Shown here piece by piece: positions 1 to 64,000 of a stretch of 64,000 nucleotides of DNA (positions within the stretch are counted from its first letter, which is position 1; each line of letters starts with the position of its first letter). Made by a program: the position numbers and the translations under genes. Source of the DNA: Candidatus Alkanophaga volatiphilum. GTDB taxonomy: Archaea; Halobacteriota; Syntropharchaeia; Alkanophagales; B39-G2. The stretch is taken from NCBI GenBank assembly GCA_029259545.1, contig JAPHEE010000005.1, forward strand, positions 1,143 through 65,142, written 5' to 3'. The notes beneath the pieces were generated by a model. The model had not been told where the DNA came from. It saw only the letters and a list, made by a program, of their open reading frames with translations, and searched no databases.

Positions 1-154
1 CATGGAGACCTTGGAAAGGGTCAGGGAGAATTACCGGAGGCTGGCGGAAGAGGAGGAGAACGTCATCATAATCGACGGGAACCGCCCGCAAGACGTGGTG
101 AACAGGGAGATTTTCCAGAAAATCAAAGAGCTGGAGCTTTTAGAGGGACTTTGA
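1..154 (+). CDS. 3-prime end of a CDS cut by the window edge; tail resembles thymidylate kinase C-termini
   Basis: Frame 2 reads METLERVRENYRRLAEEEENVIIIDGNRPQDVVNREIFQKIKELELLEGL, then TGA at 152-154. Only about 50 aa are visible, so the family call is weak. Confidence 0.35.
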   Translation, partial: METLERVRENYRRLAEEEENVIIIDGNRPQDVVNREIFQKIKELELLEGL

Positions 155-159
155 TGTTT

Positions 160-461
160 TCGTGCACCTGAGCTGTCCTGACCTCCTCTCCCCGCTGAAG
201 CGGGGAGGCTCCCGACACGGGAGCTCCGGTTGCGGCAGACCGCATGCGGGTCGGTCAGGGAGCCATCCGCCGAGGGCGTGCCTCAGGGCATCACCGCCGA
301 TGCGTCGGGCGAAGGTATATTCAACACTTTCGACGAAGAGTATGAGATGCACGCAAGATAGGACGCCCGAAGTGCGGACTCAAATTAGATGGAGACCTGA
401 ACGCGGCGAGAAATATTGCCAAAAGAGCTAATAAAGCCGCAATTCCTCCCCGCTGAAGCGG
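160..461 (+). mobile_element. IS200/IS605-family tnpB 3-prime remnant bounded by two copies of a UGAA-loop hairpin
   Basis: 361-456 translates GRPKCGLKLDGDLNAARNIAKRANKAAIPPR*, which carries the zinc-finger CG and the RuvC-III D.NAA.NI signature of TnpB/OrfB C-termini. The frame is broken upstream. An identical 16-nt core CTCCCCGCTGAAGCGG lies at 188-203 and 446-461. The first copy forms an 8-bp stem, CTCCCCGC-TGAA-GCGGGGAG. Confidence 0.6.
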
Positions 462-469
462 CTTGCGGC

Positions 470-1297
470 ATGAGTGTGAGAAAAGTCAAGAAGATGCAAG
501 GAGAAGTAATGTACCCACGCTTCTTAACACCCACCTCTGCAAAGTTCGACCCGGTGGAACTTGCGCGCCGCACTGAAAGGATCGTATGCCGAGGCAATAA
601 GAGGAAATACACGGACTTTTACGTAGTTGGTGTTTATGGCGGGATTGCGACGGGCTATGCGGTAGGCTGCTGCCTGCGTTGCGTTTTCTGCTGGGTTGGC
701 CTGAGCAGGGAGTTTCCTGAAAGATTTGGGAAGTTCTACTCACCAGAGGAGGCTTTTATGAGGCTTGACGAGGCGGCTCGGCGGCGAAGAGTTCGCAAGC
801 TGAGAATTTCGGGTGCGGAGCCCACACTTTGCCGGCAACACCTCTTGGAGCTGCTCGAACTCGTAGAACGCTCGCCTTATGATGTTTTCATCCTCGAGAC
901 TAACGGCATTCTGCTCGCCGATGAGGATTACGTTGCAGAACTTTCAAGGTTCAAAAAGGTGCATGTTCGAGTTTCACTGAAAGCAGGGACCCCTGAGGAG
1001 TTTTCAAAGAAAACGGGCGCCGTGGAGTCAGCATTTGAACTCCCGTTCGAGGCGATAAGGAATTTAATAAAGCACGGGCTCAGCTTCCACGTCGCTGTGA
1101 TGAGTGATCCGAGGATAATGAGCGCTGAGGAGCGGGCGAATCTCTTAAGGAAGCTTAAGAGCATAGAGCCGCGTCTTTTGAAAATGCTTGAGGAAGAAGT
1201 GGTTGATCCTTACGAAACGACGCTGCTGAGGCTGGAGAAGGCAGGAATTAGGTTAAAATGGAGGCGGGCTGGGCGTTGCTCTGACAACTTAACTTAA
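470..1297 (+). CDS. radical SAM protein
   Basis: GCCLRCVFCW gives the CxxxCxxC cluster motif. A later block reads ISGAEPTL...ETNG. Start is uncertain: ATG at 470, 495 or 510. The ORF-track start at 416 overlaps the tnpB remnant. Confidence 0.8.
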   Translation: MSVRKVKKMQGEVMYPRFLTPTSAKFDPVELARRTERIVCRGNKRKYTDFYVVGVYGGIATGYAVGCCLRCVFCWVGLSREFPERFGKFYSPEEAFMRLDEAARRRRVRKLRISGAEPTLCRQHLLELLELVERSPYDVFILETNGILLADEDYVAELSRFKKVHVRVSLKAGTPEEFSKKTGAVESAFELPFEAIRNLIKHGLSFHVAVMSDPRIMSAEERANLLRKLKSIEPRLLKMLEEEVVDPYETTLLRLEKAGIRLKWRRAGRCSDNLT

Positions 1298-1378
1298 GTG
1301 TCGCCTCGCGGTTAAGCTGCATGCCGAACTGCAAGGCGCTTATAGAATCAGCGACGAAAAAGTCTTGGTGGGAAAAGG

Positions 1379-2740
1379 ATGAAGTTCGAGCTCGATGAAG
1401 AACAGAAAACGATAAAGGAAGCAGTCCGAGAGTTTGCTGAGAAGGAGATAAAGCCGCGGGGACGGAGTTCGACAAGTCTGGCGAGTTCCCGTTCGAGATT
1501 CTGAGGAAAGCAGCGAAGCTAGGATATATTGCAGTATGGATACCTGAAACGGCGGTGCAGGGCTCGGCATGCTCGAAAACGCAATCATAGCTGAAGAGTT
1601 CGCAAGAGCGGACAGCGGCATAGGCTACGCAATATCATTGACTGCGATCGGCTGTCCGATGATCTACCGTTTCGGAACGGAAGAGCAGAAGGAGAAGTAC
1701 TTACCTTACCCCGAATCCCAAAGGGCGAGAGCATCAGTTTCCTTGGCGAGCCTGATGCAGGGAGCGCTGTCGCCGCTATGAAGACCGTTGCCAGAAAGGA
1801 AGGCGACGAGTATGTGATCAGCGGCAGTAAAATGTTCATCACGAATGCAAAAATTGCGGACTGGGGTGTCGTGTTTGCGAAGACCGTGCCTGAGGCAGGG
1901 CACCGGGGTATCAGCGCCTTCATCGTCGAGACTTCAACGGAGGGCTTCGAGGCAACGCCGATCGAGGGCGGCATTGTCAAGATTCTTGCTCGTGTTGCGA
2001 GACGTGCGCGTCCCGGCGAAGTGGTTGGCGAGGAAAATAGAGGCTTTTACCATCAGTCGCTAAGAAAGCCTCTCACTTTAAGGGGGATGAATTAGGGTGG
2101 GAATTTTTTATACTTCAAAGTGAGACGATCAAGTGCAAACGAGCCATGGGCTATATGCTCATGGTAGGGGCTGCGGTGACCCAGCCCGGAGGGGAGCGCA
2201 GGTTCATCCTGCACACTCTCCAACCTCCCAAGGCTTCCGGTGGAAGCCCTAGTCGGGGAGGAGGTCACCATCTCATGGAAACATTTAACGAGACAAGGAC
2301 ACATACCGCCGCTGTCCACGTCGGCATTGCCCAAGGCGCTTTCGATAGAGCTCTTGAATACTCAAAGCAGCGAGAAGCCTTCGGCAGAAAGATCTGTGAA
2401 TTCCAAGCGATACAGCACAAGCTTGCGAACATGCTCGTGAAGATCGAGACCGCCCGCCTCCTCGTGTACAAGGCAGCGAGTATGATAGATGCAGGCTTTA
2501 CGCCTACGAAATGGACATCAATGGCAAAGCTCGTTGCCGGTGAGGTCGCCGTCGAGGTGTGCTTAGAGGCAATGCAGATACTCGGCGGGCATGGTTACGC
2601 CGTCGAATACGATGTCGAACGTTTCTTCCGCGACGGAAGAGCAGGCACCGGTTGAAGGTACTTCGGAAATCCAAAGGAACATCTTGGCGAACATCATCCT
2701 CGGAAAGCTCCCGGAGGTCAAAAAAAGATCTTTAAAGTAG
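1379..2740 (+). pseudogene. acyl-CoA dehydrogenase, decayed (several frameshifts plus a MITE insertion)
   Basis: ACAD-like pieces lie in different frames: MKFELDEEQKTIKEAVREFAEKEIKPR, GGAGLGMLENAIIAEEFARAD, MKTVARKEGDEYVISGSKMFITNA, RDVRVPA/GEENRGFYH, then ETFNETRTHTAAVHVGIAQGAFDRALEYSKQREAFG...LGGHGYAVEYDVERFFRD, then EGTSEIQRNILANIILGKL* in a further frame. Removing 2051-2268 restores ttt tac cat ctc atg gaa = FYHLME. Confidence 0.85.
2051..2268 (+). mobile_element. MITE family A, copy 1 (IS200/IS605-like non-autonomous element) inside the ACAD gene
   Basis: Starts CATCAGTCGCTAAGAA directly after TTTTAC and ends GGGGAGGAGGTCAC. Excision restores the ACAD frame with no duplicated target. 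Homologous copies lie at 19934-20110 and 35495-35721. Internal TATA-like TTTTTTATAC at 2104-2113. Confidence 0.8.
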
Positions 2741-2803
2741 GCTGGGCATTCACATCTCGGGGTAATCAGTAACGGTAAATACGGTATTATCGATGCGATA
2801 ATT

Positions 2804-4495
2804 TCAGCTGTAAGTGAACTTCCTAGTCAGGTTTTCTTTCGTGAAGATATCTTCCTCTCTTACTTCTGCCTCCCCCCCCAGCCCCAGCCTCTTCCGGCGC
2901 TCTTCCTCCTTTACCTTCTTCATGCGCTCTCGGTCCCTGAGGATGCCGTCCGTCAGCAGGATGAGCTCAACAGCTTCGACGGCGCCAATGAGCATCTGCC
3001 GTTTTATGCTCAGCGGCTCGATGATTCCTTCCTTGAGGGCGTTTGTAAAAAGTACCTCGCCGTTCTTGAGGCAGATGCCGATGTGTGGATCGTCCTGATG
3101 CATGGCTTTGAGTTTTGCGACGGCATCGAGGGCATCAAGCCCGCAGTTCTCGGCAAGCGTCCTTGGAATCGCCTCGAGCGCCTCCGCGAACGCAAGCATT
3201 GGGAGTTGCTTCTTCGTCATTTCCCTCTGCGCCTCCTTACGGAGACGTAAGGCAAGTTCGATCTCGATGGCGCCGCCGCCGGCGACCACGAATGGCTCGT
3301 CGAAAACGCTGGCGACGGCGTGTGTTGCCTCGTAGATGAGGCGACTATGCTCCGCCGCTATCTCCTTGGTGCCGCCGCGTACGAAGAACGTGCAGGCTTT
3401 TGCCTCCTTACAACCCTCGAAGAATATTATGTCTTCTTCCGAAATCTTCTTGTATTCTACGAGCTTCGCAGCGCCCAAATCTTCTTTCTTCAAGTCCCAG
3501 ACGCTTTTCACGATGTTCGCGCCGGTTGCCAAGGACAAGTGATTCAGCTCCCCATGTCGGTCCACGCCCTTTATAGGCATGATGCCGTGCTTTGCAAGCA
3601 GCCCCGTCACCCTGCCGTCTATTGCTTTCATGCAGATGACAACGTTGGCGCCCACTTCCACGATCTTGCCGACCATCCTTCCTAGAATCTTCTCTTCCTC
3701 CTCCAGAAACTCAGCCATACGGTTCGGGTCGAGCACCACATGCGTGACGAGCTCCGAGCGCTCCGTGGTGAGGGGGTCTTTGATTATTGCGATCTTCGCA
3801 TCCTCGATCCTCCGAGGGGCGCCCGGCGGCAGCATGTTGAACAACACGGAGCCGTCGATGAGCTTCGTGTCCTCAAATCTGTCTCCCTCTACCTCCTTTA
3901 TCGCTATGTACTCATCTATGTCCTTTTTCGCCTCCTTGACGCACTTCACAGCCTCGACCACGTCACGACAGAGCCTGTCATTGGCATACTCCTTCAAAGA
4001 GGTCCTCACGACATTATATCGCATCTCCTCGGGCGAGAAGAAATCTTCGGAAACTGAAAGGTCCTTCATCAGCTCTAAGCATACTTCCATCGCTTTTTTA
4101 AAGCCATCGAAGATTAAAACCGGGTGCAAGCCCATACGCAGGAGAGAATCGGCTTTTTCAATTAGTTCGCCTGCGATTATCAGCGTCGAGGTCACCCCGT
4201 CGCCGTGAACATTGCCGTGCGCCTTAGCTAATTCGATGATGAGTCTAGCGGCAGGGTGCTCTGCGATGAGTCCTGTGATTACAGAATAGCCGTCCTTCGA
4301 GATCAGGAGGGGGCGAGCGTCCTCTGCCAAAATCTTGTTCATCCCACGGGGTCCGAGCGTCGTCCTCACAGCGTCGCAAATCACCTTTGCTGCAATCATA
4401 CAGCTCTCTCTCGCCGCTTCACCGAGCATGCGCTCGTCTGCCGCCTTTTTCGTGTACGTCAGCAGGGAGTCGAGTCGGAAACGCCTTTCTGCCAT
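2804..4495 (-). CDS. ths: thermosome subunit (group II chaperonin)
   Basis: 563 aa. Contains TLGPRGMNKIL, GDGVTSTLIIAGEL and VAGGGAIEIELA, and a charged C-terminal tail. Confidence 0.9.
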   Translation of the reverse strand: MAERRFRLDSLLTYTKKAADERMLGEAARESCMIAAKVICDAVRTTLGPRGMNKILAEDARPLLISKDGYSVITGLIAEHPAARLIIELAKAHGNVHGDGVTSTLIIAGELIEKADSLLRMGLHPVLIFDGFKKAMEVCLELMKDLSVSEDFFSPEEMRYNVVRTSLKEYANDRLCRDVVEAVKCVKEAKKDIDEYIAIKEVEGDRFEDTKLIDGSVLFNMLPPGAPRRIEDAKIAIIKDPLTTERSELVTHVVLDPNRMAEFLEEEEKILGRMVGKIVEVGANVVICMKAIDGRVTGLLAKHGIMPIKGVDRHGELNHLSLATGANIVKSVWDLKKEDLGAAKLVEYKKISEEDIIFFEGCKEAKACTFFVRGGTKEIAAEHSRLIYEATHAVASVFDEPFVVAGGGAIEIELALRLRKEAQREMTKKQLPMLAFAEALEAIPRTLAENCGLDALDAVAKLKAMHQDDPHIGICLKNGEVLFTNALKEGIIEPLSIKRQMLIGAVEAVELILLTDGILRDRERMKKVKEEERRKRLGLGGEAEVREEDIFTKENLTRKFTYS

Positions 4496-4515
4496 CCTTC
4501 ACTATTTCGTGTCCC

Positions 4516-4528
4516 GCATTTAAATCGG
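4516..4528 (-). promoter_or_regulatory. candidate TATA box of the thermosome gene
   Basis: The minus strand reads CCGATTTAAATGC, centred about 26 nt upstream of the ATG at 4495. This spacing suggests a leaderless or very short-leader mRNA. Confidence 0.4.
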
Positions 4529-4807
4529 TGGCGCGCAGCCCGAGCCGACGGGCTTCCGCCCCCGATTCGGCGGCATCGGATCCACTCGTGCAGCCTTTCC
4601 TCCTCAGCGCCTCGTGGTGGCTATTAGTCTGCTATCGGCGGGTTCGCGTGCTTGCGGCGCTCGCCGAGGTCGTGCGCGCCGCACGCACGCCGAGCCGAGC
4701 CCGTTGAGTCCTGCGGGTGCCTCCTGAAAGCAAGCCCCGAGCCCGTCGGGGTCGCAACCGAGATGCGGCGGGGTGCTTCACAAGATGTCGCCGAGGAAGC
4801 TCCCTTG

Positions 4808-5047
4808 ATTTATCTTCCTGTTGCTTGCAAGACCCTGGGGATACAGGGGAGGTGGGTGGGAAAATTAAATACTCTGGATATATGGTGTAACGACGTAACA
4901 GCCGCAAGGCTGGGCAGCCGTAGGCTGGTAGAAGTAGCCCGTGAGCCGTAAGGATAACGGTAGTGGCGGCGTGAACCCGCCCGTGGGATAAAGCTCGTAG
5001 AGAGCAAACTCCCACGAAGCTCCGTCCGTTAGGGCGGAGTAGTTCAC
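4808..5047 (-). ncRNA. putative omega-RNA (reRNA) scaffold / right end of the decayed tnpB element (unit B1)
   Basis: Begins at the tnpB C-terminal codons (…HADLNASVNY; GTGAACTAC) and runs about 240 nt past the ORF. It is homologous along its whole length to 17749-18012 on the opposite strand. Similarity stops abruptly after ...GCAAGCAACAGRAAGATAAAT in both copies. Confidence 0.45.
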
Positions 5048-6343
5048 GGAGGCGTTCAGGTCTGCGTGCATCTTGCCGCACGTCCGCACACGAACTCTTT
5101 CCCCTTCCTTTCTCCCCTCTCTTCACATCTGGAGCATGTCGTTGATGTCCCGTAGGCGTATACTTCGTAACAAACACGTTGTTCCACAACACTTGCCTCT
5201 TAGGTGGTCGTATGCTTTCCTGAAAGGGAGTGTAGGATACTTGTTCCTGCTGAGCTTACTGCTGCACAGCATGGCAGCCTTCTGGTTTATGTAATAGTTC
5301 CTCTATGAAGACGAACGGGCGGGTACTGCGAAATGTACCTGCATATGCCGCCCATAACCGTTTTGTAATGGTTCTCCAGCGCATTCCCAAGCTTCTGCTT
5401 GGTTTTTCTCCTGTCCTTGTTGCTCCAGTACTCCACAATGCCTAAGAACTTGTGATCCACGAGGCTGCCGTTCTTATCCAGTACGGCGACGCAGTACGCG
5501 TCGGTGTTAAAGTCTATCCCTACGGCAAACTCTGGGCGTACATTTCAAACTCCTTGACGAAAGAAATGAGCAAGGTAGTATTCTTCCCCTTACCTTATCA
5601 GCTCAGCCCCGTTCGCAAGCTCCACCGGATGTCAGATTCTTGACGACCCAGAATGCTGTTGTTCTTCCCGAACCGGCGGTAATCCTCACGGTTCCATCCT
5701 CGTAAAGGTAGTAAGACCCGTTCCTCGCAAGCCTGATCGGAAGCTCTTCGAACTTCGGGGGTACAGTTCTCCCAAGAAGCCTGAAAGCCTCTATGACCTT
5801 GTCTATGCAGTTGATGATGACCTGAGAAGGTAGAGTGGGATACTTTTGCCTCCAGATGGTAGAAGTACTTCTGCACGACCATCTTGTTGGAATACTTCCT
5901 TTTTACGACGGGCGCTATGTCCTTCATCAGCTCGTTAGCCACACCGTGAACTACCCCAAGCTGAAGCTTGGGGCTTCCTCCCGCTGGAGCCAGCTTCGCA
6001 GCCTCCTGCCTTTGAGCGGCAGTTCACGGCTCCACCCCGGCGGGGAGCGGCATGTTCACGATGCCCCATGCCCGCTCTCCTCCCGTCTCAGCCTCCACAT
6101 CCGGAAGTTCGGAAGCCTCCCGAACGGGAAGCCGAGCAGGACGCATGCGTGCTATGCGGGGGCCACCCACGCACGTCATAATTACTAGAATATAAATATG
6201 ACGCCATTCACCCCCAAGCTGAAGCTTGGGCACTCTGGCGTCAAATCTTGTAGAATTCGTCGAGCCTCCATCTGTCCTCCTCGCTTACTATCAGCCTCCT
6301 CGTGTTCGTAACCTGACCTTGCTGGGAATTTTTTCTTCGCCAT
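5040..6343 (-). pseudogene. tnpB: tnpB (IS200/IS605 OrfB-type RNA-guided nuclease), frameshifted and carrying a nested insertion
   Basis: Minus-strand pieces in different frames: MAKKKIPSKVRLRTR.., ANELMKDIAPVVKRKYSNKMVVQKYFYHLEAK, VIINCIDKVIEAFRLLGRTVPPKFEELPIRLARNGSYYLYEDGTVRITAGSGRTTAFWVVK, FAVGIDFNTDAYCVAVLDKNGSLVDHK (RuvC-I, about 5500-5523), and TSTTCSRC...VCGRCGKMHADLNASVNY (zinc finger plus RuvC-III, about 5041-5110). Confidence 0.75.
5946..6230 (+). repeat. nested omega-like unit (C1) bounded by an identical 19-nt hairpin direct repeat
   Basis: CCCCAAGCTGAAGCTTGGG lies at 5954-5972 and 6212-6230. The unit starts GTGAACTAC at 5946. An AT-rich TATA-like tract, AGAATATAAATATG, lies at about 6187-6200. 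The unit is antisense within the tnpB pseudogene. Confidence 0.6.
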
Positions 6344-6777
6344 ACCACTTTGGTGAAGCGGTATTTGTAGTTTTCTCGCTTGGTGAAGCGAAAGTATATA
6401 TGGGAGGTCTGTGGAATGGTAGTCCCTGGGGGATTTGCCGCGTCAGCCGGCCCGCCACCGTCTCCGCTCCGCCATCCTCGCCGTGCGGAGAGCTACCGCG
6501 CATCGGTGAATCCAACTCCGTGAGTCTGATGCGGAGTAGGACGAGGGTTGGGAGATGGTGCGCGGGTGTGAGCACGGCTCGGGACGGATAGGGTGCAAGC
6601 TTCCGTCTTCAGACGGGAGAAGCTGACTTCTCTTCCTCTCTCCCCCGTGCCGCCGTCGTGCGTGCGTCGGAGCCTCGTTTGGAGGTTGCTGTCGGGCGGG
6701 TCGGAAGTTGGACGGCGGGCGGCTCGGCTCGTATGCAGCTCTGCGGCGCTGCTAGGGGGCGTCCTCGAAAGTTTTAT

Positions 6778-7887
6778 ATGCACTCCGGACTAGTTTTTTT
6801 CGGCGTGGAGGAGGTTGTCAGGGTCGCTGTGAGCGGGAGGCTGGGACCCCGCCGGAGGGTCAAGCTCCGCAGACTTTCTTCCGTCACAGACCTCGCCATA
6901 GTCAAGAAAAGGGGCAGGTACTGGCTGAGGGCTGGCGGGCGGCTTATCAGGGTCTTTTTCGACGATGTGGAGACGGTTGACGAGGCTCTGAGGGGCTTGT
7001 GGGAGGTTGAGGGGGCGGAGGTCGTAAGGAGGGGTAGAAGCAGGGTACTAATCAGGGTGCACTTCTGGAGGCGGGTCGAGGCTGCGGGGGTCGGAGGCGC
7101 CGGGGGCGGAAGCAAGCCCGAGCTCAAGCCCGAGCTCAAGCAGTCCGAGCCCAAGCTAGAGCCCGGGGAACCAAAGACGGTCGTCAGGTTGGAGCTGAAC
7201 GGTGCGAAGAGGGTGGTGGCTGCGACCGTGCTGAGTGGCGGGCGGGTCGTTGCCGAGACCAGCTTCAAGCTCGGCAGGAGGGTCGCCGACAGGCTCGTGA
7301 GCTACGTGAAGAGTTTTGAGAAGCCGATAATCGTGTGCGGGGACGAAATTCCGGGGTTGAGGGCGAGGGCGCGCCGCGCCGGGATCGAGGTCGTCGAGCC
7401 TTTTGACGGCAGCAGGAGGGCGGGGGCGAGGATCAACGTGAAGCCGCTCCTGGTCGGGGTTCTCGTGCTGCTGGCGACGGCTGCCCTCGCCATGGTTTAT
7501 TACTCTGCGTTCGGCGTGGCGACAATAACGGTCGAGAAGAAGCTGGACGTGAGCGTTGACGTGAGGGACGTTGTGGTGTACGTTCCGGGGATGGGGACGA
7601 AGGACATAGGGAACGTCACGGTGACCGTTTACGGCGCCGACACCGACTATCGGGTGATATTGCAGCTCGCAAACCTCGAAAAGTCCTGCGGCATCAGGGT
7701 CATAGCAATTCAGGTCTACGACGGGGACACGGGCGAGCTCAGGGGGATTCTCACGCCGATCACGCCGTCGCTGATAATGGACGAGTACGACGAGGGGAGC
7801 AAGACGTACGAGCTCAAGCTGTTCTACGTCGCCATACTGCCCGGCAGGGTGGAGGTTGCGGTGCAGGCGTCCGCCGAGCTGATGTAG
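6778..7887 (+). CDS. hypothetical protein; C-terminal TM helix plus beta-rich domain paralogous to 9393-9932
   Basis: GC-rich ORF. The tail INVKPLLVGVLVLLATAALAMVYYSAFGVATITVEKK...VEVAVQASAELM aligns with the whole 179-aa product of 9393-9932. Contains a KPELKPELKQSEPKLEPGEPK linker. Start is uncertain (ATG 6778, GTG 6805). An internal GTG at 7438 could give a separate 150-aa product. Confidence 0.55.
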   Translation: MHSGLVFFGVEEVVRVAVSGRLGPRRRVKLRRLSSVTDLAIVKKRGRYWLRAGGRLIRVFFDDVETVDEALRGLWEVEGAEVVRRGRSRVLIRVHFWRRVEAAGVGGAGGGSKPELKPELKQSEPKLEPGEPKTVVRLELNGAKRVVAATVLSGGRVVAETSFKLGRRVADRLVSYVKSFEKPIIVCGDEIPGLRARARRAGIEVVEPFDGSRRAGARINVKPLLVGVLVLLATAALAMVYYSAFGVATITVEKKLDVSVDVRDVVVYVPGMGTKDIGNVTVTVYGADTDYRVILQLANLEKSCGIRVIAIQVYDGDTGELRGILTPITPSLIMDEYDEGSKTYELKLFYVAILPGRVEVAVQASAELM

Positions 7888-8022
7888 CGGGGCGGCGGCG
7901 GGGCGGCGTCGTGTGCGTGTGCGGCGTCGTGTGCGTGCGGGTTCGGGTTTTGGGCTGCGGTTCGGGGTCGGGGTCGGAGGGTCTAAGTCACGGTTATAAG
8001 GCTGCGGGGGCAATTTTTTCTG

Positions 8023-9249
8023 ATGAACCGGGAGAGCATCGTAACCGGGCTTTTGGGGCTCGGGCTCGGGCTTGCGTTGTGCAGCGTCGTGCTGGCGTTG
8101 ACGTTTTCGAGGGTGGCGGGGGGCGAGGAGCTGACGTGGACGTACGGCACGCGCCTGATAAGGATAAACTGGGTCTGGCTTTCGAACCTCTTCCTCACGT
8201 GCGGGCTGGGGATGTTCGTGGTCGCCGCCCTCATGCCGGTGCTCAGGCGGGTGAGCCTGAGGACGCTTGCGGCTTCGCTCCCGCTCTCGGCTCTCTACCT
8301 CCTCATATCCGCCCTCGACGTCGTCACGACCCGTGTGCTGATAGACAGCGGCATGGGCGACGAGGTCAACCCGTTCATGGCTGCCCTGATGAACGTGTTC
8401 GGGACGGGCTACGCGCTGTCGCTCAACTTTGCGGTCTCGCTGTTCATAATCATAGCCCTCCTGTACTTTGCGGAGCGGCTGCCCCTGTTCTCGGCGGTCG
8501 TGCTCCTGATATCCTTCGTCCGTGGGCTGGTGGTGCACAGCAACATGAACATCGTCGAGGGATACACGCTGAGCACGTGGCTCGCAGCGCTGGAAAGCTC
8601 CCTGATCGAAAGCGTCCCGACCGTCATACTCTTCGCCCTCTCCGTGGTTCTGGGCGTGACGACCGCATTCGCATTCCCCGAGGAGGAGGGGGAGCGCCCG
8701 CAGCCCGGAGAACGCCCGCAGCCCGGGGAGCACCCGCCGTTCGGGGAGCGCCCGTCGCCCGGGGAGCGCCCGCAGCCCCTTTCGACTCCGACTCCGGGCT
8801 CGACCCTGCTGAGGGCGTCGAGAGCCGGCGCCGGCAGCGGCGGCGGGGGCGACGAGGAAAAAGGCGAGCTGCGGCTGCCCCTGCGGTCGCCGCCGTCAAC
8901 GGCGCCGTCAGCGGCGTCGTCAGCGGCGTCGTCGGCGTCGTCAGCGGCGGCGTCGTCGGCGGGCGGCGGGCGTGCGGTGCGGGTCGCCGAGGGGGCTGCC
9001 GGAAGGGTTGCCGAGGGGGCTGCTGAGAGGGCTGCCGAGGAGGTTGCCGGAAGGGCTGCCGGGGGGGTGGCGGGCGATTTGGGGGTGGGCGCCGTCGAGC
9101 TTGCGTTTCTGCTGGAGAGGTTCAGGATGGAGCGGGAGGTTTTGGAGGCGTTGCTGGAGGTGAGCCGGGAGGTGAGCCGGCGTAAGGGCATCCCGGTGAG
9201 TAAAGTGACCCTGCAGGACGTGATAGAAGAGCTCAAGAGGCGGTATTAG
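8023..9249 (+). CDS. polytopic membrane protein (DUF5658-like D..TT...E.NP core) with low-complexity tail
   Basis: Several hydrophobic helices. The block LLISALDVVTTRVLIDSGMGDEVNPFMAAL resembles DUF5658. Followed by (GERPQP)-type repeats, Ser/Ala and AEGAAGRV repeats, and a helical C-terminus. Confidence 0.6.
   Translation: MNRESIVTGLLGLGLGLALCSVVLALTFSRVAGGEELTWTYGTRLIRINWVWLSNLFLTCGLGMFVVAALMPVLRRVSLRTLAASLPLSALYLLISALDVVTTRVLIDSGMGDEVNPFMAALMNVFGTGYALSLNFAVSLFIIIALLYFAERLPLFSAVVLLISFVRGLVVHSNMNIVEGYTLSTWLAALESSLIESVPTVILFALSVVLGVTTAFAFPEEEGERPQPGERPQPGEHPPFGERPSPGERPQPLSTPTPGSTLLRASRAGAGSGGGGDEEKGELRLPLRSPPSTAPSAASSAASSASSAAASSAGGGRAVRVAEGAAGRVAEGAAERAAEEVAGRAAGGVAGDLGVGAVELAFLLERFRMEREVLEALLEVSREVSRRKGIPVSKVTLQDVIEELKRRY
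8688..8777 (+). repeat. five tandem 18-nt coding repeats (GERPQP GERPQP GEHPPF GERPSP GERPQP)
   Basis: Read directly: GGGGAGCGCCCGCAGCCC and its variants, head to tail. Confidence 0.9.
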
Positions 9250-9392
9250 CGTCACGCCGTGGCAGCCGGCGTCCGGCAGCCGAGCGGCACGCCGACGGCG
9301 GCGACAACAAAGTGACCCTCACCCAGCATTGCGGCTTTGTCCGAAAAATCTGAAAAAAATAGAAAAAGACTACTGCTTGAGAGCTATGCTAA

Positions 9393-9932
9393 CTATGCGC
9401 TTACCAGCTCAACTGACGCCCTGACTCCTATGGTGATCGTCCCGTCTTTGTATGCGATGCCGTTAAGTTTGAGGAAGTACGTCTTGTTGCCAATACTTGT
9501 GGCGGTATCATTGATGACGAGCGTTGGCGTCCACGGCGTCAGGAAGCCTTTTAGCTCATCGCCGGAATCATACTGGTGATCACCGTCGTCCTTATAAACT
9601 GCTATCGCTATCGATCTGATGTCGCTCAGATCTCCAGTAGCTCCTTTTCCCAACGCTGGAGCGTCGATGATGAGCCTGTATGTTACCGACGATCCGGGGA
9701 TGCTTGATACAGTGACGTTTACCTTTCCAAAATCTTGATTCGTCCAGATTCCCGGTGCGTACAACGTCGTGCCGCTAGGTTCGGAATACACTTCGAGAAT
9801 TTGCGTTGCCGTCACCGTCGCCGTGCTGTATGCGGAGTAGTAGACCATAGCCATGGCTGCGAGGGCGATGACCGTCACCGCACCCACTGCGAGCGCCTTC
9901 TTGTTCACCCTTCCGCTCGTGCCTCCCTTCAT
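9393..9932 (-). CDS. small secreted or membrane-anchored beta-rich protein, paralogue of the C-terminus of 6778-7887 (TasA/DUF1102-like pilin candidate)
   Basis: MKGGTSGRVNKKALAVGAVTVIALAAMAMVYYSAYSTATVTATQ..., with an N-terminal basic stretch plus a hydrophobic helix. Alternating beta-like pattern; ends VRASVELVSA, compared with VQASAELM in the paralogue. AT-rich promoter-like tract upstream at about 9960-9990. Confidence 0.6.
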   Translation of the reverse strand: MKGGTSGRVNKKALAVGAVTVIALAAMAMVYYSAYSTATVTATQILEVYSEPSGTTLYAPGIWTNQDFGKVNVTVSSIPGSSVTYRLIIDAPALGKGATGDLSDIRSIAIAVYKDDGDHQYDSGDELKGFLTPWTPTLVINDTATSIGNKTYFLKLNGIAYKDGTITIGVRASVELVSA

Positions 9933-10245
9933 TCACACCCCCGGTGGGAGGTGGATGAAAGCCGTATTTAAAACTTTCGACACTTTTATATCGGTTGGGT
10001 CGGCGGGCGTGGTCTTGCGGCGTCGTGGCGGCGTGCCCGCCCGGCGGCGGCGTCAGCGGCGGCGTCGTCGGCGGGCGGCGGGCGTGCGGGCGTGCGGTCG
10101 TGCGTCGTGCGGTGCGGCGGCGTCGTCGTGGCGGGGGTGGGTGGGGTGGAGGGGAGGGGGTGCGGCGTTGCCGAAAGTCGTTGCTTGCTTTCAAGCGGGG
10201 GGCGGGTGGTTAAGTTTAAACCTAAATCTCTAGGGGGGGATCTGG

Positions 10246-11352
10246 GTGCGGTGTTTGATAGTTCACCACTGGGACGCCGACGGCGTGAGTTCTGCGGCGC
10301 TCCTCCGCATTCTGCTCGGGCGTGGCGTTTTCGGCGAGCCGCCCGTGGAGGTGACGAACGTGACGCCGGAGATCGGCGTCTACTCGCTCGAGGGCTTGCG
10401 TCGCCGCATACGTGGGGGTTACGATCTGGTGATCCTTGCGGACATTTGTTTTTCGAGGGGGGAGGTTTTGCGTCTGAAGGAGCTTGCGGGCGCCGAGAGG
10501 CTGTGGATCTTCGACCATCACCACCAAGAGGAGGTTCGGGGGGCGGGCGTGGTGCACGTGAACCCGGTGATCGGCGGGGGCTGGTGCCCGTCGGCGTCGT
10601 GGCTGCTGGCGGAGCGCTTCCGCACGCCCTCGCCGCGGTGCGAGTTCCTGAAGGTCCTCGGGGCGGTCGGCGACCTCGAGGGCAGGATAAGGGAGACGGA
10701 AGCCTACCGGGACGTCGAAAGGTTTTTGGGCGGCGTGGGCATGAGCTTCGAGGAGCTTCTGCACGCTGCGGAGCTCGTCGATTCCAACTACCGGGTGGGC
10801 TGCGTCGAGTGCGTGGAGGAAGCCGTCCTGAAGCTCTTGGAAGTTGAGAAGCCGCAGGACGTGCTGGAGGTGGCGGAGTGGCGGGGGAGAGCCGAGAGGG
10901 TGAGGGCGGAGATAGAAAAGTGGGTTTCGGGGTGCGGGCGGCGGAGCCGTGAGCTCACGACGGCGGGCGGACGCAGCGTCCTGATATGCGAGATGGACAC
11001 ACGCCTCCACATAATCTCGGCGGTGACGAGGCGGCTGGCGGCGGCAAACCCCAAAAAGATCGTCGTCGTCGTGAACAGGGGGTTCGAGCGGGGACGGGGG
11101 CGGCAGCCGGAGGCTGAGGCGGAACCGGAGCCGGAGGCTGAGGTGGAAGCTGAGCGGGAGCGGCGGGTGCGGGGCGGCTTCCTTCAGATATACGTGCGGA
11201 CGCACCTCGGCGTCGATCTGACGCCGCTCATCCCGTATATGAGGGGGAGGGGCTGCTCCGCCGGCGGGAAGCGGGAGGTCGTCGGGGTCGTCGCACCGCC
11301 GGGCGCCGCCGCCCTCGAAGGTCTGGAGGCGTTTCTGGCTCGCAACTTCTGA
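10246..11352 (+). CDS. DHH-family phosphoesterase (RecJ-like fold)
   Basis: LIVHHWDADGVSSAALL (DHH motifs I/II) and WIFDHHHQ (motif III). Carries an acidic repeat insert, GRQPEAEAEPEPEAEVEAERER. Confidence 0.7.
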   Translation: MRCLIVHHWDADGVSSAALLRILLGRGVFGEPPVEVTNVTPEIGVYSLEGLRRRIRGGYDLVILADICFSRGEVLRLKELAGAERLWIFDHHHQEEVRGAGVVHVNPVIGGGWCPSASWLLAERFRTPSPRCEFLKVLGAVGDLEGRIRETEAYRDVERFLGGVGMSFEELLHAAELVDSNYRVGCVECVEEAVLKLLEVEKPQDVLEVAEWRGRAERVRAEIEKWVSGCGRRSRELTTAGGRSVLICEMDTRLHIISAVTRRLAAANPKKIVVVVNRGFERGRGRQPEAEAEPEPEAEVEAERERRVRGGFLQIYVRTHLGVDLTPLIPYMRGRGCSAGGKREVVGVVAPPGAAALEGLEAFLARNF

Positions 11353-11783
11353 GGCACGGGCGGTCGTGGGAGTGAGGCGGAGGTGACCGACCGTTCCGGT
11401 TACGGAGACCGTTCTGGTTCTCCGCTACTTTCATAACTTTTGATGCGTGTGTAGCGGAGAGCCTTCCGCGGAGAGCCTTCCCTCCTCCCATCCTCATCGG
11501 AGGGCTTTGGGGGGACGAAACTCCCCACATCTATCTTCCGTAACTCCGCCCTTCGGGCTTACCTCCCTTCCCGCATTCCGGCGGAGCTCCTACAAAAACC
11601 GTTAAAGGTTTCGAAGTTGCAAAAGTTACCGTACACGTTCCGCCCGCACCGCCGAGCCGGCTTCACGCGCCCCCCGCCGCAGGCGGCGTCGCCCCGTGCG
11701 GCGTCGCCGCTCCGTGCGCCGTCGCCGTGAAAGCCGGCTCCTGCCGTGCGGGCGGTCGTGGAAGTGGGTGGGGGGCGGAGCGG

Positions 11784-12209
11784 ATGCGTCCGGACTTGAG
11801 TCCGGATTCGGAGCTTGTGAGGAGGGCGGTGGAGTTCCACGGGCACTTGGGACCGTTCCTCGTTTTGGGTCTGAGGGCAGGGCTTCTCGCATTGGAAAGA
11901 CTCGGGGCTGCGAAGCACGAGCTGAGCGTCGTCGTGGAGACGGAAGACAAGCCGCCGGCGTCGTGCATCATCGACGGGATACAGGTTTCAACAGGCTGCA
12001 CTCTGGGAAGGGCGAACCTGCAGGTGAAATGGCATGAGGGAACGCCTAAGATCACCTTCAAGAAGGATTCTAGGCTCTTGGTGCTGAAGGTAAGAGATGC
12101 GGCTCTGAAAGAGATCGTAACTAAGATAGAAGAGGGGGGCAGTGAGGCTGCCGCTAAGGATGTCCTGTATAAGGATGAAAAGCAGTTATTTGACCTCAGC
12201 GCCCCTTAA
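11784..12209 (+). CDS. FmdE/FwdE-domain protein
   Basis: VEFHGHLGPFLVLGLRAGLLALERLG and IIDGIQVSTGCTLGRANL are typical of the FmdE family. ATG at 11784 preferred over the upstream GC-rich extension. Confidence 0.75.
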   Translation: MRPDLSPDSELVRRAVEFHGHLGPFLVLGLRAGLLALERLGAAKHELSVVVETEDKPPASCIIDGIQVSTGCTLGRANLQVKWHEGTPKITFKKDSRLLVLKVRDAALKEIVTKIEEGGSEAAAKDVLYKDEKQLFDLSAP

Positions 12210-12345
12210 TAGCTGCTTAAGCTGCGGCAGAAGTATCGGTATAGATAAGTATCTGCGCATCTTCTGGGCTTCTGCTGCTCCATCGGGTGCGAGTTTCTTC
12301 GTGACACGTCACAAATTTAAGCTACAGCTTCGTTAGTTAACTTAG

Positions 12346-14787
12346 ATGGAGCTAAGAGGTTTCCTGCTCGATGCAGACTATATAACTGAGAATGGACGAG
12401 CCATAATAAGGCTCTGGTGCAAGGACGAGCACGGAAGGCGTATTATTATTTTCGACAAAAACTTCGAGCCGTATTTTTACGCATTCAAGGAAGTTGCCTT
12501 GGAGGACGAGGAGGCGCTGAGGAGAGAACTTTTGGGCGTGCGGGTGCGGAGCAAAAAAGAGGAGATTAAGGTGAAGGATGTAACCGTGGAGGAGAAGAGG
12601 CTTTTAGGCAGGAGGAAGAGGGTTTTCAAGGTTTTTGCGGAGCACCCGCAGCATGTCCCCGCTCTGAGGAGGGAAATAGAAAACAGAGGGTTCACAGTTC
12701 TTGAAGCAGATGTGCTCTTTGCCGTACGCTATCTAATAGATAAGGGTCTAAAGCCGTTCAGCGGCGTCAGAGCGGAAGGTGAAGCCGCCGCCGTCGAGTA
12801 CGCCGACGCCGCCGTCGTGGCGACCGACGTGAAATACTTAGAAATGAAGGAACTGCCGCCGCTTGATATCCTAGCGTTCGACTGCGAGATGGCGAACCCT
12901 TATGGGATGCCCTCACCGAGCAGGGACCCCATAATTGTGATTTCCGTCGCATACCTCACCGCAAATGGAGATAGAGGTACGAAGTTCTTTGTGAAGAGCG
13001 ATGATGAAGATGATAAGCGTATAATTCAAGAATTCTTAGACTTCATACGCGACTTCTCGCCAGACATCATCGTGGGCTACAACAGCGACGCCTTCGACTG
13101 GCAATACATAAAGGAGCGGGCGAAGCTTCATAAAATCGAGCTGAATGTCGGTGTTGATGGCAGCTCACTCCGCATTGAGAAGACACCAACGCCCGAAGTC
13201 AACATTGCCGGACGCTTGAACGTCGACCTTTATAAAGTCGTCCAGCGGGACCTCGGCGAGGTGAAGGTCAAGACGTTGGAAAACGTTGCAGAGTTCCTTG
13301 GTGTTATGCAGCGTGAGGAGCGCGTTGAGCTTTCCGCAAAGGGGATCTACGAGGCGTGGCTGCGGGACAAGGAGAAACTCTTGGAATATGCGAGGGCGGA
13401 CGTGGAGAGCACGCTTGGCATCGCTGAACGCCTGCTGCCGCTGCAGTACGAGTTCTCGAAGATGACGAGGTGCCCGCTGGACATCGCCGCCCGAATGGGG
13501 CGGGGGCGTCAGGTGGAAGCGTACCTCAGCGCCGAAGCGCACAAAATCGGCGAGCTCGTGCCGCCGAAGAGCGGCGTCGCCGAGACCTACGAGGGCGGCT
13601 TCGTGCTGAGTCCGGTCGAGGGACTGCACGAGAACGTCGTCTGTCTCGACTTCTCCGCCATGTACCCCTCCATAATGATCTCCTTCAACATCTCCCCCGA
13701 CACCTACGTCGGGAACGTGAAAGAAGGCTTAAGCGTGCCTGAGGAGGAGGTGAATATAGCGCCGGAGGTCGGACACGCCTTCAGAAAGCAGCCGGACGGC
13801 TTCTTCAAGAAGATACTCGTGGAGCTCGTGCAGCGGCGAGCGAAGCTGAAAGAGGAGATGAAGAAGCTCGATAAAGACAGCGACGCCTACCGCCTCCTCG
13901 ACATCCAGCAGCAGTGCATCAAAATCCTGACGAACAGCTTTTACGGCTACACGGGCTGGGGCGCCGCCCGCTGGTACAAGAGGGAATGTGCGGAGGCTAC
14001 GACGGCGTGGGGTCGCCACTTCATAAGAGAAGCTATTAAAATGGCTGAAGAGATGGGCTTTAAGGTCATTTACGGCGACACCGACTCCATCTTCGTGAAG
14101 CTGCCTGACGGTGGCGATGTGTTGAAGCGAGCGGAGGAGCTCGCAGCCAAAATTTCAGAGAAGTTGCCACTGGAGCTTGAAGTCGAGGATTTCTTCAAGA
14201 CGATTTTCTTCACCGAGAAGAAAAAGCGATACGCAGCCCTTACGGCGGACGGCGAGATCGTAGTTCGAGGTTTAGAGGTGCGGCGGGGCGACTGGTGCGA
14301 GCTCGCCAGAGAGGTGCAAGCGGCGGTCATAAATGCGATTTTGCGTGATAAGAGTCCGGAAAAGGCGGTGGAGTACGTCAGGAACGTCATAAAGAAGCTT
14401 AAAAGAGGGGAGATTCCGGTGGGGAAACTCATAATCTACAAGACGCTCACGAAGAAAGCGTCGGGCTACGACGCAAAGCAGCCGCACGTGCTGGCGGCTG
14501 AAAAGGCGAAAGCGAAGAACATAGTGTACGAGGTTGGCTCCAAGGTGCCCTACATCATACTTAAAGGCGCCGAAAAGATGAGCGAGCGGGCATTCCCCGC
14601 AGACTTGATAGATGAAGCACGAGGGAATGAAATATTATCGGATGGCATGACGCATCATATAGACTGCGACTACTACGTGAAACACCAGGTTATACCTGCG
14701 GCGCACAGGATTCTGAAATATTTTGGGTATGATGAGAAAGTTTTTGAAGAATCAGGGCAGATGACTCTCGACCGGTGGTTCAGCTGA
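12346..14787 (+). CDS. polB: family B DNA polymerase
   Basis: 813 aa. Exonuclease motifs FDCEM and YNSDAFDW. Polymerase motifs LDFSAMYPSIM, KILTNSFYGY and YGDTDSIF. Confidence 0.95.
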   Translation: MELRGFLLDADYITENGRAIIRLWCKDEHGRRIIIFDKNFEPYFYAFKEVALEDEEALRRELLGVRVRSKKEEIKVKDVTVEEKRLLGRRKRVFKVFAEHPQHVPALRREIENRGFTVLEADVLFAVRYLIDKGLKPFSGVRAEGEAAAVEYADAAVVATDVKYLEMKELPPLDILAFDCEMANPYGMPSPSRDPIIVISVAYLTANGDRGTKFFVKSDDEDDKRIIQEFLDFIRDFSPDIIVGYNSDAFDWQYIKERAKLHKIELNVGVDGSSLRIEKTPTPEVNIAGRLNVDLYKVVQRDLGEVKVKTLENVAEFLGVMQREERVELSAKGIYEAWLRDKEKLLEYARADVESTLGIAERLLPLQYEFSKMTRCPLDIAARMGRGRQVEAYLSAEAHKIGELVPPKSGVAETYEGGFVLSPVEGLHENVVCLDFSAMYPSIMISFNISPDTYVGNVKEGLSVPEEEVNIAPEVGHAFRKQPDGFFKKILVELVQRRAKLKEEMKKLDKDSDAYRLLDIQQQCIKILTNSFYGYTGWGAARWYKRECAEATTAWGRHFIREAIKMAEEMGFKVIYGDTDSIFVKLPDGGDVLKRAEELAAKISEKLPLELEVEDFFKTIFFTEKKKRYAALTADGEIVVRGLEVRRGDWCELAREVQAAVINAILRDKSPEKAVEYVRNVIKKLKRGEIPVGKLIIYKTLTKKASGYDAKQPHVLAAEKAKAKNIVYEVGSKVPYIILKGAEKMSERAFPADLIDEARGNEILSDGMTHHIDCDYYVKHQVIPAAHRILKYFGYDEKVFEESGQMTLDRWFS

Positions 14788-14853
14788 GCTGTAGGGGCGA
14801 GTGACCAAAAATTTTATATATTACCGATGATTATCTGGTTGCGGGTGATATAG

Positions 14854-15069
14854 ATGCCCGAACTACCGATTGCACCCATAACCCGGATAATAAGGAAAGC
14901 GGGTGCGGAGCGGGTAAGTGAAGAAGCAAGTGTCGAGCTTGTAAGGTGCCTTGAGGAAGTAGGGGCAAAGATATCAAAGGAAGCGGTTGACCTCGCAAAA
15001 CACGCCGGTAGAAAAACCGTGAAGAAGGAAGACATTCAAAAAGCTGCGCAAAGAATCATCAGGGAGTAG
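14854..15069 (+). CDS. archaeal histone
   Basis: 71 aa. [25 protein letters not shown]...[14 protein letters not shown] is a histone-fold signature. Confidence 0.95.
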
Positions 15070-15248
15070 ATCACAAAAGCAAAACCCATTTCCCTCCTTA
15101 ACTTTTTTTATTGTTTGTTTTCACAGATGCTGATAACCTCACCATACTTATATGGATGTCATTATGCTCATGAGTTGCGACTATGCTAGCGACATCAACA
15201 TTCCCATATAAAATAAATGCTGGGTTAAATTTTCGTAGATCTTCGCCC

Positions 15249-15935
15249 TTACAGCCCAGAAGTTAAATCTAAGACCTTTGCTCGCACGTCCTTTGCCTTA
15301 ACGACGCCGGAAGCAAGCAAAACGCCATCAGCGCCAAGTTCAATAGCCGCTCGCACGTCATCCCCGTCTGTTATTCCGGCGCCGCATAGAACGACGCAGT
15401 CTTCACAAACTTTCTTAACCGCCTTTACAGTGTCCTCAACGACCGCAGGATCTACCTTTGAGACGGAGCGCCCCGTTCCTATCAATTCGGGTGGCTCCAC
15501 TGCAACCGCGTAAGGCTTAAGTGCAGCAACCGCCCGGCTTACCGCCACGTTGTTCGTACAAACTACCGTAAAGAGCTGTAGCTTTCTTGCTCTTTGCACT
15601 ATGAAGTCGATGTCGGCGATCCTCAGCCGCCGCTCGGAGTGGTTCACGAGCGTCCCTACGGCGCCCGCCGCCTTTATGGACTCGAGGGTTACAGCCCCAG
15701 TATGGCTCCCCGGCTCCACGGCGTCCACATGTTGAGCGAAGCACGGAATTTCGACCTGTGCTGCTATCCATGCCAAAGAAACCTGTGGTGGGCACACTAC
15801 TATGCTTAGCTCCTTCTCCTCTGTCAGCTCCTTGGCGACCTCCTCACATGTCTTCGCTATCTTCAAACCGCCCTCGCCATTCACTTCCTCATAAGCCTTC
15901 ATATTCACAACAATCATCGGCGTCCGCACTTCCAT
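15249..15935 (-). CDS. tpiA: triosephosphate isomerase (archaeal type)
   Basis: 228 aa. Contains MIVVNMKAYEE, LVNHSERRL and AVEPPELIGTG. Confidence 0.9.
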   Translation of the reverse strand: MEVRTPMIVVNMKAYEEVNGEGGLKIAKTCEEVAKELTEEKELSIVVCPPQVSLAWIAAQVEIPCFAQHVDAVEPGSHTGAVTLESIKAAGAVGTLVNHSERRLRIADIDFIVQRARKLQLFTVVCTNNVAVSRAVAALKPYAVAVEPPELIGTGRSVSKVDPAVVEDTVKAVKKVCEDCVVLCGAGITDGDDVRAAIELGADGVLLASGVVKAKDVRAKVLDLTSGL

Positions 15936-15979
15936 GCAATAATCTAAGCCTCAGGTATATAAGTAGGGAGTGAGGACAT

Positions 15980-16363
15980 ATGCAGATGAGTCAGAGCATA
16001 AGGAGTGAAGTTTATGAGATATCTGAGGAGATTTTAGCCAAGGTAAGAGAGTTGATGAGCGCGGATTTCTCTGAAGTGCTATCAATTTTAAAAGCGGTTT
16101 CCGACCCTACACGGTTGCGTATACTTAAATCTTTGCTCCTAGAGGAGCTATGCGTCTGCGTGTTCGTGGAGACCACAAAATGCAAGTATCCTGCCCTCTC
16201 TTACCACTTAAAGACGCTGAAGGACGCCGGATTGGTAACCTCGGAACGAAGGGGCAGCTTTTTGATATACAAGCTAACTACCCTAGGAAAATATGTTTTA
16301 AAGCTCATATCCATGCTGGAGGAATATATACGATCTGGGCTCAAGTCCGATGATACGGATTAA
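15980..16363 (+). CDS. ArsR/SmtB-family transcriptional regulator
   Basis: LKAVSDPTRLRILKSLLLEELCVCVFVE...LSYHLKTLKDAGLVTSERRG. Confidence 0.9.
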   Translation: MQMSQSIRSEVYEISEEILAKVRELMSADFSEVLSILKAVSDPTRLRILKSLLLEELCVCVFVETTKCKYPALSYHLKTLKDAGLVTSERRGSFLIYKLTTLGKYVLKLISMLEEYIRSGLKSDDTD

Positions 16364-18647
16364 GGCTGAGGCTCTCACCATTTTTGCGCTTTCGATGCTA
16401 TGCCCGCCTGTCTGCATAGCGTTGCATGGCACAGCGCTGCACGTCCTCATTACCGAAATATGCCCTGATCCGTACGGCAGTGACGAATGCGAATACGTTG
16501 CGCTCACGAATCCACTCCCTTACGCCGTGCGGCTCGAGGGTTGGCAGCTGTGCGACCTCCATTCCACCGTCAAACTGCCTGAAATTGCGCTGCAGCCCTC
16601 GCAAACTGTCTATCTAGTGAAGAACGTTTCCACTCTCGACGTAACGGCATTAAAAACATCCTTGGGTGCCGTCACGCTCAACAATGATGGCGACGCAATT
16701 TCGTTGCTCGACGAGAAGGGGCGATTGATAGACACTGTCGCATACGGCACCGTTCCGAGCGACATCCGCGGCTGGAGCGGAGAGCCGCTGAGAACGCAAG
16801 AAGGTATTGTTCTGCGCCGCAAGTCTGGGAACGAGGGCTGGAAGGATTCCGACTCTTGGAGGGACTGGTTTCCTGTAGCTTTCGAACATCGGGATAGAAC
16901 TGCTTTCAACGTAAAGACTTTTTCTTTTTTCGGCTGCGTAACAGCGTTCGTTTCGCCCGATTGCAGCTTTGAGGTGGTGTCAAGTGAAATAGAGAACTGC
17001 TCAAACGTAGTTTTTCTTAACGTGTACGAGTTTGAAAGTTTTCCACTGGCAGAACTTCTAGTGAGGGCAATAGAGCGTAACGTTACCGTTAAAGTCCTCT
17101 TGGAGGGGTCGCCTGTTGGAGGGCTGAGCGACGACACGCTGACGATTGCAAGAATCATTAAGGGAAGCGGCGGCGAGGTGCGGCTTGCGAGGAGCCGCCC
17201 TAAGATGTTCAACCATGCCAAGTATGCCGTATTAGACGGCGGTGTGCTCGTGCTTTCTGAAAACTGGAAGGGCGTTAGCATGCCCGTAAGAGAGACCCTT
17301 GGTGGCAATAGGGGCTGGGGAGTCATTATTCGTGACGAAAACGTATCTTCTTATTTCAAAGAGCTCTTCCTCGAAGATTTTAGGTTTAGCGAGCCTTTTA
17401 GCGGAGATGCTATGAGCGTCGGGATAGACGAAGGAAATGTCAACTACCACCTGCTAAAGCCGGTGGCTTGTAGTCCCCAGTGTGCGTTCACTGCCCACTT
17501 GGCTGCGTTCACTCACGCTCCTCGGGCTTGGTCGGGCTCGTGTGAGCGTCCGCAGCCAAACGCTCACACCGAACCGCTCTCATCGCCCTCTGAGCGCCGC
17601 TTGCACACCGAAGACATGAAGCTGGTTGACCGCAGCCCCTGTAATAGATACGCTCCTATTATATATGCGCTTCCGCAATTCCCTCACAAGCTGAAGCTTG
17701 TGGCACCCTTGCGGAAAAATGATGTGGAAAAAGGTGTGGAGGGTAGAGGTGAACTACTCCTCACTTACGCAAGGGGCTTCGTAGGGAGTTTGCAGGTCGC
17801 TGCCTGCCTTATCCCCACAGGCTGGCTTACGCCGCCACTACCCGCTATCCTTACGGCTCACGGGCTACTTTCAACAGCCTACGGGCGGTCCAGCCTTAAC
17901 GGCTGTTACGTCGTTATACCATACAACTTCAAATTTAAACTTAACTACCCGCCCGCCTCCCCTGTATCCCCACGCTCGCGCATGGAGTCTTGCAAGCAAC
18001 AGAAAGATAAATTTGAAGCACGCACCATATCCGGAAATTTTGAGGTAAGGACGTTTGTAGCACCCGAAAACATCCTGTGCGATGACCCCATTTTAGAAAT
18101 GATAAATTCGGCGAGGCGTAGAGTTTACGTTGAGATGTTCTCCGTGCAGAACGAATTTTATAGCGAGCTGAATCCTTACGTTGCAGCATTACTAGCGGCA
18201 GCACGCCGGGGCTGTGAGGTGAAAGTGCTTTTCGACTCCCGTGACTATAATTTAGAGCGGGGTGACGACAACGACGATGTCTTGGCATTTTTGAACGAAG
18301 TGGCAACTGCTGAGGGTTTAAAGCTAGAAGCAAGGCTTGCAGACCTCAAGGCGTTAGGCTTTAGCAAAATCCATAACAAGGGCATCATCGCTGACGACAG
18401 CGTTTTGATCTCATCGTTTAATTGGAACGAGGGCGCCCTCGACAATCGAGAAGTGGGCGTCGTCGTCACGAACGCCGAGCTTGCGAGCTACTTCGCAGAA
18501 GTCTTTCTCTACGACTGGAACGCCAGTGGCGGGAGCGTCAAAAAAGTCAGCAGCAATAAAACGAAAACCGTTGTCGGTACGGCTGTCGCCTTGGTCTCCG
18601 CCTATATTATTTTCCTCGTGGTCAGACGCCTCAGGTATGGGTGGTGA
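16350..18647 (+). CDS. secreted two-HKD phospholipase-D-superfamily protein with N-terminal lamin-tail-like domain; carries an IS-derived insert read through in frame
   Basis: Signal-like N-terminus. LITEICPDPYGSDECEYVALTNP resembles an LTD. HKD motifs FNHAKYAVLDG and IHNKGIIADD. C-terminal TM helix. About 190 non-protein-like codons (about 17.44-18.01 kb) lie between the two HKD halves. Confidence 0.75.
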   Translation: MIRIKAEALTIFALSMLCPPVCIALHGTALHVLITEICPDPYGSDECEYVALTNPLPYAVRLEGWQLCDLHSTVKLPEIALQPSQTVYLVKNVSTLDVTALKTSLGAVTLNNDGDAISLLDEKGRLIDTVAYGTVPSDIRGWSGEPLRTQEGIVLRRKSGNEGWKDSDSWRDWFPVAFEHRDRTAFNVKTFSFFGCVTAFVSPDCSFEVVSSEIENCSNVVFLNVYEFESFPLAELLVRAIERNVTVKVLLEGSPVGGLSDDTLTIARIIKGSGGEVRLARSRPKMFNHAKYAVLDGGVLVLSENWKGVSMPVRETLGGNRGWGVIIRDENVSSYFKELFLEDFRFSEPFSGDAMSVGIDEGNVNYHLLKPVACSPQCAFTAHLAAFTHAPRAWSGSCERPQPNAHTEPLSSPSERRLHTEDMKLVDRSPCNRYAPIIYALPQFPHKLKLVAPLRKNDVEKGVEGRGELLLTYARGFVGSLQVAACLIPTGWLTPPLPAILTAHGLLSTAYGRSSLNGCYVVIPYNFKFKLNYPPASPVSPRSRMESCKQQKDKFEARTISGNFEVRTFVAPENILCDDPILEMINSARRRVYVEMFSVQNEFYSELNPYVAALLAAARRGCEVKVLFDSRDYNLERGDDNDDVLAFLNEVATAEGLKLEARLADLKALGFSKIHNKGIIADDSVLISSFNWNEGALDNREVGVVVTNAELASYFAEVFLYDWNASGGSVKKVSSNKTKTVVGTAVALVSAYIIFLVVRRLRYGW
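17439..18012 (+). mobile_element. two tandem tnpB-3-prime/omega-RNA-like units (C2 then B2) inserted in the PLD-like gene
   Basis: Unit starts are GTCAACTAC at 17439 and GTGAACTAC at 17749. Hairpin CACAAGC-TGAA-GCTTGTG at 17685-17702, preceded by TATTATATATGC. 17749-18012 is the reverse complement of 4808-5047. The left boundary is uncertain. Confidence 0.65.
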
Positions 18648-18713
18648 CGTTATTGAAGCGAATATATACGAAAAACTTCGGATAAGAAGCTTTAGGGATG
18701 CAAAGGTGAGAGA

Positions 18714-19796
18714 ATGACGAGGGTTGTATTTTTCGACTTAGAAGGACCTTTATCGCCGCAAGACAACGCCTACGAGGTGATGTCAAGCATAGAGAACGGC
18801 GACAAGATATTTGAGGTCTTGAGCAGGTATGACGACATTATCTCGCTTGAGGGGCGTGAGGGTTATGAGGCTGGCGATACGCTTGCGCTCATCGTACCGT
18901 TTTTGGTCGTACATAGCATTTCCGAGCGAGATATACGAAAAGTTTCGGAGCGAGCGCCGCTGACAAGCGGCGCGAGGGAGCTTGTGTCGTGGCTTAAAAG
19001 TGACGGCTGGCAGGTTTTCATAATCTCAACGAGTTACGAGCAGCACGCCCTGAACATCGGGGCAAGACTCGGCATCGAGCCCGAAAACGTATTCTGCACG
19101 AGGCTCGACCTGAGCGAGCTGCGGCGTCGCCTCCCCGCCGAAGCCCTGACGCTCGTGCGGCGTGTCGAGAAGGAAATCTTGGAGCTCTATGAGACGGCGA
19201 GCAATGAAAAACACATCGTAGAAAAGCTCGATGAATTCTTTTTCGAAGAGTTGCCCAAGCATGGCTATGATGTTTTAGGGCTGCAAGTTGTTGGCGGACG
19301 CAGGAAGGTAGAAGCGATGCTCGCCGCCGCAGAAAAAAGCGGTGTGCGTCTCGAAGACTGCATAGCGGTGGGGGATAGCATTACCGACCAAAAAATGCTT
19401 GAAGAGGCGCGGAAGCATGCGGTTTCCGTCGCTTTTAACGGGAACGAGTATGCAGTGCCTTTTGCGAGCGTGGGACTTGCCTCCACAGACCTTAGATTTT
19501 TGCACGTCATCTGTGAGGCTTTTGCCAAGGGTGGGAAGAATGAGGTTAAGGGCGTTGCGGAAGAATGGGAGCAGCGCATCTCCGCACAGTCGCAAGAGTT
19601 CCCGCAAGGATTTGCGGATTTGTTGACGGAAAGGCTTGTTTCGTCGTTAAGAAGTGGTGAGTTGCGGGTCGCTGAAGAGTGGTATCCTCAGTTGCACTGG
19701 CTTGAAGGAGCGGGCGCTCGCAGAGTGAAGGAGATTATAAGAATCCATAAAAGCTTCAGAAAGCATTTGAGAGGCGCCGCCGCGAAGCTCGGCTGA
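18714..19796 (+). CDS. HAD-superfamily-like protein resembling EhaR-type proteins
   Basis: N-terminal VVFFDLEGPLSPQDNAYEV, which I recall as the D-x-EGP start of EhaR-like proteins, and a later VGDSITD motif. The family assignment is from memory only. Confidence 0.5.
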   Translation: MTRVVFFDLEGPLSPQDNAYEVMSSIENGDKIFEVLSRYDDIISLEGREGYEAGDTLALIVPFLVVHSISERDIRKVSERAPLTSGARELVSWLKSDGWQVFIISTSYEQHALNIGARLGIEPENVFCTRLDLSELRRRLPAEALTLVRRVEKEILELYETASNEKHIVEKLDEFFFEELPKHGYDVLGLQVVGGRRKVEAMLAAAEKSGVRLEDCIAVGDSITDQKMLEEARKHAVSVAFNGNEYAVPFASVGLASTDLRFLHVICEAFAKGGKNEVKGVAEEWEQRISAQSQEFPQGFADLLTERLVSSLRSGELRVAEEWYPQLHWLEGAGARRVKEIIRIHKSFRKHLRGAAAKLG

Positions 19797-19933
19797 TGAC
19801 ACGAGCATGCGCGCTTCTAACCCACCCTTGGAGTCAGGTAGAAGCTAAAGGGAGTGTGCAGTTTAGCTGGTAACGGGATATATCAATTGACAGAAAGCCC
19901 GATGCCTTATTCAGCGAATACGTGGTGTTTGAT

Positions 19934-20110
19934 CTGACCTCCTCCTGAGGGCGTCCACCGGGGAGGTTGAGAGGCGTGCAGCACGAACCGCTCCCTCGGC
20001 TTAGCACCAGCCCCGCCCTAGGTGTGGCTCGCTTCAATCCTCAGCTCCGCTCACGTATAAAAACTTTCCCACCTCCCCCTAATCCCTTAGGGCTTTCTTA
20101 GCGACATTTT
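19934..20110 (-). mobile_element. MITE family A, copy 2 (shorter, diverged)
   Basis: In element orientation: GGTTTAC|AAAATGTCGCTAAGAAAGCC...GGGAAAGTTTTTATACG...CCTCCCCGGTGGACGCCCTCAGGAGGAGGTCAG. TATA at 20055-20064. Confidence 0.65.
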
Positions 20111-20228
20111 GTAAACCGGGTTTTAGCCAAGACTTTCGTTGCTTACGTCGCTCATAGCCTCAAACAGCCATCAATCTGGTCGCATGAGAGCAAAAACTTT
20201 TTAAGATTCGAGGTCTAAAAGCCTTAGA

Positions 20229-20879
20229 ATGGAGGTTCATGTTGAAACCGACGAGGAAGAGGGGGCGCTAGCGCTCAAACAGCTTGTCGAATACGTAGTT
20301 GCCGATCTTGGCATCAGCAGGGTCGTGGAAGAAGTTAGAGTGTACATGGACGTGGAGAAGCCCTTATTTTACATCCGAGTGCGGAAGAATCCGAGTGTCG
20401 AGAAGATAGAGATGAAGGACATTGTTGAAATGAAAGAGCGTGGCATTGACACACTTGAGATGGAGATAAGGAGGGAAGAGTACGCTCCTTACCTGTTGCA
20501 GATGTTCTGGGAAGCTTTTGGTGAGGAGCGGGTGCGTCAGATAAGACATAACCGGCTCGAACTCATAGGGGTGACCAAGGAAGACGTTCTCAAGCTTCCG
20601 GTCTCCGACATAAAGGAGCGGGAGAAAGACACGCTTATTCAGGATATGATCTTCAGAATAAAGCCAATAGGCTTTAGGATCGTCAAGAAGCTGGACGCCG
20701 ACGAGAACGTGGTCGCCTACATCGCATCGGAGAACCCCATAACCGAAGACGACATCAAAGAGGTGGAGGCGGTGGTCTCAAGACCGCCGAAGCCGCTGAG
20801 CCTGACGGAAGAGGAGTTCATGAAGAAATACGAAAAACCGAGGAAGCTTTACGTTCCGTACAAGGAAAGCTACGTGTAG
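20229..20879 (+). CDS. hypothetical protein
   Basis: 216-aa ORF with protein-like composition. I recognise no motif. Confidence 0.5.
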   Translation: MEVHVETDEEEGALALKQLVEYVVADLGISRVVEEVRVYMDVEKPLFYIRVRKNPSVEKIEMKDIVEMKERGIDTLEMEIRREEYAPYLLQMFWEAFGEERVRQIRHNRLELIGVTKEDVLKLPVSDIKEREKDTLIQDMIFRIKPIGFRIVKKLDADENVVAYIASENPITEDDIKEVEAVVSRPPKPLSLTEEEFMKKYEKPRKLYVPYKESYV

Positions 20880-20913
20880 TGCGGCGGCGTTGGTCGATCC
20901 GATCCGCTCCGCC

Positions 20914-21735
20914 TCAACCACAGCCGCCCGTCGCCCCCTTCCTCCCCCCCAAGGAAAACAGGTTTAGGATTCCATGACAGGAGCATGAGGTCGCTACTGC
21001 TATGACCACAGCTCCAGAGCTCTGTATCTCGGTCTCAAGCCGCTGTAACGCATCAAGCATGCGAACTATCGCCTCGCCGCGGACACCGCCAACGCCGCCG
21101 TTTTCAAGGAGCTCGGAACGCAGCACGAAGCTCTTAAAGCCGCAGGCGTCGAGCGCAAATTCGAGGAGGCGGAACATCGGCGCCGGCTTCCGCAAACCCG
21201 TCACAGGGCAAATTTCCGGCTGTCTGCACCCCTCCTTGCAAACCTTATCTGCTGGCATGTAACTTGTAACGATGACGGCATTATGTTCATCGCAGAGAAG
21301 CACCAGCCGCTCCGGAATGCCGCACAGCACGTCTTTCAGCCGCTCGCTCGCCGCCCGCACTTTGATGCCCCGTCGCTCGAGCCACGCCCTCACGAATCTG
21401 CCGAAGAAATGCCCTTGGACCGCCGGCACCACGACGCTTGGCGTCAGAGCATCCAAAATTCGCAGCAGCGTCCCGGTCGCATCGCCGACGATCAAAGCGG
21501 CGTCGCCGCTCTCTGGCAATCTGCAGTGGGCAAAGTCCTTATAAAGAGAAGAGCAGAGGCGCTGTTTCACGGCTTCGCAATTCTCATCAATATCGAGCAC
21601 GAGTACCCTTGCGCCTTTGCTTTTCGCCAGCCGCACGGCTCTCGTGCCGAAAGTGCCGCCGCCGACGCATACGATGATGTCCCCCTCGTTTATTTCCAAG
21701 GTTCGCCTCCGTCGCTCTTCAGCACCCAGTGACAA
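20914..21735 (-). CDS. Rossmann-fold nucleotide-binding protein of unknown function
   Basis: IIVCVGGGTFGTRAVRLAKSKGARVLVLDID is a GxGxxG beta-alpha-beta with an acidic end. A Cys-rich segment CKEGCRQPEICP follows. Confidence 0.5.
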   Translation of the reverse strand: MSLGAEERRRRTLEINEGDIIVCVGGGTFGTRAVRLAKSKGARVLVLDIDENCEAVKQRLCSSLYKDFAHCRLPESGDAALIVGDATGTLLRILDALTPSVVVPAVQGHFFGRFVRAWLERRGIKVRAASERLKDVLCGIPERLVLLCDEHNAVIVTSYMPADKVCKEGCRQPEICPVTGLRKPAPMFRLLEFALDACGFKSFVLRSELLENGGVGGVRGEAIVRMLDALQRLETEIQSSGAVVIAVATSCSCHGILNLFSLGGRKGATGGCG

Positions 21736-21877
21736 CTCCGCCCGCCCCTATCTTTTACGATAGGGAAAACTTTATAAGCATGCTGGAAGGATTCAGACTT
21801 AGCCTATCGTCGCAGCAGGCGTGCTTTTAAGCAGCGTCGCTAAGTAGTTCATAAATCTGCAGGAGTGTGGGGCTACG

Positions 21878-24232
21878 GTGGGGTATGTAGTATGGTTTGA
21901 GGAGCTTAGGAAGGAAGATGTGAGCCTCGTCGGCGGAAAGGCTGCTAATCTTGGCGAACTTACGTCAAGAACCGATGTTCCGGTGCCTCCCGGCTTCGCG
22001 ATCACAGCAGAAGCCTACAAATACTTCATCAATTATAACAAGCTGGGCGAGAAAATAGAGGATCTCCTCAAAGATCTCGATGTTGACGACACGGAAAAGT
22101 TGAACAATGTCTCCAGTGAGATAAGGGCGTTGATAGAGAGTGGCGAGTTCCCTCCAGACTTACGAGACGAGATCATACGTAATTACCGGATTTTGGGCGA
22201 GAAAGTTGGCATGGAGAACCCGTACGTGGCAGTACGGAGCAGTGCAACCGCTGAGGATCTACCAGGTGCGAGCTTTGCAGGCCAGCAGGACACATTCCTT
22301 GACGTTCGTGGCGAGGAAAATCTGCTGACTGCCGTTAAGAGAGCATTTTCGTCGCTTTTCACGCCGAGAGCTATTTTCTATCGGGAGGAAAAAGGCTTTG
22401 AGCACTTAAAGGTGTATCTGAGCTGCGTAGTCCAAAAGATGGTGAATGCGAAAGCGGCAGGTGTGATGTTCACAATAGACCCAGTAACCGGCAACCCGGA
22501 TGTTGTGGTCATTGAAGGTGCTTGGGGGCTCGGCGAGTTTGTTGTTCAGGGCACGGTGACGCCCGATCGCTTCGTCGTCCGGAAAAGCGACCTCAGCGTG
22601 GTAGAAAAGCAGGTGGGGCGTAAGGAGAAAAAACTCGTACGCGGCGATGGTGGCCCAGTAGAGGTTGAGGTCGAGCCCGAGCTTATAGAAAAGCCGTGCC
22701 TCAGCGATGAGCAAATAAGAACGCTTGCAGACTATGCAATCCGCATCGAAAAGCACTATGGCACACCACAGGATATAGAATGGGCGCTTGATGCCGACAC
22801 CGACGAGCTTTACATTTTACAGGCAAGACCTGAGACCGTGTGGAGTGTAAAGGACGCTGCTGAGAAGAGAGCAGAAGCCGCAGCATGTGGCGAGGCGGGC
22901 GAGGCGGAAATCATCCTGCGCGGCTTGCCAGCGTCTCCGGGCATCGCATACGGTAAGGCACATGTCATCGAGGATGTCTCCAAGCTTGGTGAGTTCAAGG
23001 AAGGCGAAATACTCGTGACGAAGATGACGGCGCCGGATTGGGTTCCAGCGATGCGCAAAGCTCGTGCGATCATTACTGACGACGGTGGCATGACGTGTCA
23101 CGCGGCGATCGTCTCGAGAGAGCTTGGCATCCCTGCAATCGTTGGCAGCAAAGAGGCTACAAGAGTCTTGCGTACTGGCATGGACATAACTGTGGACGCG
23201 ACGAAAGGTGTAGTCTATAAAGGGGTCGTGAAAGGAATCAAAGCGGAAAGAGTGGCGGCAGAAGCAGCTGCGGCGGAGGCGGCAGCGCCCGCTGCGGCGA
23301 CAAGCTTTCAGGCTCTGGTAACAGGCACGAAGATCCTTTGCAACTTGGGTGTGCCTGAAAAGGCGGAGGAGGTTGCAAGACTCCCTGTCGACGGTGTCGG
23401 GCTCATGCGTGTCGAGTTCATCATCGCAAGTCACGTCGGCGTGCACCCGCTGAAGCTCATTGAGGAAGGACGTGAGCAGGAATACATAGATGCTCTGGCG
23501 GATGGCATTGCAAGGGTCGCTTCCGCCTTCTATCCAAGACCCGTGGTCATGCGTTTCAGCGACTTCAAGACCAATGAGTATCGAGAGCTAAGGGGTGGCG
23601 AGAAATACGAGGGCGAGGAGGCGAACCCGATGCTCGGGTGGCGAGGCGCCGCTCGCTATATCGACAAGCGGTTCGAGCCTGCGTTCCGTCTCGAACTGAA
23701 GGCTTTAAAGAAGGTCAGGGACGAGATGGGGCTCAAGAATGTTTGGGTCATGGTGCCGTTCTGCAGAACCGTCGAAGAGATACGGCGGATCGTTGATATA
23801 ATGAAGGAGGAAGGATTGGAGCGTGGTAAGGACTTCAAAGTATGGCTGATGTGCGAAATACCATCGAATGTCATCCTTGTGGACAAGTTCAGCGAATTCG
23901 TTGATGGCTTTTCCATTGGAAGCAACGATCTCACGCAGCTTATCCTCGGCGTCGATCGTGACTCCGAGATTCTTGCGCCGCTCTTCGACGAGCGAGACGA
24001 GGCGGTGAAGCGTGCCATTGCTTACTTCATAAAGAAGGCGCACGAGTATGGGAAGACGGTAAGCATTTGCGGGCAAGCGCCGAGCGTCTATCCCGAGTTC
24101 TGCGAGTTCCTTGTGCGGTGTGGCATCGACTCCATCAGCGTGAACCCCGATGCTATCGTCTCCACAAGATTCAACGTCGCGCAAATAGAAAAGAAGATCC
24201 AGCTCGAAAGAGCCCTAAAGGACTTAAAGTAA
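21878..24232 (+). CDS. ppsA: phosphoenolpyruvate synthase
   Basis: 784 aa with a GTG start. Contains VGGKAANLGEL, GGMTCHAAIVSRELGIPA and a PEP-utilising C-terminal domain. Confidence 0.95.
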   Translation: MGYVVWFEELRKEDVSLVGGKAANLGELTSRTDVPVPPGFAITAEAYKYFINYNKLGEKIEDLLKDLDVDDTEKLNNVSSEIRALIESGEFPPDLRDEIIRNYRILGEKVGMENPYVAVRSSATAEDLPGASFAGQQDTFLDVRGEENLLTAVKRAFSSLFTPRAIFYREEKGFEHLKVYLSCVVQKMVNAKAAGVMFTIDPVTGNPDVVVIEGAWGLGEFVVQGTVTPDRFVVRKSDLSVVEKQVGRKEKKLVRGDGGPVEVEVEPELIEKPCLSDEQIRTLADYAIRIEKHYGTPQDIEWALDADTDELYILQARPETVWSVKDAAEKRAEAAACGEAGEAEIILRGLPASPGIAYGKAHVIEDVSKLGEFKEGEILVTKMTAPDWVPAMRKARAIITDDGGMTCHAAIVSRELGIPAIVGSKEATRVLRTGMDITVDATKGVVYKGVVKGIKAERVAAEAAAAEAAAPAAATSFQALVTGTKILCNLGVPEKAEEVARLPVDGVGLMRVEFIIASHVGVHPLKLIEEGREQEYIDALADGIARVASAFYPRPVVMRFSDFKTNEYRELRGGEKYEGEEANPMLGWRGAARYIDKRFEPAFRLELKALKKVRDEMGLKNVWVMVPFCRTVEEIRRIVDIMKEEGLERGKDFKVWLMCEIPSNVILVDKFSEFVDGFSIGSNDLTQLILGVDRDSEILAPLFDERDEAVKRAIAYFIKKAHEYGKTVSICGQAPSVYPEFCEFLVRCGIDSISVNPDAIVSTRFNVAQIEKKIQLERALKDLK

Positions 24233-24252
24233 TTTTTAACTTCACTCAATCC

Positions 24253-25185
24253 ATGACCGTGCTCCGTATCACATTTTTAGGAACTGGAGGCGCTACTCCG
24301 ACGCCGAACAGGAACCCGTCGGCGATCGTCGTGCGGCGTGGTAGCGAGCTTCTAATGTTCGACTGCGGCGAGGGCGCCCAGCAACAAATGATGCGAGCGA
24401 AGACAGGCATGAAGATCAGTGCAATTTTTTTAACGCATTTCCATGCGGACCATGTCCTTGGCATTCCTGGGCTCATACAAACGCTCGCTTTCCAAGGGAG
24501 GAAAGAGCCTCTTGAGATATATGGACCGCCAAGGGTTGGAAAGTTCCTTTATCACCTGCTCTCCCTCGTCTATCTCACCAGGGATTTTGAAATACGAGCT
24601 ATCGGGCTGAAGCCTGGTGATGTTGTCCGCCGGAACGGCTATGTGATAAGAGCTATAAAGACGGAACACGGCGTGCCGAGCTTGGGGTACGTGCTTGAGG
24701 AGGACATGCGTCCTGGAAAGTTCAACAGAGAAAAGGCTATTGCCCTTGGGATAAAGCCAGGACCGTTGTTTTCGAAACTGCAGTCCGGACAGAGCGTCGT
24801 AGTGAACGGTAGAGAGATAAAGCCCGAAGAGGTGCTCGGGCCGCCGAGACCTGGGCGTAAGATAGTTTATACCGGTGACACGAGACCCTGTGAGAGTGTT
24901 ATAGAGGCTAGCAAGAATGCAGACGTCTTGATACACGATGGAACGTTTTCGCATGCTCTTAAAGAGCTTGCAGCGGAGTATAAGCATTCTACGGCGGTGG
25001 AAGCCGCTGAGGTTGCGAGGAAAGCAGGGGTGCGGAAGCTCGTTCTCACGCATATAAGCCCACGTTATTCTGAGGATGCGAGTGCGCTGTTAGAGGAGGC
25101 AAAAAAGATTTTCGAGAACGTTATTATCGCTGAAGAACTCATGACGCTGGACGTGCCGTTCCCCGAGAAGGCAGATCATACTTGA
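24253..25185 (+). CDS. rnz: ribonuclease Z (metallo-beta-lactamase tRNA 3-prime endonuclease)
   Basis: ITFLGTGGATPT and LTHFHADHVLGIPGL (HxHxDH). ATG at 24253 chosen, just after the ppsA stop. Confidence 0.9.
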   Translation: MTVLRITFLGTGGATPTPNRNPSAIVVRRGSELLMFDCGEGAQQQMMRAKTGMKISAIFLTHFHADHVLGIPGLIQTLAFQGRKEPLEIYGPPRVGKFLYHLLSLVYLTRDFEIRAIGLKPGDVVRRNGYVIRAIKTEHGVPSLGYVLEEDMRPGKFNREKAIALGIKPGPLFSKLQSGQSVVVNGREIKPEEVLGPPRPGRKIVYTGDTRPCESVIEASKNADVLIHDGTFSHALKELAAEYKHSTAVEAAEVARKAGVRKLVLTHISPRYSEDASALLEEAKKIFENVIIAEELMTLDVPFPEKADHT

Positions 25186-25255
25186 TGAACTTCTCTGAAG
25201 CCCTCTTTGAAGCGATATATTACTGACCAATGTGAATTCGAGGTGGTGTTAGAGC

Positions 25256-25549
25256 ATGAAGGGTGGTGTCAAGAAGGAAATAAAAATAGAGTTGCCGAGC
25301 AACTTGGAGCCGGTATTTTCGAACATGATACAAATAACGCACAAAGACGACGAGTTCTGCCTGACGTTCGTTCATATCATGCCCAACGTAAACGTTGGGA
25401 AGGTGAAAGCGGTCGTTTCGATCACACCACAGCATGCAAAAAGGCTGCTAAAAGCCTTAAAAGAGAACATAGAAAAATATGAAAAAATATATGGGGAAAT
25501 AAAGCTGGTAGAAGAAACGAAAAGGCATGAGGGCGTCGAATTCGCATGA
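25256..25549 (+). CDS. DUF3467-like small protein
   Basis: 97 aa. The pattern SNMIQITHKDDEFCLTF...ITPQHAKRLLKALKENIEKYEKIYGEI matches my memory of DUF3467. Confidence 0.55.
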   Translation: MKGGVKKEIKIELPSNLEPVFSNMIQITHKDDEFCLTFVHIMPNVNVGKVKAVVSITPQHAKRLLKALKENIEKYEKIYGEIKLVEETKRHEGVEFA

Positions 25550-25587
25550 TACTGCATCCCTCATGCCTTTTCAGCCTTTCTTCTTCC

Positions 25588-25800
25588 TTACCTTATAACC
25601 TCTCCGAAAGCCACTCTTCTCGAGACCTTCGTTATTTTTATCTTCACCCTGTCTCCGACTTTCGTGTTCGGTACGAACACCACAAAGCCCTCAATCCTTG
25701 CTATTCCGTCGCCTTCCCTTCCTATGTTCTCTATTTTTACCTCGTAGGTCTCTCCTACTGACACTGGCACGTTCGACCCATATCTCATCCTTTCCATCAT
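25588..25800 (-). CDS. TRAM-domain protein
   Basis: 70 aa. [48 protein letters not shown]. Confidence 0.85.
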
Positions 25801-26098
25801 ACTACCCTACCTTACTCTCCTCTTAGGGATGCAAGAAAGAGAAAAGGAGAAAAATTCCCCTTTCCTCCCTCGCATCTACCAGCAGCTGCTCACGCCGCAC
25901 GCCTCAGCGTGGGACTCACGTGGGCGAGCCTTGTGTGAACCTCAATCGAAGGTACATAAATAACTTTCCCCTCGTTGGCATAAATGTCTTGGGGTATGGG
26001 GAGTTGCGCCCGGGCGTCAGTGCCGGGGTGAGCAAAAGCGAGCGGAATTCGGCTCGGCGGCGTCAATAATATATCTCCTTTTAAATGTGCGGCTGCAT

Positions 26099-27070
26099 TT
26101 ATACCACCTCCCAAATGCCAAAATTCCCTATTGAAAGTGCTTTATCACAAACAAACTGCGAACCCGGGGTAATACAAATTTTAGCAACTTGGCTTATTTT
26201 TTGTCCTGAACCTCTCTCATTCCATTCTCTTCCAACAAGTGGTTCGATATCCCCCCTAATTAACTTGGCGCCCAGATTCTCGACGTTAACGTGGGAAAGA
26301 GCAATCATATACTCGCTCCTACTGCTTATCGTTAATCGCTTCTTTGCAGTATCAACTAGCATTCCAGAGCCAAATAAATCAACTTCCTCGTTAGAGGATT
26401 TTTCTAAAAGTATTTTTACTTTTCCAAACCCATAATTTCTTTCTCCTCCAACCCATATTTCATTTAATTTGACCTCATTAACTTCGATGGAATCCGTAAA
26501 TGATATTGTAAATGATATTCCTAAATCATGCATTTCTACTTCAATTTTTTGGGAAGTGTCTTTTACAAAGAAGTATCCCATAAAAATAGTAGGTTTAACC
26601 GTTTCACATTTTATTTTATCCCTAATAAACTCAATCTCGTGAAGTGATCCCTCTTCTGCGGACTTCGAGGTCTTATCTATAGCTGTTGAAACAAAGGAAG
26701 AGATAAAAATTCGTTCAAATTCTTCCAAAGAAATCGCTTTTTTATACTTGCATACACCAAATTTTAGACCATCCTTCTTATACCACGGAGCAAAAACTTG
26801 CTGAATGTGTATTTTTCCGTTTGCTCTCTTGTATTCCACTGGATAAAAGTAGGAAAACTTAATGTTTTCATTAAGACGTTTACCGATTATTCGATATGCC
26901 TCGGGGCTATAATTCTCCATAATACTCTTAGCTATCAAACTCGTTAATGCCCCCCAGACGTTCTTAGCTGGGATGTAATATCTAGTTCTGTCAACTACAC
27001 CTAACTTTGCACCATAACCGATATGTATCGGTGCTTTTGCCTCCAGATAAACTCTGTAGCACGCCCACAT
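26099..27070 (-). CDS. cmr3: type III RAMP protein, Cmr3/Cas5-like (last gene of the operon)
   Basis: N-terminal APIHIGYGAKLGVVDRTRYYIPAKNVWGALTSL. C-terminal glycine loop VGGERNYGFGKV. Position matches cmr3 in III-C loci. Confidence 0.6.
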   Translation of the reverse strand: MWACYRVYLEAKAPIHIGYGAKLGVVDRTRYYIPAKNVWGALTSLIAKSIMENYSPEAYRIIGKRLNENIKFSYFYPVEYKRANGKIHIQQVFAPWYKKDGLKFGVCKYKKAISLEEFERIFISSFVSTAIDKTSKSAEEGSLHEIEFIRDKIKCETVKPTIFMGYFFVKDTSQKIEVEMHDLGISFTISFTDSIEVNEVKLNEIWVGGERNYGFGKVKILLEKSSNEEVDLFGSGMLVDTAKKRLTISSRSEYMIALSHVNVENLGAKLIRGDIEPLVGREWNERGSGQKISQVAKICITPGSQFVCDKALSIGNFGIWEVV

Positions 27071-27074
27071 GAGA

Positions 27075-27605
27075 TCACCTTAAAGATCGGGCTCTGTAGA
27101 GGGCGTAGGTTAACATTTGCTCTAAGATCCGTTTGACGAAGAACATTTGAGGTATACTTTCTAAGATACTTCCATCCTTAGTTAATTCGTTTCTAAAAGT
27201 TGTTTTTAATTCAGCCCAAATGGGATCTGGATCGTTTCTATCATTTTTCCCTTTGAGTAATAATTTCAATTTCTCATCCTTAGATGCGAAGAAGTCATTT
27301 GGGAAATGTAATTTATCGAGTTTATTGAGAAGTTTTGCAGAGTAAAACATTATTAATCGATGTATCTTTTCATCATCCCCTATACTTTTTTGTGAGTTCT
27401 TTCTTTCATCCCACGTAATATTCTTACCTTCGGACTCTAAATAGATCAAATAAGCAAAAATCCCTTCTTGTGAAAGGACGGCTAGCGCTTTTCTGATGGC
27501 ATTTTCCTGTTTTGAGGGATCAAGTTGTTTTGTTGGATCACTTGGATCCTTATCCTTGGGTATTGAAAATCCAATTTCAGCGCAAAGCCTGTCAATGTTA
27601 GTCAT
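27075..27605 (-). CDS. cmr5: small helical subunit, Cmr5/Cas11-like (by position, size and composition)
   Basis: 176 aa, predicted all-helical by composition, lying between cmr4 and cmr3. I recognise no strong motif. Confidence 0.5.
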   Translation of the reverse strand: MTNIDRLCAEIGFSIPKDKDPSDPTKQLDPSKQENAIRKALAVLSQEGIFAYLIYLESEGKNITWDERKNSQKSIGDDEKIHRLIMFYSAKLLNKLDKLHFPNDFFASKDEKLKLLLKGKNDRNDPDPIWAELKTTFRNELTKDGSILESIPQMFFVKRILEQMLTYALYRARSLR

Positions 27606-28842
27606 CCCCCTGCACCTCCCTGCAGACTTTTTCCCAGTTGGCAGCTATTTTTTGCATCTCTTCTGTCGTTTGCCTAATTTTCTCTTGCAGCTCCTTTATC
27701 CTCACATTTATTATATTTCTTTCTTCATCTGCTTTTATTTCCTTTAACTCCTCTTTTAATTTTCTTATCTCGCCTACGAGGTTATTAGCTTGTATTTCGC
27801 TTAATTTTACTTTGTCATACTTTTCATCTAAACCGAACACCTTAAACTTACCAAATCCTCTTGTGCCCATTCCTCCAACGCCCAAGAACTCAAATAACTT
27901 GAATCCGGTTTCTACTGTACTGACGATATCGTTTAATCCCAGATTCAGTCCGAAGTGTTCGGGTTTTTGATACACGACATCGAAGTAGAATATCGTAGTT
28001 CTCGGTATTGCTTCGTAAGTGAATAATGCACCTTCCTCAGCAGCTCCAGTGGTTGGATTTATTGAAACCGACGTTCTCACTTCTAAGTTTGAGTCTACTA
28101 TCTGAGAAAAGACAGAATTGCTAACGATGACCAGTCTGTTGAGGATTTCCTCTAAAATTTCAACTTCTTTGTCATTGAGCAATCTATCCCTAAATTTTAA
28201 TCCATCAGCGCCAAAAAGTGTATCAACACAGATGTTATGGGTTGTAGTTTCGCCGTTCTCTTTTTTCTTTAATTGAAGCAATAACCAGCCAAAGTTTAGA
28301 AATCCAGTGTCTTCTAATTTTGATTTCAAGTAATTAGATACTACGCAGAACCTACTTTCGTCGAAATCCTGCCATGCGCCTTGGTCAACATTCAGTTCCT
28401 TAAGTCTACTTGGGCAAGTAACCCAAATCGGACCTATAAGAGATGCTACTGGGAAGAATAGTATTTTTGCATCTGAGAACAGAGCCATTCCTTGGAGGCT
28501 TTCTGGCTTATTATCCTCTTTTGCACCTTCACTGTTTGTATATCCAAATGTTACACAAATTTTACATTTATAGTTTTTATATTTGCAACCTCCATCTTGC
28601 GGTTTTTTGTTGTGTTTTTCCTTATCTGCGCATTGAGGTTGCTTAAAATAAAGTGCAGCGTAAGTTCTTGTTGTACCTTCTATACTCGTTCCCGGGATCT
28701 TTGGTATTCCATCAAAGTCTCTGAGTGTTGGGTTGTCCACTCTTCCGAGCGTGTAACCACCGGTACCAACATGTATTGGATCTATCGCCATTCCAAAATA
28801 GATTTTTCTTTCATAGGGCTTATCCATATTGTTCACCTCCAA
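27598..28842 (-). CDS. cmr4: Cmr4 (Cas7 backbone subunit) with a C-terminal coiled-coil-like tail of about 70 aa
   Basis: AIDPIHVGTGGYTLGRVDNPTLRDFDGIPKIPGTSIEGTTR and GMALFSDAKILFFPVASLIGPIWVTCPSRL. Glycine loop GVGGMGTRGFGKF. Tail LSEIQANNLVGEIRKLKEELKEIKADEERNIINVRIKELQEKIRQTTEEMQKIAANWEK. Confidence 0.85.
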   Translation of the reverse strand: MEVNNMDKPYERKIYFGMAIDPIHVGTGGYTLGRVDNPTLRDFDGIPKIPGTSIEGTTRTYAALYFKQPQCADKEKHNKKPQDGGCKYKNYKCKICVTFGYTNSEGAKEDNKPESLQGMALFSDAKILFFPVASLIGPIWVTCPSRLKELNVDQGAWQDFDESRFCVVSNYLKSKLEDTGFLNFGWLLLQLKKKENGETTTHNICVDTLFGADGLKFRDRLLNDKEVEILEEILNRLVIVSNSVFSQIVDSNLEVRTSVSINPTTGAAEEGALFTYEAIPRTTIFYFDVVYQKPEHFGLNLGLNDIVSTVETGFKLFEFLGVGGMGTRGFGKFKVFGLDEKYDKVKLSEIQANNLVGEIRKLKEELKEIKADEERNIINVRIKELQEKIRQTTEEMQKIAANWEKVCREVQGDD

Positions 28843-31800
28843 TTTTAGATTCTAAGGTCATAAACAGCTCAATTACATCGAAGAACATACCGGATAGGAT
28901 TGACGAGGTTATAATCTTTTTATCTCCTTCGCTTAATCTTCCACAAATGTTCTCAACAGAAGAAATAACAAACTCTTTAAATTCAGAATCCTCTGCGAGG
29001 TTTTTACCTTTTAATTCCCATTCTTTAATTTTATTTGCACAGACATATTCAAGTTTTTTAATCTGTGTCCTTGTAAGTCTTTCATTGAGGATGCTCCAAA
29101 GTTCGATTATTTTTTCGACATCCTCCAAAAGATACGGTCTTGGACTAAACTCTCCAAACAATTCATGTTTCCTTGGTAAAGCCAGATCAAACCTCCTCGT
29201 TGTTGAATCAAAGAACTGAAAATCGAATAGATTTGGTACGATCTCCATTATTTTCCCATCCAAATCTTTCACATTAACAATTGCAACGTCTTTTTCTTTC
29301 AAGGTAATTTCAAAATAAGTCTCCTCATCTCCAGAGGCATTTGTTACAATAAAGTTTGGATGATATAAATCCTTGTCATCTCCTAACTTTCGGTAAACGT
29401 TCCACTTATAAACATTTATCCATGAGCCGAATTCCTTTGAAACTTTTTCCTTCACATCATTGCCGAGTTCTACAACTTTTATTTCTGAGTCGTCCACACT
29501 TGTAATCTTGAATCTTCTCCACCCATCTTCTCTGTTTAGTTCTGATGAAAGCGATTCTATAGATCTCTCAACACCATCCATGACTGCAAAAAGCGGGAAT
29601 TTTCTTTTGAAAAATGCAATTCCAAGATTAAAGGATAATCTTCCACGAACTTTACTAAATTTATCGTTATATTTGTTCAAAAATCCATGTATAATTTTCA
29701 ACGCTAAATTTGCTGGAACAAGAATCTTAAGTCGGTTTGGGGAAATCATAATTTTCCTGAAAGGCAAGTATTCCTCAAAATCTACGTTTCTTATTTTAAT
29801 TTCGATTATTTTATCTTTCCCACTATCTTTTATTTTTATTTTTAATATAGAATTTATTAGTTTTTTAGATGCCGCTCTGATTTTTTCCTGTTTTTCTTTT
29901 AAAATTTGCTGTAAACCCTCCGCTTGATGGGCTGTTACATAGTTTTCAATTCTGAGTGTCGTATTAAAGTACTCGCCATCCCAATATAAGTCCATTTTTG
30001 GAAGAGGTATATCAAAATCTAGTTCAACGAGTTCGTACGGTTGATATTTGTTCCTTTTATCTTCAAAGAAGTTTCTTGTTTCGTCATCCATAAACTCTGG
30101 TTCTATTTTCATTCGCAGACAGTATCCACCAGTAAACTCTTTTACCACATTCCGAGCTTCGTTAACCAATTTATTAACAAAATCTAAAGTTTCTCTCCAG
30201 ATTCTACTTAGACGAGAGGGGGAGGGAGGTTTTGTAAATAAACCTGTTGCCCAATCTTTTGGTTTGTCAGTTCCAATTCTTGATCTTAGAGAGAGGTATA
30301 TGTCTTCAATCATAGGTCTAATCTCCAAGCGTAATTCATCTGCTAAGAAAGGTCTAAGGAGTTCTTGTTTTGCTTTTTCATAACCTTCTTTATTGATTTG
30401 ATAAAGAAACTCACTTAACATTTCTTTGATCTTAGGGAATCCTCCCTTTTTTATATCCTCTCTGATTGATATGTATTCTGGTCTTTCCCAAATCTTAACT
30501 TTGTTTTTACCAACTTCTCTATTTAGATCGATGATATCACTTACAGACTTTATTAATAATGTTTTCAATAAAGTTCCATCTAACCACCTTTCAAGAGGGA
30601 TGAATCCATAGATTAGAGCAACATTTCCATTTTCATCTGCGATTTCATCGATCCATACAGTTTCTTCAAAAACCCCATTTTGTTTTTTAGAACTTGTTTT
30701 AGCCCCCTCAATTCTCAGCCTCTGACACCATTCACAAATATCTCTTCCCTCCATCCTCGGTCTCTTACCACACTCCACGCAAATCTCCCTATTCTTAACG
30801 TTTCTCCACTCTTTAACCCAACTTATTTTATCTAAAGAACCTTCTAATAATAATGGAGTTTTAATTTTAGCTCGCAACTTATTTAGGGTCTGAACAATTA
30901 TTTTACTGGGATATGGATTTGGATCACTTAATTCGATACACGGAATAATGCTTCCGTTACTTAGCTCTATCACTTCGGATATTAGCATCTTTCTAATTTC
31001 TTCAAAAATCAAGTCCAAATTCTCCGGAACAAGGAAGCAAACGAAGTTGTGATCCTCATAAATCGCATTACCAACCGGAATTTCAAATTCAAGCAAAGTC
31101 TTAACCCTTTTTCTTATTGCTTCTATAAGTAAATTCCTTCCTGCTACTCCTGATAGAGTTTGAGCTTCTTTGTATATCTTAAATGAGTCCCAAGATACAC
31201 CGAGAACTCGCAACTTTTTAGTCCAATGTCTTGATGCATTAGAAGGTAAAGACGTTGAAAAGTTGTTTAGTATATCTTCAATCATTAACGCTTTTGCAAT
31301 CGACGCAGTTGCGTAACTGTGATCCCAAAGCGTAACATCGTTTGCAGCCCTCCTAGTCTCGGCAGGAGTGCTATCGGATGTATACTCCCACTCTATTAAG
31401 ATGCTATCCCTGAATGAAAAGAGAGATGTATTAGAACTTAACTTGGTGCCAACGTGCCTCCACACACCAGCTAACTTAAAATAAAAGTTATTTCTTAATT
31501 TTTCGAGTTCATCTTCATTCACATCAATTTCTATACCAAAAGTAGAGGCAAGACAAGTTTTTCCCTTTTGTTGAGCAAGAGGCATTAGCCTATCATCGGC
31601 AGAGTCTTTTCTATCTGCGAGTTTAACAAATCCTAATAGCTCTTCATTCGTCTTGATTTTTCCATCACCGTGTTTCTCTATTATATCTTTTAGGGTTACT
31701 GAATCGAGATTCCAAGCTTTTAGAATTTGATCAGTAACTGGTATAAATGGTGCTACAAGGTTGCTCAGAGGCGTGGTAAAGAGCTCTAAGAGTCCTAAAT

Positions 31801-32002
31801 TGCTTAATGAGCCTTTATCATAATCTATAATTTTTTCATGTTTATAGTCTTTATCTTCTTTTAAGTCTTTGCGATGCTTTCTTAAAAATCTTCCATCCAA
31901 CTTCCCCAAATCATGAAGCAATGCACCGATTTCACCAAGTATTATTATCGCCCTATACTTTTTGAGAGTGTCAATCTTGTTGATGGCCATTTTAATCACC
32001 AA
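28820..32002 (-). CDS. cas10: Cas10 (Cmr2-like large subunit): HD domain present, cyclase Palm motif degenerate
   Basis: 1060 aa. HD dyad in GALLHDLGKL (aa 30-31). Cas10-typical DVTLWDHSYATASIAKAL. Zinc finger C408/C411/C423/C426 (CVECG...CEWC). The Palm-2 block reads IMISPNR-LKILVPANLALKII...LSFNLGIAFFKRKFPL, so SPNR sits where GGDD is expected. Confidence 0.9.
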   Translation of the reverse strand: MVIKMAINKIDTLKKYRAIIILGEIGALLHDLGKLDGRFLRKHRKDLKEDKDYKHEKIIDYDKGSLSNLGLLELFTTPLSNLVAPFIPVTDQILKAWNLDSVTLKDIIEKHGDGKIKTNEELLGFVKLADRKDSADDRLMPLAQQKGKTCLASTFGIEIDVNEDELEKLRNNFYFKLAGVWRHVGTKLSSNTSLFSFRDSILIEWEYTSDSTPAETRRAANDVTLWDHSYATASIAKALMIEDILNNFSTSLPSNASRHWTKKLRVLGVSWDSFKIYKEAQTLSGVAGRNLLIEAIRKRVKTLLEFEIPVGNAIYEDHNFVCFLVPENLDLIFEEIRKMLISEVIELSNGSIIPCIELSDPNPYPSKIIVQTLNKLRAKIKTPLLLEGSLDKISWVKEWRNVKNREICVECGKRPRMEGRDICEWCQRLRIEGAKTSSKKQNGVFEETVWIDEIADENGNVALIYGFIPLERWLDGTLLKTLLIKSVSDIIDLNREVGKNKVKIWERPEYISIREDIKKGGFPKIKEMLSEFLYQINKEGYEKAKQELLRPFLADELRLEIRPMIEDIYLSLRSRIGTDKPKDWATGLFTKPPSPSRLSRIWRETLDFVNKLVNEARNVVKEFTGGYCLRMKIEPEFMDDETRNFFEDKRNKYQPYELVELDFDIPLPKMDLYWDGEYFNTTLRIENYVTAHQAEGLQQILKEKQEKIRAASKKLINSILKIKIKDSGKDKIIEIKIRNVDFEEYLPFRKIMISPNRLKILVPANLALKIIHGFLNKYNDKFSKVRGRLSFNLGIAFFKRKFPLFAVMDGVERSIESLSSELNREDGWRRFKITSVDDSEIKVVELGNDVKEKVSKEFGSWINVYKWNVYRKLGDDKDLYHPNFIVTNASGDEETYFEITLKEKDVAIVNVKDLDGKIMEIVPNLFDFQFFDSTTRRFDLALPRKHELFGEFSPRPYLLEDVEKIIELWSILNERLTRTQIKKLEYVCANKIKEWELKGKNLAEDSEFKEFVISSVENICGRLSEGDKKIITSSILSGMFFDVIELFMTLESKIGGEQYG

Positions 32003-33035
32003 TTTTATTTATTAACTCGTTCATTTTTTCCTTAAACTCCTTAAACGTGCCTTTGTAGTGGTTATCATTTATCCAAAATTCTATTTCATCCTCAACAACT
32101 CCGTATCCACTTGTTTTCTTAGCAGAAAATCCATATTCAAGCAGCATTTTTGGAATGGTTTCTTTTAAAAGTTCTAGATCTTTTGGAACTTCCTCTTCAA
32201 GTCTTTCCTTACTATGGAGTATATCGAACGGTATGTAAAGCAAGATAAACGTACCCTTGGATGCCGGGATAACTGGAACTACCTCAAACATAATTGGCAC
32301 TTTGACAGTCTTTGTCTTCCTTTTATGTGGAGCTATTATATCTAATCCAATTCCACTGAAAAATGTTGAATAAAAAATCAAACGACCTCTTCCATTTCCA
32401 CCTTTATTTACATATTTTTTATTAAGAATATATTCAAAAAATTCCTGAGAGACTGTTTTCCTTGGGTTATCTGATGAGTATTTTTCATTAAAGATATCAT
32501 CTAGGAATTGTTCAATCTTATCTTTTTCATTCCCAAAAAGTCTAATCAACTTCGCTCTTTCTCCAAAAGCCATATATTTATCTGACGGTAATTTACTTAG
32601 AAGCGTATTTAGTGCAACCCATCTTAAAGCACCCTTCCAGGAACTTGATCGTATAATTGGGATTTTGAAAAATTTATCTTTACAAATTGGATTTTCTGTA
32701 ATATAGAATTCTTCATCATCTTTACTAATATACGGTTTTCGTAATCGGAATTTAATTTTTATTAGAACTGAATAGGGCAAATTTGGAGGGTTTTGAGGGT
32801 CATTTATACCCAATTCCTTAATTAATGCCACTCTCGATTTGATTAATCCAAGATATTCAGTTCTGACCCAGTATTTATATTTATTCTCTCTAGCCCACTT
32901 TTTACCACTCTCTGTTATCATGCTTAATGAAGCTAATTTTATTTTATGATACGCATCATCGATTTTGTCAACTCTATCAAAATTTGCTCCTTTTTTGTGT
33001 TCATCCCAAAATTCAGCGTAAAAGTCGTGGATCAT
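31992..33035 (-). CDS. cmr6: Cmr6-like RAMP (Cas7 family)
   Basis: IPIIRSSSWKGALRW, LIRLFGNE and GRLIFYSTFF. C-terminal glycine loop GFSAKKTSGYGVV. N-terminal helical extension of about 110 aa. Confidence 0.75.
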   Translation of the reverse strand: MIHDFYAEFWDEHKKGANFDRVDKIDDAYHKIKLASLSMITESGKKWARENKYKYWVRTEYLGLIKSRVALIKELGINDPQNPPNLPYSVLIKIKFRLRKPYISKDDEEFYITENPICKDKFFKIPIIRSSSWKGALRWVALNTLLSKLPSDKYMAFGERAKLIRLFGNEKDKIEQFLDDIFNEKYSSDNPRKTVSQEFFEYILNKKYVNKGGNGRGRLIFYSTFFSGIGLDIIAPHKRKTKTVKVPIMFEVVPVIPASKGTFILLYIPFDILHSKERLEEEVPKDLELLKETIPKMLLEYGFSAKKTSGYGVVEDEIEFWINDNHYKGTFKEFKEKMNELINKIGD

Positions 33036-34333
33036 CCCAACACCTCCTTAAGTAATTGATCTTTAAATTTTACAGTTCCAAATTCCAAAGTGTTAAACCC
33101 AAAGCAACTCTCAAGAATTTTTATAATTTGCCCGATGACTTTCTTTTTATCGAATTTTACAGTTATATTTCGATCATAGCTTAGTACTGGTGGGATTTCA
33201 CCCCAAATCCTAAAATGAAGGTCAGAACCTATACTGTAGGCATGGCTTACGTTTATTCTACTAGCCCACTTCTCTTCCAAATCTGAACCAAATAAGTACC
33301 GTGCAACAACTTTACTAGGTTTGTACTTTCTTTTTAACAATTCGTATTCTTTTCTATTCTCCTGAAGCCTCTTTTTCTTCTCTTCTAACTTTTTCCTTTT
33401 TTTATTATCGGTTTCTTCTTTTATTATCTGATTGAGCTTGTTTATCTTATTATCTAACTCTTTTATTATTCCATCTAATTTCCTAACTACCTCATTACAT
33501 GCATTTTTGATTTCTATAAAATTTGTTACAGGCAAGTTTTTAAGGTTTTTAAACTCGGCTCTCAGTAGAAACTTTATTGCAAATCCTGAAAGTATGTAAT
33601 TGGAAGTTTTTCCAGCATCATTCAGTAATTTCTCTCTAAAAGTGTCGACCTCATCTACCTTAACATCAATCTTGAAGAAATTGTTGAAGTTAGGTAATTC
33701 CTGCTGAAAACCTGACTTAGAGAGTGAACGTTGAAAGAGTTCATACCCTTGCCTAATCTGTTCTTTTTTGAGGTTCTTAACAGTGAATATACCAAATCCA
33801 TTCTGAGTCTTTGCCCCCAAGCCTCCAGTTAATGAGATTGTTTTTAGAAGGAATGCTATAATATCCTCAATTTCCTTATTATAAGGAGATACTACCTTTA
33901 ATTTAGTTTCTCCGTAAAATCCTACTGGATTTTTTCCTAAGGTTTTATTAATCCACCACCTTAAATCGGTCTTAAAAGATGGATGATCGATTTTCGTAAC
34001 AAATTTAAGATTTACTAAGGGAAGGTCTTCCATTTCAACCCTAAATCTCCTACTCCAGCCCGTACACCCAAATAACTGGCAGGCTGGGCAAATTTGCTCA
34101 TCTAAAGCTTCCTGAATTGATTTTCCTTCTCTGATCGCATTCTGGAGTCTTCTTTGGTCTAATTCACATCTTCTTTCAGAGGTAGGATCACAAGCATATC
34201 CACCAAATCCCCTAACCAAAGCTTCGTACCACCATCTAAGAGAGCCAATTATCCCAGTTTCTCTGATTTTACTACATTTCCTATCAACATCTCCTGTCCA
34301 AATTGGCGTTAGGGTTTTAATCTTAACCTCCAT
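33032..34333 (-). CDS. cmr1: Cmr1-like RAMP (Cas7 family) with Cys4 insertion and an internal Lys/Glu-rich coiled-coil-like insert
   Basis: TLTPIWTGD, ETGIIGSLRWWYEALVRG, C48/C56/C82/C85 with CPACQLFGCTGW, glycine loop GGLGAKTQNGFGIF, and ARYLFGS. Insert at aa 280-338: IIKELDNKINKLNQIIKEETDNKKRKKLEEKKKRLQENRKEYELLKRK. Confidence 0.75.
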   Translation of the reverse strand: MEVKIKTLTPIWTGDVDRKCSKIRETGIIGSLRWWYEALVRGFGGYACDPTSERRCELDQRRLQNAIREGKSIQEALDEQICPACQLFGCTGWSRRFRVEMEDLPLVNLKFVTKIDHPSFKTDLRWWINKTLGKNPVGFYGETKLKVVSPYNKEIEDIIAFLLKTISLTGGLGAKTQNGFGIFTVKNLKKEQIRQGYELFQRSLSKSGFQQELPNFNNFFKIDVKVDEVDTFREKLLNDAGKTSNYILSGFAIKFLLRAEFKNLKNLPVTNFIEIKNACNEVVRKLDGIIKELDNKINKLNQIIKEETDNKKRKKLEEKKKRLQENRKEYELLKRKYKPSKVVARYLFGSDLEEKWASRINVSHAYSIGSDLHFRIWGEIPPVLSYDRNITVKFDKKKVIGQIIKILESCFGFNTLEFGTVKFKDQLLKEVLG

Positions 34334-34616
34334 CCCTTATGACCTCTCCTAAGTAGTGGGCATCCAGTGAGGCTCGCATTTACCCCGGGCAGCCTACCAC
34401 TGTACACAATGGGGAAGCATCATATAAGAACCTTTCTCAGCCTCTGCTGTATTACTCCTTAAAAGCCTCACCCTAAGCAGCGTGTTCTTCGTACAACCCC
34501 GCTTAAGGTAAGCATCCAGCAGATCCGTGGAGAGCTGAGAATCAAGGTGTTCTCACCAAATTTACATATCCACACGTACTTGTCTTTTACGACCCACATG
34601 GCAACTTTGGAGGAGT

Positions 34617-35860
34617 TTAACAGCAACTCGCCACCGATACTTGCATCTTGTTGTAGGCTGTGAAAAATTCGTCTCTATCAGCGATAGAATCCCACGAGAT
34701 GTTCAACACAAATAAATACGAAGAAGCGTTTGTGTAGAAGTCAAAAGAATCGCCACCCCAACCTGCTGCCGCCTGCCTTGCCGTGTCTTCATCTATATGC
34801 AACTCAAGCATCGTCCTTATGAAAAACTCGCCAAGAACGTCAGAGCTTAGCGTCCAGCCTTCACCGAGCGGTAGTTCTGCATTTGTCACGTTCTTGCGGG
34901 GTTCTCGGCTGAAATATTTGTTGGGATGAATTATTTGTTCCGTTGTCGTGGGAGGGTCTAAGAAGGCAGCGTTCACAGCGTCCTAGCTTCCTTCTTCGTA
35001 TAAACGAGAGACGAAAATCTTGCCCTCGACGTAAGGAAATTCCATGAACGCGTCTAGGGTCCTTTCGAGGAGGCTTTCTGAAGACGAGCTCCCAAAAGCG
35101 GCAGCTTCGACGCTCGGCTCTCTCCCCTCATAAAGATCAGTAGTTATGCAGGCGTCGCCCTCGATGAGCGCCCGCGCTGCCATCAGTTCATCGAAAGTGC
35201 GTCTTGAGAGCAACCTCGTGAGATCAAAATGCTGGTCTTGGAGCACGTGCACGTATTCATGCGGCAGGATTTTCCGCAGCAAAGATGCCCTTTTTTCGGA
35301 AATAACGAAGACTTTGTTCCAGGGATCATAGTACGCCACTACATGTTCCGCTTTATGCTCGACGCTCACCTCCTTAATACTTTCATTCTCATCTGCCATG
35401 AACAATGCCTTTAACATCAGTTCACTTCTGTTATCGAGGTTGCTCGTCTGTTTGCCAATTTCCTCGGGACTCATGAACTCGTACGGAACTTCATGTGACC
35501 TCCTCGCTCAGCAAGGGGCTTCCACCGGAAGCCTTGGGAGGTTGGGGAGTGTGCCATAAGGCGCTCCCCTCCGGGCCGGGTCACGGCGGCCCCTGACCGC
35601 AGGTTGTACCCACGGCCTCGTTGCAAACCTATATTGTCTTCGGAGTATAAAAATTCTACTCCTGCCAGCCCCCCGCCCCAATTCATTCCGCCCTCAGGAC
35701 GAGCCTTCTTAGCGACTGATGGTAAAAGCTCTAAGCCTCTTATTTCCTCCACTTTGTGTATTATTTCAGCTTCATCCAATCTGATACACTGGTGATATGC
35801 CGTTACCAAGAGAGTAAGTACGAAAGCGGAAACGAGCGCAACCACTACAAGACGCTTCAT
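34617..35860 (-). pseudogene. secreted HExxH zinc-metalloprotease-like gene, split by a MITE and a further stop or frameshift
   Basis: Signal-like MKRLVVVALVSAFVLTLLV. HEYVHVLQDQH in the middle piece. AAGWGGDSF in the last piece. Removing 35495-35721 joins gag ctt tta cat gaa gtt ccg = ELLHEVPYEFMSPEE in frame. A second break lies at about 34977-34983. Confidence 0.7.
35495..35721 (-). mobile_element. MITE family A, copy 3, inside the protease gene
   Basis: In element orientation: GCTTTTAC|CATCAGTCGCTAAGAAGG...GTAGAATTTTTATACTCC...CCTCCCAAGGCTTCCGGTGGAAGCC...GCGAGGAGGTCAC|ATGAAG. TATA at 35645-35654. Confidence 0.8.
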
Positions 35861-36048
35861 GGAAATAGTTTGTGAATGTTAACAAAAATTGCTTGTGGAG
35901 TCCAGTTCCCGCGGCATAGACCAACAAGGTTTTAAACTGGGCGTGATATGTTAGGGGTGTGCCACTAAAATCCTTCTTCGTAAGGTTGATCCCGAAGTTC
36001 GTGTTCAGGGTGCCATTCTTAGAGAGATTTATATTTCTTGCGAGCAGG

Positions 36049-36915
36049 ATGCACGATGCGCTTCAGGCTGGCGTCTATGCCAGCTATGAGCGGCTTCTCG
36101 AGGAAGAGATTAAAGAGGGGAAGATTCCTAGACACGTAGCAATAATAATGGACGGCAATAGAAGATACGCCGAGAAAATAGGCGAAGCGCGCCATAAAGG
36201 GCACTATTACGGCGCTGAGGTCACTGAGAGGGTGATAGAGTGGTGCTTTGATCTGGGGGTGAAGCAGCTCACGCTTTACACGTTCTCGATCGAAAACTTT
36301 AACAGGAGCGAGGAGGAGAAGAGGGAGCTTTTCCGTCTGATAAAGGAGAAATTTGATGACGTCTGCCAAAATGAGCGCATACACGAGAAAAAGATAAGGG
36401 TTAGGGCTGTAGGGGAGTTGCAGCGGCTTCCTGAGGATCTGAGGCGGGCGATAGAAGCGGCAGAGGCTGCCACTGCAAAATACACGAACTTTACGCTGAA
36501 CATCGCGATCGCATACAGCGGACGCCGAGAGATCGTGGAGGCGGCGCGCTGCATTGCCGAAAAGGTGAAACGAGGCGAGCTCGATGTCGAGGACATCGAC
36601 GAAGACGTGATTTCGAGACACCTCCGTATAGGTTCGGCAGCCGAGAGCGGCAACGGCGGCGTCGACCTCATAATTAGGACGGGCGGCGAGCTGCGGCTCA
36701 GCAACTTCATACCGTGGCAGGCACTAGGGAACGAGTGCGCCGCCTACTTCTGCGCACCTTACTGGCCCGAATTTCGAAAAATAGACCTGCTGCGGGCTAT
36801 AAGGACGTTTCAGCAGCGTGAGGCTGAGAGGCGGCGGAGCACCATGCTCAGAGCTCTGAAACTTGCCAAGATATGCGGGGATACGCTGAAAATTAAGGGT
36901 CTTGAGAGGATTTAG
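36049..36915 (+). CDS. uppS: cis-prenyltransferase (undecaprenyl-diphosphate-synthase family), catalytic-type
   Basis: IPRHVAIIMDGNRRYA and IRTGGELRLSNFIPWQ. The C-terminus lacks the RxG motif (…FQQREAERRRSTML…). ATG at 36049, preceded by GATTTATATTTC. Confidence 0.85.
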   Translation: MHDALQAGVYASYERLLEEEIKEGKIPRHVAIIMDGNRRYAEKIGEARHKGHYYGAEVTERVIEWCFDLGVKQLTLYTFSIENFNRSEEEKRELFRLIKEKFDDVCQNERIHEKKIRVRAVGELQRLPEDLRRAIEAAEAATAKYTNFTLNIAIAYSGRREIVEAARCIAEKVKRGELDVEDIDEDVISRHLRIGSAAESGNGGVDLIIRTGGELRLSNFIPWQALGNECAAYFCAPYWPEFRKIDLLRAIRTFQQREAERRRSTMLRALKLAKICGDTLKIKGLERI

Positions 36916-37056
36916 GCATTCTCATGCGGCACCAGTAATTTTTATCGATCCGGCGTATTATGTTCTTGCTAGCATCTTCCCCTCATCATCGCCTCTCTTC
37001 AATCTTTCAGCCGCTAAAACATCCAAAAACTTTTATATTGGCGCCAATCTTGTCGT

Positions 37057-38277
37057 ATGGTGCTCACTGACCCTTCCCTAATATTGTTTTTAGTAGGCGT
37101 AGTCATCGTGCTGGGCTTTGTAGTCAATTATCTGTTTCTGAAGACAGGAATTGCCGACCCTTTATTCCTCCTCCTTTTCGGACTCTTCCTCGGCTCTTAT
37201 TTGCGGGTCATAGAGCCGGCGGCGCTCGTGCCGCTCGCCCCAATATTCTCGCAGGTAGCGCTTCTCATAATACTCGTCGAGGGCGGCATGGACACGAATT
37301 TGTATGAGGCGTTGAAGGGTGGCGCTCACGCAATATTATTAGCGGTCGTCTGCTTCTTACTTTCGATGTTTGCGGTGGCTTTTGTTGCCGTCCACTTCTT
37401 AGGCTGGGAGCTTCTGCACGGGCTGCTTCTCGGCGCAATCGTCGGAAATCCGACGCCGCTCGTCGTGTTTTCGGTGGTGAAGCGGCTGGGCTTGAAGGAG
37501 CGGACGGCTACCGTTTTGAGGTTAGAAGCAACCGTTGCTGAGATCCTAGCGATAGTGACTGCGTTGGCGCTCCTCGAATCGCTCGCCACGCCGCAACCCC
37601 TGCCATCCGCGATAATAAAGGACGCAATCAGCCGATTTTCGGTCGGCGGGATGTTAGGGATCATCGCGGGCGTCCTCTGGTATTTCGTCCTCGACAGGGT
37701 GAGAGAACTCCCGTTTTCTTACATGCTCACGCTCGCCGCAGCGTTCATCGTGTTCAGCATCGCCGAAAGCCTCGGCGGGAGCGGACCCGTCAGCGCACTG
37801 CTCTTCGGGCTGACGCTCGGCAACGAAGAGAGCATTGCGTACATCCTGAGACACGAGCGTGAGATATTGCGCTTTGATGAGACGATGCGGGCTTTCCATT
37901 CTGAAATTTCATTTTTCATAAGAGCCTTCTTCTTCGTTTACCTCGGCGCGATATGCTCAGTATCGCAGCTTGATGTAATAATTCACGGCGTCCTCATCTC
38001 TTTGACATTGCTCGCCGCTCGCATCGTTTCGGTCGTGGCATGCACCATGAAAACGAACTTGTGGGAGGATGCTGCGGTGATGAGTCTCATGCTCCCCCGC
38101 GGTTTGGCGGCGGCGGTCTTAGCAACACTTGTCCTCAGCTTCGCAGACCGCTTCCCCGGCGGCATACAGGACGCTCTCGCCATCTCAGAACTCACGTTCG
38201 TCGTCATCTTTGTCACCATTTTGATGTGCACCGTAGGCACCTGTTTCTTCCTCAGGAAGAAGAGTACTAGAAGTTAA
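37057..38277 (+). CDS. cation:proton antiporter (CPA family)
   Basis: 406 aa with about 11-12 hydrophobic helices. Na+/H+-exchanger-like organisation. Confidence 0.7.
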   Translation: MVLTDPSLILFLVGVVIVLGFVVNYLFLKTGIADPLFLLLFGLFLGSYLRVIEPAALVPLAPIFSQVALLIILVEGGMDTNLYEALKGGAHAILLAVVCFLLSMFAVAFVAVHFLGWELLHGLLLGAIVGNPTPLVVFSVVKRLGLKERTATVLRLEATVAEILAIVTALALLESLATPQPLPSAIIKDAISRFSVGGMLGIIAGVLWYFVLDRVRELPFSYMLTLAAAFIVFSIAESLGGSGPVSALLFGLTLGNEESIAYILRHEREILRFDETMRAFHSEISFFIRAFFFVYLGAICSVSQLDVIIHGVLISLTLLAARIVSVVACTMKTNLWEDAAVMSLMLPRGLAAAVLATLVLSFADRFPGGIQDALAISELTFVVIFVTILMCTVGTCFFLRKKSTRS

Positions 38278-38278
38278 A

Positions 38279-39472
38279 TCACCTCGTGTGGACAATTTTG
38301 ATAACGTCACCGTCTCGCAAAACATAGTCGGCACTGAGCCTGCGTTTCGTGCGTGCATCGACGGCGTACAGGAAGCTCTGTCCGATCTCGGTATGGACTG
38401 CGAACGCAAGGTCACGGGCGGTGCTGCCACGCTTCATAAGGAAGGCGTCTGGCAGCGTCCTTCCTGCGGAGTCGCAGAGCTTGTTCTCGTCCTCGACGGG
38501 GTAAACGACGATGTAATCAAGAAGGTCGAAGACCGCTCTGTTTATACACTCTTGGACGCCGCTGCTCCCGAACTCCCGCAGCAATTTTTTCATCTTTTCA
38601 AGCGCCGCCCTTTGCGCATCAGTGATGCTCGCCACGATTTCGAAGTCGGGGTCGCCTGGCAGGTATCGTATGATGTTGTTCTTCGCTGCCGTCCTTAAAG
38701 CAAGCTCCATCTCCGCACTGCACGGTATCACGATGCGGTCGAGCTTCTTCAGCCTTTCCAAGAACTCTCTAGGCGCGATATCCATTTTATTTGCAGCTAT
38801 CAGCATCTTTTTGCTCTCTTCGACGACATGCGCCGCTAGCATCTTCAAAGCGTCGTCGCTCCAGTTTTTAACGTTGCTACCAGCCACTCTCACAGTTTTG
38901 GACAGCGCTGCTTTCATCTGCGCTTCTGAAACGCCGACGCCTGCGAGCTGTTCTGTTAATAACCTCTCGACTTTCGCCCCTTCGAGCTCTACCCGCCGCA
39001 GCACCTTCCGCCAATTGCGCTGGATTATCCCAAAAACCCACATCCTCAGCTCCTCTTCGAAAAACGTAACGTCCTCCACAGGATCGTGATTGCCGACGCC
39101 CACGATGTTCCCGTCGGCGTCCGTGCCTCCAGAGGCGTCAACGACGTGTATGATGGCTTCCGCTCGCCGTAAATTATCAAGAAACTCGTTCCCCAATCCA
39201 CGGCCCTTATGAGCGTCCTTGACGAGTCCGGCAACGTCTATTAGCTCCACAGGTATGAAGCGTGCGCCCTTAACGCAATTCCCGCAAAAGTCATTGAGAA
39301 GCTCCTTGCAGACGCATTTTGTGCGGACGTGTGTGATGCCGACGTTTGGCGAGATCGTCGTGAAGGGGTATGGTGCGATCTCTACATCCACCAGCGTGCT
39401 CGCTTTGAAAAACGTGGACTTCCCAGAATTTGGCTTCCCGGCTATCGCTAGGGTTATCATCTTATTTCTCAA
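38279..39472 (-). CDS. OBG-family GTPase (YchF/Ygr210-like) with C-terminal TGS-like domain
   Basis: P-loop IAGKPNSGKSTFF, PYPFTTISPNVG, DVAGLV, and C-terminal YVLRDGDVIKIV. Confidence 0.8.
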   Translation of the reverse strand: MRNKMITLAIAGKPNSGKSTFFKASTLVDVEIAPYPFTTISPNVGITHVRTKCVCKELLNDFCGNCVKGARFIPVELIDVAGLVKDAHKGRGLGNEFLDNLRRAEAIIHVVDASGGTDADGNIVGVGNHDPVEDVTFFEEELRMWVFGIIQRNWRKVLRRVELEGAKVERLLTEQLAGVGVSEAQMKAALSKTVRVAGSNVKNWSDDALKMLAAHVVEESKKMLIAANKMDIAPREFLERLKKLDRIVIPCSAEMELALRTAAKNNIIRYLPGDPDFEIVASITDAQRAALEKMKKLLREFGSSGVQECINRAVFDLLDYIVVYPVEDENKLCDSAGRTLPDAFLMKRGSTARDLAFAVHTEIGQSFLYAVDARTKRRLSADYVLRDGDVIKIVHTR

Positions 39473-39731
39473 CAGCTACGGTCTCTAGCTGGCTCACTAT
39501 GCTCCAGATCGTCGTCCTCGCATGGAGCGGCATGTTCGGGTCGTTCGTCAGTTCCTCAAGGGTCGAGATCGCAGAAGTCGCTCGGACCGCCAGCGACTCC
39601 TTCCCACTTAATAGTTCGTTCTTAACCTGCGTCGCCGTCCTCCTTATGTTACGAGGTACGGTCATGTCCTCAATTATCTTGTCAAGAAGCTCAACGCATT
39701 TTTTTATAACTTCCTCCTCTCCCATCTCCAC
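39462..39731 (-). CDS. UPF0147-family small protein
   Basis: 89 aa. TVPRNIRRTA...LAVRATSAISTLEELTNDPNMPLHARTTIWSIVSQLE. Confidence 0.7.
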   Translation of the reverse strand: MEMGEEEVIKKCVELLDKIIEDMTVPRNIRRTATQVKNELLSGKESLAVRATSAISTLEELTNDPNMPLHARTTIWSIVSQLETVAVEK

Positions 39732-39934
39732 ACCCCCTTATCCCTTCTTCTAACTTTTTATTAAGCTATTATTATTGGCAACGAGCTTGAATCACGACGT
39801 GGCGGTTGTGTTTATATTCCCACGTCTGCCCGGTGTAGGTCCTCACCTCAAGCCTCCAGTCGTCCTAGATCTATTTATAACCATGAAGGGCGGACCTAGG
39901 GGAGAAAATTTATTATATTCCTCCCTCAAATAGT

Positions 39935-40489
39935 ATGACGAGTATGGAAACGAATATTCCGGTAAGGGAAGTGATGGTACGGGATGTTGTGAAGGCAGAT
40001 CAGGAGATGAACGCCAGAGATGCTGCTCGCATGATGTTGAAATATGATGTGGACAGTATAATTGTGTTAAACAAAGGAGAGCCGGTGGGCATTGTAACTG
40101 AGCGCGACATGATCAGGGAACTTGTGTCGAAGGATATAACGCCGAGCGAGGTGAAACTCAAAGATCTCATGAGGTCTCCCTTAATTACTGCGTCGCCCGA
40201 TGACGACCTCATGGATGTCGCGAAGCTGATGTTAAAGAGAAAGATAAGAAGGGTGCCCGTCGTAGAGAACGGCAAGCTTGTGGGCATAGTTGCGGACGTG
40301 GACATCCTTGCGGTCTATTCTGAGATGAACTCCATACTTGCAGAATTAGTGGAGATGAACATAGAGCGCGAAATCGAAGCGCCGGGAGAGGAAATGTCGC
40401 AGGGTATATGCGAGAGATGTGGCACCTTCTCTGGTAACTTAAAGCTCATAGACGGGCTTTTGCTGTGCGAGAGCTGCAGAGAAAGCTAA
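39935..40489 (+). CDS. CBS-domain pair protein with C-terminal zinc ribbon
   Basis: Two CBS-like repeats (VMVRDVV..., IRRVPVVENGKLVGIV) and CERCG...CESC. Confidence 0.8.
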   Translation: MTSMETNIPVREVMVRDVVKADQEMNARDAARMMLKYDVDSIIVLNKGEPVGIVTERDMIRELVSKDITPSEVKLKDLMRSPLITASPDDDLMDVAKLMLKRKIRRVPVVENGKLVGIVADVDILAVYSEMNSILAELVEMNIEREIEAPGEEMSQGICERCGTFSGNLKLIDGLLLCESCRES

Positions 40490-40614
40490 AGCTTATAGAG
40501 GAAATTAAAGTGCGACGCGAGAGAGTTTGACCGAAGTGAGTATTGTGGTGGCTCGTCCTAAGTTTTGGCTTAAATTCCCTTTTTGTTGCTTTAGGTCCAC
40601 TTTGTCGGTAAGGG

Positions 40615-41583
40615 TCAGTCCCTGATGCCCTCAGGCTTCACCGAGAACACCACTTCAGCCTCAGGCAGGTTTGGAGAGTCTACGAGCCTTGCGATCCGCT
40701 TTTCGCCTTTTGACTTCCGGAGGTATATTCGGTAAGTGACCGTATGTCCGAGAACGTGCCCGCCAATAGGTTTCGTGGGGTCGCCGAAGAAGGCGTCGGG
40801 TCTCGCATGCACCTGATTCGTGACCATGACCGCAGCATTGTTCAGGTAGGCGAAGCGGAGCGCATCGTGCAGATGCTTGTTTATCTTCTGCTGCCGGTCC
40901 ACCAAGGAGCTTCTTCCCGGATATTCCGCTCTGAAATGAGCGGTTACCGAATCTATGATTAAGAGACGGACGGGGCGATCGGTGTCCCGGAGCTTGTCCG
41001 CCAGCTCCTGCGCCTTCTCTATGAGGAGCATCTGGTGGTTCGAATTATAAGCGCGGGCAACATGTATGTTCCTGAGCACCTCCTTCGGGTCCAAATCAAG
41101 CGCCTCTGCCATCTGTTTTATCCTTTCGGGACGGAACGTGTTCTCTGTGTCTATCATTATGGCAGAGCCCTCAAGCCCGCCCTGCTCCCGAGGTAATTGG
41201 ACGTTAACTGCGAGCTGGTGCGCGATTTGTGTCTTCCCAGAGCCGAACTCCCCGTAGAACTCAGTGATGGCTTGAGTCTCTAAGCCACCGCCGAGGAGGT
41301 TATCGAGCGCCGAGGAGCACGTTGTCAGCTTGCCTATTTCTTTACGTCGCTCGAAGATCACGTCACCGGTCTCGAAGCCGCCGACATCCGCCAGCTCACG
41401 AGCGGCGTTTATTATCTTTGCGGCGACGCCCTCGCCGATCTCAGCGGCGGCAGCAAGCTCCATCGGAGACGCCACCGCTATGGCTTCGACGCTCGTGTAG
41501 CCGGCATCTCGCAGCTTCTCGGCGGTCGTGGGTCCGACGCCCGGAATTTCTTCTATGTTCTTCACCTTCTTCATTCTCACCAC
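40615..41583 (-). CDS. radA: DNA repair and recombination protein RadA
   Basis: N-terminal Hh[16 protein letters not shown]. Walker [10 protein letters not shown]. Also LLIIDSV. Confidence 0.95.
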
Positions 41584-41622
41584 TGCCTATTTTGTTCCGA
41601 CTACTCTTAATTTTACCTGTGG

Positions 41623-43608
41623 TCAGCTGATTGCGAACAAGTTTTTGACCTGCGCCATGATCTGTGAGTTTTTGAAGTGCTTCTGCTCAAGGGCGCCGGT
41701 GGGGCACGCCGCCACGCACGTGCCGCAGCCCTTGCACAGGGCTTCGACGAGCTTCGCACGACCGCCCTCGAGCGAGAGCGCCCCGTACGCGCACGCATCG
41801 ACGCAAAGCCCGCAACCGACGCACTTCTCGGCATTCAACGTCGCCGTTATACCCTCTACCTTTGCCTTTCCAGCTGTTAACAGGCGGGCGGCGCGGGCAG
41901 CCGCTCCACTCCCCTGTGAAACCGCGTAAGGTATGTCCTTGGGGCCCGAGGCGCAACCTGCTACGAATATGCCGTCGATCACTGTGTCAACGGGCCCTAG
42001 CTTCGGATGCGCCTCCATCAAGAGCCCGTCAGCAGCCCTTGGCAGCTTCAGCATCTTGGAGAGCTTTTCGATGTCTTTGTGCGGTACGATCCCCGTACCG
42101 AGCACCAGAAGCTCCACTTCTATGTTCCTCACTTCCCCTTTCAGCGTGTCCTCGACGCGCACGACCAAATTCCCGTTTTCCTTCTCGATGACCTCAAAAG
42201 GTCTACCCCGTATGAACTTGATACCGAGCTCCCTTGCCCGGTTATACGCCTCTTCATAGAGGCGGAACGGCGCCCTAATGTCCATGTAAAAGATGTAATG
42301 GTCGGTTTCAGGACGCTTCTCTTTCAGTAGGATTGCGTTTTTAATATTTACCATACAACAGACGTTCGAGCAGTATATGTTCGTGCGGCGGTCTCGTGAG
42401 CCGACGCAGTTTATGTAGCCGACGACGTTCGGCTCTTTACAGTCAGATGGTCTTATAATGTGTCCTTCGGTGGGACCGGCGGCGTTCAGGAGCCTTTCAA
42501 ATTCCATTGCTGTAATCACGTTGTCGTAAATACCGTAGCCGTAGTCATGGTTCGGTTCGGGGTCGTAGGTCGCGAATCCGGGCGCCACGATAATCGTGCC
42601 GACTTTCACTTTCATGTATTCGGGCTTCTGGCTGAAGTCGATGGCATCTCGCTCGCATGCTTTCATGCAAGCTTTGCACTCCTTGCCCTCTGCCCTCAAG
42701 CAGTTTTCCATGTCTATCAGCGCCCTCAGCGGCACAGCCTGCGGAAACGGCACGTAAATAGCCTTCCTCGTCCCGAAACCTTCGTTAAAGTCGTAAGGCA
42801 CCTCGACGGGGCACTTCTCGCTGCATTGCGCGCAGCCGGTGCACTTGGCTTCGTCGACGTAGCGTGGTTTTTTCAAAATCGTGACCTCGAAGTTCCCGAC
42901 GTAGCCCTCCACATCAACGACTTCCGAGTAGGACAAAATCTCGATGTTCTTATTTCTGGCGACCTCCACCATTTTCGGACCGAGAATGCAGATCGAGCAG
43001 TCGTTCGTCGGAAACACCTTGTCGAAGCGCGCCATGCGTCCGCCGATTGAAGGCTCTTTTTCCACAAGATAGACGCGGAATCCCATGTCTGCAAGGTCCA
43101 TCGCCGCTTGCATGCCAGCGACGCCCGCTCCAATCACGAGCGCTTCGTCGTGGACAGGCACTTCGGTCTCCTCGAGCGGCTCCAGAAGGTGCGCGCGGGC
43201 GACGCCCATCCTGACCAAGTCCTTAGCCTTCTCCGTCGCCTTTTCGGGCTCCCACATGTGCTGCCATGAACACTGATCCCGGATGTTCACGAACTCGAAA
43301 AGGTATTTATTGACGCCAGCTTCTTCGCAGCACGTCCTGAACGTTGGTTCGTGCGTCTTCGGTGTGCATGCTGCGACGACGACCCTGTTCAGGTTGTATT
43401 TTCGGATGTGCTCTTGTATGTCTGCCTGTCCAGAGTCAGAGCACGTGAACTTATTGACGGAGACGCAGACGACATGTGGTAGCGTCTTTGCATACTCGGC
43501 GACGGCGTCGCAGTCCACCACGCCGCCAATATTCACGCCGCAGCGGCAGATGAACACCCCTATCCTCAAGTCCTCCCCGCCTTTCATTCCCGTTTCTGAC
43601 GACGACAT
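41623..43608 (-). CDS. hdrA: heterodisulfide reductase subunit A-like flavoprotein
   Basis: IGVFICRCGVNIGG, VIGAGVAGMQAAMDLA, and multiple CxxCxxCxxxCP clusters. No hdrBC or mvhD adjacent. Confidence 0.85.
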   Translation of the reverse strand: MSSSETGMKGGEDLRIGVFICRCGVNIGGVVDCDAVAEYAKTLPHVVCVSVNKFTCSDSGQADIQEHIRKYNLNRVVVAACTPKTHEPTFRTCCEEAGVNKYLFEFVNIRDQCSWQHMWEPEKATEKAKDLVRMGVARAHLLEPLEETEVPVHDEALVIGAGVAGMQAAMDLADMGFRVYLVEKEPSIGGRMARFDKVFPTNDCSICILGPKMVEVARNKNIEILSYSEVVDVEGYVGNFEVTILKKPRYVDEAKCTGCAQCSEKCPVEVPYDFNEGFGTRKAIYVPFPQAVPLRALIDMENCLRAEGKECKACMKACERDAIDFSQKPEYMKVKVGTIIVAPGFATYDPEPNHDYGYGIYDNVITAMEFERLLNAAGPTEGHIIRPSDCKEPNVVGYINCVGSRDRRTNIYCSNVCCMVNIKNAILLKEKRPETDHYIFYMDIRAPFRLYEEAYNRARELGIKFIRGRPFEVIEKENGNLVVRVEDTLKGEVRNIEVELLVLGTGIVPHKDIEKLSKMLKLPRAADGLLMEAHPKLGPVDTVIDGIFVAGCASGPKDIPYAVSQGSGAAARAARLLTAGKAKVEGITATLNAEKCVGCGLCVDACAYGALSLEGGRAKLVEALCKGCGTCVAACPTGALEQKHFKNSQIMAQVKNLFAIS

Positions 43609-43714
43609 GAGAGCACCCCGGCTCCGTCTGCTCTTGCTATGCTAAAGTCTTCGTGTCAGTTTAAAAACGTTGAGAATTTTGAGCCCGATGGGCATCTCAT
43701 CATTCACTACTAAT

Positions 43715-44449
43715 TCATCCCCGCGTCGGGACCTTCTTAACAACATTTTGTAAGCGTAACTTGAATAGAACTTTCATAAATTCGAGGATGTCCTTTATTC
43801 CAAGCTTCGTCTCGCCGAACTTTCTATCTCTAAAGCATATTGGGACTTCAGCGACGGAGAAGCCTAGCCTCTTCGCAAAGTAAGCCATTTCGACCTGAAA
43901 AGCATACCCCCCAGAGATGTTCATGCCGTTCGTCCTTATTTCGTCCAAAACCTCTTTTTTGTAAGCACGATAGCCACTCGTTAGGTCTTTGATGTCCAGC
44001 CGCAGCAGAAATCTCGCAAGGGTGTTTGCGCCTCGGCTCAGGACGATGCGGAGGGCGTCCCAGTCCTCAACACGCCCGCCATCGACGAGGCGAGAGCCGA
44101 TGACAACATCTGCGCCGCTCTTTATTTCTTCCAAGAATTTGGGAATCATTGCAGGATCGTGGGAGAGGTCAGCATCCATCTCGAAGACAACATCACCGCT
44201 CGCAAACTCGAATCCGCATCTGTATGCGGAGCCTAAGCCCAGCTTCCTCGCTCGCTTGACCAAAATAATGTTTGGGTAAATTTGAGAGAGGCGCTCGACT
44301 TCGGCGGCGGTACCGTCTTCGCTATTGTCGTCGACGACGATAACCTCGCCGCAAAGCCCCTCGCGCTCGAAGACTTCCATTATCTTAGGAATCAAAAGCC
44401 TTATGTTTTCCCTCTCGTTGTACGTGGGGATGACTATTGAAACTTTCAT
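43715..44449 (-). CDS. family-2 glycosyltransferase (dolichyl-phosphate mannose/glucose synthase-like)
   Basis: KVSIVIPTYNERENI, VVDDNSEDGT and MDADLSHDP. Confidence 0.85.
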   Translation of the reverse strand: MKVSIVIPTYNERENIRLLIPKIMEVFEREGLCGEVIVVDDNSEDGTAAEVERLSQIYPNIILVKRARKLGLGSAYRCGFEFASGDVVFEMDADLSHDPAMIPKFLEEIKSGADVVIGSRLVDGGRVEDWDALRIVLSRGANTLARFLLRLDIKDLTSGYRAYKKEVLDEIRTNGMNISGGYAFQVEMAYFAKRLGFSVAEVPICFRDRKFGETKLGIKDILEFMKVLFKLRLQNVVKKVPTRG

Positions 44450-44506
44450 TTAAGCCTTGGTTCAGACAACCCAGTTAAAAGGGTGTTGCTTTTGATAAGT
44501 AAAGTT

Positions 44507-45616
44507 ATGATGTTAAAGGCGTTCCGAAGTCTCGGCGCGCCTGTAATACCGCCGATAAACGTGACGTTCAGCGTCACGAACAAGTGCAATTCAAGATGCA
44601 AGACGTGCAACATCTGGGCGGCGGCTGAAGGCAGATCCGCCGAGGATGAACTCAAGATGGACGAGATAAACTCGATCTTGGACGGCTTGAGGGGAGCTTA
44701 CTGGTTCACGATAAGCGGGGGAGAGCCGTTTTTGCGTGAGGACTTACCAGAAATATGTATTTCCATTTTCGAGCGTTGTAATGCGAAGATCGTTAACATC
44801 CCGACGAACGGCTTGCTGTGGAGGAGAATAGAGAAGAATGTAGAAGAAGTTTTGGAGTTTTTAGGGCGGAAAAGGGGGAGAAATGCGGGAAAGCGGCTCA
44901 TAGTAAACATCTCGCTTGACGGTGTAGGCGAGCTGCATGATGAAATAAGAGGGGTTAAAGGGAACTTTGAGAAACTTCTTCGGACTTACGAGGCGCTTGT
45001 CCCGCTCAGGGAGGAGTACGAGAGTTTACTGGTCGGCGTGCACACCGTGATTTCGAAGTTTAATGTGCATGCGATTCCCGAAATTTACGAATTCGTGAGG
45101 AGTCTGGAGCCACGCCCCGACTCACACATTTTTGAGGTTGCGGAAGAGCGCGTCGAGCTTTTTAATGTGGGCAGTGGCGTGACGCCAGACTACGAGGAAC
45201 TTGCAAGAGCGCTCGACTTTATTTCCTCTAGATTAAAGGCGGACTATTTCAGGGGCGGCATGCAGAGGCTCATCCAAGCGTTCCGCCTTGAATATTACAA
45301 TTTGGTGAAAAAGACGCTTTTGGAGCGTCGTCAGATAATCCCATGCTATGCAGCGTTCGCCTCCTGCCAGATAACGCCGCTCGGCGAGGTTTGGGCGTGC
45401 TGTATCCTTGCAAGGTCGTTAGGCAGTCTACGTGCTGAAAACTACGACTTCAGGAAGGTATGGACGTCTAAGAGGGCAGCAGAAATAAGAGAAGCAATAA
45501 AGCGGGGCGAGTGCTACTGCCCGCTCGCAAACGCCATGTACACTTCAATGCTCTGTAGCATCAGATGTGCTGCTGCGATCGCCCTGAGGTTTCTCGGAGC
45601 CGGAGCCTACGGGTGA
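44507..45616 (+). CDS. radical SAM protein with SPASM-like Cys-rich C-terminus
   Basis: VTNKCNSRCKTCNIW (CxxxCxxC), then C-terminal CYAAFASC...WACC...GECYCP. ATG at 44507 preferred over GTG at 44483. Confidence 0.8.
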   Translation: MMLKAFRSLGAPVIPPINVTFSVTNKCNSRCKTCNIWAAAEGRSAEDELKMDEINSILDGLRGAYWFTISGGEPFLREDLPEICISIFERCNAKIVNIPTNGLLWRRIEKNVEEVLEFLGRKRGRNAGKRLIVNISLDGVGELHDEIRGVKGNFEKLLRTYEALVPLREEYESLLVGVHTVISKFNVHAIPEIYEFVRSLEPRPDSHIFEVAEERVELFNVGSGVTPDYEELARALDFISSRLKADYFRGGMQRLIQAFRLEYYNLVKKTLLERRQIIPCYAAFASCQITPLGEVWACCILARSLGSLRAENYDFRKVWTSKRAAEIREAIKRGECYCPLANAMYTSMLCSIRCAAAIALRFLGAGAYG

Positions 45617-46786
<1,170 letters not shown>

Positions 46787-46922
46787 CTCTCATGGTCCCT
46801 AGAATTTGGGTTTAGCAGCTGCCGTCCGATAATTTTAAACCCTGAGATCCAAACCCTGCACGGAAGTGGTGAACATTAAGGTGGGTGTGTGTGGCAAATA
46901 CTGTTCATCCAAACTTTAAGAG

Positions 46923-47633
46923 ATGAGGGTCATTCTAGCGCTCGACATTTTGGACGGCGTCGTCGTGCATGCGGTGCGGGGTGAGCGTGAGAAATATCGT
47001 CCGATTCACGAATACAGCGTCGTGGTCGGTACGTCGGAGCCGGAGGAGGTTGTGAAAGCGATGAAGCCGAGAGAAGTCTACGTCGCCGATCTGAACCGTC
47101 TCATGCGCACCGGTGACAACACCGCAAAGATCAAAAGGCTGCGCACCCTCTCGAAGGTGCTGCTCGACTTCGGCGTTGAAAGCTTAGACGACGTGGAGCG
47201 GGCGGCTGCCATCTCCGACGTTGTGATTCTCGGCACGGAGACGGCTTCGAGGAGGTTGGTGGAGGGGGCGGTGCGCAACGCCACGAAGAAAGGGTGGCGG
47301 CTGTCTGTCAGCATGGACATGATCCGTGGGAGGGTTTTGTCTCAAGACGAATCCCTACGAGACCCCTTGGCTCTCGTGGAAATGCTGAACGATTACACGC
47401 TGGAGAGTCTCATCGTTTTGGAGCTGCGAAGCATCGGCACAAAAGCGGGCGTCTCCGCAACGCTCCCGCTGCTCTCGGAGATCGTTGCGAGGAGCGAGCA
47501 CGACGTGATCTTCGGCGGAGGCGTCAGAAGCTGCGAAGACCTCGAAACGCTCGGAAGAATGGGCGTGAAGGGCGTAATCGTGGCGACAGCCGTCCACGAC
47601 GGCAGCATACCCCTGAGCGTGCTGCAGCACTGA
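46923..47633 (+). CDS. HisA/HisF-family TIM-barrel protein
   Basis: MRVILALDILDGVVVHAVRGERE..., EVYVADLN and FGGGVRSCEDLE. Confidence 0.6.
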   Translation: MRVILALDILDGVVVHAVRGEREKYRPIHEYSVVVGTSEPEEVVKAMKPREVYVADLNRLMRTGDNTAKIKRLRTLSKVLLDFGVESLDDVERAAAISDVVILGTETASRRLVEGAVRNATKKGWRLSVSMDMIRGRVLSQDESLRDPLALVEMLNDYTLESLIVLELRSIGTKAGVSATLPLLSEIVARSEHDVIFGGGVRSCEDLETLGRMGVKGVIVATAVHDGSIPLSVLQH

Positions 47634-47728
47634 CCGATGGCGATGCCGCACGACCGCATATGAACGAGCCTTAGACGTATCGGGCGAGCATCGGTCGCCC
47701 CTCGCTTCGGGGCGATCCCGCATCACTA

Positions 47729-49801
47729 TCATCTGACGATGCCTATGTAGCCGTGTTTCGGTGAGTATATTATGCCGTCACGCTTCAGGCTTTCGATGAC
47801 CTCTTCCGCCTTTGCTCTTTCTATTCCTCTGCTCTCTGCAACATCAAGAACCTCCTCTAAAGGCACAGCTCCGCCACCTGCCTCCTCTTCAAGCTCCTTT
47901 ATAATCTCTTTTATCATTTTCGCGCGATCTCGGCGGCTCTTGCTCGTGCCGACCGCCACCCAGTCCACGTCGAGCTTTCCAGTTTCGGGGTCGACGAAGA
48001 CGCGGCGTAGACAGTAGTTGACGAGGCGGATGACGCGTTCGGCGTCCTCCGCGGTGACGACGTTGCTCAGCCTTGCGCGGGCGCAGGCTTCGCCGAGCCT
48101 GATCAGGGCTTCGAGCTGCCTTGCGGTCACCGGGATCGGGGCGTCTTCGCCGTAGCCCTGGCGGCGCAAGCCGACGTAGAAGTCGAGGAACATCTGCATC
48201 GCCTCCCGGCTCATCACCGGGAACACGCGGCGTCGCGCGTACGCTATGTACTTGCGGAGCAACGACGGCGGGATCTCCGGCTCTATCATCCGCACCTCTT
48301 TCACGTCACCCCCGCTCGTGGCGAGCAGCTCGCCCGCATAATGCGTCCTCAGAATATGTGATGCGAGATTTACATCCGCTTCCTCCTCAGGACGATCCAT
48401 CAGCGTGAATATCAAGTCAAATCTCGAAAGTAGCGTCGGTGGCAGGTTTATCTGCTCCGCCAGCGGCTCATATCTATCAAAACGCCCGTACTTCGGATTT
48501 GCCGCCCCTAGAATTGCGCAGCGAGCTTTAAGCGTCGCTGTTATCCCGGCTTTCGCTATTGAAATCGTCTGCTGCTCCATTGCCTCATGGAGCGCATCTC
48601 GATCCTTCTTGTCCATCTTGTCCATTTCGTCTATCGCCGCTATTCCTTTGTCGGCGAGTACGAGCACGCCGGCTTCGAGCGCCCAGCGCCCGTCACCGAA
48701 CTCGTCCTTAACAGCGGTTGCTGTTAACCCTGCGGCGGTTGCGCCTTTTGCGCCGGCGTAGATCCCACGGGGCGCCAGCTTCACCGCATAGCTCAGGAGT
48801 TGCGACTTTGCGATCCCGGGGTCGCCGACGAGGAGCACGTGGATGTCGCCGCGTATCCGCGTGCCGTCCGGCAGCTCCTTCGGAATGCCGGAGAACAGCT
48901 GCAGCAGAATCGCCTCCTTAACCTCCTCGTAGCCGTATATCGAGGGCGCTATCGACCTTATGAGCTTCTCGTAGATGTTAGGGTCACTCTTGAGCTCCAA
49001 TATCTTCCTTTCATCCTCCTCGGATATCTCGATCTCCTCAAACTCTTTTTCTTCCCTCTCAACAGAAATGGCATCCAAATAAACGTCGAAGAAGGGCGAC
49101 TTGCCGTGCTGCGTGCGTCTCTGGTACGAGCGCAGGATGCCGGTGACGACGACACGATCCCCGGGGGTTGCGACGCCTGCGATATCATCTTCAAGGTTCA
49201 CATCGAGTATTTGCGGCATTTCGCCGCCCCTTAGCTCCTCAGGCGGCTCCTGTAACCGCATTTTCTGCGCATCCACGAACTTCGACTTCTCAGGTACGAG
49301 CCTGAGCGTCTTCCGGTGGCATCCTTCGCATTCTGCGGGCTCCACGAAGCCCCGCCCCTCCTGCGGCACGAACGTGACATGGCGGCATTGTTGGCACTCG
49401 AAAGCAGCGCTCACTACCTTAGGACGCACTTCCGTCACCTTCAACACGATACCCTCGACGCTTATCAGCTTGCCAATATGGTGGCTCCTTATGTCTCTTA
49501 TCCGGGGGCGGTGCGCCTCCGGCAGCCCTACGATGCGCACGTGCGCATCCTCAAGGCTGACGCCCGTCGGGAGGTCCATGCGCCGCAACGCCTCTCTCGC
49601 ATTGCGAAGCACAACGTCAGGCTCCTCTAAGAGCAAGCTCTCTAGCTCAGTGGCGCCTTTGATCACATCAAAAAAGCTGACGTATAGGCTCCTCTCCTCA
49701 GGATATGCGTTGGACAACTTCAATATCTCATCCCAATAGTACTTTTTCAGGAACTCTTGCCACCTTTCCACCAGCGGCTCCTCCGAAACTACAAGCTCCA
49801 T
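47729..49801 (-). CDS. mcm: MCM replicative helicase
   Basis: 690 aa. Zinc finger CQQC...CEGC. Walker A GDPGIAKSQ. Walker B IDEMDKM. Arginine finger SRFDLIF. Confidence 0.95.
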   Translation of the reverse strand: MELVVSEEPLVERWQEFLKKYYWDEILKLSNAYPEERSLYVSFFDVIKGATELESLLLEEPDVVLRNAREALRRMDLPTGVSLEDAHVRIVGLPEAHRPRIRDIRSHHIGKLISVEGIVLKVTEVRPKVVSAAFECQQCRHVTFVPQEGRGFVEPAECEGCHRKTLRLVPEKSKFVDAQKMRLQEPPEELRGGEMPQILDVNLEDDIAGVATPGDRVVVTGILRSYQRRTQHGKSPFFDVYLDAISVEREEKEFEEIEISEEDERKILELKSDPNIYEKLIRSIAPSIYGYEEVKEAILLQLFSGIPKELPDGTRIRGDIHVLLVGDPGIAKSQLLSYAVKLAPRGIYAGAKGATAAGLTATAVKDEFGDGRWALEAGVLVLADKGIAAIDEMDKMDKKDRDALHEAMEQQTISIAKAGITATLKARCAILGAANPKYGRFDRYEPLAEQINLPPTLLSRFDLIFTLMDRPEEEADVNLASHILRTHYAGELLATSGGDVKEVRMIEPEIPPSLLRKYIAYARRRVFPVMSREAMQMFLDFYVGLRRQGYGEDAPIPVTARQLEALIRLGEACARARLSNVVTAEDAERVIRLVNYCLRRVFVDPETGKLDVDWVAVGTSKSRRDRAKMIKEIIKELEEEAGGGAVPLEEVLDVAESRGIERAKAEEVIESLKRDGIIYSPKHGYIGIVR

Positions 49802-49826
49802 CCCTACTTCTATCCTCCCTGAAGCT

Positions 49827-50596
49827 TTAAATTCTTTGCCGTAACTCGAAATGGACGTGGATGTGCTCGCCCTCGCAAGCGTCGAGGCATTCTAAGCATC
49901 TGATACACCTTGTGGAGTTCGGCATCTCGTGAACTTTTAGCGTGGGGCACGCCGCCTCACACCGCCCGCAGCGGACACAACCGTCGTCAACTTCGAGACG
50001 AACGCTGCTCAGCGGGTTAAATGCTGAGAGAATAGCGCCTAAGGGGCATGCAAAGCGGCAGAATGCCTCTTGGAGACTGTAGACAGGAAGACAAACATGA
50101 GTAAAACCGCTAGCTTCAAGCAAAACAGTATGCCTACCCGTCGCCTTAAAGACGGCTCAGCGATGACGACAGCGCCGCTTCCAAGGCGCCCGCCGGACAC
50201 AACTTGGAGAAGAGCGGCGTTTTTACGATCACAGTCCGAGCAGCAAAAAGATCATGAGCGCCAGAAGCACGAAAACGTAACGCCTCTGCAAACTTAAAGT
50301 CGAGCTCGAATTTCTTGGTAGGAAGCTTGTAAAGAAAGTCTTGAAAGAATCCAAAAGGGCACGCCCAGCCGCAGCTCCCGCTTAGCATGCCTGCGATGCC
50401 AAGTTCGCCCGCAACATGGAACGGAAAGCGCCGTAGCGCAAAGAAGTCTGTAACGCCCCCAAGGGGCATGAGGTGGAAGCCAACGGACACGCATAGCAGT
50501 TTAGCAGGGAAATCAAAAAAATTTCAAAGGGAGCGTGGAATTCAGGAAAAGCAACCAAAGCATCTGGATGCTGGTCCTCAGCTTGTTGAGTTTCAT
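49827..50596 (-). pseudogene. NapH/MauN-type membrane polyferredoxin, apparently frameshifted
   Basis: Pieces in different frames: MKLNKLRTSIQMLWLLFLN, CGWACPFGFFQD, a TM-like LQRRYVFVLLALMIFLLLGL, LCPAGALE, then ACPLGAI...CVRCGRCEAACP...CIRCLECLDAC. The breaks lie near A5/T5 runs. Confidence 0.55.
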
Positions 50597-50857
50597 GACA
50601 TTGGTGTGGGGGACCATAGATAGAGTGTTCGTCCAGTCGATTTGAATTTTGAGCTTAAATACCTTTAGCTCGAAGGCGCAGCCCTTCCTAGAGAGCAGCT
50701 CTTGAGTAACAGCGTACCTTACAAGCCGAGACACGACAGGCAGAGTACTTTAGCGTTCCTTAGGACCTCTACGGGCTCCTTAACTATGATACCATACGCC
50801 AAAAGTATGAGAAAAGTTGCGAGAAGAAGAAGGCGTAATATGACACTGCGCAACGTT

Positions 50858-51466
50858 TCACCTCCTATCTTCCTCTTTTTTACTTCTCCTCAAAATATAC
50901 GCGATGAAAATGCTCAGAAGCGGTGCAAGAGTTGTTACTGTTCTTTTTGTCTTCTCTGCCGGGACCTGTATGCTCGCTGACGGCGTCCTGCCAACGGCGT
51001 CCAACGCTTTCAGCATCTCGTCAATAAGCTCAGCTTCATCGGCGAAGCCGACGACTCGCCGCAGCTCGTTACCGTCCTCATCCGTGAAGAGTACGACCGG
51101 AATGCCACGTACCCTGAAGCTTCTGGCGAGTTCTGATTCCTCGTCAACGTCCACTTTAACGCACACGAAGTCCGCAGAGAGCGCTATGATGCTATCCTTA
51201 GAGAGCGTCTCCTCTTCGAGCTTCCTGCACCAGCCGCACCATTTCGCTGTGAACACCAGCATCATAGGTTTTCCTTCTGTTCTCGCAAGATGCACACCCT
51301 CGTCGTAGGCGTGCCACTGGATATCCGTGGCTACAGCGTGCCGCCTATCCGCGGTCGCGGTTTGCACGGCGCTGACGCCGAAAGCCAAGAGCAATGCCAG
51401 CAAAGTTCTGACGTTGACGCTTTCGCTCCACATTTCGAACACTCGCCTTGAGGAGGGCGGAGGCAT
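50858..51466 (-). CDS. thioredoxin-fold protein, secreted or membrane-anchored
   Basis: Signal-like N-terminus, FTAKWCGWCRKLEEE (CxxC), and a C-terminal hydrophobic anchor. Confidence 0.75.
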   Translation of the reverse strand: MPPPSSRRVFEMWSESVNVRTLLALLLAFGVSAVQTATADRRHAVATDIQWHAYDEGVHLARTEGKPMMLVFTAKWCGWCRKLEEETLSKDSIIALSADFVCVKVDVDEESELARSFRVRGIPVVLFTDEDGNELRRVVGFADEAELIDEMLKALDAVGRTPSASIQVPAEKTKRTVTTLAPLLSIFIAYILRRSKKEEDRR

Positions 51467-51541
51467 TATTTAAACTTTACGATGACAGGCGCCGCACAAA
51501 CAATTTTTAAGTGCACACAGCATAGGTGTTAGGGGTGAAGC

Positions 51542-52213
51542 GTGCTCCTATACTTGTATGAAAAATGGCTCCTACGGAACATCCTGCGAGCGGGCATCGC
51601 CGTGCGGCATGTGATTCTGATAATAGATGAGAGCGACCTCCTCACACGCCGCTCTAAGGAGGCAATACGGAAGCTGGCGAGCTTCGTGCGGTGGTGCTCG
51701 GAGCTCGGCATAAGCACCGTTGGCATCTATGTGAGCATCGCAAAAGAGCTTCGCAAAGAGATCATCGAGGCGACGAGCGAGCTGCTGCTTGAGCGTATTT
51801 CAAGGGTTCTCGGCAGGGAGAACGCCACCGTCGAGATATACACGCCGAAAACGGTAAAACTGCTGAGGCGAGACAACGTGGCGGAGGCGACGACGAAGGT
51901 CTGCGTCTCTATAGGATTTGGGGGTAGGAGCGAGCTCACAGAGGCGATAAAGCGCATATGCGCACGGGTCGTGCGGGGGGAGCTTGAGCCTGAGGAGATC
52001 GACGAGAAGGTGATAGAGGACGAGCTTGTTTTCAGGTTCGAGCCCGATCTGATAATAAGGTCGGGCGGCGCTAAGCTCACCGACTTCCTCATCTGGCAGT
52101 CCGTTTACAGCGAGTTTTATTTCACCGATGTCAACTGGCAGGACTTCAGGAAGATCGACCTGCTACGGGCAATCCGGGACTTCCAAAAGCGGGAGAGGAG
52201 GTTTGGCACTTAG
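51542..52213 (+). CDS. cis-prenyltransferase paralogue lacking the catalytic DGNRR motif but ending in RxG (NgBR/Nus1-like partner candidate)
   Basis: HVILIIDESDLL replaces H.A.IMDGNRR. It retains IIRSGGAKLTDFLIWQSVYSEFYF...FRKIDLLRAIRDFQKRERRFGT*. Confidence 0.65.
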   Translation: MLLYLYEKWLLRNILRAGIAVRHVILIIDESDLLTRRSKEAIRKLASFVRWCSELGISTVGIYVSIAKELRKEIIEATSELLLERISRVLGRENATVEIYTPKTVKLLRRDNVAEATTKVCVSIGFGGRSELTEAIKRICARVVRGELEPEEIDEKVIEDELVFRFEPDLIIRSGGAKLTDFLIWQSVYSEFYFTDVNWQDFRKIDLLRAIRDFQKRERRFGT

Positions 52214-52224
52214 GAGGTGTTGTT

Positions 52225-52515
52225 ATGGAGGTACTGAGGTATGTGGGGCAGAAAGTGATATGGCGGGACGACAAAGGTATGCCGAAGCAAGTCCTGAAAT
52301 GCTTCATCAAGCGGGGGAACTACGGACCCTTCATTTCCATAGAACGTCATTGGGTCCAGAAAGTCGAAAACGGTGAAGTAATGGAAACAAAATGGGCAGG
52401 CTGGTCCATAAGCTTCCCTTATGATAAGAATCGGGCGCTGACACTCTTGAGATCTATAAAGGAGCTTTTAGGTGAAGTTTTCAATGAGGCTTCAGAGAGC
52501 TACGACGATTTCTAA
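52225..52515 (+). CDS. hypothetical protein
   Basis: 96-aa ORF starting 12 nt after the preceding stop. I recognise no motif. Confidence 0.45.
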   Translation: MEVLRYVGQKVIWRDDKGMPKQVLKCFIKRGNYGPFISIERHWVQKVENGEVMETKWAGWSISFPYDKNRALTLLRSIKELLGEVFNEASESYDDF

Positions 52516-52609
52516 TCGGTGTTGCCATATGGGCATTGCGCCGTCGGGCTTGCACTCCCGCAAAATTAATTAAGTGTATCGCTTATTTAAGGTCAGGCGG
52601 GGCGGTAGG

Positions 52610-53407
52610 ATGGCGGTTGCGAAAATCCTCCAGAACAAGCGGATGAGTAGCAAGTTCCAGATACTGGTGGAAATTGCGGCGAACCAGCCGAACGTGAAGC
52701 AACGGGACATCGCCGCAAAGTTGAACATCACGCCGCAGGCTGTTTCCGAATACGTCAAGGAACTGATAGAGGAGGGCATGGTGGCGACGGATGGGCGTGG
52801 CAAATATCGAGTGACGAAAGAGGGCGTCGATTTCATTTTGAGGATGACAAACGAGCTTGAAGAGTATTCCTCTTACATCAACAACATCATAACAAACATC
52901 TCAGTCTGGGCGGCGGTCGCTGACGACGACCTGAAAAGTGGCGAGCCCGTCAGCCTGAAGATGCGAGACGGCATCCTCTACGCATGTAAGATCCGAGAGG
53001 GCGAGGAGGTAGGGGCGAGGGCGGTCTGCACGTCTGATGCAAAGCGCGGCGAGGATGTGGGCATCACCAAAATAAGGGGCATGATTGCGCTCGAACTTGG
53101 GAAGATAACTGTGTGTATGGTTCCGAGGATACAAAACGGCGGCTCTAGAAAAGTGGATGTCAAACGGCTGAAGGATGCGGTGGAAAAGAGCGAGCTCGTC
53201 GGCGTCATCGGCATAGAAGCACTAGTAGCGCTCTCCCGCATAAACAGGAAACCTGATGTCCTATATGGTACTAAAGAGGCAGCTATAGAGGCGTCTTCAA
53301 GAGGCGTCTCGCTTACGGTGGTCTGCGTCGAGGACGAGGTTCCCTCGCTATTGCACAGACTGGAAAGCGAAGGGCTTAGCTACGAGCTTCTTGATTTGCG
53401 TCTGTAG
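52610..53407 (+). CDS. winged-helix transcriptional regulator with C-terminal domain of unknown function
   Basis: QRDIAAKLNITPQAVSEYVKELIEEGMVATDGRGKYRVTKEG. ATG at 52610, about 25 nt after GCTTATTTAAGG. Confidence 0.7.
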   Translation: MAVAKILQNKRMSSKFQILVEIAANQPNVKQRDIAAKLNITPQAVSEYVKELIEEGMVATDGRGKYRVTKEGVDFILRMTNELEEYSSYINNIITNISVWAAVADDDLKSGEPVSLKMRDGILYACKIREGEEVGARAVCTSDAKRGEDVGITKIRGMIALELGKITVCMVPRIQNGGSRKVDVKRLKDAVEKSELVGVIGIEALVALSRINRKPDVLYGTKEAAIEASSRGVSLTVVCVEDEVPSLLHRLESEGLSYELLDLRL

Positions 53408-53435
53408 CTTTATTGAGCTGTAGGCGGGGGTACGC

Positions 53436-54911
53436 ATGGCCGACGAGGAGAGAGAGGCAAAGACCGTAATCCCTAAAGAGAACTTCAGTGAGTGGTACAA
53501 TGAGGTTTTACGGAGAGCAGAAATCATGGACGTCAGATATCCGGTGAAGGGCTTATACGTGTGGTTTCCATTCGGTCTCAAGCTGAGAAACCTGATATAC
53601 TCCATACTGCGGGCGTTGCTTGACGAGGAGCACGATGAGGTCCTCTTCCCGACTTTAATTCCAAGGACGGAGTTCATGAAAGAGGAAAAGCACATAAAAG
53701 GTTTCGAGGACGAGGTATTCTGGGTGACGAAGGGTGGCGTCGACGAACTTGACGTGCCGTTAGCGTTGCGCCCGACGTCCGAGACCGCAATATATCCGAT
53801 GTTCAAGGTCTGGATCCGCTCACATGCGGATCTCCCGCTCCGTGTGTATCAGATCGTAAATGTGTTTAGATACGAGACGAAGCACACCCGCCCCTTGATA
53901 CGACTGAGGGAGGTAACCTCGTTCAAGGAGGCGCACACCGCTCATAGAAGCTGGGAGGAGGCGGAAGCTCAGGTAAGAAAGGCTATAAATATATACCGTG
54001 CCTTTTACGATAGGCTTGCCGTTCCATATATAATCACAAAACGTCCTGACTGGGATAAGTTCCCGGGCGCTGCTTATACCATTGCGTTCGACACGATCAT
54101 GCCTGACGGCAGGACGCTTCAAATCGCTACGATTCACCACCTCGGCACGAACTTCGCAAAAACTTTTGATATAAAATATGAAGACATCGGCGGCGAGTAT
54201 AAATACGTGCATCAGACGTGCTATGGCATCTCGGAGCGTTGCGTCGCAGCCGTGATTGCGACGCATGGCGATGATCATGGCTTAGTCCTGCCGCCGGAGG
54301 TTGCGCCGACACAAATCGTCATCGTCCCCATAATATTCTCAAAAGATGAGAGAAGCGCCGCCGTCATCGAGACGTGCCGCAGCGTTCATGCGGCGTTGAA
54401 AAACTCGTTCAGGGTCGTCTTGGACGAGGGCGAGGAGCGTCCTGGCGCAAAATTCTACAAATGGGAGATGCGAGGCGTGCCGCTGCGCATCGAGATCGGT
54501 CCGAGGGATGTCAGCAGGGAAGAGTGCACGTTCGTCCGGAGGGACACCTTCGAACGCTTCACCGTGCCGCTGAGTAACGTCGTCAGCGAAGCTGAGAAGG
54601 TCCTTAAGGACGTTTATGAGAACATTTGGCGGCGGAGCAAGGAACATTTCGCCTCCAGAATTTTCGATTTTTGCGGGAATGAGCGGGGGCAGGGGCGGGA
54701 AGATGAGATAAAGGAGTGCGTCAGGAGGGGAGTCGTCGCAATTTTCATGTGCGGCAGCGAAGAGTGTGGAGTGGAGGTGAAGGAACGATTCGACGCCGAT
54801 GTCCTCGGCGAAGAAGTAACTACGTGCTTGGGGGATGCGGGGGAGAGGAGGGGGTGTTGTATCATCTGCGGCGCCGAGGGAAAGCGGACTTATATCGCAA
54901 GGACATACTGA
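53436..54911 (+). CDS. proS: prolyl-tRNA synthetase (archaeal/eukaryotic type)
   Basis: [27 protein letters not shown], class-II motifs, and a C-terminal zinc-binding domain. Confidence 0.95.
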
Positions 54912-54916
54912 CGGGG

Positions 54917-55357
54917 ATGGGCGATTACATGGTTTCGCCGGCGAGCGGCAAGGTTCTCAGAGCCGACGAAAACCTTATATCCATCTTCATGCGTATTTAC
55001 GACGATCATACAAATGTGGCTCCTCTCGACGGCGTCGTCTCCGAAATAAAATACGAGCGGGGTAGTTTTTTCCCTGCGTTCCTTAAAAGGAGCGAAGGCA
55101 ACGAGAAGAACACGATACGGCTGGCGACAGCGTACGGCGACGTTAAAATAGTGCAGGTTGCTGGCTGTCTCATCCGCCGGATACGATGCGACGTGCGAGT
55201 CGGCGAGCGAGTAAAGCGAGGGCAGCCCATTGGTAGAATATACTTTGGGTCGAGAGTGGATGTTACGCTCCCTACGGGTTTTTCACCGACGGTGAGGCGA
55301 GGACAGGGGGTGAAACGGGGGAACACGGTTATCGCGGAGCGGGCTGAAACTACCTAA
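54917..55357 (+). CDS. small phosphatidylserine (archaetidylserine) decarboxylase-like proenzyme
   Basis: About 146 aa. Contains HTNVAPLDGVV, VQVAGCLIRRI and RIYFGSRVDV (GS self-cleavage-type motif). Confidence 0.7.
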   Translation: MGDYMVSPASGKVLRADENLISIFMRIYDDHTNVAPLDGVVSEIKYERGSFFPAFLKRSEGNEKNTIRLATAYGDVKIVQVAGCLIRRIRCDVRVGERVKRGQPIGRIYFGSRVDVTLPTGFSPTVRRGQGVKRGNTVIAERAETT

Positions 55358-55452
55358 AAATCATTAAAAAAGTTTGGAAAACTATATATTTTATGAAGTA
55401 GGAATTGATTGCCTACGTAGGTGAGAAAAACTGCGCTGCGGATGCTTAAAGC

Positions 55453-55716
55453 ATGAAAAAAGAGGAGCTCATCCACCTCCACTTGCTGCTTGCGCAGATA
55501 AAAAAGTACTTTGAGGAGAACGGGCTAGGCAACGGCTTCACAAAATACAAGGAACTTGGTATCTCGCCCTTCCACGTCCATCGAAGCAAATCCGACCACA
55601 AACGGGCTATCTTCATCCTCGGGAACGAGCTTGCCTCGATCATCGCGAAGGATGAGTTCTCTGAAAGCTATAAGACGGCGGAGCGAATGCGGGAATTTGC
55701 AGAGCGCGTTGCTTAA
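55453..55716 (+). CDS. UPF0058-family small protein
   Basis: MKKEELIHLHLLLAQIKKYFE...ISPFHVHRSKSDHKRAIFILG. Confidence 0.7.
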   Translation: MKKEELIHLHLLLAQIKKYFEENGLGNGFTKYKELGISPFHVHRSKSDHKRAIFILGNELASIIAKDEFSESYKTAERMREFAERVA

Positions 55717-55743
55717 TTCTTCATTTTTTCCTATTTCTTTTCA

Positions 55744-56574
55744 ATGAGGGTTGGCGTGACGAGACCTGCAAAGTATGAGCAAGAATCCGTCGCGATAGCC
55801 AATGCTTATGGGTTCGACGTGTTCTACGCCCCATTAATATCGGTAGAGAGAGTATGGGAACGTAAATTTAAGGAGTTCTTGCAGAGTGTCCTGCGGGGTG
55901 TGGCGAATTTAGTCGTCTTTATGAGTGTGAGCAGTGTGGAATGCGTGTTTGCTCACATCCATGACAACGACCCGACAGGACAACTTGCTGAAAATTTCGT
56001 GCGAGCTTTGAATAATAAAATAACGGTGGCGGCGGTGGGTCCCGCGACGGCGCGCAAGCTTGAAAGCTACGGAGTTTCGACACAGGTTCTACCTAAGGAG
56101 TATAGTTCAAGGGGGCTTGCCGAAGCCTTAATGCCGTTAGTAAAAGGGAAGAGGGTTTGGATAGTGCGGAGTAGGCAAGGGGATGATACGCTGAAGGCGC
56201 GCTTGGAAGAAGCAGGGGCGGCGTGGGTCCAAGAGGCTAGGATCTATGAAATAACGCCGCCAAAAGGTGACGAGAGGCGGCGAGCGGAGGAACTTATAAT
56301 GCAGCTGCTAGCCGGTGATATCGAGGTGATAACGTTCACGAGCGGCATGTGCGTCGCAAACTTCTTCAAAATTGCTGAGGAGCTTGGGGTAAAAGACGAG
56401 CTGATAGCAAGAATGTGCAACATCTCCGTGGCGGCGATCGGCGAACCTACAAGAAAGAAGCTCGAAGCTCACGGGGTGCGAGTGGATGTGGTGCCTGAAA
56501 AGTTCACGTTTGAAGATATGATGAAAGAGGTGAGGGCGAGAGTGACCTCCTCCCCTCACAGGGGCATCCGGTGA
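55744..56574 (+). CDS. hemD: uroporphyrinogen-III synthase
   Basis: Two-lobed pattern with VVFMSVSSVE and VITFTSGMCVANFF. Confidence 0.7.
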   Translation: MRVGVTRPAKYEQESVAIANAYGFDVFYAPLISVERVWERKFKEFLQSVLRGVANLVVFMSVSSVECVFAHIHDNDPTGQLAENFVRALNNKITVAAVGPATARKLESYGVSTQVLPKEYSSRGLAEALMPLVKGKRVWIVRSRQGDDTLKARLEEAGAAWVQEARIYEITPPKGDERRRAEELIMQLLAGDIEVITFTSGMCVANFFKIAEELGVKDELIARMCNISVAAIGEPTRKKLEAHGVRVDVVPEKFTFEDMMKEVRARVTSSPHRGIR

Positions 56575-56579
56575 GGAGA

Positions 56580-57120
56580 GGTTCCCAGTTCATCCATCCG
56601 AGCTTACCTGCCAGCTCTTTCAGCCTTGCGGGCAGCGGCTCGGATGTCGAGGGCTTGACTTCGGCTGCCCGATCCAAGCCCGCACTGCGGAGGCTCGAAA
56701 ACGCTTGGGTGATAATTCAAGCCGGCTCGGCAACTTAAGGTACTGGTACGGACCACTTCTGCCTCGAATCCGTTCACCACATCTAACCCTGTACACCCTT
56801 TGCGCATCTCGTTTGGAAAGCGGTTGCAAGCAACGGTTTTATGGTTGAGGAGTACGGGAGGCTCGCAACAGTAACCGATAAGTTTATACAATCCCTCACT
56901 CTCTAACATAATATGCCCTCGGAAGTCCTCTCAGATGAGGGCGGTGGGAGTCTGAGAGGAGGGCTAGAGGGGTAAGCGGGTGACCGCCCCCGCTCAGGGC
57001 TAAGTGAGGCTCTGGGCGGCGATGACGTAGGGGAGGCTACCGGCGATGCTGTAGCCGGGGGCTGCTACGAGCAGCTCCGAGCCGCCTTCGCATGCCCTGG
57101 GTATGTTGATGTTAAGGTGT
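56580..57120. other. ~540-bp region without a convincing ORF; GC-rich, helix-rich, with a central TATA-like box; candidate ncRNA(s) of unknown class
   Basis: AAGTTTATACA at about 56888-56898. Downstream, a 10-bp perfect stem TCCTCTCAGA/TCTGAGAGGA (about 56926-56960) and GCGGG...CCCGC. On the other side, GGGCAGC/GCTGCCC. The only listed ORFs (56604-56909, 56620-56829) are not protein-like. Confidence 0.3.
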
Positions 57121-57145
57121 GGCGACCAGGAATGGAGGGGTAAAA

Positions 57146-57691
57146 ATGGGCATAGAGGAAACATTAAGCTACATAAATAGTGGGCTCAAGGAAAGCATGC
57201 CTCCTGAGAAAGCTGATTCAATAACGGATACGCTGTACAAGCTTTTCGAGAGGACAAGAGCAAGGGGCACGCCCATCGTGGATTTCCTCGAGTTTTTACG
57301 CACAGAGACGGACTGGTTGAAAGCATCGTCGCCGAAAGAGGGAATGCCATTAATAGAGTATTCCGTGAATGTTGCGAAGGAGCTTTTGGAAATAAAAGGA
57401 AGTGAAGGAGCGGACGTTGATGACGAGAGTTGCGTAGTCGTCGGCTTGTTCCATGAGATAGGGCTGGTGAAGATAGATTCTGAGGGATTCGAGGAGATAA
57501 AAGGCGAGGATCCTGAAGTGAGGTCTATGAGGCTTGCGTCTCGTAGCTTGCGGATCATCGCTCGTTACGTGCCGCTGACGCCAGAGGAGGCGCAAGCAAT
57601 TCTGTACCACGATGTCCAAGACATCCCCGTAAAGCGGCTAAAGCTCACAGAACTGCTGCAAAAAGCCGTAGAAAAGGTAATGGGCAGTTAA
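57146..57691 (+). CDS. hypothetical protein (possible degenerate HD-type fold)
   Basis: GGAGGGG Shine-Dalgarno-like motif 6 nt before the ATG at 57146. VVGLFHEIGLV is reminiscent of an HD motif with E in place of D. Confidence 0.5.
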   Translation: MGIEETLSYINSGLKESMPPEKADSITDTLYKLFERTRARGTPIVDFLEFLRTETDWLKASSPKEGMPLIEYSVNVAKELLEIKGSEGADVDDESCVVVGLFHEIGLVKIDSEGFEEIKGEDPEVRSMRLASRSLRIIARYVPLTPEEAQAILYHDVQDIPVKRLKLTELLQKAVEKVMGS

Positions 57692-58077
57692 GAGGTCTGT
57701 CCACCGAGCATCTCCTCCACGGGCTTATGCCCGTACTCTTCTATTTTTACGTTTATTTGAAAGATGTCTGCTGATATCTCCCTGCCTCTAACCGATTTTC
57801 TACGTCTTATACCTCGCTCCTTCGGGCGGTAGCCCGGGCCGGTTGTCAGCAAAATCCGACGGCGTGCCGTTCCTGGCAGATCAGGACGCATCGGGAAGCC
57901 GTCCTTATCAGAACCGCCTGTGATCCTAAGTTTGTAACCCGGCAGTCCTACGACGCCGCCGTCTATCATGTCACCTATTTTCTTCCCTATGAACTCCACG
58001 CCCCGATCGCCCTTAACTTCCACTTTGTAAGCTCTTCCGGTCTTCGGGTCCGAAACTATCACTTGGAAGTCTGGCAT
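57688..58077 (-). CDS. rps6e: ribosomal protein S6e
   Basis: MPDFQVIVSDPKTGRAYKVEV...ITGGSDKDGFPMRPD...RRRKSVRG. Confidence 0.95.
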   Translation of the reverse strand: MPDFQVIVSDPKTGRAYKVEVKGDRGVEFIGKKIGDMIDGGVVGLPGYKLRITGGSDKDGFPMRPDLPGTARRRILLTTGPGYRPKERGIRRRKSVRGREISADIFQINVKIEEYGHKPVEEMLGGQTS

Positions 58078-58099
58078 CTTACCCCCGTGGAGCGGATTT

Positions 58100-58475
58100 G
58101 CCTCAGCAGTTTAAAAAGCTTTTGCGAAGTCTTCTGACGCTTGCCTGCCGCTACAGAAGGCTTGAGCTTCCACCGATACTCACCGCTCGGCGGCATCGAG
58201 CTCTGTAGGTACGTTCCTGTCGTCCTGAAAATCTCAACCTCGCTGCCACTTGGAGAGATGGCGGAGAATCTGAACGTGATCAGCGCGTCGCCGCTCCAGC
58301 GCTCGCAGACCTCAAGAACAACTGCATGTTCCCGCTGGCTTCGAATTCATAGTCGTGAAGGCGTCGCAAGCGGCGCCTGCCTTCGTTACGGCGTAATGTC
58401 TCTTGGGGTTACGATCAGGATGTCGTCGACGCCGTCGCCGTCGAAACGTACCATTCAACCTTGTCGCTTGGAGAT
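58100..58475 (-). pseudogene. remnant of a small beta-rich protein gene (at least 2 frame breaks)
   Basis: Minus-strand pieces MVRFDGDGVDDILIVTPRDITP*, ..HDYEFEASGNMQ.., and ..VVLEVCERWSGDALITFRFSAISPSGSEVEIFRTTGTYLQSSMPPSGEYRWKLKPS lie in three frames. Confidence 0.3.
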
Positions 58476-58680
58476 TATACTCTCTCTCAAGCTTTGCGTC
58501 CCCTCTTAATGATCATTTGCCGCTTCTTGTTTGAGGGCATGCTCATTGCCGGTTACGATACGTCTCGCAGCGGGCGTTGGCAGAGCAGCTACGAGCGTCA
58601 CACAAGACGACGATGCAAAACGTATTCGCACTGCGTAGTTACCCACTAGTTTGACTTTACAGGCAGGGATATAAAACTTG

Positions 58681-59175
58681 ATGCCGTTCGAAGTGGGCGT
58701 GCGGCAGCCCCTCCTGACAAAAATATTGTCAGAGTTGGGCTTGCCGGGTGGAGCCAAGGTTTTGGAGGTGGGCTGTGGCACGAACGTGGATACAGCGCTC
58801 GAACTTTCAGAGCTTAGCTACGGTGTGTTCGTGCTTGATGTAAGCGAGACGCAAATACGGGAATACAAAGAGAAATTGAACGAGGACGCTGACGTTCACG
58901 TTCTCATAGCGGATGCTCAAGCCCTGCCTTTCAAGAGCGAATCGTTGGACTGTGTTGTCTTCTATTATGCTTTTGACTGGATCCCTATATTCGGAGGCAA
59001 GAGCGATGTGGTGGTGGGGGAGGTTTTTAAGGTTTTAAAACCAAGCGGGGTGCTCATCTCGTTCGAATATTGGGAGCGTGGCGCCGAGAGCCGGGCGGCA
59101 CTCTTAAGGGCGTCAGGCTTTTCCGTAAAAGTGATAATTGAGGAGGACGAGGTAGTTGTTGTGGGGAGGAAATGA
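58681..59175 (+). CDS. class I SAM-dependent methyltransferase
   Basis: VLEVGCGTNVDT (motif I), VLDVSETQI and ADAQALPF. Confidence 0.85.
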   Translation: MPFEVGVRQPLLTKILSELGLPGGAKVLEVGCGTNVDTALELSELSYGVFVLDVSETQIREYKEKLNEDADVHVLIADAQALPFKSESLDCVVFYYAFDWIPIFGGKSDVVVGEVFKVLKPSGVLISFEYWERGAESRAALLRASGFSVKVIIEEDEVVVVGRK

Positions 59176-59486
59176 CGACGGTCCGTGTTTTTGGGGGTGC
59201 GTGCAAGTTCAGCACGGTGATCGAAGCCAGAAGGGACGGGCATTCGGTGAAAGTGAGCATAAAGTCGGAATGTGACGCTGTTAATAACCTATCAAAAGAG
59301 ATAAACGTCGTAAAGTATGAAGACATCTTCCCGAAAACTCGTAACGTCTTCGAGAACATCGTGTATGCATGTGCTGGCAAGCACCTGAAGCATGCGGACT
59401 GTCCGGTCCCGTGCGGCATCATGAAGGCTATACTTGTGGAATTTGGAATGCAGAGAGGAGAGCCGCCGAGAATAGAGTTCGAGTGA
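59172..59486 (+). CDS. hypothetical Cys-containing small protein
   Basis: 104 aa with a 4-nt ATGA overlap on the methyltransferase stop. Contains ...ACAGKHLKHADCPVPCG... Confidence 0.5.
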   Translation: MTTVRVFGGACKFSTVIEARRDGHSVKVSIKSECDAVNNLSKEINVVKYEDIFPKTRNVFENIVYACAGKHLKHADCPVPCGIMKAILVEFGMQRGEPPRIEFE

Positions 59487-59653
59487 CGCAAGCTCGGAGG
59501 CGCGCCGAACATTTCATGCCCGCAGTATGCTCGTTTTAAACGTCGCTGAGCGGGGCTGCGTGTAGTCCGACGGACGCCCTGCGGCACAGTTGAAGCGACG
59601 ACGCTCGGACCGTGCTTCATCCGAGCTGGGGCACGTGAGCCGGTGTAGGCGGC

Positions 59654-60823
59654 TCACGGCAGGGAGCGTCCGAAAATGTGAACGACCGCGGTCCCGCCGG
59701 TGCCGCCGACGTTGTGCGTGAGTCCGATCTCGGCGTTCGTCTGCCTGCCCTCAGCGTCGCCTCGCAGTTGCAGCGCGATTTCCACAGCCTGTCTTATTCC
59801 CGTGGCGCCGAGCGGGTGCCCACAAGCTTTCAGCCCGCCTGACGGGTTTACTGGAATACGCCCGCCGATTTCTGTTTCGCCCTCTTCGACGGCACGTCCG
59901 CCCTCGCCCTTCTCAAAAAAGCCTAAGTCTTCAATAGCCATTATCTCGGCGATCGTGTAGGAGTCGTGCACCTCCGCCACATTAATGTCCGCTGGCGAAA
60001 TTCCGGCGATCTTGTAGGCTTTCCTCGCCGCCACCACCGTCGCCTTCATCATTGTTAAGTCCTCACGGTCGTGTAGGGACAGGTAATCGCACGCCTGCGT
60101 CGATGCGAGGATGTAAACGGGCGTGTCGGTATATTTACGAGCGTCTTCTGCGGCGCAAAGCACGACAGCTGCGGCGCCGTCCGCCACGGGTGAGCAGTCA
60201 AGCACCCTCAGCGGGTCGGCGACGAGCGGCGAACGCAGGACGGCTTCGACGCTTATCCTGCTCCTGAACTGCGCAATCTCGTTGTTAATTGCGTTTTTGT
60301 GGTTCTTGACGGCGACGAGCGCCATCTGTTCTCTGGTCGTCCCGTACTTTTCCATGTGCGCCCTCGCCATCATCGCATATAGAGCGGGGAGCGTCGCTCC
60401 CTGCATCGCTTCCCACTCCCTGTCTATTGCGGACGCAAGCAGCTCGTCTATCGCATTGGGGTCGGCATCCGTCATCTTCTCGACGCCCGCAGCGACGACG
60501 ACGTCGTACCAGCCGGAGGCGACGGCGAGCGTCGCAACGTGTAACGCCAGCCCGCCGGAGGCGCACGCCGCCTCCACCCTGCAAGCCGGAATGTGCAGCG
60601 ACGCAAGCCCCACATGGTCCGCAATCAATGTTCCGATGTGCTCTTGCTGTATGAAGCTCCCGGCGCTCATGTTGCCGCCGAAGATCGCCTCTATCTCCTC
60701 GCCGCTTATCCCTGCGTCTTCTATGGCTTTTACGCCCGCCTCCACCGCCAGTTCACGGAAAGAGCGCTCCCAAAGCTCCCCGAACTTCGTGCACCCCACC
60801 CCGACTATCGCCACCTTCCTCAT
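59654..60823 (-). CDS. thiolase-family protein (archaeal acetyl-CoA acetyltransferase / SCP-x-type)
   Basis: [16 protein letters not shown], the active-site-type Cys region VEAACASG, and C-terminal [14 protein letters not shown]. Confidence 0.85.
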
Positions 60824-60930
60824 GAGACTTCCCTCTGATGCTTTATGCACTTGGGGTTATAGTTATCCCAACAGGCTTCACCCTGGCGGATTTCGTTGTT
60901 GTCTTCCTCGTAAAAACCGCAAGCATTCAC
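60820..60930 (-). CDS. possible 36-aa Cys-rich micro-ORF translationally coupled to the thiolase gene
   Basis: GTG at 60930. Product (M)[35 protein letters not shown]. Its TGA overlaps the thiolase ATG (ATGA). Too short for the ORF track and no homology is known to me. Confidence 0.25.
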
Positions 60931-61090
60931 ATTTTACACTTCCTCGCAGATGTCAATAAAGATCCTTCCTTTTTGACGTTCAATTCTGCCTCAGTCGAAT
61001 TGTTTTGGTTCGACACGACAACTTACGCGTTCTCGCCCCTTCTTTTCGTCAGTCCGCCTTGCAGCAGTAAGAAAGGGGGTGGAAAAGAGA

Positions 61091-62575
61091 TCAGCCCTTC
61101 ATTATCCCGATGGCTCTGAATGCTGCCACCTTTCTCGCAATGCCGGCGCGCTCGCAGCATTCGACAACGACTTCAGGGTTCTTGTAGGCGCCGGCAGCCT
61201 CTTCCGCAAGCTCACTAAACACGTCGCCCTTACGCTTCCTAGACGGGCGACAACGTACTACGATGTTCCGGCTTTCAAGCTCCCGCTTCACCTGCTCGCC
61301 TCTGTATATTTTCGTCGCTTTCGTCCGACTCATTTCTCGACCGGAGCCATGTGCGCACGTCCCGAAGGTTTCGCGCATTGCGGTCTCCGTCCCGACCATC
61401 AGGAAGCTGCGGGTGCCCATCGAGCCGGGCACGAGGACGGGCTGCCCGACGCTCCTGTAAACCTCCGGTAGTCGCTCGTCGCCGGCGATGAACGCCCGTG
61501 TCGCGCCTTTCCTATGTACACAAAGCTCCATCTTCTTGCCATCGACTTCATGTACCTCACGCTTCGCAATGTTATGCGCAACGTCGTAGACCAGTTGGAT
61601 CTCCATGCTCTCAGCCGACATCTTCATGACCTTCTCGAAAGTTTGCCTGACCCAGTATGTTGCAAGCTGCCTGTTCGCCCATGCGTAATTTGCGCACGCG
61701 CACATTGCTTCGAAGTAGTTCATGCCAACCCGTGAGTTCAGGTAAGCGCACGCAAGCTCCCGTTCGAGCTTGAAAATCTGGCGTAGCGTCGGATCTTTCT
61801 GCATCTCCCGCTCGAAGACTCTCAGATAGTAAGAGCAGACGCCGTGCGAGAAGCCACGCCCTCCTGTGTGAATGAGCACGCATACCTGCCCAACGTCGAA
61901 AATCCCGAACTTCTTCGCAAGCTCCTCATCGAAAATCTCATCAACAACTTGGACTTCAAGGAAATGGTTGCCAGAGCCGAGCGTGCCGAGCTGCGGAGCG
62001 CCCCGCTGTCTCGACTTCTCGTCTATTTTTTCAGGGTTAGCAGCTTTCAGCCGCCCACCGTCTTCTGTTCGCTTTAGATCGTCCTCCCAGCCATAACCAT
62101 GCTCCACGCACCACTCCGAGCCTGCGATCAGAACCTCATCAAGCTCCTTGTAGGAGAGACGAAGCTTTCCTGAAAGCCCCAGCCCGGCGGGGATGTTCTC
62201 AAAAAGCCCGTCCATCAACTCGCTCAGGTGCGGGCGCACATCCTTCTCCATGAGGTTCGTTCTGATGAGGCGGACGCCGCAGTTAATGTCATAGCCGACG
62301 CCTCCTGGGCTTATGACGCCGTTGTTGAAGTCTGTGGCGGCGACGCCGCCGATCGGGAAGCCGTAGCCCTGGTGGCCATCAGGCATTACCATCGAATACT
62401 TTTGGATGCCCGGCAATGACGCCACGTTGATCGCCTGTTGTAGCGTTAAATCCTGTTTCATCTTCTCAATGAGTTTGATGTCTGCGTAAACGCGGGCGGG
62501 AACTCTCATGAAGTCCTTATAATCTGAGGGAATTTCATAAACACAATCCCTTACCTTTTTCAAAGGAACTTCCAT
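61091..62575 (-). CDS. rtcB: RNA-splicing ligase RtcB
   Basis: 494 aa. Contains MPDGHQGYGFPIGG, GYDINCGVRL, GSGNHFLE and HGSGR. Confidence 0.95.
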   Translation of the reverse strand: MEVPLKKVRDCVYEIPSDYKDFMRVPARVYADIKLIEKMKQDLTLQQAINVASLPGIQKYSMVMPDGHQGYGFPIGGVAATDFNNGVISPGGVGYDINCGVRLIRTNLMEKDVRPHLSELMDGLFENIPAGLGLSGKLRLSYKELDEVLIAGSEWCVEHGYGWEDDLKRTEDGGRLKAANPEKIDEKSRQRGAPQLGTLGSGNHFLEVQVVDEIFDEELAKKFGIFDVGQVCVLIHTGGRGFSHGVCSYYLRVFEREMQKDPTLRQIFKLERELACAYLNSRVGMNYFEAMCACANYAWANRQLATYWVRQTFEKVMKMSAESMEIQLVYDVAHNIAKREVHEVDGKKMELCVHRKGATRAFIAGDERLPEVYRSVGQPVLVPGSMGTRSFLMVGTETAMRETFGTCAHGSGREMSRTKATKIYRGEQVKRELESRNIVVRCRPSRKRKGDVFSELAEEAAGAYKNPEVVVECCERAGIARKVAAFRAIGIMKG

Positions 62576-62690
62576 GCCTCACACCTCTTTCATTTTTAAC
62601 TCTTGTTTTGTTCAGAAGGTATAAAAGCATGAGGTGCCAAAAAAGAATAGAAAGCCTGTTGCTCATGTAGAAGTTGCCAGAGGATGAGTT

Positions 62691-63200
62691 ATGAAAGTTT
62701 CGGTGGACATCGAGTTAAGGGACATCCCCGGACAGCTTGTCTCGGCACTTACTCCGATCTCAGAGCTGGGCGGGAATATCATCAGCGTGCTCCATCACCG
62801 GGACCGGAAGACGCAACGCGGCACGATCCCCGTACAGATAGTCTTCGATGTTGAGGAAAGCAAGCTCGCAATGTTGTTACGGCGGCTCAGGGAAAGAGGT
62901 ATAACTGTGGTGCGCGTCGGGACCGAACGTCTCAAGGAAGCAGCACTCGTGCTGCTGATAGGGCACATTGTCCGCTCCGATGTTAAGGAGCTGATAGACG
63001 CCGTCGATAAGACGGGTTTCGCCGAGGTCGTCGAGCTTTTCCTTTGCATGCCTGCGATCGAGGAGAAATCGGCGGCGGCGCTCACAATAAGGGCGGTTGG
63101 CAAGGACGAGCTGGAGCAGGCGCTGGAAATCCTTGAGGGCATCACAAGGGATAAAGGCATTTTGATCGTGCGTCCGATAGAAGATGAGCTTTTGGCTTAG
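62691..63200 (+). CDS. ACT-domain protein
   Basis: IELRDIPGQLVSALTPISELGGNIISV. Lies immediately upstream of the homoserine dehydrogenase gene. Confidence 0.75.
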   Translation: MKVSVDIELRDIPGQLVSALTPISELGGNIISVLHHRDRKTQRGTIPVQIVFDVEESKLAMLLRRLRERGITVVRVGTERLKEAALVLLIGHIVRSDVKELIDAVDKTGFAEVVELFLCMPAIEEKSAAALTIRAVGKDELEQALEILEGITRDKGILIVRPIEDELLA

Positions 63201-63211
63201 CAGGTGTTTAG

Positions 63212-64000
63212 ATGAGAGAAGTAAGGCTTTCAATAGTAGGTTTCGGTGTCGTCGGGCGCGGCGTTACTGAAGTTATCAGGAGGAAGCGTGCGGAAATCAA
63301 AGAGAAATTCGGTCTCGACCTACGGGTTGTCGCAATCGTAGACCTTTGGGGCGCTGTTTTGGCAAGTAGCGACGGCAAGAGTGGCAACGAGATAGACGTC
63401 GATAAAGTCCTTGATGCTCTCCAGCGAGGCAAGGCTGATGGCTTAAGCCCAAGGGAGAGCCTCGAAACGCACGGCATAAAAGTGGAGGACATGCAAAGCC
63501 TCGAAGTGATAAAAGAGGTAGAGCATGATGTCATGGTGGAGGCGACGCCTACGAACGTCGAAAGCGACGGCGAGCCCGGCACGAGCCATATTCTCGAAGC
63601 TTTGAAGGCGGGGAGGCATGTCGTCACCTCAAACAAAGGTCCGCTGGCACTGCACTTTAAGAAACTTATGCGGGCAGCAGAACGCGCCGACCGTAAGATA
63701 GGCTTCGAAGCAACAGTCGGCGGCGCCATGCCCATAATATCGCTCAGAGAGGCCCTCGCGGGCAACGAGATACTATCAATTAAGGGTATTCTGAACGGCA
63801 CTTGCAATTACATACTCACGAGGATGAGCGAGGAAAATCTGCCGTTCGAACACGCCCTTCGGGAGGCTCAGGAGATAGGGATTGCAGAGGCGGACCCCAA
63901 GAGCGACGTTCTGGGCGTGGATACTGCCGTCAAGCTGGTAATTCTCGCAAATGCGCTTCTCGGGCTTGACGCCTCTTATAAGGATGTAAGCGTTACGGGC
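63212..64000 (+). CDS. hom: homoserine dehydrogenase (5-prime part; runs off the window)
   Basis: MREVRLSIVGFGVVGRGV, TSNKGPLA, ATVGGAMPII and GILNGTCNYILT. No stop before 64000. Confidence 0.9.
   Translation, partial: MREVRLSIVGFGVVGRGVTEVIRRKRAEIKEKFGLDLRVVAIVDLWGAVLASSDGKSGNEIDVDKVLDALQRGKADGLSPRESLETHGIKVEDMQSLEVIKEVEHDVMVEATPTNVESDGEPGTSHILEALKAGRHVVTSNKGPLALHFKKLMRAAERADRKIGFEATVGGAMPIISLREALAGNEILSIKGILNGTCNYILTRMSEENLPFEHALREAQEIGIAEADPKSDVLGVDTAVKLVILANALLGLDASYKDVSVTG

Follow-up and report, generated by a model that had tools for sequence, protein, structure and literature searches.

Three short repeated elements in the 64-kb window (the whole stretch of DNA analysed here) belong to a family, family A, which is most probably (we put the probability at about 0.8) a PATE/MITE set whose members are internally deleted forms of a 1.2-kb, TnpB-only (IS1341-type) insertion sequence of the IS200/IS605 class, with its guide-RNA scaffold and promoter kept and with TnpA and TnpB acting in trans. 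The parent lineage belongs to hydrothermal archaea, and the copies described here lie in an Alkanophaga-like alkane-oxidising archaeon. Elements of this kind, omega-RNA-bearing PATEs/MITEs, are already known; the sequence family is new. The copies keep the left end with its hairpin and AAAG/AAGG tetranucleotide, the BRE/TATA promoter of tnpB, the last ~130 nt of the element, and the right cleavage site TCAC. They have their ends in common with TnpB elements, lie behind TTAC without target duplication, contain covarying helices and have TnpB relatives in the same genus.

Three copies with exact boundaries

The three copies, their targets and their internal features are located in the window as follows.

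2051..2268, + strand: copy 1, whole element; 218 nt; inside a decayed acyl-CoA dehydrogenase pseudogene
2046..2050, + strand: TTTAC target of copy 1, 5' of the copy and outside the element; also the predicted TnpB TAM
2056..2086, + strand: core of the left end of copy 1: GTCGCTAAGAAAG followed by a subterminal hairpin, weakened, at 2069-2086
2105..2113, + strand: TTTTTATAC box of copy 1, archaeal TATA-like, preceded by GGGTGGGAA; predicted tnpB promoter of the parent element
2130..2268, + strand: omega-RNA-like (HgcC-like) module of copy 1; six helices; TCAC at the right boundary
2137..2229, + strand: tnpB remnant in copy 1, last 31 codons (tblastn)
2269..2288, + strand: predicted guide segment of the copy-1 transcript, flank CATCTCATGGAAACATTTAA, placed by the guide position in TnpB omega RNAs
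19934..20110, - strand: copy 2, whole element; 177 nt; intergenic; short subfamily
20111..20115, - strand: TTTAC target of copy 2, 5' of the copy
20055..20063, - strand: TTTTTATAC box of copy 2
35495..35721, - strand: copy 3, whole element; 227 nt; splits the gene of an HExxH protein
35722..35726, - strand: TTTAC target of copy 3, 5' of the copy
35645..35653, - strand: TTTTTATAC box of copy 3
35495..35630, - strand: omega-RNA-like module of copy 3; 134.3 bits with covariance model R1

An earlier note on this DNA had described three copies, and they were found at exactly the coordinates and on the strands that it gave, each directly 3' of TTTAC; its left boundary, put at 6 nt before GTCGCTAAGAA, is in fact 5 nt before that motif. 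Searches of the window with the two-block patterns GTCGCTAAGAA-to-TTTTTATAC and CAACCTCC-to-GAGGAGGTCA returned the three copies alone, with 0 matches expected by chance (100 shuffles). Pairwise identity among the copies is 60-73%. The common form of the right end is GGAGGAGGTCA(C/G), as the note had it; copies 1 and 3 end in ...GGAGGAGGTCAC and copy 2 in ...TCAG. The CCTCC...GGAGG helix enclosing GGCTTCC-GGT-GGAAGCC, which had also been noticed, is present. The TTTTTATAC TATA box is invariant in 3/3 copies, at 47-68 nt from the left end and not at the fixed ~55 nt first suggested. Since CAT stands at both edges of copy 1, its boundary can be placed with a latitude of up to 3 nt. A flank common to copies 1 and 3, GCTTTTAC, was considered as an extended target and rejected: conservation is confined to the T-rich positions -5 and -6.

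The left hairpin of copy 1 has 5 bp and an 8-nt loop, compared with 7-8 bp in full-length relatives; copy 2 has a shortened left hairpin (CCCTAA/TTAGGG) and has lost part of helix 1. Copies 1 and 2 may no longer move or yield a working guide.

Deletion of copies 1 and 3 in silico restored both gene junctions, as the note had claimed. Removal of copy 1 gives ...GEENRGFY|HLMETFNETR, which aligns gap-free at the junction to GEEGEGFKIAMQTLNKTR of the acyl-CoA dehydrogenase 1ukw, and removal of copy 3 gives ...RGLELL|HEVPYEF, colinear with distant homologues such as RGLELMHQVPCSV in P0125. Both junctions are exact, with no nucleotides duplicated or lost. The acyl-CoA dehydrogenase gene is a decayed pseudogene with several other frameshifts. 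The host of copy 3 had been called a protease; its product has an HExxH motif but matches nothing in Pfam. The insertions in the window simply broke two genes.

Relatives encode TnpB between the same ends

A strict right-end pattern identified 51 related loci in hydrothermal metagenomes. Most are elements of 177-286 nt, and 8 of the 51 carry an ORF of 350-370 aa between the same ends, giving an element of ~1.2 kb. The ORF is a TnpB, matching NCBIfam guided_TnpB (NF040570) at 171.5 bits (cut-off 100) and also Pfam PF07282. No tnpA lies beside the family tnpB in any locus examined, and the parent is therefore assigned as a TnpB-only, IS1341-type IS200/IS605 element. A scan of the genome collection with the looser pattern CAACCTCCN{12,40}GAGGAGGTCA gave 117 loci, all of them chance matches, none with GTCGCTAAGAA; scans of viral contigs for relatives gave chance matches or none.

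Comparison with the full-length relatives explains the layout of the short elements. In the former, the TTTTTATAC box lies ~21-25 nt upstream of the TnpB ATG, a position that points to TTTTTATAC as the tnpB promoter; the tnpB mRNA of full-length copies is probably leaderless, and the internal TATA box of the short copies would be the tnpB promoter of the parent element. The structured module of full-length relatives covers the last ~35 tnpB codons and ends at TCAC, after which the 3' flanks differ at every locus. Copy 1 still aligns with TnpB residues 320-350 at 81% identity (tblastn, E 1.5e-11).

The short elements are internal deletions of this unit. At least 7 different junctions are visible, in all of which 25-45 nt separate the retained BRE/TATA promoter from the scaffold downstream, and in four deletion types the codons for (G)AKNILKRA are still recognisable to the right of the junction. 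Since several junction classes recur at many different sites, the deleted forms must themselves have transposed. Near-identical modules occur at different metagenome sites, and the family is therefore active now or was so recently.

The family TnpB has glycine where the canonical RuvC-II glutamate would stand (AIGNL), and an invariant alternative glutamate precedes a T-S-x-x-C motif (E-x-x-T-S). This arrangement fits the published 'rearranged' TnpB class (PMC10691335), and the protein may be active. A catalytically dead, TldR-like protein was considered and set aside in view of the same substitution in the TnpA-linked relative P0081, the invariance of the alternative glutamate and the match to the 'rearranged' class.

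Insertion target and ends

The earlier note had proposed that copies be counted and their flanks tabulated. Elements with the type-1 left end (GTCGCTAAGAA) are preceded by TTAC at 29/30 independent sites, 26 of which have TTTAC, while those with the type-2 left end, GA(A/C)GATGTTGC(T/C)GCTAATCC, are preceded by TTTAG at 5/5 sites. The suffix of the 5' flank equals the prefix of the 3' flank for only 0-2 nt across the sites, in line with the absence of target duplication at both restored window junctions. One scaffold is common to both left-end types (targets TTAC and TTAG).

The element ends are asymmetric, with subterminal imperfect palindromes at both and no terminal inverted repeats. A left hairpin of at least 5 bp was found in 30/35 copies, 18-19 nt from the cleavage site, with stems that vary by compensatory changes (CTCCGTCC/GGGCGGAG, CCCTCAC/GTGAGGG, CTTATGAA/TTCATGAG and CCACCGAT/ATCGGTGG). 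The tetranucleotide 5' of the hairpin foot is AAAG, AAGG or AGGG with a TTAC target and AATC with a TTAG target; we infer that this tetranucleotide guide base-pairs with the target. At the right end, the foot of the last hairpin lies 10 nt before the boundary (AGGAGGTCAC), the terminal tetranucleotide is TCAC, and the hairpin itself (helix 7) shows double changes at 6/6 pairs.

IS608 of Helicobacter pylori is the mechanistic paradigm of IS200/IS605 transposition. It inserts at TTAC, with a left distance of 19 nt and the guide AAAG, and its right end is cleaved at TCAA, 10 nt away from the hairpin (PMC3201880). Family A agrees with it in the TTAC target and left cleavage site, AAAG, the left distance of ~19 nt (here 18-19), the right distance of 10 nt and the lack of duplication; it differs in the right cleavage site (TCAC in place of TCAA), in parents that carry tnpB only, and in ends without sequence similarity to those of IS608. 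The matching geometry, together with the co-change of target and guide (C-to-G and G-to-C), argues for Y1-TnpA chemistry behind the insertions.

The right end carries an HgcC-like structured module

The fold of the last ~130 nt comprises six helices and the enclosing CCTCC/GGAGG helix. The earlier note had suggested a covariance analysis of the copies, and this gave strong support for the fold. In a MAFFT alignment of 41 distinct modules, assessed against slid pairings and 500 shuffles, 94.2% of cells were paired (slid controls 40-51%), 27 pairs showed changes on both sides (5-14) and 136 cells did so (9-25), values reached by 0/500 shuffles; helix 5 (the enclosing one) and part of helix 6 (the GGCTTCC hairpin) carry no conservation weight, being fixed by the search pattern. 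RNAalifold recovered part of this fold. Because G-U pairs are frequent, the fold is specific to the tnpB-sense strand. With a family covariance model (R1), copies 1, 2 and 3 scored 134.2, 39.4 and 134.3 bits.

The module resembles the Rfam family HgcC (RF00062), against which copy 1 scored 27.5 bits (E 7.6e-5 in a 201-base stretch, 0.024 in the whole window), and relatives 25-49.2 bits with E down to 2.4e-8, the full-length ones at 38-49, all below the gathering cut-off of 50 bits. Copies 2 and 3 gave no HgcC match with E up to 1, and neither Rfam at the gathering threshold nor a tRNA scan reported anything in the window. The module is thus a relative of HgcC and not a member by the Rfam criterion.

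HgcC RNAs, known from Methanocaldococcus, Pyrococcus/Thermococcus and Archaeoglobus, have in common with it a GGGCUG...CAGCCC helix, a G.UCC-GU-GGA.C hairpin and a 3' GGGGAGGAGGUCA(G/C), and they likewise lie at the 3' end of IS1341-type tnpB genes or stand alone (PMC4247193); family A has an extra 5' helix, a different central part and scores below the cut-off. T. kodakarensis transcribes HgcC RNAs both from inside IS1341-type tnpB genes and from two copies that stand alone (PMC4247193). In Halobacterium, both PATE-derived RNAs and RNAs from tnpB 3' ends are expressed, and HgcC has been linked to both (PMC4615843).

Lineage and candidate sources of TnpA and TnpB

Proteins encoded in the window fall, at 90% identity or more, into clusters with those of Candidatus Alkanophagales and Candidatus Alkanophaga liquidiphilum. 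A short-read contig with window genes is only 17.5 kb long. TnpB genes of the family are annotated in Candidatus Alkanophaga liquidiphilum, at contig ends, and their right-end (omega-RNA) region is 89% identical to the copy 1 module. In a sister assembly, a 416-kb contig syntenic with window positions 35919-39725 (81% identity) carries a full-length TTTAG-type element beside a prenyltransferase gene.

The window itself contains neither tnpA nor an intact tnpB. Searches with approximate IS200 and IS608 TnpA queries (tblastn) found no TnpA in it, and its ORFs of ~400 aa include no TnpB; they encode a RAMP protein, a Na/H exchanger, a GTPase, a radical SAM protein, a thiolase and similar proteins. 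An IS200-type tnpA, which the earlier note suggested looking for elsewhere, was found outside the window, in an autonomous tnpA+tnpB element, L181 (in another sister assembly, ERZ26872906), which encodes a 130-aa Y1 transposase (PF01797) and a TnpB of 52% identity. The left end of L181 is the family signature, AAAATGTCGCTAAGAAAG-hairpin-GATGAATTAGGGG. Its right end differs (...GGAGAGTGTCAA, ending GTCAA), and cross-mobilisation by L181 is for that reason only plausible. A degraded TnpA remnant is present in L156, from a dataset rich in family-A copies. A short YHFVFYPKYR match in L177, considered as a TnpA candidate, was dismissed as low-complexity noise.

Proposed mechanism

The earlier note took the copies for passenger-less elements of IS200/IS605 type. 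The TTAC-type target, the lack of duplication and the subterminal hairpins bear out the type; the copies do, however, carry a predicted guide-RNA scaffold. The note had also raised an RNA that reads into the flank, which is what a TnpB omega RNA does. Omega RNAs are often encoded by PATEs, with TnpB required in trans (Meers et al. 2023).

In the mechanism that we propose, a Y1 TnpA supplied in trans would mobilise the copies as single-stranded DNA, and they would insert 3' of TTAC. The retained promoter would drive transcription of the scaffold onward into the 3' flank, with a predicted start ~23 nt downstream of TTTTTATA, or from an internal AAAAATATAT in full-length copies. The flank-derived guide would match that copy's own empty site (TTTAC plus flank). 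Using this guide, TnpB in trans could then cut a site that the copy has vacated, after which recombination would restore the copy.

Going a step further, the short elements might be selected 'guide-only' parasites of TnpB, which persist in these archaea only if they express their own guide and so recruit the protein in trans to protect the site of insertion. Selection of this sort is suggested by the at least 7 independent junctions that keep the promoter and an intact six-helix scaffold, and by the single scaffold behind two left-end types, but we advance the idea tentatively and regard it as somewhat less probable than its opposite.

Alternative explanations

The window copies could instead be fossil relics that are dead, immobile, untranscribed and unused by TnpB, with gene disruption as their sole effect. 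The low identity among the three copies would suit this account, as would the weakened left hairpin of copy 1, the shortened hairpin, partly deleted helix 1 and TCAG end of copy 2, the several frameshifts that the acyl-CoA dehydrogenase host has had time to acquire, and a window that holds neither tnpA nor tnpB. We consider it unlikely, though a serious contender, since copies 1 and 3 retain every helix and reach 134 bits on the family model, a TnpB gene of the same genus has a module 89% identical to that of copy 1, the TATA box does not vary among the three copies, and near-identical modules occupy different metagenome sites. Another possibility is that the copies are domesticated small-RNA genes, whose HgcC-like RNA serves the host in regulation or stress response, independently of TnpB and of transposition. 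Halobacterium grew better when a PATE-derived RNA and a tnpB 3'-end RNA were overexpressed (PMC4615843), two T. kodakarensis HgcC RNAs are expressed apart from transposase genes (PMC4247193), and every deletion derivative of family A keeps the promoter and the full scaffold. Such a role is nevertheless improbable for elements that lie at non-homologous sites and break genes, that have no orthologous copy at the syntenic position in the relative L177, whose structure is common to TnpB-linked copies, and whose variable part is exactly the flank, as with a transposon guide.

Two further accounts concern how the copies sit in genes and how they moved. Exact, scarless boundaries within two coding sequences, in sense orientation, would be expected of an intron-like insert that is removed from the mRNA (by bulge-helix-bulge or self-splicing, as in IStrons) and leaves the split genes functional. 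Yet IS200/IS605 transposition normally leaves no scar (PMC3201880), copy 2 and the majority of metagenome copies lie between genes or in either orientation, the acyl-CoA dehydrogenase host is a pseudogene with multiple frameshifts, and no Rfam intron family matches, which makes splicing extremely improbable. A classical MITE moved by a DDE transposase would likewise be small, present in several copies and without coding capacity; the absence of terminal inverted repeats, the lack of target duplication in 30 sites and the asymmetric ends in common with TnpB elements leave this explanation with practically no probability. We therefore retain the derivation of family A from a TnpB-only IS200/IS605 element.

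Relation to known elements and significance

The closest parallels are the omega-RNA PATEs of Geobacillus stearothermophilus (Meers et al. 2023) and Halobacterium salinarum (VNG_R0052, Gomes-Filho et al. 2015), which have the same fused ends with no protein gene, the same subterminal hairpins, insertion at a short motif without duplication, and a right-end scaffold for a TnpB encoded elsewhere. They belong to another sequence family, whereas family A comes from an Alkanophaga-like thermophilic archaeon and hydrothermal metagenomes and retains the archaeal BRE/TATA box of tnpB. Like the sotRNAs of Halobacterium salinarum and the omega RNA of ISDra2, the family-A module would give a sense RNA over the 3' end of tnpB up to the right boundary, with the guide in the flank; in family A, by contrast, the module is detached from tnpB and lies directly behind the tnpB promoter.

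Family A explains several gene disruptions and assembly breaks in genomes of the Alkanophaga type, and it connects HgcC, an RNA family that long went unexplained, with TnpB guide RNAs in one more lineage. The full-length elements are a candidate for a compact thermophilic editing tool, combining a TnpB of 350-365 aa and of the RuvC-II-rearranged type with a defined scaffold of ~130 nt and with TTTAC or TTTAG as the predicted TAM. If the short elements are indeed guide-only parasites, promoter-driven sense transcription into host genes, for example into the MSPEEIGK... part of the HExxH gene, would be a by-product. The repeated retention of promoter and scaffold amounts to a natural experiment on what non-autonomous IS200/IS605 elements need in order to persist.

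RuvC-II site of the family TnpB

In an alignment of the TnpB family (350-370 aa; alignment A5), the position of the canonical RuvC-II glutamate is occupied by glycine (IAIG[ND]L) in all members, the TnpA-linked relative P0081 included, and the glutamate of an E-x-x-T-S-x-x-C motif is invariant. From its aligned residues, the family is assigned to the RuvC-II-rearranged class.

Additional modules and a second repeat family

Besides family A, the window contains a second repeat family, B, and a further HgcC-like module close to its start.

HgcC-like module with adjoining TnpB remnant, and family-B sequences
170-303, minus strand: HgcC-like module, end GAGAGGAGGTCAG at 178
373-432, plus strand: C-terminal remnant (KCGLKLDGDLNAARNIAKRA) of a different TnpB, adjoining the module on the opposite strand
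4815-5047, plus strand: family-B copy
5946-~6200, minus strand: family-B right-end-like sequence
~10175-10266, plus strand: family-B left-end fragment
17749-18005, minus strand: family-B copy, 257 nt

The module at 170-303 gave the top HgcC match of the whole window (Rfam; 44 bits against a cut-off of 50, E 8.6e-7). The family-B left end reads TT(C/T)CTGTTGCTTGCAAGAC and is placed after (T)TTATC, followed internally by a BRE/TATA-like sequence, GGGCGGGT.GTTAAGTTTAAA, and a right end of ...GTAGTTCAC. Searching with the family-A RNA model, a covariance model of the right-end module, returned weak matches to family B (E about 0.02), suggesting that B is probably a further IS200/IS605-derived PATE family.

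Genes and compositional islands

A 765-aa ORF (16350-18647, plus strand) with a lamin-tail domain and PLD-like domains stays open, without a stop, across the 257-nt family-B copy on the other strand. Since 257 is not a multiple of three, this ORF may be a fusion or chimera made by the insertion. A DHH-domain ORF (10246-11352) starts with GTG, and the TATA-like TTAAGTTTAAAC of the family-B left-end fragment lies ~25 nt upstream, so that its promoter may derive from the transposon.

The surrounding region, ~6000-12000, has a G+C content of 62-67%, compared with about 53% elsewhere, abundant short tandem repeats (GGCGGCGTCGTC..., GGGCTGCCGAGG...) and overlapping long ORFs on both strands; Pfam matches there were weak only (DUF5658, DHH). 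A low-G+C island (33-38%) at ~26000-34500 codes for RAMP-family proteins, and its 1060-aa ORF had no Pfam match; the island probably represents a type III CRISPR-Cas module that was acquired. Family-A copy 3 is placed a short way outside the island's edge.

The acyl-CoA dehydrogenase gene (~1370-2655, plus strand) carries at least four frameshifts in addition to the family-A copy-1 insertion. An ATG at 2146, within copy 1, starts a 169-aa ORF that continues in frame past the right end into the 3' part of the dehydrogenase.

Elements in related loci

Nested and tandem insertions were observed in relatives. In L181 (2424-2563), an autonomous tnpA+tnpB element lies directly 3' of TATAC in the TATA box of another element; in L160 (~1216-1668), short TTTAG-type and TTTAC-type elements are arranged head to tail.

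In L177, a syntenic locus of a related species, a full-length TnpB element (9914-11091) lies directly upstream of a conserved prenyltransferase gene, whereas the corresponding window region (35860-35960) has no TnpB element upstream of that gene. Synteny between L177 and the window ends upstream of this point, so a rearrangement breakpoint is marked by the elements.

Follow-up and report, generated by a model that had tools for sequence, protein, structure and literature searches.

What lies at the 3′ end of a decayed tnpB gene whose last recognizable codons appear to run on into a structured module that recurs elsewhere in the same DNA? This question is posed by positions 4808-6343 of the window, the 64,000-nt stretch of Candidatus Alkanophaga volatiphilum DNA analysed here. 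A preliminary description regarded the module, about 240 nt long, as the 3′ continuation of a minus-strand tnpB, with a guide RNA emerging beyond 4808. The module is instead an insertion on the opposite strand. We consider it very probable that the locus consists of nested IS200/IS605-family remains, in which a minus-strand tnpB pseudogene surrounds a plus-strand mini-element of C4-type parentage (named after the contig of a full-length relative) that carries an omega-RNA scaffold, and that it arose by the mechanism we infer below.

The decayed tnpB is genuine. Its body occupies 5048-5945 of the minus strand, starts at 5942-5945 with a GTG at 5942, and displays the RuvC-I block VGIDFNTD (5500-5523), FVFIEEL, and a zinc ribbon with HADLNAS (5048-5190; the RuvC-III HADLNAS itself at 5048-5068), so that RuvC-I, -II and -III are all visible. 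A stitched read-through scores 38.5 bits against Pfam PF07282, the TnpB/Cas12f TNB domain, for which the cut-off is 26.3. The open reading frame is not intact: a whole-genome protein search returned it as four pieces in differing frames, with frameshifts and four in-frame stops (one TGA and three TAA). No DNA-level copy was found elsewhere in the genome, and close relatives are absent both from 40 related genomes, where the best tnpB matches are 28-35% identical, and from the genome_contigs collection. The tail at 4530-4807 (minus strand) folds no better than shuffled sequence (z = −0.04). Two mini-element insertions, 4814-5047 and 5946-6249, have struck this gene; the pseudogene had been drawn as far as 6343, an extent that includes the second of them.

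The first insertion separates HADLNAS from the final codons of its own gene. Joining the flanks of 4814-5047 yields HADLNASINQGSFLGDIL and a stop in one frame, that is, HADLNAS-INQGSFLGDIL followed by a stop, with the displaced codons INQGSFLGDIL and the stop at 4778-4813 of the minus strand. Read on the minus strand, the pentanucleotide TTTAT at 4809-4813 together with base 4808 gives ATAAAT, the Ile-Asn codons of the pseudogene RuvC-III. On the plus strand the same TTTAT lies directly 5′ of the left end at 4814, and it occupies this boundary in nine of nine aligned family-A copies, whose flanks are unrelated on both sides. The module recurs, as had been noted, but the ends previously placed at 4808 and 18012 include a 5-nt target motif (TAM) and one further base; the elements proper are 4814-5047 and 17749-18006. 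In the same-genus genome an empty-site allele of the 4808-6343 nest was not found, and synteny there stops at the thermosome start codon.

The 234-nt insert, delimited by flank-inclusive alignment, by full-length parents on contigs C4 and C8, and by a covariance-model match, is a family-A mini-element of the PATE/MITE kind. Its anatomy, strand and boundaries are demonstrated. It is ORF-free and reads, on the plus strand, from a left end at 4814-4860 with palindromes at 4823-4848, through an archaeal-type TATA-like box, AAAATTAAATAC, at 4861-4872, to a predicted omega-RNA scaffold of ~135 nt at 4914-5047 (137.7 bits), which closes with a hairpin at 5021-5038 and the terminal GTAGTTCAC at 5039-5047. 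At least nine near-complete family-A copies exist in the genome and five in the same-genus genome. The 4814-5047 copy is 78-86% identical to dispersed copies, and its recurrence at 17749-18012, already apparent in the preliminary description, is borne out by an alignment of 265 nt at 77% identity; column identity is 83%, and the two copies stop sharply at a common point. Together with the copies on C4 and C3, it lacks the CCCCA...TGGGG left-end hairpin present in most others and, with that hairpin missing, may be mobile no longer. As we read these features, 4814-5047 is a tnpB-less IS200/IS605 derivative, a putative orphan omega-RNA scaffold lying antisense within an unrelated tnpB pseudogene. 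Across the entire window Rfam gave no match at its gathering threshold, and at a permissive threshold the single match in 4400-6800 was a chance miRNA (E = 3.9).

How, then, could the module have passed for the pseudogene's own 3′ omega-RNA, running on the minus strand from the codons VNY to 4808, with guides past 4808 and 18012? HADLNAS followed by VNY does resemble a RuvC-III motif, the frame stays open for 55 further codons, and the minus strand folds above shuffles (z = −3.8). The apparent VNY codons, however, are GTGAACTAC, the right end of the insert read in reverse complement, and none of 32 TnpB C-termini ends in NASVNY. Every tnpB with family-A ends has the opposite orientation to that model; the 4808 side carries the conserved TTTAT and a left end with a promoter; and the module shares 78-86% identity with other copies, but the identity of the pseudogene to tnpB genes with this scaffold does not exceed 35%. 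On the minus strand, moreover, conserved G-U pairs become A-C and the consensus fold energy falls short (−28 vs. −42). This account is highly improbable. A variant in which the module would be the pseudogene's own 3′ end, inverted, is ruled out by the family-A left end and by the identity to dispersed copies.

Full-length parents show how the parts of the insert are normally arranged. The elements at C4:36536-38329 (TnpB of 421 aa) and C8:10491-11826 (432 aa) are tnpB-only and bear family-A ends: they start TTTAT|CT(G/T)CC(T/C)GTTGCTTGCAAGACCC, the bar marking the boundary, finish with GTAGTTCAC, and their tnpB reads toward GTAGTTCAC. In C4 the scaffold starts directly after the RuvC-III codons and scores 144 bits in the covariance model, vs. 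138 for the window copy. Two further elements, on C28 and C29, encode both tnpA and tnpB and have ends related to family A; that on C28 combines a homologous left end, after TTTAA, with a right-end hairpin of the same type. Corresponding parent types for the other mini-elements of the window are a tnpA+tnpB element on C30 for 5946-6249 and an IS on C36 for 17439-17742. In the parents on C4, C8 and C28, TnpB retains an intact D-E-D triad and zinc ribbon. Genome-wide there are 39 TNB-domain hits, and all seven that lie within 350 nt of a hairpin plus GTAGTTCAC are upstream of it on the same strand. Many tnpB genes of this genome are broken, but intact ones, which the preliminary description needed for any activity of its guide RNAs, exist elsewhere: 16 open frames of at least 350 aa carry the TNB domain, two of them with family-A transposon ends. 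The genome also holds five strong Y1 TnpA hits.

The scaffold is recognizable by its fold. A covariance model built in the orientation that reads through the hairpin toward GTAGTTCAC and run on the whole genome detected 37 sites. Eleven follow a same-strand TNB domain at a distance of 109-231 nt; another 25 are orphans, with tnpB absent within 600 nt, which bears out the proposal that guide-RNA scaffolds exist here without their gene; and the sole site with an opposite-strand tnpB neighbor is 4914-5047. Of the 30 pairs of the scaffold, nine show two-sided changes; 96.6% of cells are paired, vs. 38-50% with slid partners, and the covariation score was matched by none of 500 shuffles. The fold is conserved, compensatory changes included, and it belongs to one strand. 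Conserved G-U pairs turn into A-C when read on the other strand, the consensus fold energy is −42.2 for the sense strand and −28.4 for the antisense, and single-sequence z-scores are −4.6 (plus strand) and −3.8 (minus strand). The common, covarying fold suggested as a check on the preliminary description thus exists, on the strand opposite to the one claimed.

The right ends of three element families share a terminal architecture, and the four module starts of the preliminary description are their reverse complements. The motif GTGAACTAC, a variable hairpin and GCTTC occur at all four loci in the window, as had been reported, and the hairpin is indeed variable in sequence, constant in position and covarying; these units belong to three element families, not one. 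Their common terminal design is GAAGC, an 8-9-bp hairpin and G-TAGTT(C/G)AC. The terminal GUUCAC, GUUGAC or GCUCAC covaries across families with an upstream GUGAAC, GUCAAC or GUGAGC. Genome-wide, GTAGTT(C/G)AC occurs at 54 sites against ~26 expected, and 36 of these follow a hairpin of at least 4 bp. Could this strand-specific structure serve as single-stranded DNA, in hairpins and guide-sequence pairings used by Y1 TnpA, and not as an RNA scaffold? The ends of IS200/IS605 elements act as top-strand DNA hairpins (PMC3119063), the position of a T-G mismatch is conserved in the terminal hairpin, and the C30 family has an identical hairpin at both ends. The strand-specific pairing could in part reflect such hairpins. 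The conserved structure, however, extends over ~130 nt and exceeds by far what TnpA needs: it includes four more helices, and a long-range helix closes it by pairing the 3′ terminus with an upstream hexamer, a pairing that covaries across families. It also falls on the tnpB 3′ end, the place from which omega RNAs are encoded (PMC10691335). As a replacement for the RNA scaffold the DNA role is unlikely, and the two roles can coexist.

The remaining mini-elements of the window repeat the pattern. That at 5946-6249 (minus strand), a miniature of the C30 tnpA+tnpB family, sits between the upstream region and the start codon of the pseudogene. Its right end, hairpin plus GTAGTTCAC, is at 5946-5973 (minus strand); TCTAC (6250-6254) precedes its left end; and an identical hairpin, CCCAAGCTTCAGCTTGGG, occurs at both ends, as in the C30-type element. 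By blastn it matches C30:17453-17507 and C30:19211-19415 plus multiple contig-end copies, and the covariance model matches 5946-6116 (minus strand) at 29.3 bits. Left-end flanks were compared in eight copies of the C30-type element, and the target motif is TCTAC or TCCAC in nine C30/B-type copies. Flanks of these and of the family-A copies show no duplicated target sequence. The four mini-elements (234, 258, 304 and 304 nt) have antisense read-throughs as their sole open frames. They lack terminal inverted repeats; both ends have palindromes close to the terminus, on one strand and nearer the 3′ end: the right-end hairpin stops 9 nt before the terminus at 36 loci, and on the left the palindromes are found 10-35 nt in from the start.

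The other two form a composite. The second family-A mini-element (17749-18006, minus strand, 258 nt) has as its right end GTAGTTCAC, the reverse complement of 17749-17757; its target motif, which reads ATAAA on the plus strand, occupies 18007-18011, and the covariance model matches 17749-17888 (minus strand) at 138.5 bits. The family-B mini-element (17439-17742, minus strand) is homologous to both ends of a 1.48-kb IS on C36. On the minus strand it is led in by a spacer C (17748) and TCTAC (17743-17747), and it comprises a TATA-like ATATATAATA within 17655-17670 and a 215-nt structured module (minus strand) whose terminal hairpin and GTAGTTGAC lie at 17439-17466. The two make up a 567-nt insert in a PLD-like gene. 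Removing the 567 nt regains a 592-codon PLD frame, only if TTTAT stays with the target, and the same-genus ortholog (587 aa, 77% identity) is uninterrupted at this site, which points to recent movement of family A. The two empty-site reconstructions differ by one base, the PLD frame keeping one C/G at the junction and the NAS-IN join keeping none, a disagreement attributable to boundaries accurate to ±1 nt or to an extra indel in the pseudogene.

The following history accounts for the nest. On the minus strand, an old insertion sequence encoding only TnpB has decayed to a pseudogene and was later hit twice by gene-less miniatures of other IS200/IS605 elements. The 4814-5047 miniature derives from a tnpB element of the C4 type that lost nearly its whole tnpB ORF and kept the left end, the tnpB promoter with its TATA box, and a final ~135 nt serving both as omega-RNA scaffold and as right end. 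Its insertion 3′ of TTTAT, without target duplication, would have been the work of a Y1 TnpA acting in trans, at a target that by chance was antisense to the Ile-Asn codons of the pseudogene RuvC-III. Transcription from the retained TATA box could then yield an RNA of ~150-175 nt, its 3′ end reaching ~16-20 nt into the flank past GTAGTTCAC as the guide.

This polarity relocates the guides. The flanks beyond 4808 and 18012, formerly nominated, are the TTTAT target-motif side, and the scaffold reads toward the hairpin and GTAGTTCAC; guides would lie past 5047 on the plus strand and below 17749 on the minus strand. In the layout known for TnpB and its omega RNA, the guide follows the right end (PMC8612924, PMC10055086), which would place it for 4814-5047 at 5048-5067 (plus strand), GGAGGCGTTCAGGTCTGCGT, antisense to the HADLNAS codons. 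A second genomic match to this putative guide adjoining TTTAT was not found. A genome search with 62 putative 16-nt guides at up to two mismatches returned only chance matches devoid of a TAM, and "guides" that are the start of another repeat.

Homing and a role in element retention have been shown for bacterial TnpB. By analogy, an intact TnpB from elsewhere in the genome, the best candidate being that of C4 (421 aa), could load the 4814-5047 RNA, and the loaded protein could cut the empty site left by excision, where TTTAT adjoins the guide match, so that repair would restore the element. Conceivably, the same anatomy could instead belong to inert copies that have neither a usable omega RNA nor a TnpB partner and persist by neutral drift and occasional TnpA mobilisation. 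The missing left-end hairpin of 4814-5047, guides that match nothing else beside a TAM, and the many broken tnpB genes are what one would expect of debris. Independent copies in two species have nevertheless kept the TATA box and a full scaffold with compensatory changes, intact TnpBs with near-identical scaffolds are present, and the PLD insert missing from the same-genus ortholog speaks of recent movement. Inertness is accordingly a possibility that we hold to be doubtful.

Family B raises a separate and tentative prospect. In two full-length copies, on contig C36 of this genome (G000) and at a locus of a different genus (L023), the 215-nt guide-RNA-like module lies upstream of tnpB and points away from it on the other strand; it has a TATA box of its own and does not overlap the tnpB 3′ end. 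It might be a working omega RNA, hence an uncoupled, divergently transcribed guide-RNA gene, a suggestion to which we give rather little weight. To our knowledge such a layout is canonical neither for TnpB, whose omega RNA is encoded downstream, nor for IscB, where it is upstream on the same strand.

For three IS200/IS605 families of Ca. Alkanophaga, these observations give the element ends at base level, name the target motifs (TTTAT, TCTAC) and supply a scaffold fold that has been tested. They also carry a caution for annotation: a reverse-complemented transposon right end (GTGAACTAC) can mimic the last RuvC-III codons of a neighboring tnpB. Here is another archaeal genome in which gene-less mini-elements with promoter and scaffold outnumber intact tnpB partners (25 orphan vs. 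11 tnpB-adjacent scaffolds), a census that fits an idea already in print, in which guide RNAs and TnpB are modular and work in trans.

For elements of this known kind, a backward jump into a dead tnpB is nothing unusual, and omega-RNA PATEs have already been published (PMC10055086). PATEs were defined as protein-less IS200/IS605 derivatives (Dyall-Smith 2011, PMC3119063) and "often encode omega RNAs," with TnpB acting in trans (Meers 2023, PMC10055086). The mini-elements resemble them in the absence of an ORF and of terminal inverted repeats, in palindromes near the termini that lie farther from the 5′ than from the 3′ end, in insertion beside a 5-nt motif without target duplication, in derivation by core deletion of a tnpB element, in 3′ termini very similar between families, and in their propensity to insert into other mobile elements. 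As in omega-RNA PATEs, the guide-RNA scaffold is kept and TnpB would be needed in trans. They differ in their host, a thermophilic alkane-oxidising archaeon; in belonging to sequence families with no published description or Rfam match; and in a deletion that leaves almost nothing between the tnpB TATA box and the scaffold. The C4, C8 and C28 parents resemble elements of the IS1341 and IS605 groups (ISDra2, SisTnpB1; PMC8612924) in a T-rich 5-nt motif (TTTAT or TTTAA) ahead of the left end, in a parental scaffold that overlaps the tnpB 3′ end, and in a guide position outside the right end; SisTnpB1 of Sulfolobus islandicus, with a TTTAA TAM, is experimentally RNA-guided (10.1101/2023.03.06.531077). 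Unlike those elements, the ones in the window are tnpB-less, and the adjoining tnpB is an unrelated opposite-strand pseudogene. Finally, transcription in Halobacterium served to define sotRNAs, archaeal transcripts that overlap the 3′ end of IS1341-type tnpB in the sense direction (PMC4615843); a structured, presumptively non-coding RNA region at an archaeal tnpB 3′ end is common to both, a likeness of location, known here from the DNA.

A decayed tnpB does lie on the minus strand, as the preliminary description proposed from TnpB hallmarks in broken frames. When 4500-6700 is read on that strand, VGIDFNTD (5500-5523) is followed 3′ by a CxxC...CxxC zinc ribbon and then by HADLNAS (5048-5068), the motifs being spread over at least three frames with in-frame stops among them. 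A six-frame genome search resolves the pseudogene into four pieces with one TGA and three TAA as internal stops, and the stitched read-through matches PF07282, the TnpB/Cas12f (TNB) domain, at 38.5 bits (cut-off 26.3 bits). By blastn of 4400-6800 against the genome, 5048-5944 is unique. Joining the flanks of 4814-5047 yields ...CGKMHADLNAS-INQGSFLGDIL and a stop, with a normal RuvC-III motif and C-terminus. Because the joined flanks give NAS-IN, the mini-element at 4814-5047 (plus strand) must have landed antisense on a TTTAT complementing the Ile-Asn codons of the pseudogene, and the apparent "VNY" ending is a coincidence created by the last nine bases of the mini-element's right end. An empty allele at this locus was not found in the same-genus genome, and neither searches of relatives nor folding of the pseudogene tail identified its own right end.

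At its other extremity, the pseudogene begins with a start codon at 5942 (minus) and does not extend to 6343. The upstream part of that interval is not tnpB, because 5946-6249 (minus) is a second inserted mini-element, situated between the start codon and the region upstream of the pseudogene. It is recognized as such because, by blastn, 5945-6255 matches both ends of an element on contig C30 (left, 17453-17507; right, 19211-19415), along with several contig-end copies, and because left ends of this type follow TCTAC (8/8). In the C30 element, tnpA and a 472-codon tnpB frame occupy opposite strands. Elements of this type bear the hairpin CCCAAGCTTCAGCTTGGG at the left end and again at the right end, on one and the same strand, which is the classical geometry of a TnpA substrate. 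Yet another family supplies a third promoter-plus-scaffold unit at 6380-6627 (plus), which starts TTGGTGAAGCG..TATATATGG and ends CAAGCTTCC-GTCTTCAGAC-GGGAGAAGCTGAC; C10:26448-26629 matches it at 83% identity, and the 16-mer at its right end is present at 13 loci. With this unit just outside the interval originally delimited, 4808-6630 amounts to three mini-elements and one pseudogene. The neighboring thermosome gene (2804-4495, minus), 84% identical between the window and Ca. A. liquidiphilum, has a TATA-like TTTAAAT at 4523-4529, within ~10 nt of the apparent end of the decayed insertion sequence (...GAAGCCCGTCGGCTCGGGCTGCGCGCCAC); in the same-genus genome, the thermosome upstream region is wholly different, with a short 80-nt spacer.

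The ~240-nt module reported to follow the last tnpB codons indeed recurs at 17749-18012. Segments 4808-5055 (minus) and 17749-18012 (plus) are 77-83% identical and share a sharp common end, ...GATAAAT; by blastn, the 1.85-Mb assembly of 89 contigs contains at least nine near-complete copies, and Ca. A. liquidiphilum, the sole same-genus genome among 40 relatives, contains five more. The module is not the 3′ continuation of the minus-strand tnpB, however. Reverse-complementing its supposed start, GTGAACTAC-hairpin-GCTTC, gives GAAGC-hairpin-GTAGTTCAC, and two full-length elements of this family (family A) carry its ends reversed around intact TnpB genes: C4:36536-38329 (421 aa, with PF07282 and PF01385 matches) and C8:10491-11826 (432 aa). 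Both start, after TTTAT, with CT(G/T)CC(T/C)GTTGCTTGCAAGACCC... and finish with ...GTAGTTCAC. Because tnpB in both reads toward GTAGTTCAC, the module's supposed 3′ end is the left end of the element and its supposed start is the right end. The C4 element has an extra 143-codon open frame (C4:36692-37120) that lies past the left end and runs into the start of tnpB; a counterpart of this frame is not obvious in the C8 element.

The same polarity is found genome-wide. The 9-mer GTAGTT[CG]AC occurs at 54 sites against ~26 expected, 36 of them preceded by a hairpin of at least 4 bp, and the sequence past the 9-mer is different in each copy; all seven TNB-domain matches within 350 nt of such a terminus lie upstream of it on the same strand. 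A covariance model built from 12 family-A scaffolds in the GTAGTTCAC-terminal orientation gave 37 genome matches at E ≤ 0.01. Eleven follow a same-strand TNB domain at a distance of 109-231 nt, including tnpB families that lack the exact 9-mer, and another 25 are more than 600 nt from any TNB domain. The sole opposite-strand TNB neighbor belongs to the window match at 4914-5047 (plus), beside the pseudogene. Within the window, the model also matches 17749-17888 (minus) and 5946-6116 (minus), and gives no match at the unit beginning at 17439. Weaker matches at 2118-2268 (plus; 20.2 bits, E ~3e-4) and 35495-35640 (minus; 18.3 bits, E ~1e-3) suggest further omega-like scaffolds of other families. 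The preliminary description was right about orphan guide scaffolds and intact tnpB elsewhere in the genome, and wrong about strand, ownership, guides, and pseudogene extent.

The scaffold itself has a conserved fold. RNAalifold predicts six helices for the 12 scaffolds, which come from two species, one being a closing helix between the 3′-terminal GUUCAC and an upstream GUGAAC. On the consensus structure, 96.6% of cells are paired versus 38-50% after shifting partners by 1-3 columns; two-sided changes occur in 9 of 30 pairs, and none of 500 shuffles matches the observed covariation score or the observed compensatory-cell count. Covariation between the terminal and upstream hexamers is seen over 60 termini: the 49 ending in xxTCAC have GTGAAC or GTGAGC upstream in 30 cases and GTCAGC in one, and the 11 ending in xxTGAC have GTCAAC or GTCAGC in seven and GTGAAC or GTGAGC in two. 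The hairpin is thus variable in sequence and constant in position, as had been noticed, through covariation on the strand opposite to the one assumed. Several conserved G-U pairs (12/12, 11/12, and 11/12) become A-C on the latter, and the consensus fold energy is −42.2 kcal/mol sense versus −28.4 antisense (single-sequence folds, −70.8, z −4.6, versus −65.1, z −3.8).

Nine family-A copies aligned with 25-nt flanks all have TTTAT directly before the left end; flanks beyond TTTAT and beyond GTAGTTCAC are mutually unrelated, and none of the nine shows a duplicated target. Such TTTAT-side insertion without duplication is the behavior of IS200/IS605 elements, which insert 3′ of a 4-5-nt motif without duplicating it (PMC3119063). 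The element at 17439-18006 interrupts a two-HKD PLD-like gene. Removing 567 nt (17440-18006, equivalently 17439-18005) restores a single 592-codon frame, ...GIDEGN-DKFEARTISGNFEV..., and the ortholog in Ca. A. liquidiphilum, 587 aa long and 77% identical, is uninterrupted there (...KEMFEARTIFGNFEV...). The frame returns only when ATAAA (TTTAT on the other strand) is left in the gene, which identifies TTTAT as target DNA; element ends are stated ±1 nt because two empty-site reconstructions disagree by a single junction base. On the minus strand, the insert comprises family A, a spacer of C + TCTAC, and family B. This two-element composite is exactly 189 codons with no stop in the PLD frame, and the interrupted gene is therefore still one 765-aa ORF (16350-18647, plus). 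A separate repeat family starting AC(T/A/C)CCCACCGCCAAGG always follows ...TCAC (C1:80344 and six loci on C3, C10, C15, C34, C75, and C85), and one copy immediately follows a family-A element at its GTAGTTCAC end. This repeat family may therefore use the shared right-end terminus as its target motif, which would explain tandem arrays.

Family B, the third family, is represented at 17439-17742 (minus), a unit with homology to each end of the 1.48-kb element C36:3-1484. The C36 element and a copy from a different-genus genome (L023, G003:C7) are 81% identical over 1470 nt, with homology running from exactly GTCAACTAC to ...ATGTGGA. In both, tnpB (359/360 aa) is opposite in strand to a 215-nt module ending in a hairpin + GTAGTTGAC, which lies upstream and is divergently oriented; a small CxxC...CxxC ORF and a TATA box (TATTTAAAT) separate the two. 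The module folds better toward GTAGTTGAC (−72 versus −61 kcal/mol; 47 G-U cells versus 8 A-C cells). In the published TnpB layout, the omega RNA lies downstream of tnpB; these two full-length copies offer a lead toward a possible divergent omega-RNA arrangement. Reading the C36 tnpB through seems to require a frameshift around codon 15.

Besides IS200/IS605 ends, the gene-less elements have a TATA-like box (in the family-A mini-element, AAAATTAAATAC at 4861-4872, plus; in C4, TTTAAATA) and a scaffold that is conserved and homologous to the 3′ end of tnpB. By analogy with known TnpB and omega-RNA biology (PMC8612924, PMC10055086), Y1 TnpA would move them in trans; the genome has five strong tnpA matches, and contig C28 carries tnpA and tnpB in an element whose left end is homologous and follows TTTAA and whose right-end hairpin is of the family-A type. 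The retained promoter would transcribe the scaffold on into the flank, generating putative guides GGAGGCGTTCAGGTCTGCGT (5048-5067, plus), CTCTACCCTCCACACCTTTT (minus, below 17749), and ATTTCCTTCGTCTATCCCGA (minus, below 17439). Guides had previously been placed after 4808 and 18012, where the left end lies; the guide side is instead beyond 5047 (plus) and below 17749 (minus). TnpB from elsewhere, using such RNAs, would cut the vacated site, which combines the target/transposon-adjacent motif (TAM) with a guide match. RNA guidance has been demonstrated for an archaeal TnpB whose TAM is TTTAA. A genome search with the putative guides found no other TAM-adjacent match, which fits self-retention, not trans-targeting.

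Rfam contains no family for these scaffolds. The window mini-elements belong to a known kind, the protein-less IS200/IS605 derivatives termed PATEs, because they show every defining PATE feature tested (PMC3119063) and because omega-RNA PATEs are already published: according to Meers et al. (PMC10055086), such elements "often encode omega RNAs," on which TnpB of other elements acts in trans.

Follow-up and report, generated by a model that had tools for sequence, protein, structure and literature searches.

Some strains of Candidatus Alkanophaga volatiphilum, an alkane-oxidising archaeon, carry an AT-rich island that is a recent, well-documented horizontal acquisition of an ordinary subtype III-C CRISPR effector module. 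We consider it probable that this complete, intact and strain-variable module takes up crRNAs that are produced at other loci of the genome. The island was analysed within a 64-kb stretch of DNA, called the window below.

Results

The island encodes a complete subtype III-C effector complex

A preliminary description of the window had picked out six minus-strand ORFs and named their products from motifs read by eye. The ORFs are real (Table 1), those of cas10 and cmr4 spanning 28820-32002 and 27598-28842 when the longest starts are taken. With these starts, neighbors overlap by 4, 11, 23, and 8 nt and one pair is separated by a 4-nt gap. In other assemblies, the gene callers had placed the starts of cas10 and cmr4 at ATG codons (31990 and 28827), the alternatives being TTG at 32002 and 28842. 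All six ORFs are intact. Profile searches showed that the Cmr and Cas10 motifs are genuine family matches and typed the operon as subtype III-C: the Csx11 profile TIGR02682 scored 349 bits versus a cut-off of 249, and PADLOC called Cas10c, Cmr1, Cmr6, Cmr4, Cmr5, and Cmr3. The order cmr1-cmr6-cas10(Csx11)-cmr4-cmr5-cmr3 is that of subtype III-C, and the architecture proposed at first sight agrees with the Methanothermobacter locus that we fetched. Residues ∼264-347 of Cmr1 form a lysine-rich helical stretch with only weak, sub-threshold coiled-coil-type Pfam hits. Cmr4 has a Cys-rich insert and a ∼75-aa C-terminal extension, again with only weak hits of this type.

We inspected the catalytic residues. 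Besides the HD dyad and the zinc-finger cysteines, Cas10 residues H107, D126, D129, D133, N217, D218, and H224 are invariant among 36 Csx11 proteins. The GGDD cyclase motif is not present in this Cas10, and 33 of the 36 homologues are likewise without it. The best Foldseek matches of an AlphaFold model of Cas10 (pLDDT 88, pTM 0.90) were Cas10/Csm1/Cmr2 chains (probability 1.0). In Cmr4, phmmer aligned the motif GRVDNP with GVVDQP of Pyrococcus furiosus Cmr4 (PDB 4wnz/4rdp, chain residue 26). We take Asp26 of the Pyrococcus protein to be the residue that cleaves target RNA.

The island is a strain-variable insertion

The AT-rich core (26086-34337) has a GC content of 35.6% versus 54.6% for the rest of the window (z = −7.5 relative to 79 equally long windows elsewhere in the stretch). 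Sliding 1-kb windows never fall below 49% GC outside the core and never exceed 38% inside, bearing out the sharp step at the operon ends that had been read from hand-counted 60-nt lines; those counts (28.3%, 33.3%, and 48.3% GC) were exact. GC3 is 0.26-0.37 in the six genes versus about 0.5-0.84 in ORFs called outside the island. The AT-rich tract was said to coincide with the operon, and its ends do lie no more than 4 nt from the first ATG and 13 nt from the last stop; the inserted DNA, however, is larger than this tract, running from 34478 to 25973 and including a leader and a trailer.

We defined the insertion by aligning both junctions to empty-site contigs of the same species (L009, L012, L015, and L016). 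Host homology ends at ...GAACACGC (34479) and restarts at AGGGGAAAG (25972). Approximately 6 nt of the target are missing, no target duplication was seen at either junction, and no integrase or att site accompanies the 8.5-kb insertion. Same-species contigs that do not carry the island are 97.7-99.2% identical over 10 kb of flank, and in the empty site an intact DUF8575 gene (415 aa in L009-L012 and L015) directly adjoins the TRAM gene. The island is thus a strain-variable insertion, present in some strains of the species and absent from others. It lies at the 3′ end of the DUF8575 gene, whose allele in the window also differs from the intact one by a 227-nt insertion and three 4-nt deletions. 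The DNA immediately past the displaced 3′ remnant is identical to the empty allele. The allele of Ca. A. liquidiphilum was considered as a match for the diverged remnant and rejected, as it does not match either.

Could the island be an artefact of assembly or binning, a low-GC foreign contig misjoined to Alkanophaga DNA? The GC step is very sharp, a related low-GC cassette occurs in the same culture project, and in sample ERZ26872903 the island forms its own contig with a coverage of 171 versus 274 for the flanking contig. However, assemblies made independently from other samples extend across the left junction (L002 and L007) or the right one (L003, L004, L005, and L014) with identical junction sequence, and the separate island contig L001 contains host flank in its own ends. 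A misjoin is thus hardly credible. Contigs L013 and L017 begin exactly at the point where both haplotypes converge, the pattern expected if one sample holds both.

The leader of the insertion matches only other copies of the island and is found neither in the empty-site allele nor in the contigs of fetched relatives. It probably holds the promoter, as judged from a TATA-like TTATATGA at 34420-34427, and GGAGAGGT, 8 nt ahead of the ATG, is probably the ribosome site. At the other end, the first ∼13 nt past the cmr3 stop resemble the start of cas5b, the gene that follows cmr3 in relatives. They are followed by a 113-nt trailer (25973-26085; 57% GC over the 100 nt measured) with a terminator-like hairpin and T-run at 26039-26056. 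The trailer is likewise absent from the empty-site allele and the fetched relatives' contigs, and blastn of 25986-26085 returned other island copies only.

Table 1. Features of the island and its insertion site (window coordinates)
Feature	Position	Strand	Basis or remark
Whole inserted segment	25973..34478	-	8,506 nt; extent set by comparison with same-species empty sites
cmr1, 433 aa, Cas7-group RAMP	33032..34333	-	TIGR01894 7e-26; PADLOC Cmr1 2e-28
cmr6, 347 aa, Cas7-group RAMP	31992..33035	-	PADLOC Cmr6 1.4e-74
cas10 (Csx11/Cas10c), 1056 aa	28820..31990	-	TIGR02682; PADLOC Cas10c 1e-129
Cas10 HD dyad H26-D27, N-terminal nuclease domain	31910..31915	-	Invariant in alignment of 36 Csx11 proteins
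Cas10 Cys4 zinc finger C404, C407, C419, C422	30725..30781	-	Invariant in 36 homologues
cmr4, 409 aa, backbone Cas7 RNase	27598..28827	-	TIGR02580 115 bits (cut-off 87); PADLOC Cmr4 7e-46
Cmr4 Asp31, counterpart of P. furiosus Cmr4 Asp26	28735..28737	-	phmmer alignment to PDB 4wnz/4rdp
cmr5, 176 aa, small subunit (Cas11)	27075..27605	-	PADLOC Cmr5 3e-21; III-C-specific model 9.5e-21
cmr3, 323 aa, Cas5-group subunit	26099..27070	-	PADLOC Cmr3 1.6e-75
Leader, probably with promoter	34338..34478	-	141 nt, 50% GC
Segment from cmr3 stop to right junction	25973..26098	-	Alignment to L018, L038, L020; terminator scan; blastn
Host DUF8575 5′ part, pseudogene	34479..35860	-	ORFs of 129, 163, and 119 aa
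DUF8575 displaced 3′ remnant	25899..25972	-	∼25-30% diverged from empty allele

The closest relatives lie on low-GC contigs, the longer of which place them in type I-B operons

Contigs of 32-36% GC carry the closest relatives of the cassette, with Cas10 proteins 72-92% identical to that of the island. Identity to these low-GC relatives reaches 89% for Cmr4, 81-85% for Cmr3, and 92% for Cmr5, the last in L052. The L052 relative was obtained in the same enrichment-culture project. For Cmr1 and Cmr6, identity to the relatives is only 40-49% and 47-55%; the cassette is therefore a mosaic whose 5′ third is of different ancestry. The dN/dS values versus relatives (0.07-0.23) indicate purifying selection, a constraint that applies to the donor pool rather than to the present host. 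On the longer relative contigs, the cassette is nested in a type I-B operon, with cas7b on one side and cas5b on the other; in L038, L040, and L020 it lies amid the I-B genes cas7b, cas5b, cas3b, cas4, and cas2. Same-species empty sites and nearest relatives on 32-36% GC contigs together directly bear out the earlier proposal of a recently transferred effector-only module. The cassette was probably excised from a composite I-B/III-C locus in a low-GC organism living in the same hydrothermal community, and illegitimate recombination would have inserted it. Another Alkanophaga lineage was possibly the first recipient, with homologous recombination carrying the cassette further.

The window holds no array, as is normal for III-C

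We confirmed that the window contains no CRISPR array (no spaced CRISPR-like repeat and no Rfam family, CRISPR-DR included) and no tRNA. Outside the island, PADLOC searches of 100 ORFs with a length of ≥110 aa gave no Cas1, Cas2, Cas4, or Cas6 match among the best 25 of 28 matched families, the other three ranking below E 2.6e-5. Within the 64 kb, we saw neither an array nor cas6 and, besides the island, no cas locus of this genome. A Cas3b search gave no Alkanophaga-labelled protein among the matches returned. Two small proteins (15980-16360 and 52574-53404) matched Csa3/CARF-HTH through their winged-helix part only; they were rejected as CARF proteins, and the claim that the window has no CARF domain stands. 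The island itself stands alone in a housekeeping neighborhood.

III-C loci usually do not have arrays, a working cyclase, or ancillary effectors (PMC12669027, PMC11229360). Cyclase active sites and known effectors are missing from III-C, and the HD domain is found in half of the loci (PMC11229360). Most III-B, III-C, III-E, and III-F loci have no array, and Cas6 is supplied by other loci in most type III systems (PMC12669027). The 14 III-C genome loci that we sampled agree: an array was found within 10 kb in three. Thus, having neither an array nor spacer-acquisition genes is normal for III-C and not an oddity. The arrays adjoining two other III-C loci (L022 and L027) have repeats ending in ATTGAAAG, which matches the common archaeal Cas6 tag.

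We considered whether the complex has been recruited for an array-independent role, such as host transcript regulation or RNA-independent nuclease activity. The only observation in this direction is that a linked array, adaptation genes, and cyclase signaling are missing, but the same absences define most III-C loci (PMC12669027, PMC11229360). Moreover, there is no novel associated gene, lone repeat, or crRNA-like unit in the leader, trailer, or island, and the residues for crRNA-guided interference show no unusual loss. Nothing supports such an exaptation, which we regard as very improbable.

Discussion

Is the island functional in its present host? It could be an inert passenger, torn from a composite I-B/III-C locus into a host that has no compatible crRNAs and destined to decay. 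None of the genes that surround its closest relatives came along, cas4 and cas2 included; no array was seen in the 64 kb; and the island is strain-variable and sits within a gene that had already been pseudogenized. In the samples compared, the island shows no sequence differences, leaving no time for selection to act, and its intactness may thus reflect only recent arrival. Because the closest relatives have the cassette intermingled with type I-B genes, it may also depend on the Cas6 and repeats of its I-B partner, which were not transferred along. Against this, none of the six ORFs is disrupted, and the conserved HD, Cys4, and Cmr4 Asp residues have all been retained. The island is also found in L014, from a strain whose flank is 2% different, suggesting spread or retention, not loss. 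Array-less, stand-alone, six-gene III-C cassettes are common in unrelated genomes, which argues for function without a linked array, and Alkanophagales genomes do contain CRISPR repeats and arrays (PMC9894754 and its supplement). We therefore find it rather unlikely that the module is an inert passenger.

We favor a module that borrows its crRNAs in trans, the default expectation from the literature. Neither the PDB sequence matches nor the 50 best structure matches included a subtype III-C complex, and we found no biochemical study of one; the mechanism proposed here is thus extrapolated from III-A and III-B. Host arrays would supply crRNAs, cut by a host Cas6 that leaves an 8-nt 5′ tag. Cmr3 and Cas10 would hold the tag, Cmr4 and Cmr5 would form the backbone along the guide, and Cmr1 and Cmr6 would cap its 3′ end. 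Binding of a complementary transcript would lead Cmr4 to cut the RNA at 6-nt steps and switch on the Cas10 HD domain, which would degrade ssDNA at the transcribed invader. Cyclic oligoadenylate would not be produced and a CARF/SAVED nuclease would therefore not be needed.

Comparison with known systems

We take Methanothermobacter to be the type example of III-C with its Csx11-type Cas10, and the Cas10 of the island likewise belongs to the Csx11 family and has no GGDD motif. Methanothermobacter sp. THM-2 (L051) has six genes in the identical order (RAMP, RAMP, Cas10c with HD, RAMP, small subunit, Cmr3). Both modules are stand-alone, with array, cas6, and adaptation genes absent within 10 kb. 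However, the Cas10 proteins are only 26-28% identical, and the other island subunits are larger (433 versus 268 aa for Cmr1, 409 versus 258 for Cmr4, and 176 versus 118 for Cmr5). The GC content of the L051 module is near that of its flanks, whereas the island is strain-variable and far below host GC. The composite I-B/III-C loci (L038, L040, L020, and L018; GC 32-36%) are the closest in sequence and have the same cassette boundaries, but there cas7b flanks the cassette on one side and cas5b-cas3b on the other, and cas4 and cas2 are close by, while the island is alone.

The III-B Cmr systems of Pyrococcus furiosus, Saccharolobus, and Archaeoglobus have the subunit set of the island and presumably its architecture. 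D26 of the Pyrococcus Cmr4 is the residue with which the island's Cmr4 Asp is aligned, and Cmr2 and Csm1 chains superpose on the Cas10 model. III-B loci likewise often have no array and Cas6 of their own. On the contrary, their gene order differs, and III-B Cas10 has an active GGDD cyclase whose cyclic oligoadenylates act on Csx1-type nucleases; the island has no such motif and encodes no such effector. In its predicted HD-nuclease immunity without cyclic-oligoadenylate signaling, the island resembles III-F, III-G, and III-H, which are HD-only, with cyclase motifs absent or the cyclase inactivated, and it resembles III-G and III-H in having no adaptation module (PMC12669027, PMC11229360). These three subtypes have other Cas10 families and subunit sets, however, and none of their profiles outperformed the III-C models. 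The catalytic Asp of Cas7 is not conserved in III-G and III-H, whereas the Cmr4 of the island keeps it.

Insertion of a foreign cassette within one host species

The six minus-strand ORFs form an AT-rich insertion (see table) that consists of six cas genes and 254 nt of non-coding ends and encodes nothing else. With the longest starts, the ORFs overlap by 4, 11, 23, and 8 nt and are separated once by a 4-nt gap; gene callers on independent assemblies picked ATG 31990 for cas10 and ATG 28827 for cmr4. The AT-rich core has a GC content of 35.6% versus 54.6% in the remaining window (z = −7.5 relative to 79 windows of equal length elsewhere). GC3 was 0.26–0.37 in the six genes versus about 0.5–0.84 in ORFs called outside the island. 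In composition and codon usage, the island is foreign to its host. The preliminary description had the six ORF positions and three hand-counted GC values (28.3%, 33.3%, and 48.3%) exactly right, and the sharp GC step it expected is seen in sliding 1-kb windows, all of which are at least 49% GC outside and at most 38% inside.

Six flanking proteins are identical to proteins that carry names from Candidatus Alkanophaga volatiphilum at NCBI. This archaeon oxidises alkanes at 70 °C and was enriched from sediment of the Guaymas Basin (PMC10322722). A look-up of two flanking host proteins retrieved contigs with and without the island. Five contigs (L009, L010, L011, L012, and L015) carry an intact 415-aa DUF8575 gene followed 101 nt on by the TRAM gene, and L016 has the same empty junction. 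These contigs are 97.7–99.2% identical to the window over 10 kb of flank per side and thus belong to the same species. Alignment of both junctions placed the insertion about 80 nt ahead of the DUF8575 stop codon, with a target loss of about 6 nt. Independent assemblies cross the left junction (L002 and L007) and the right junction (L003, L004, L005, and L014) with identical sequence, which rules out a chimera; an assembly artefact, which these junction-spanning contigs exclude, deserves next to no credence. Some strains of the species have the island and others lack it, and its junctions can be identified. The island was very probably acquired horizontally and recently, a transfer first proposed from the sequence and now documented by the empty sites.

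Compared with its intact allele, the DUF8575 pseudogene has a further insertion, a highly structured 227-nt element (MFE −99 kcal/mol). A diverged copy lies 33 kb away (86% identity over 84 nt and 75% over 53 nt). The element has no Rfam match and looks like a small non-autonomous, MITE-like repeat.

Features and their coordinates in the window and in the loci compared (PADLOC E-values unless stated)
Sequence	Feature	Coordinates (strand)	Profile match	Closest identity or remark
Window	Insertion, 8,506 nt	25973–34478 (−)		Junctions 34479/34478 and 25973/25972
Window	Leader, 141 nt	34338–34478
Window	AT-rich core	26086–34337
Window	cmr1	33032–34333 (−)	Cmr1, 2e-28	33–49% to any relative
Window	cmr6	31992–33035 (−)	Cmr6, 1e-74	47–55% to any relative
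Window	cas10	28820–31990 (−)	Cas10c, 1.1e-129 (CAS-III-C-specific)	92% to L018 and L038
Window	cmr4	27598–28827 (−)	Cmr4, 7e-46	89% to L038
Window	cmr5	27075–27605 (−)	Cmr5, 3e-21; III-C-specific, 9.5e-21	92% to L052
Window	cmr3	26099–27070 (−)	Cmr3, 2e-75	81% to L038
Window	Trailer, 113 nt	25973–26085
Window	227-nt element	35497–35723 (−)
Window	Diverged copy of the element	about 2049–2249 (+)
Window	High-GC repeat stretch	about 7000–12000
Window	Winged-helix proteins	15980–16360, 52574–53404 (+)	Csa3/CARF-HTH, 7.9e-19 and 5.7e-7
Window	RtcB RNA ligase with intein	61094–62575 (−)	NCBIfam intein-containing RtcB, 1.7e-210
L018	Small gene(s) between cmr1 and cmr6	4050–4617
L052	Small gene(s) between cmr1 and cmr6	923–1480
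L038	I-B/III-C locus	594–14796
L040	I-B/III-C locus	4–11066
L020	I-B/III-C locus	362–11284
L027	I-B/III-C locus	84–11183
L027	AbiEi/AbiEii pair	1016–2550
L028	AbiEi/AbiEii pair	2198–6606
L024	MNT/HEPN-type pair	15076–15809
L030	MNT/HEPN-type pair	7727–8676

Filled and empty alleles and a proposed route of entry

In sample ERZ26872903, the island forms its own contig (NODE_785) with a coverage of 171 versus 274 for the flanking contig, a ratio that on its own could also reflect GC bias. By coordinate arithmetic, the ends of NODE_785 have about 55 nt in common with the flanking contigs, and two further contigs (L013 and L017) start precisely at the point where the two alleles, filled and empty, come together. 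An assembly-graph bubble gives this pattern, and the cultures therefore probably contain both alleles side by side.

A contig from a JGI sediment metagenome (L014) has the same island end, which differs by a single SNP over the 100 trailer nucleotides compared, and its flank is only 97.8% identical to the window. On the right of the island, the 74-nt DUF8575 remnant differs from the empty allele by about 25–30%, and the 100 nt beyond it show no difference; on the left, three 4-nt deletions lie close together within 180 nt of the island. With moderate confidence, we propose that the island inserted first in another Alkanophaga lineage and then entered this background by homologous recombination, together with short diverged flanks. 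Ca. A. liquidiphilum was rejected as the source of the diverged remnant because its allele does not match.

The cassette is a subtype III-C effector module

The large protein matched Csx11 (TIGR02682, an equivalog) over residues 10–1047 with 348.9 bits against an NCBIfam cut-off of 248.95, and the fourth protein exceeded the NCBIfam cut-off for Cmr4. PADLOC assigned the Cmr subunits to models of CAS-III-B or CAS-III-C (E-values 1e-21 to 1e-75); Cmr1, Cmr6, and Cmr4 belong to the Cas7 group, Cmr5 to Cas11, and Cmr3 to Cas5. The gene order cmr1-cmr6-cas10-cmr4-cmr5-cmr3 is also found in Methanoperedens, Dictyoglomaceae, Brocadia, and Bathyarchaeota loci.

Across 36 aligned Csx11 proteins, the HD dyad of Cas10c (H26-D27) is invariant, as are H107, D126, D129, D133, D218, and H224 in the N-terminal 230 residues and the Cys4 finger (C404, C407, C419, and C422). 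Weak profile similarity to Cas3 HD domains was also detected. Judged by these residues, the metal-binding positions of the HD superfamily are conserved and Cas10c is a predicted nuclease. GGDD, GGDE, SGDD, and GGED strings are missing from the window Cas10c, GGDD-like strings are likewise absent from 33 of the 36 aligned homologues, and the alignment contains no conserved acidic hairpin motif. The cyclase/polymerase palm is thus predicted to be inactivated, the property by which III-C is defined in the literature (PMC12669027, PMC11229360, PMC6013697). Each defining feature that could be tested is present (Csx11/Cas10c, no GGDD, the Cmr set, and the gene order), and we regard it as virtually certain that the island is a subtype III-C effector module; the initial typing stands on both profile sets and on gene order. 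Asp31 of Cmr4 (GRVDNP) falls on Asp26 of P. furiosus Cmr4, which we take to be the residue that cleaves target RNA.

The AlphaFold2 model of Cas10c has a mean pLDDT of 88 and a pTM of 0.90, and every one of its top PDB matches by Foldseek is a Cas10 chain from a Csm or Cmr complex (probability 1.0, identity 10–12%). Neither sequence nor family-profile searches of the PDB found a solved Csx11 structure, a III-C complex is absent from both the PDB sequence matches and the top 50 structure matches, and no structure or biochemical study of the subtype was found in the literature. The predicted model is confident enough to guide construct design.

Between close relatives, the 3′ half of cmr1 and the 5′ half of cmr6 are hypervariable. 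Their products vary in length (Cmr1, 332–433 aa; Cmr6, 347–417 aa), and one or two additional small genes lie between them in L018 and L052, two low-GC relatives. The window Cmr1 contains a lysine-rich helical stretch (about residues 264–347) with weak, coiled-coil-type Pfam matches.

Absence of an array, partners, and a recombinase

The window contains no tRNA and no Rfam family match. Tandem Repeats Finder, a direct-repeat search, a spaced k-mer scan, and Rfam detected no CRISPR-like spaced repeat or lone repeat in it. Sensitive Rfam scans found no cognate repeat in the two island ends, and a search for the tag ATTGAAAG gave two chance matches, none on the operon strand within the leader or trailer. 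Among the families that PADLOC listed for the 100 non-island ORFs of 110 aa or longer, a list that ends above three weak families ranking below E 2.6e-5, none was Cas1, Cas2, Cas4, Cas6, or a CARF domain. These scans agree with the preliminary description, which had reported an array, cas6, cas1/cas2/cas4, CARF, and tRNA as missing from the 64 kb.

PADLOC matches to Csa3/CARF were rejected because they covered only the HTH (winged-helix) part of the models. Two small winged-helix proteins match this DNA-binding half, and automatic pipelines could mislabel these CARF-less proteins as CRISPR-associated. Elsewhere in the window, a stretch of 64–68% GC (versus about 54% elsewhere) with dense 9–36-nt tandem repeats coincides with long ORFs on either strand; low-complexity proteins are its probable products. 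Two ORFs of the window match the NCBIfam model "Hvo_1808 family surface protein", and a PADLOC homing-endonuclease match (1e-123) is probably the intein ORF of the RtcB gene.

Between the two island ends, neither a direct nor an inverted repeat of at least 9 nt was found, and the score of their best local alignment is lower than the mean for shuffled sequences; the insertion thus lacks an att site and a target duplication. The likeness that MAFFT suggested between the target and the left insertion end was rejected because it does not exceed that of shuffles. No Cas10c relative was found on IMG/VR viral contigs. The island carries none of the hallmarks of an integrative mobile element: it has no integrase or recombinase, no direct repeats or target-site duplication, and no tRNA target.

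The array-less, partner-less state, initially singled out as special, turned out to be ordinary for III-C. Most III-B, III-C, III-E, and III-F loci are without CRISPR arrays, Cas6 is apparently supplied in trans for most type III systems, and the III-C Cas10 cyclase is inactivated (Makarova et al. 2025, PMC12669027); III-C loci have neither cyclase active sites nor known ancillary effectors, and half of them possess an HD domain (Hoikkala et al. 2024, PMC11229360). An array lay within 10 kb in 3 of 14 III-C loci sampled from GTDB genomes (L022, L026, and L027), and none was found on any scanned relative's contig or at the Methanothermobacter locus. The two arrays read beside III-C loci (L022 and L027) have repeats ending in ATTGAAAG, which we take to be a common archaeal Cas6 tag; such a shared tag makes cross-use of arrays plausible. 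CRISPR repeats were found in Alkanophagales genomes (Laso-Perez et al. 2023, PMC9894754 and supplement); the portions of the host paper's supplements covered here contain no CRISPR annotation.

In two III-C loci (L027 and L028), cmr6 and cas10 are separated by an AbiEi/AbiEii toxin-antitoxin pair. The Cas10c of L028 (1217 aa) has the AbiEii nucleotidyltransferase fused to its N-terminus, and another protein, P0061 (1222 aa), has the same Pfam domain. For a subtype described as having "no known effectors", AbiEi/AbiEii may be an ancillary module. Nucleotidyltransferase-HEPN (MNT/HEPN-type) pairs lie directly downstream of cmr3 in Methanoperedens (L024) and Methanosaeta (L030); the window island has no equivalent.

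A low-GC gene pool as the probable source

The nearest Cas10c proteins, all metagenomic, are 92, 78, 76, 72, and 71% identical; the next relatives, from Nitrososphaerota, Bathyarchaeota, and Methanosuratincola MAGs, reach at most 44%. Contigs of the closest relatives are 32–36% GC throughout, non-cas genes included, and one of them (L052) comes from a low-coverage organism of the same enrichment-culture project. DNA similarity to these contigs extends from 4 nt before the cmr1 ATG to 11–13 nt past the cmr3 stop. Identity to relatives differs from gene to gene (see table), as does dS to a single relative (0.18 to 1.2 versus L038), and on sequence comparison the cassette is a mosaic. The dN/dS values of cas10, cmr4, cmr5, and cmr3 (0.07–0.23) show constraint in the donor pool.

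In three relatives (L038, L040, and L020), the cassette is nested in a type I-B operon, in the order cas4 or cas2, two unassigned genes in the cas8 and cas11 positions, cas7b, the six III-C genes, cas5b, and cas3b. The ∼13 nt 3′ of the window cmr3 stop resemble the cas5b start of L018, suggestive of a residual cas5b start. Apart from island copies, neither the window nor any of the loci retrieved contains a match to the leader or trailer; an unseen intermediate context is therefore likely. Since the closest relatives' cassettes sit inside I-B operons, the island may be an inert passenger parted from the I-B partner that these relatives keep. We consider this main rival to a working effector unlikely. 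A Cas3b search with a query from a sister-order ANME-1 locus gave no Alkanophaga-labelled protein among its matches.

An ANME-1 G60 contig (L027) carries a very different III-C cassette (Cas10 26% identical), and the stretch after it is 81% identical in DNA to the cas5b-cas3b region of L038. Dissimilar cassettes before the same region thus appear to have been swapped in one conserved I-B slot. The Cas3b clade of I-B/III-C loci (P0156–P0200, 61–91% identity) takes in contigs labelled ANME-1, Candidatus Desulfofervidus auxilii, Asgardarchaeia, Thermodesulforhabdus, and Thermosphaera, a spread that implies frequent exchange of I-B loci between archaea and bacteria, several of them thermophiles.

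Proposed function and relation to known systems

Taken together, the best supported reading, which we hold to be somewhat probable, is that the island is a working III-C effector that borrows host crRNAs. Host arrays and host Cas6 would supply the crRNAs, Cmr4 would cut complementary transcripts, and the Cas10 HD domain would degrade DNA, with no involvement of cyclic-oligoadenylate signalling. Exaptation of the effector complex found no positive support and is very improbable.

A broader and quite doubtful proposal is that the cassette is a self-contained plug-in module that moves without its own recombinase between I-B operon slots before cas5b-cas3b and ordinary chromosomal sites, the Alkanophaga copy having been caught just after landing outside CRISPR loci. 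If this were true and the island active, III-C effectors would be promiscuous users of any new host's Cas6-processed crRNAs, which would account for III-C so often travelling alone.

One species offers filled and empty sites and exact junctions, a low-GC gene pool can be identified within the same hydrothermal community, and metagenomes and metatranscriptomes of the enrichment cultures are published (PMC10322722). This population-level snapshot is a convenient case for how stand-alone type III effector modules spread, and it allows testing of whether newly arrived modules gain function through borrowed host crRNAs. The system itself is of a known kind, not new; its value is as a clean natural example. 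The III-C locus of Methanothermobacter sp. THM-2 has the same six-gene order and sits by itself among genes for glycosyltransferases and transporters, 10 kb or more from any array, and the Methanoperedens locus L024 is likewise a six-gene island, of 33% GC in a 46% GC genome.
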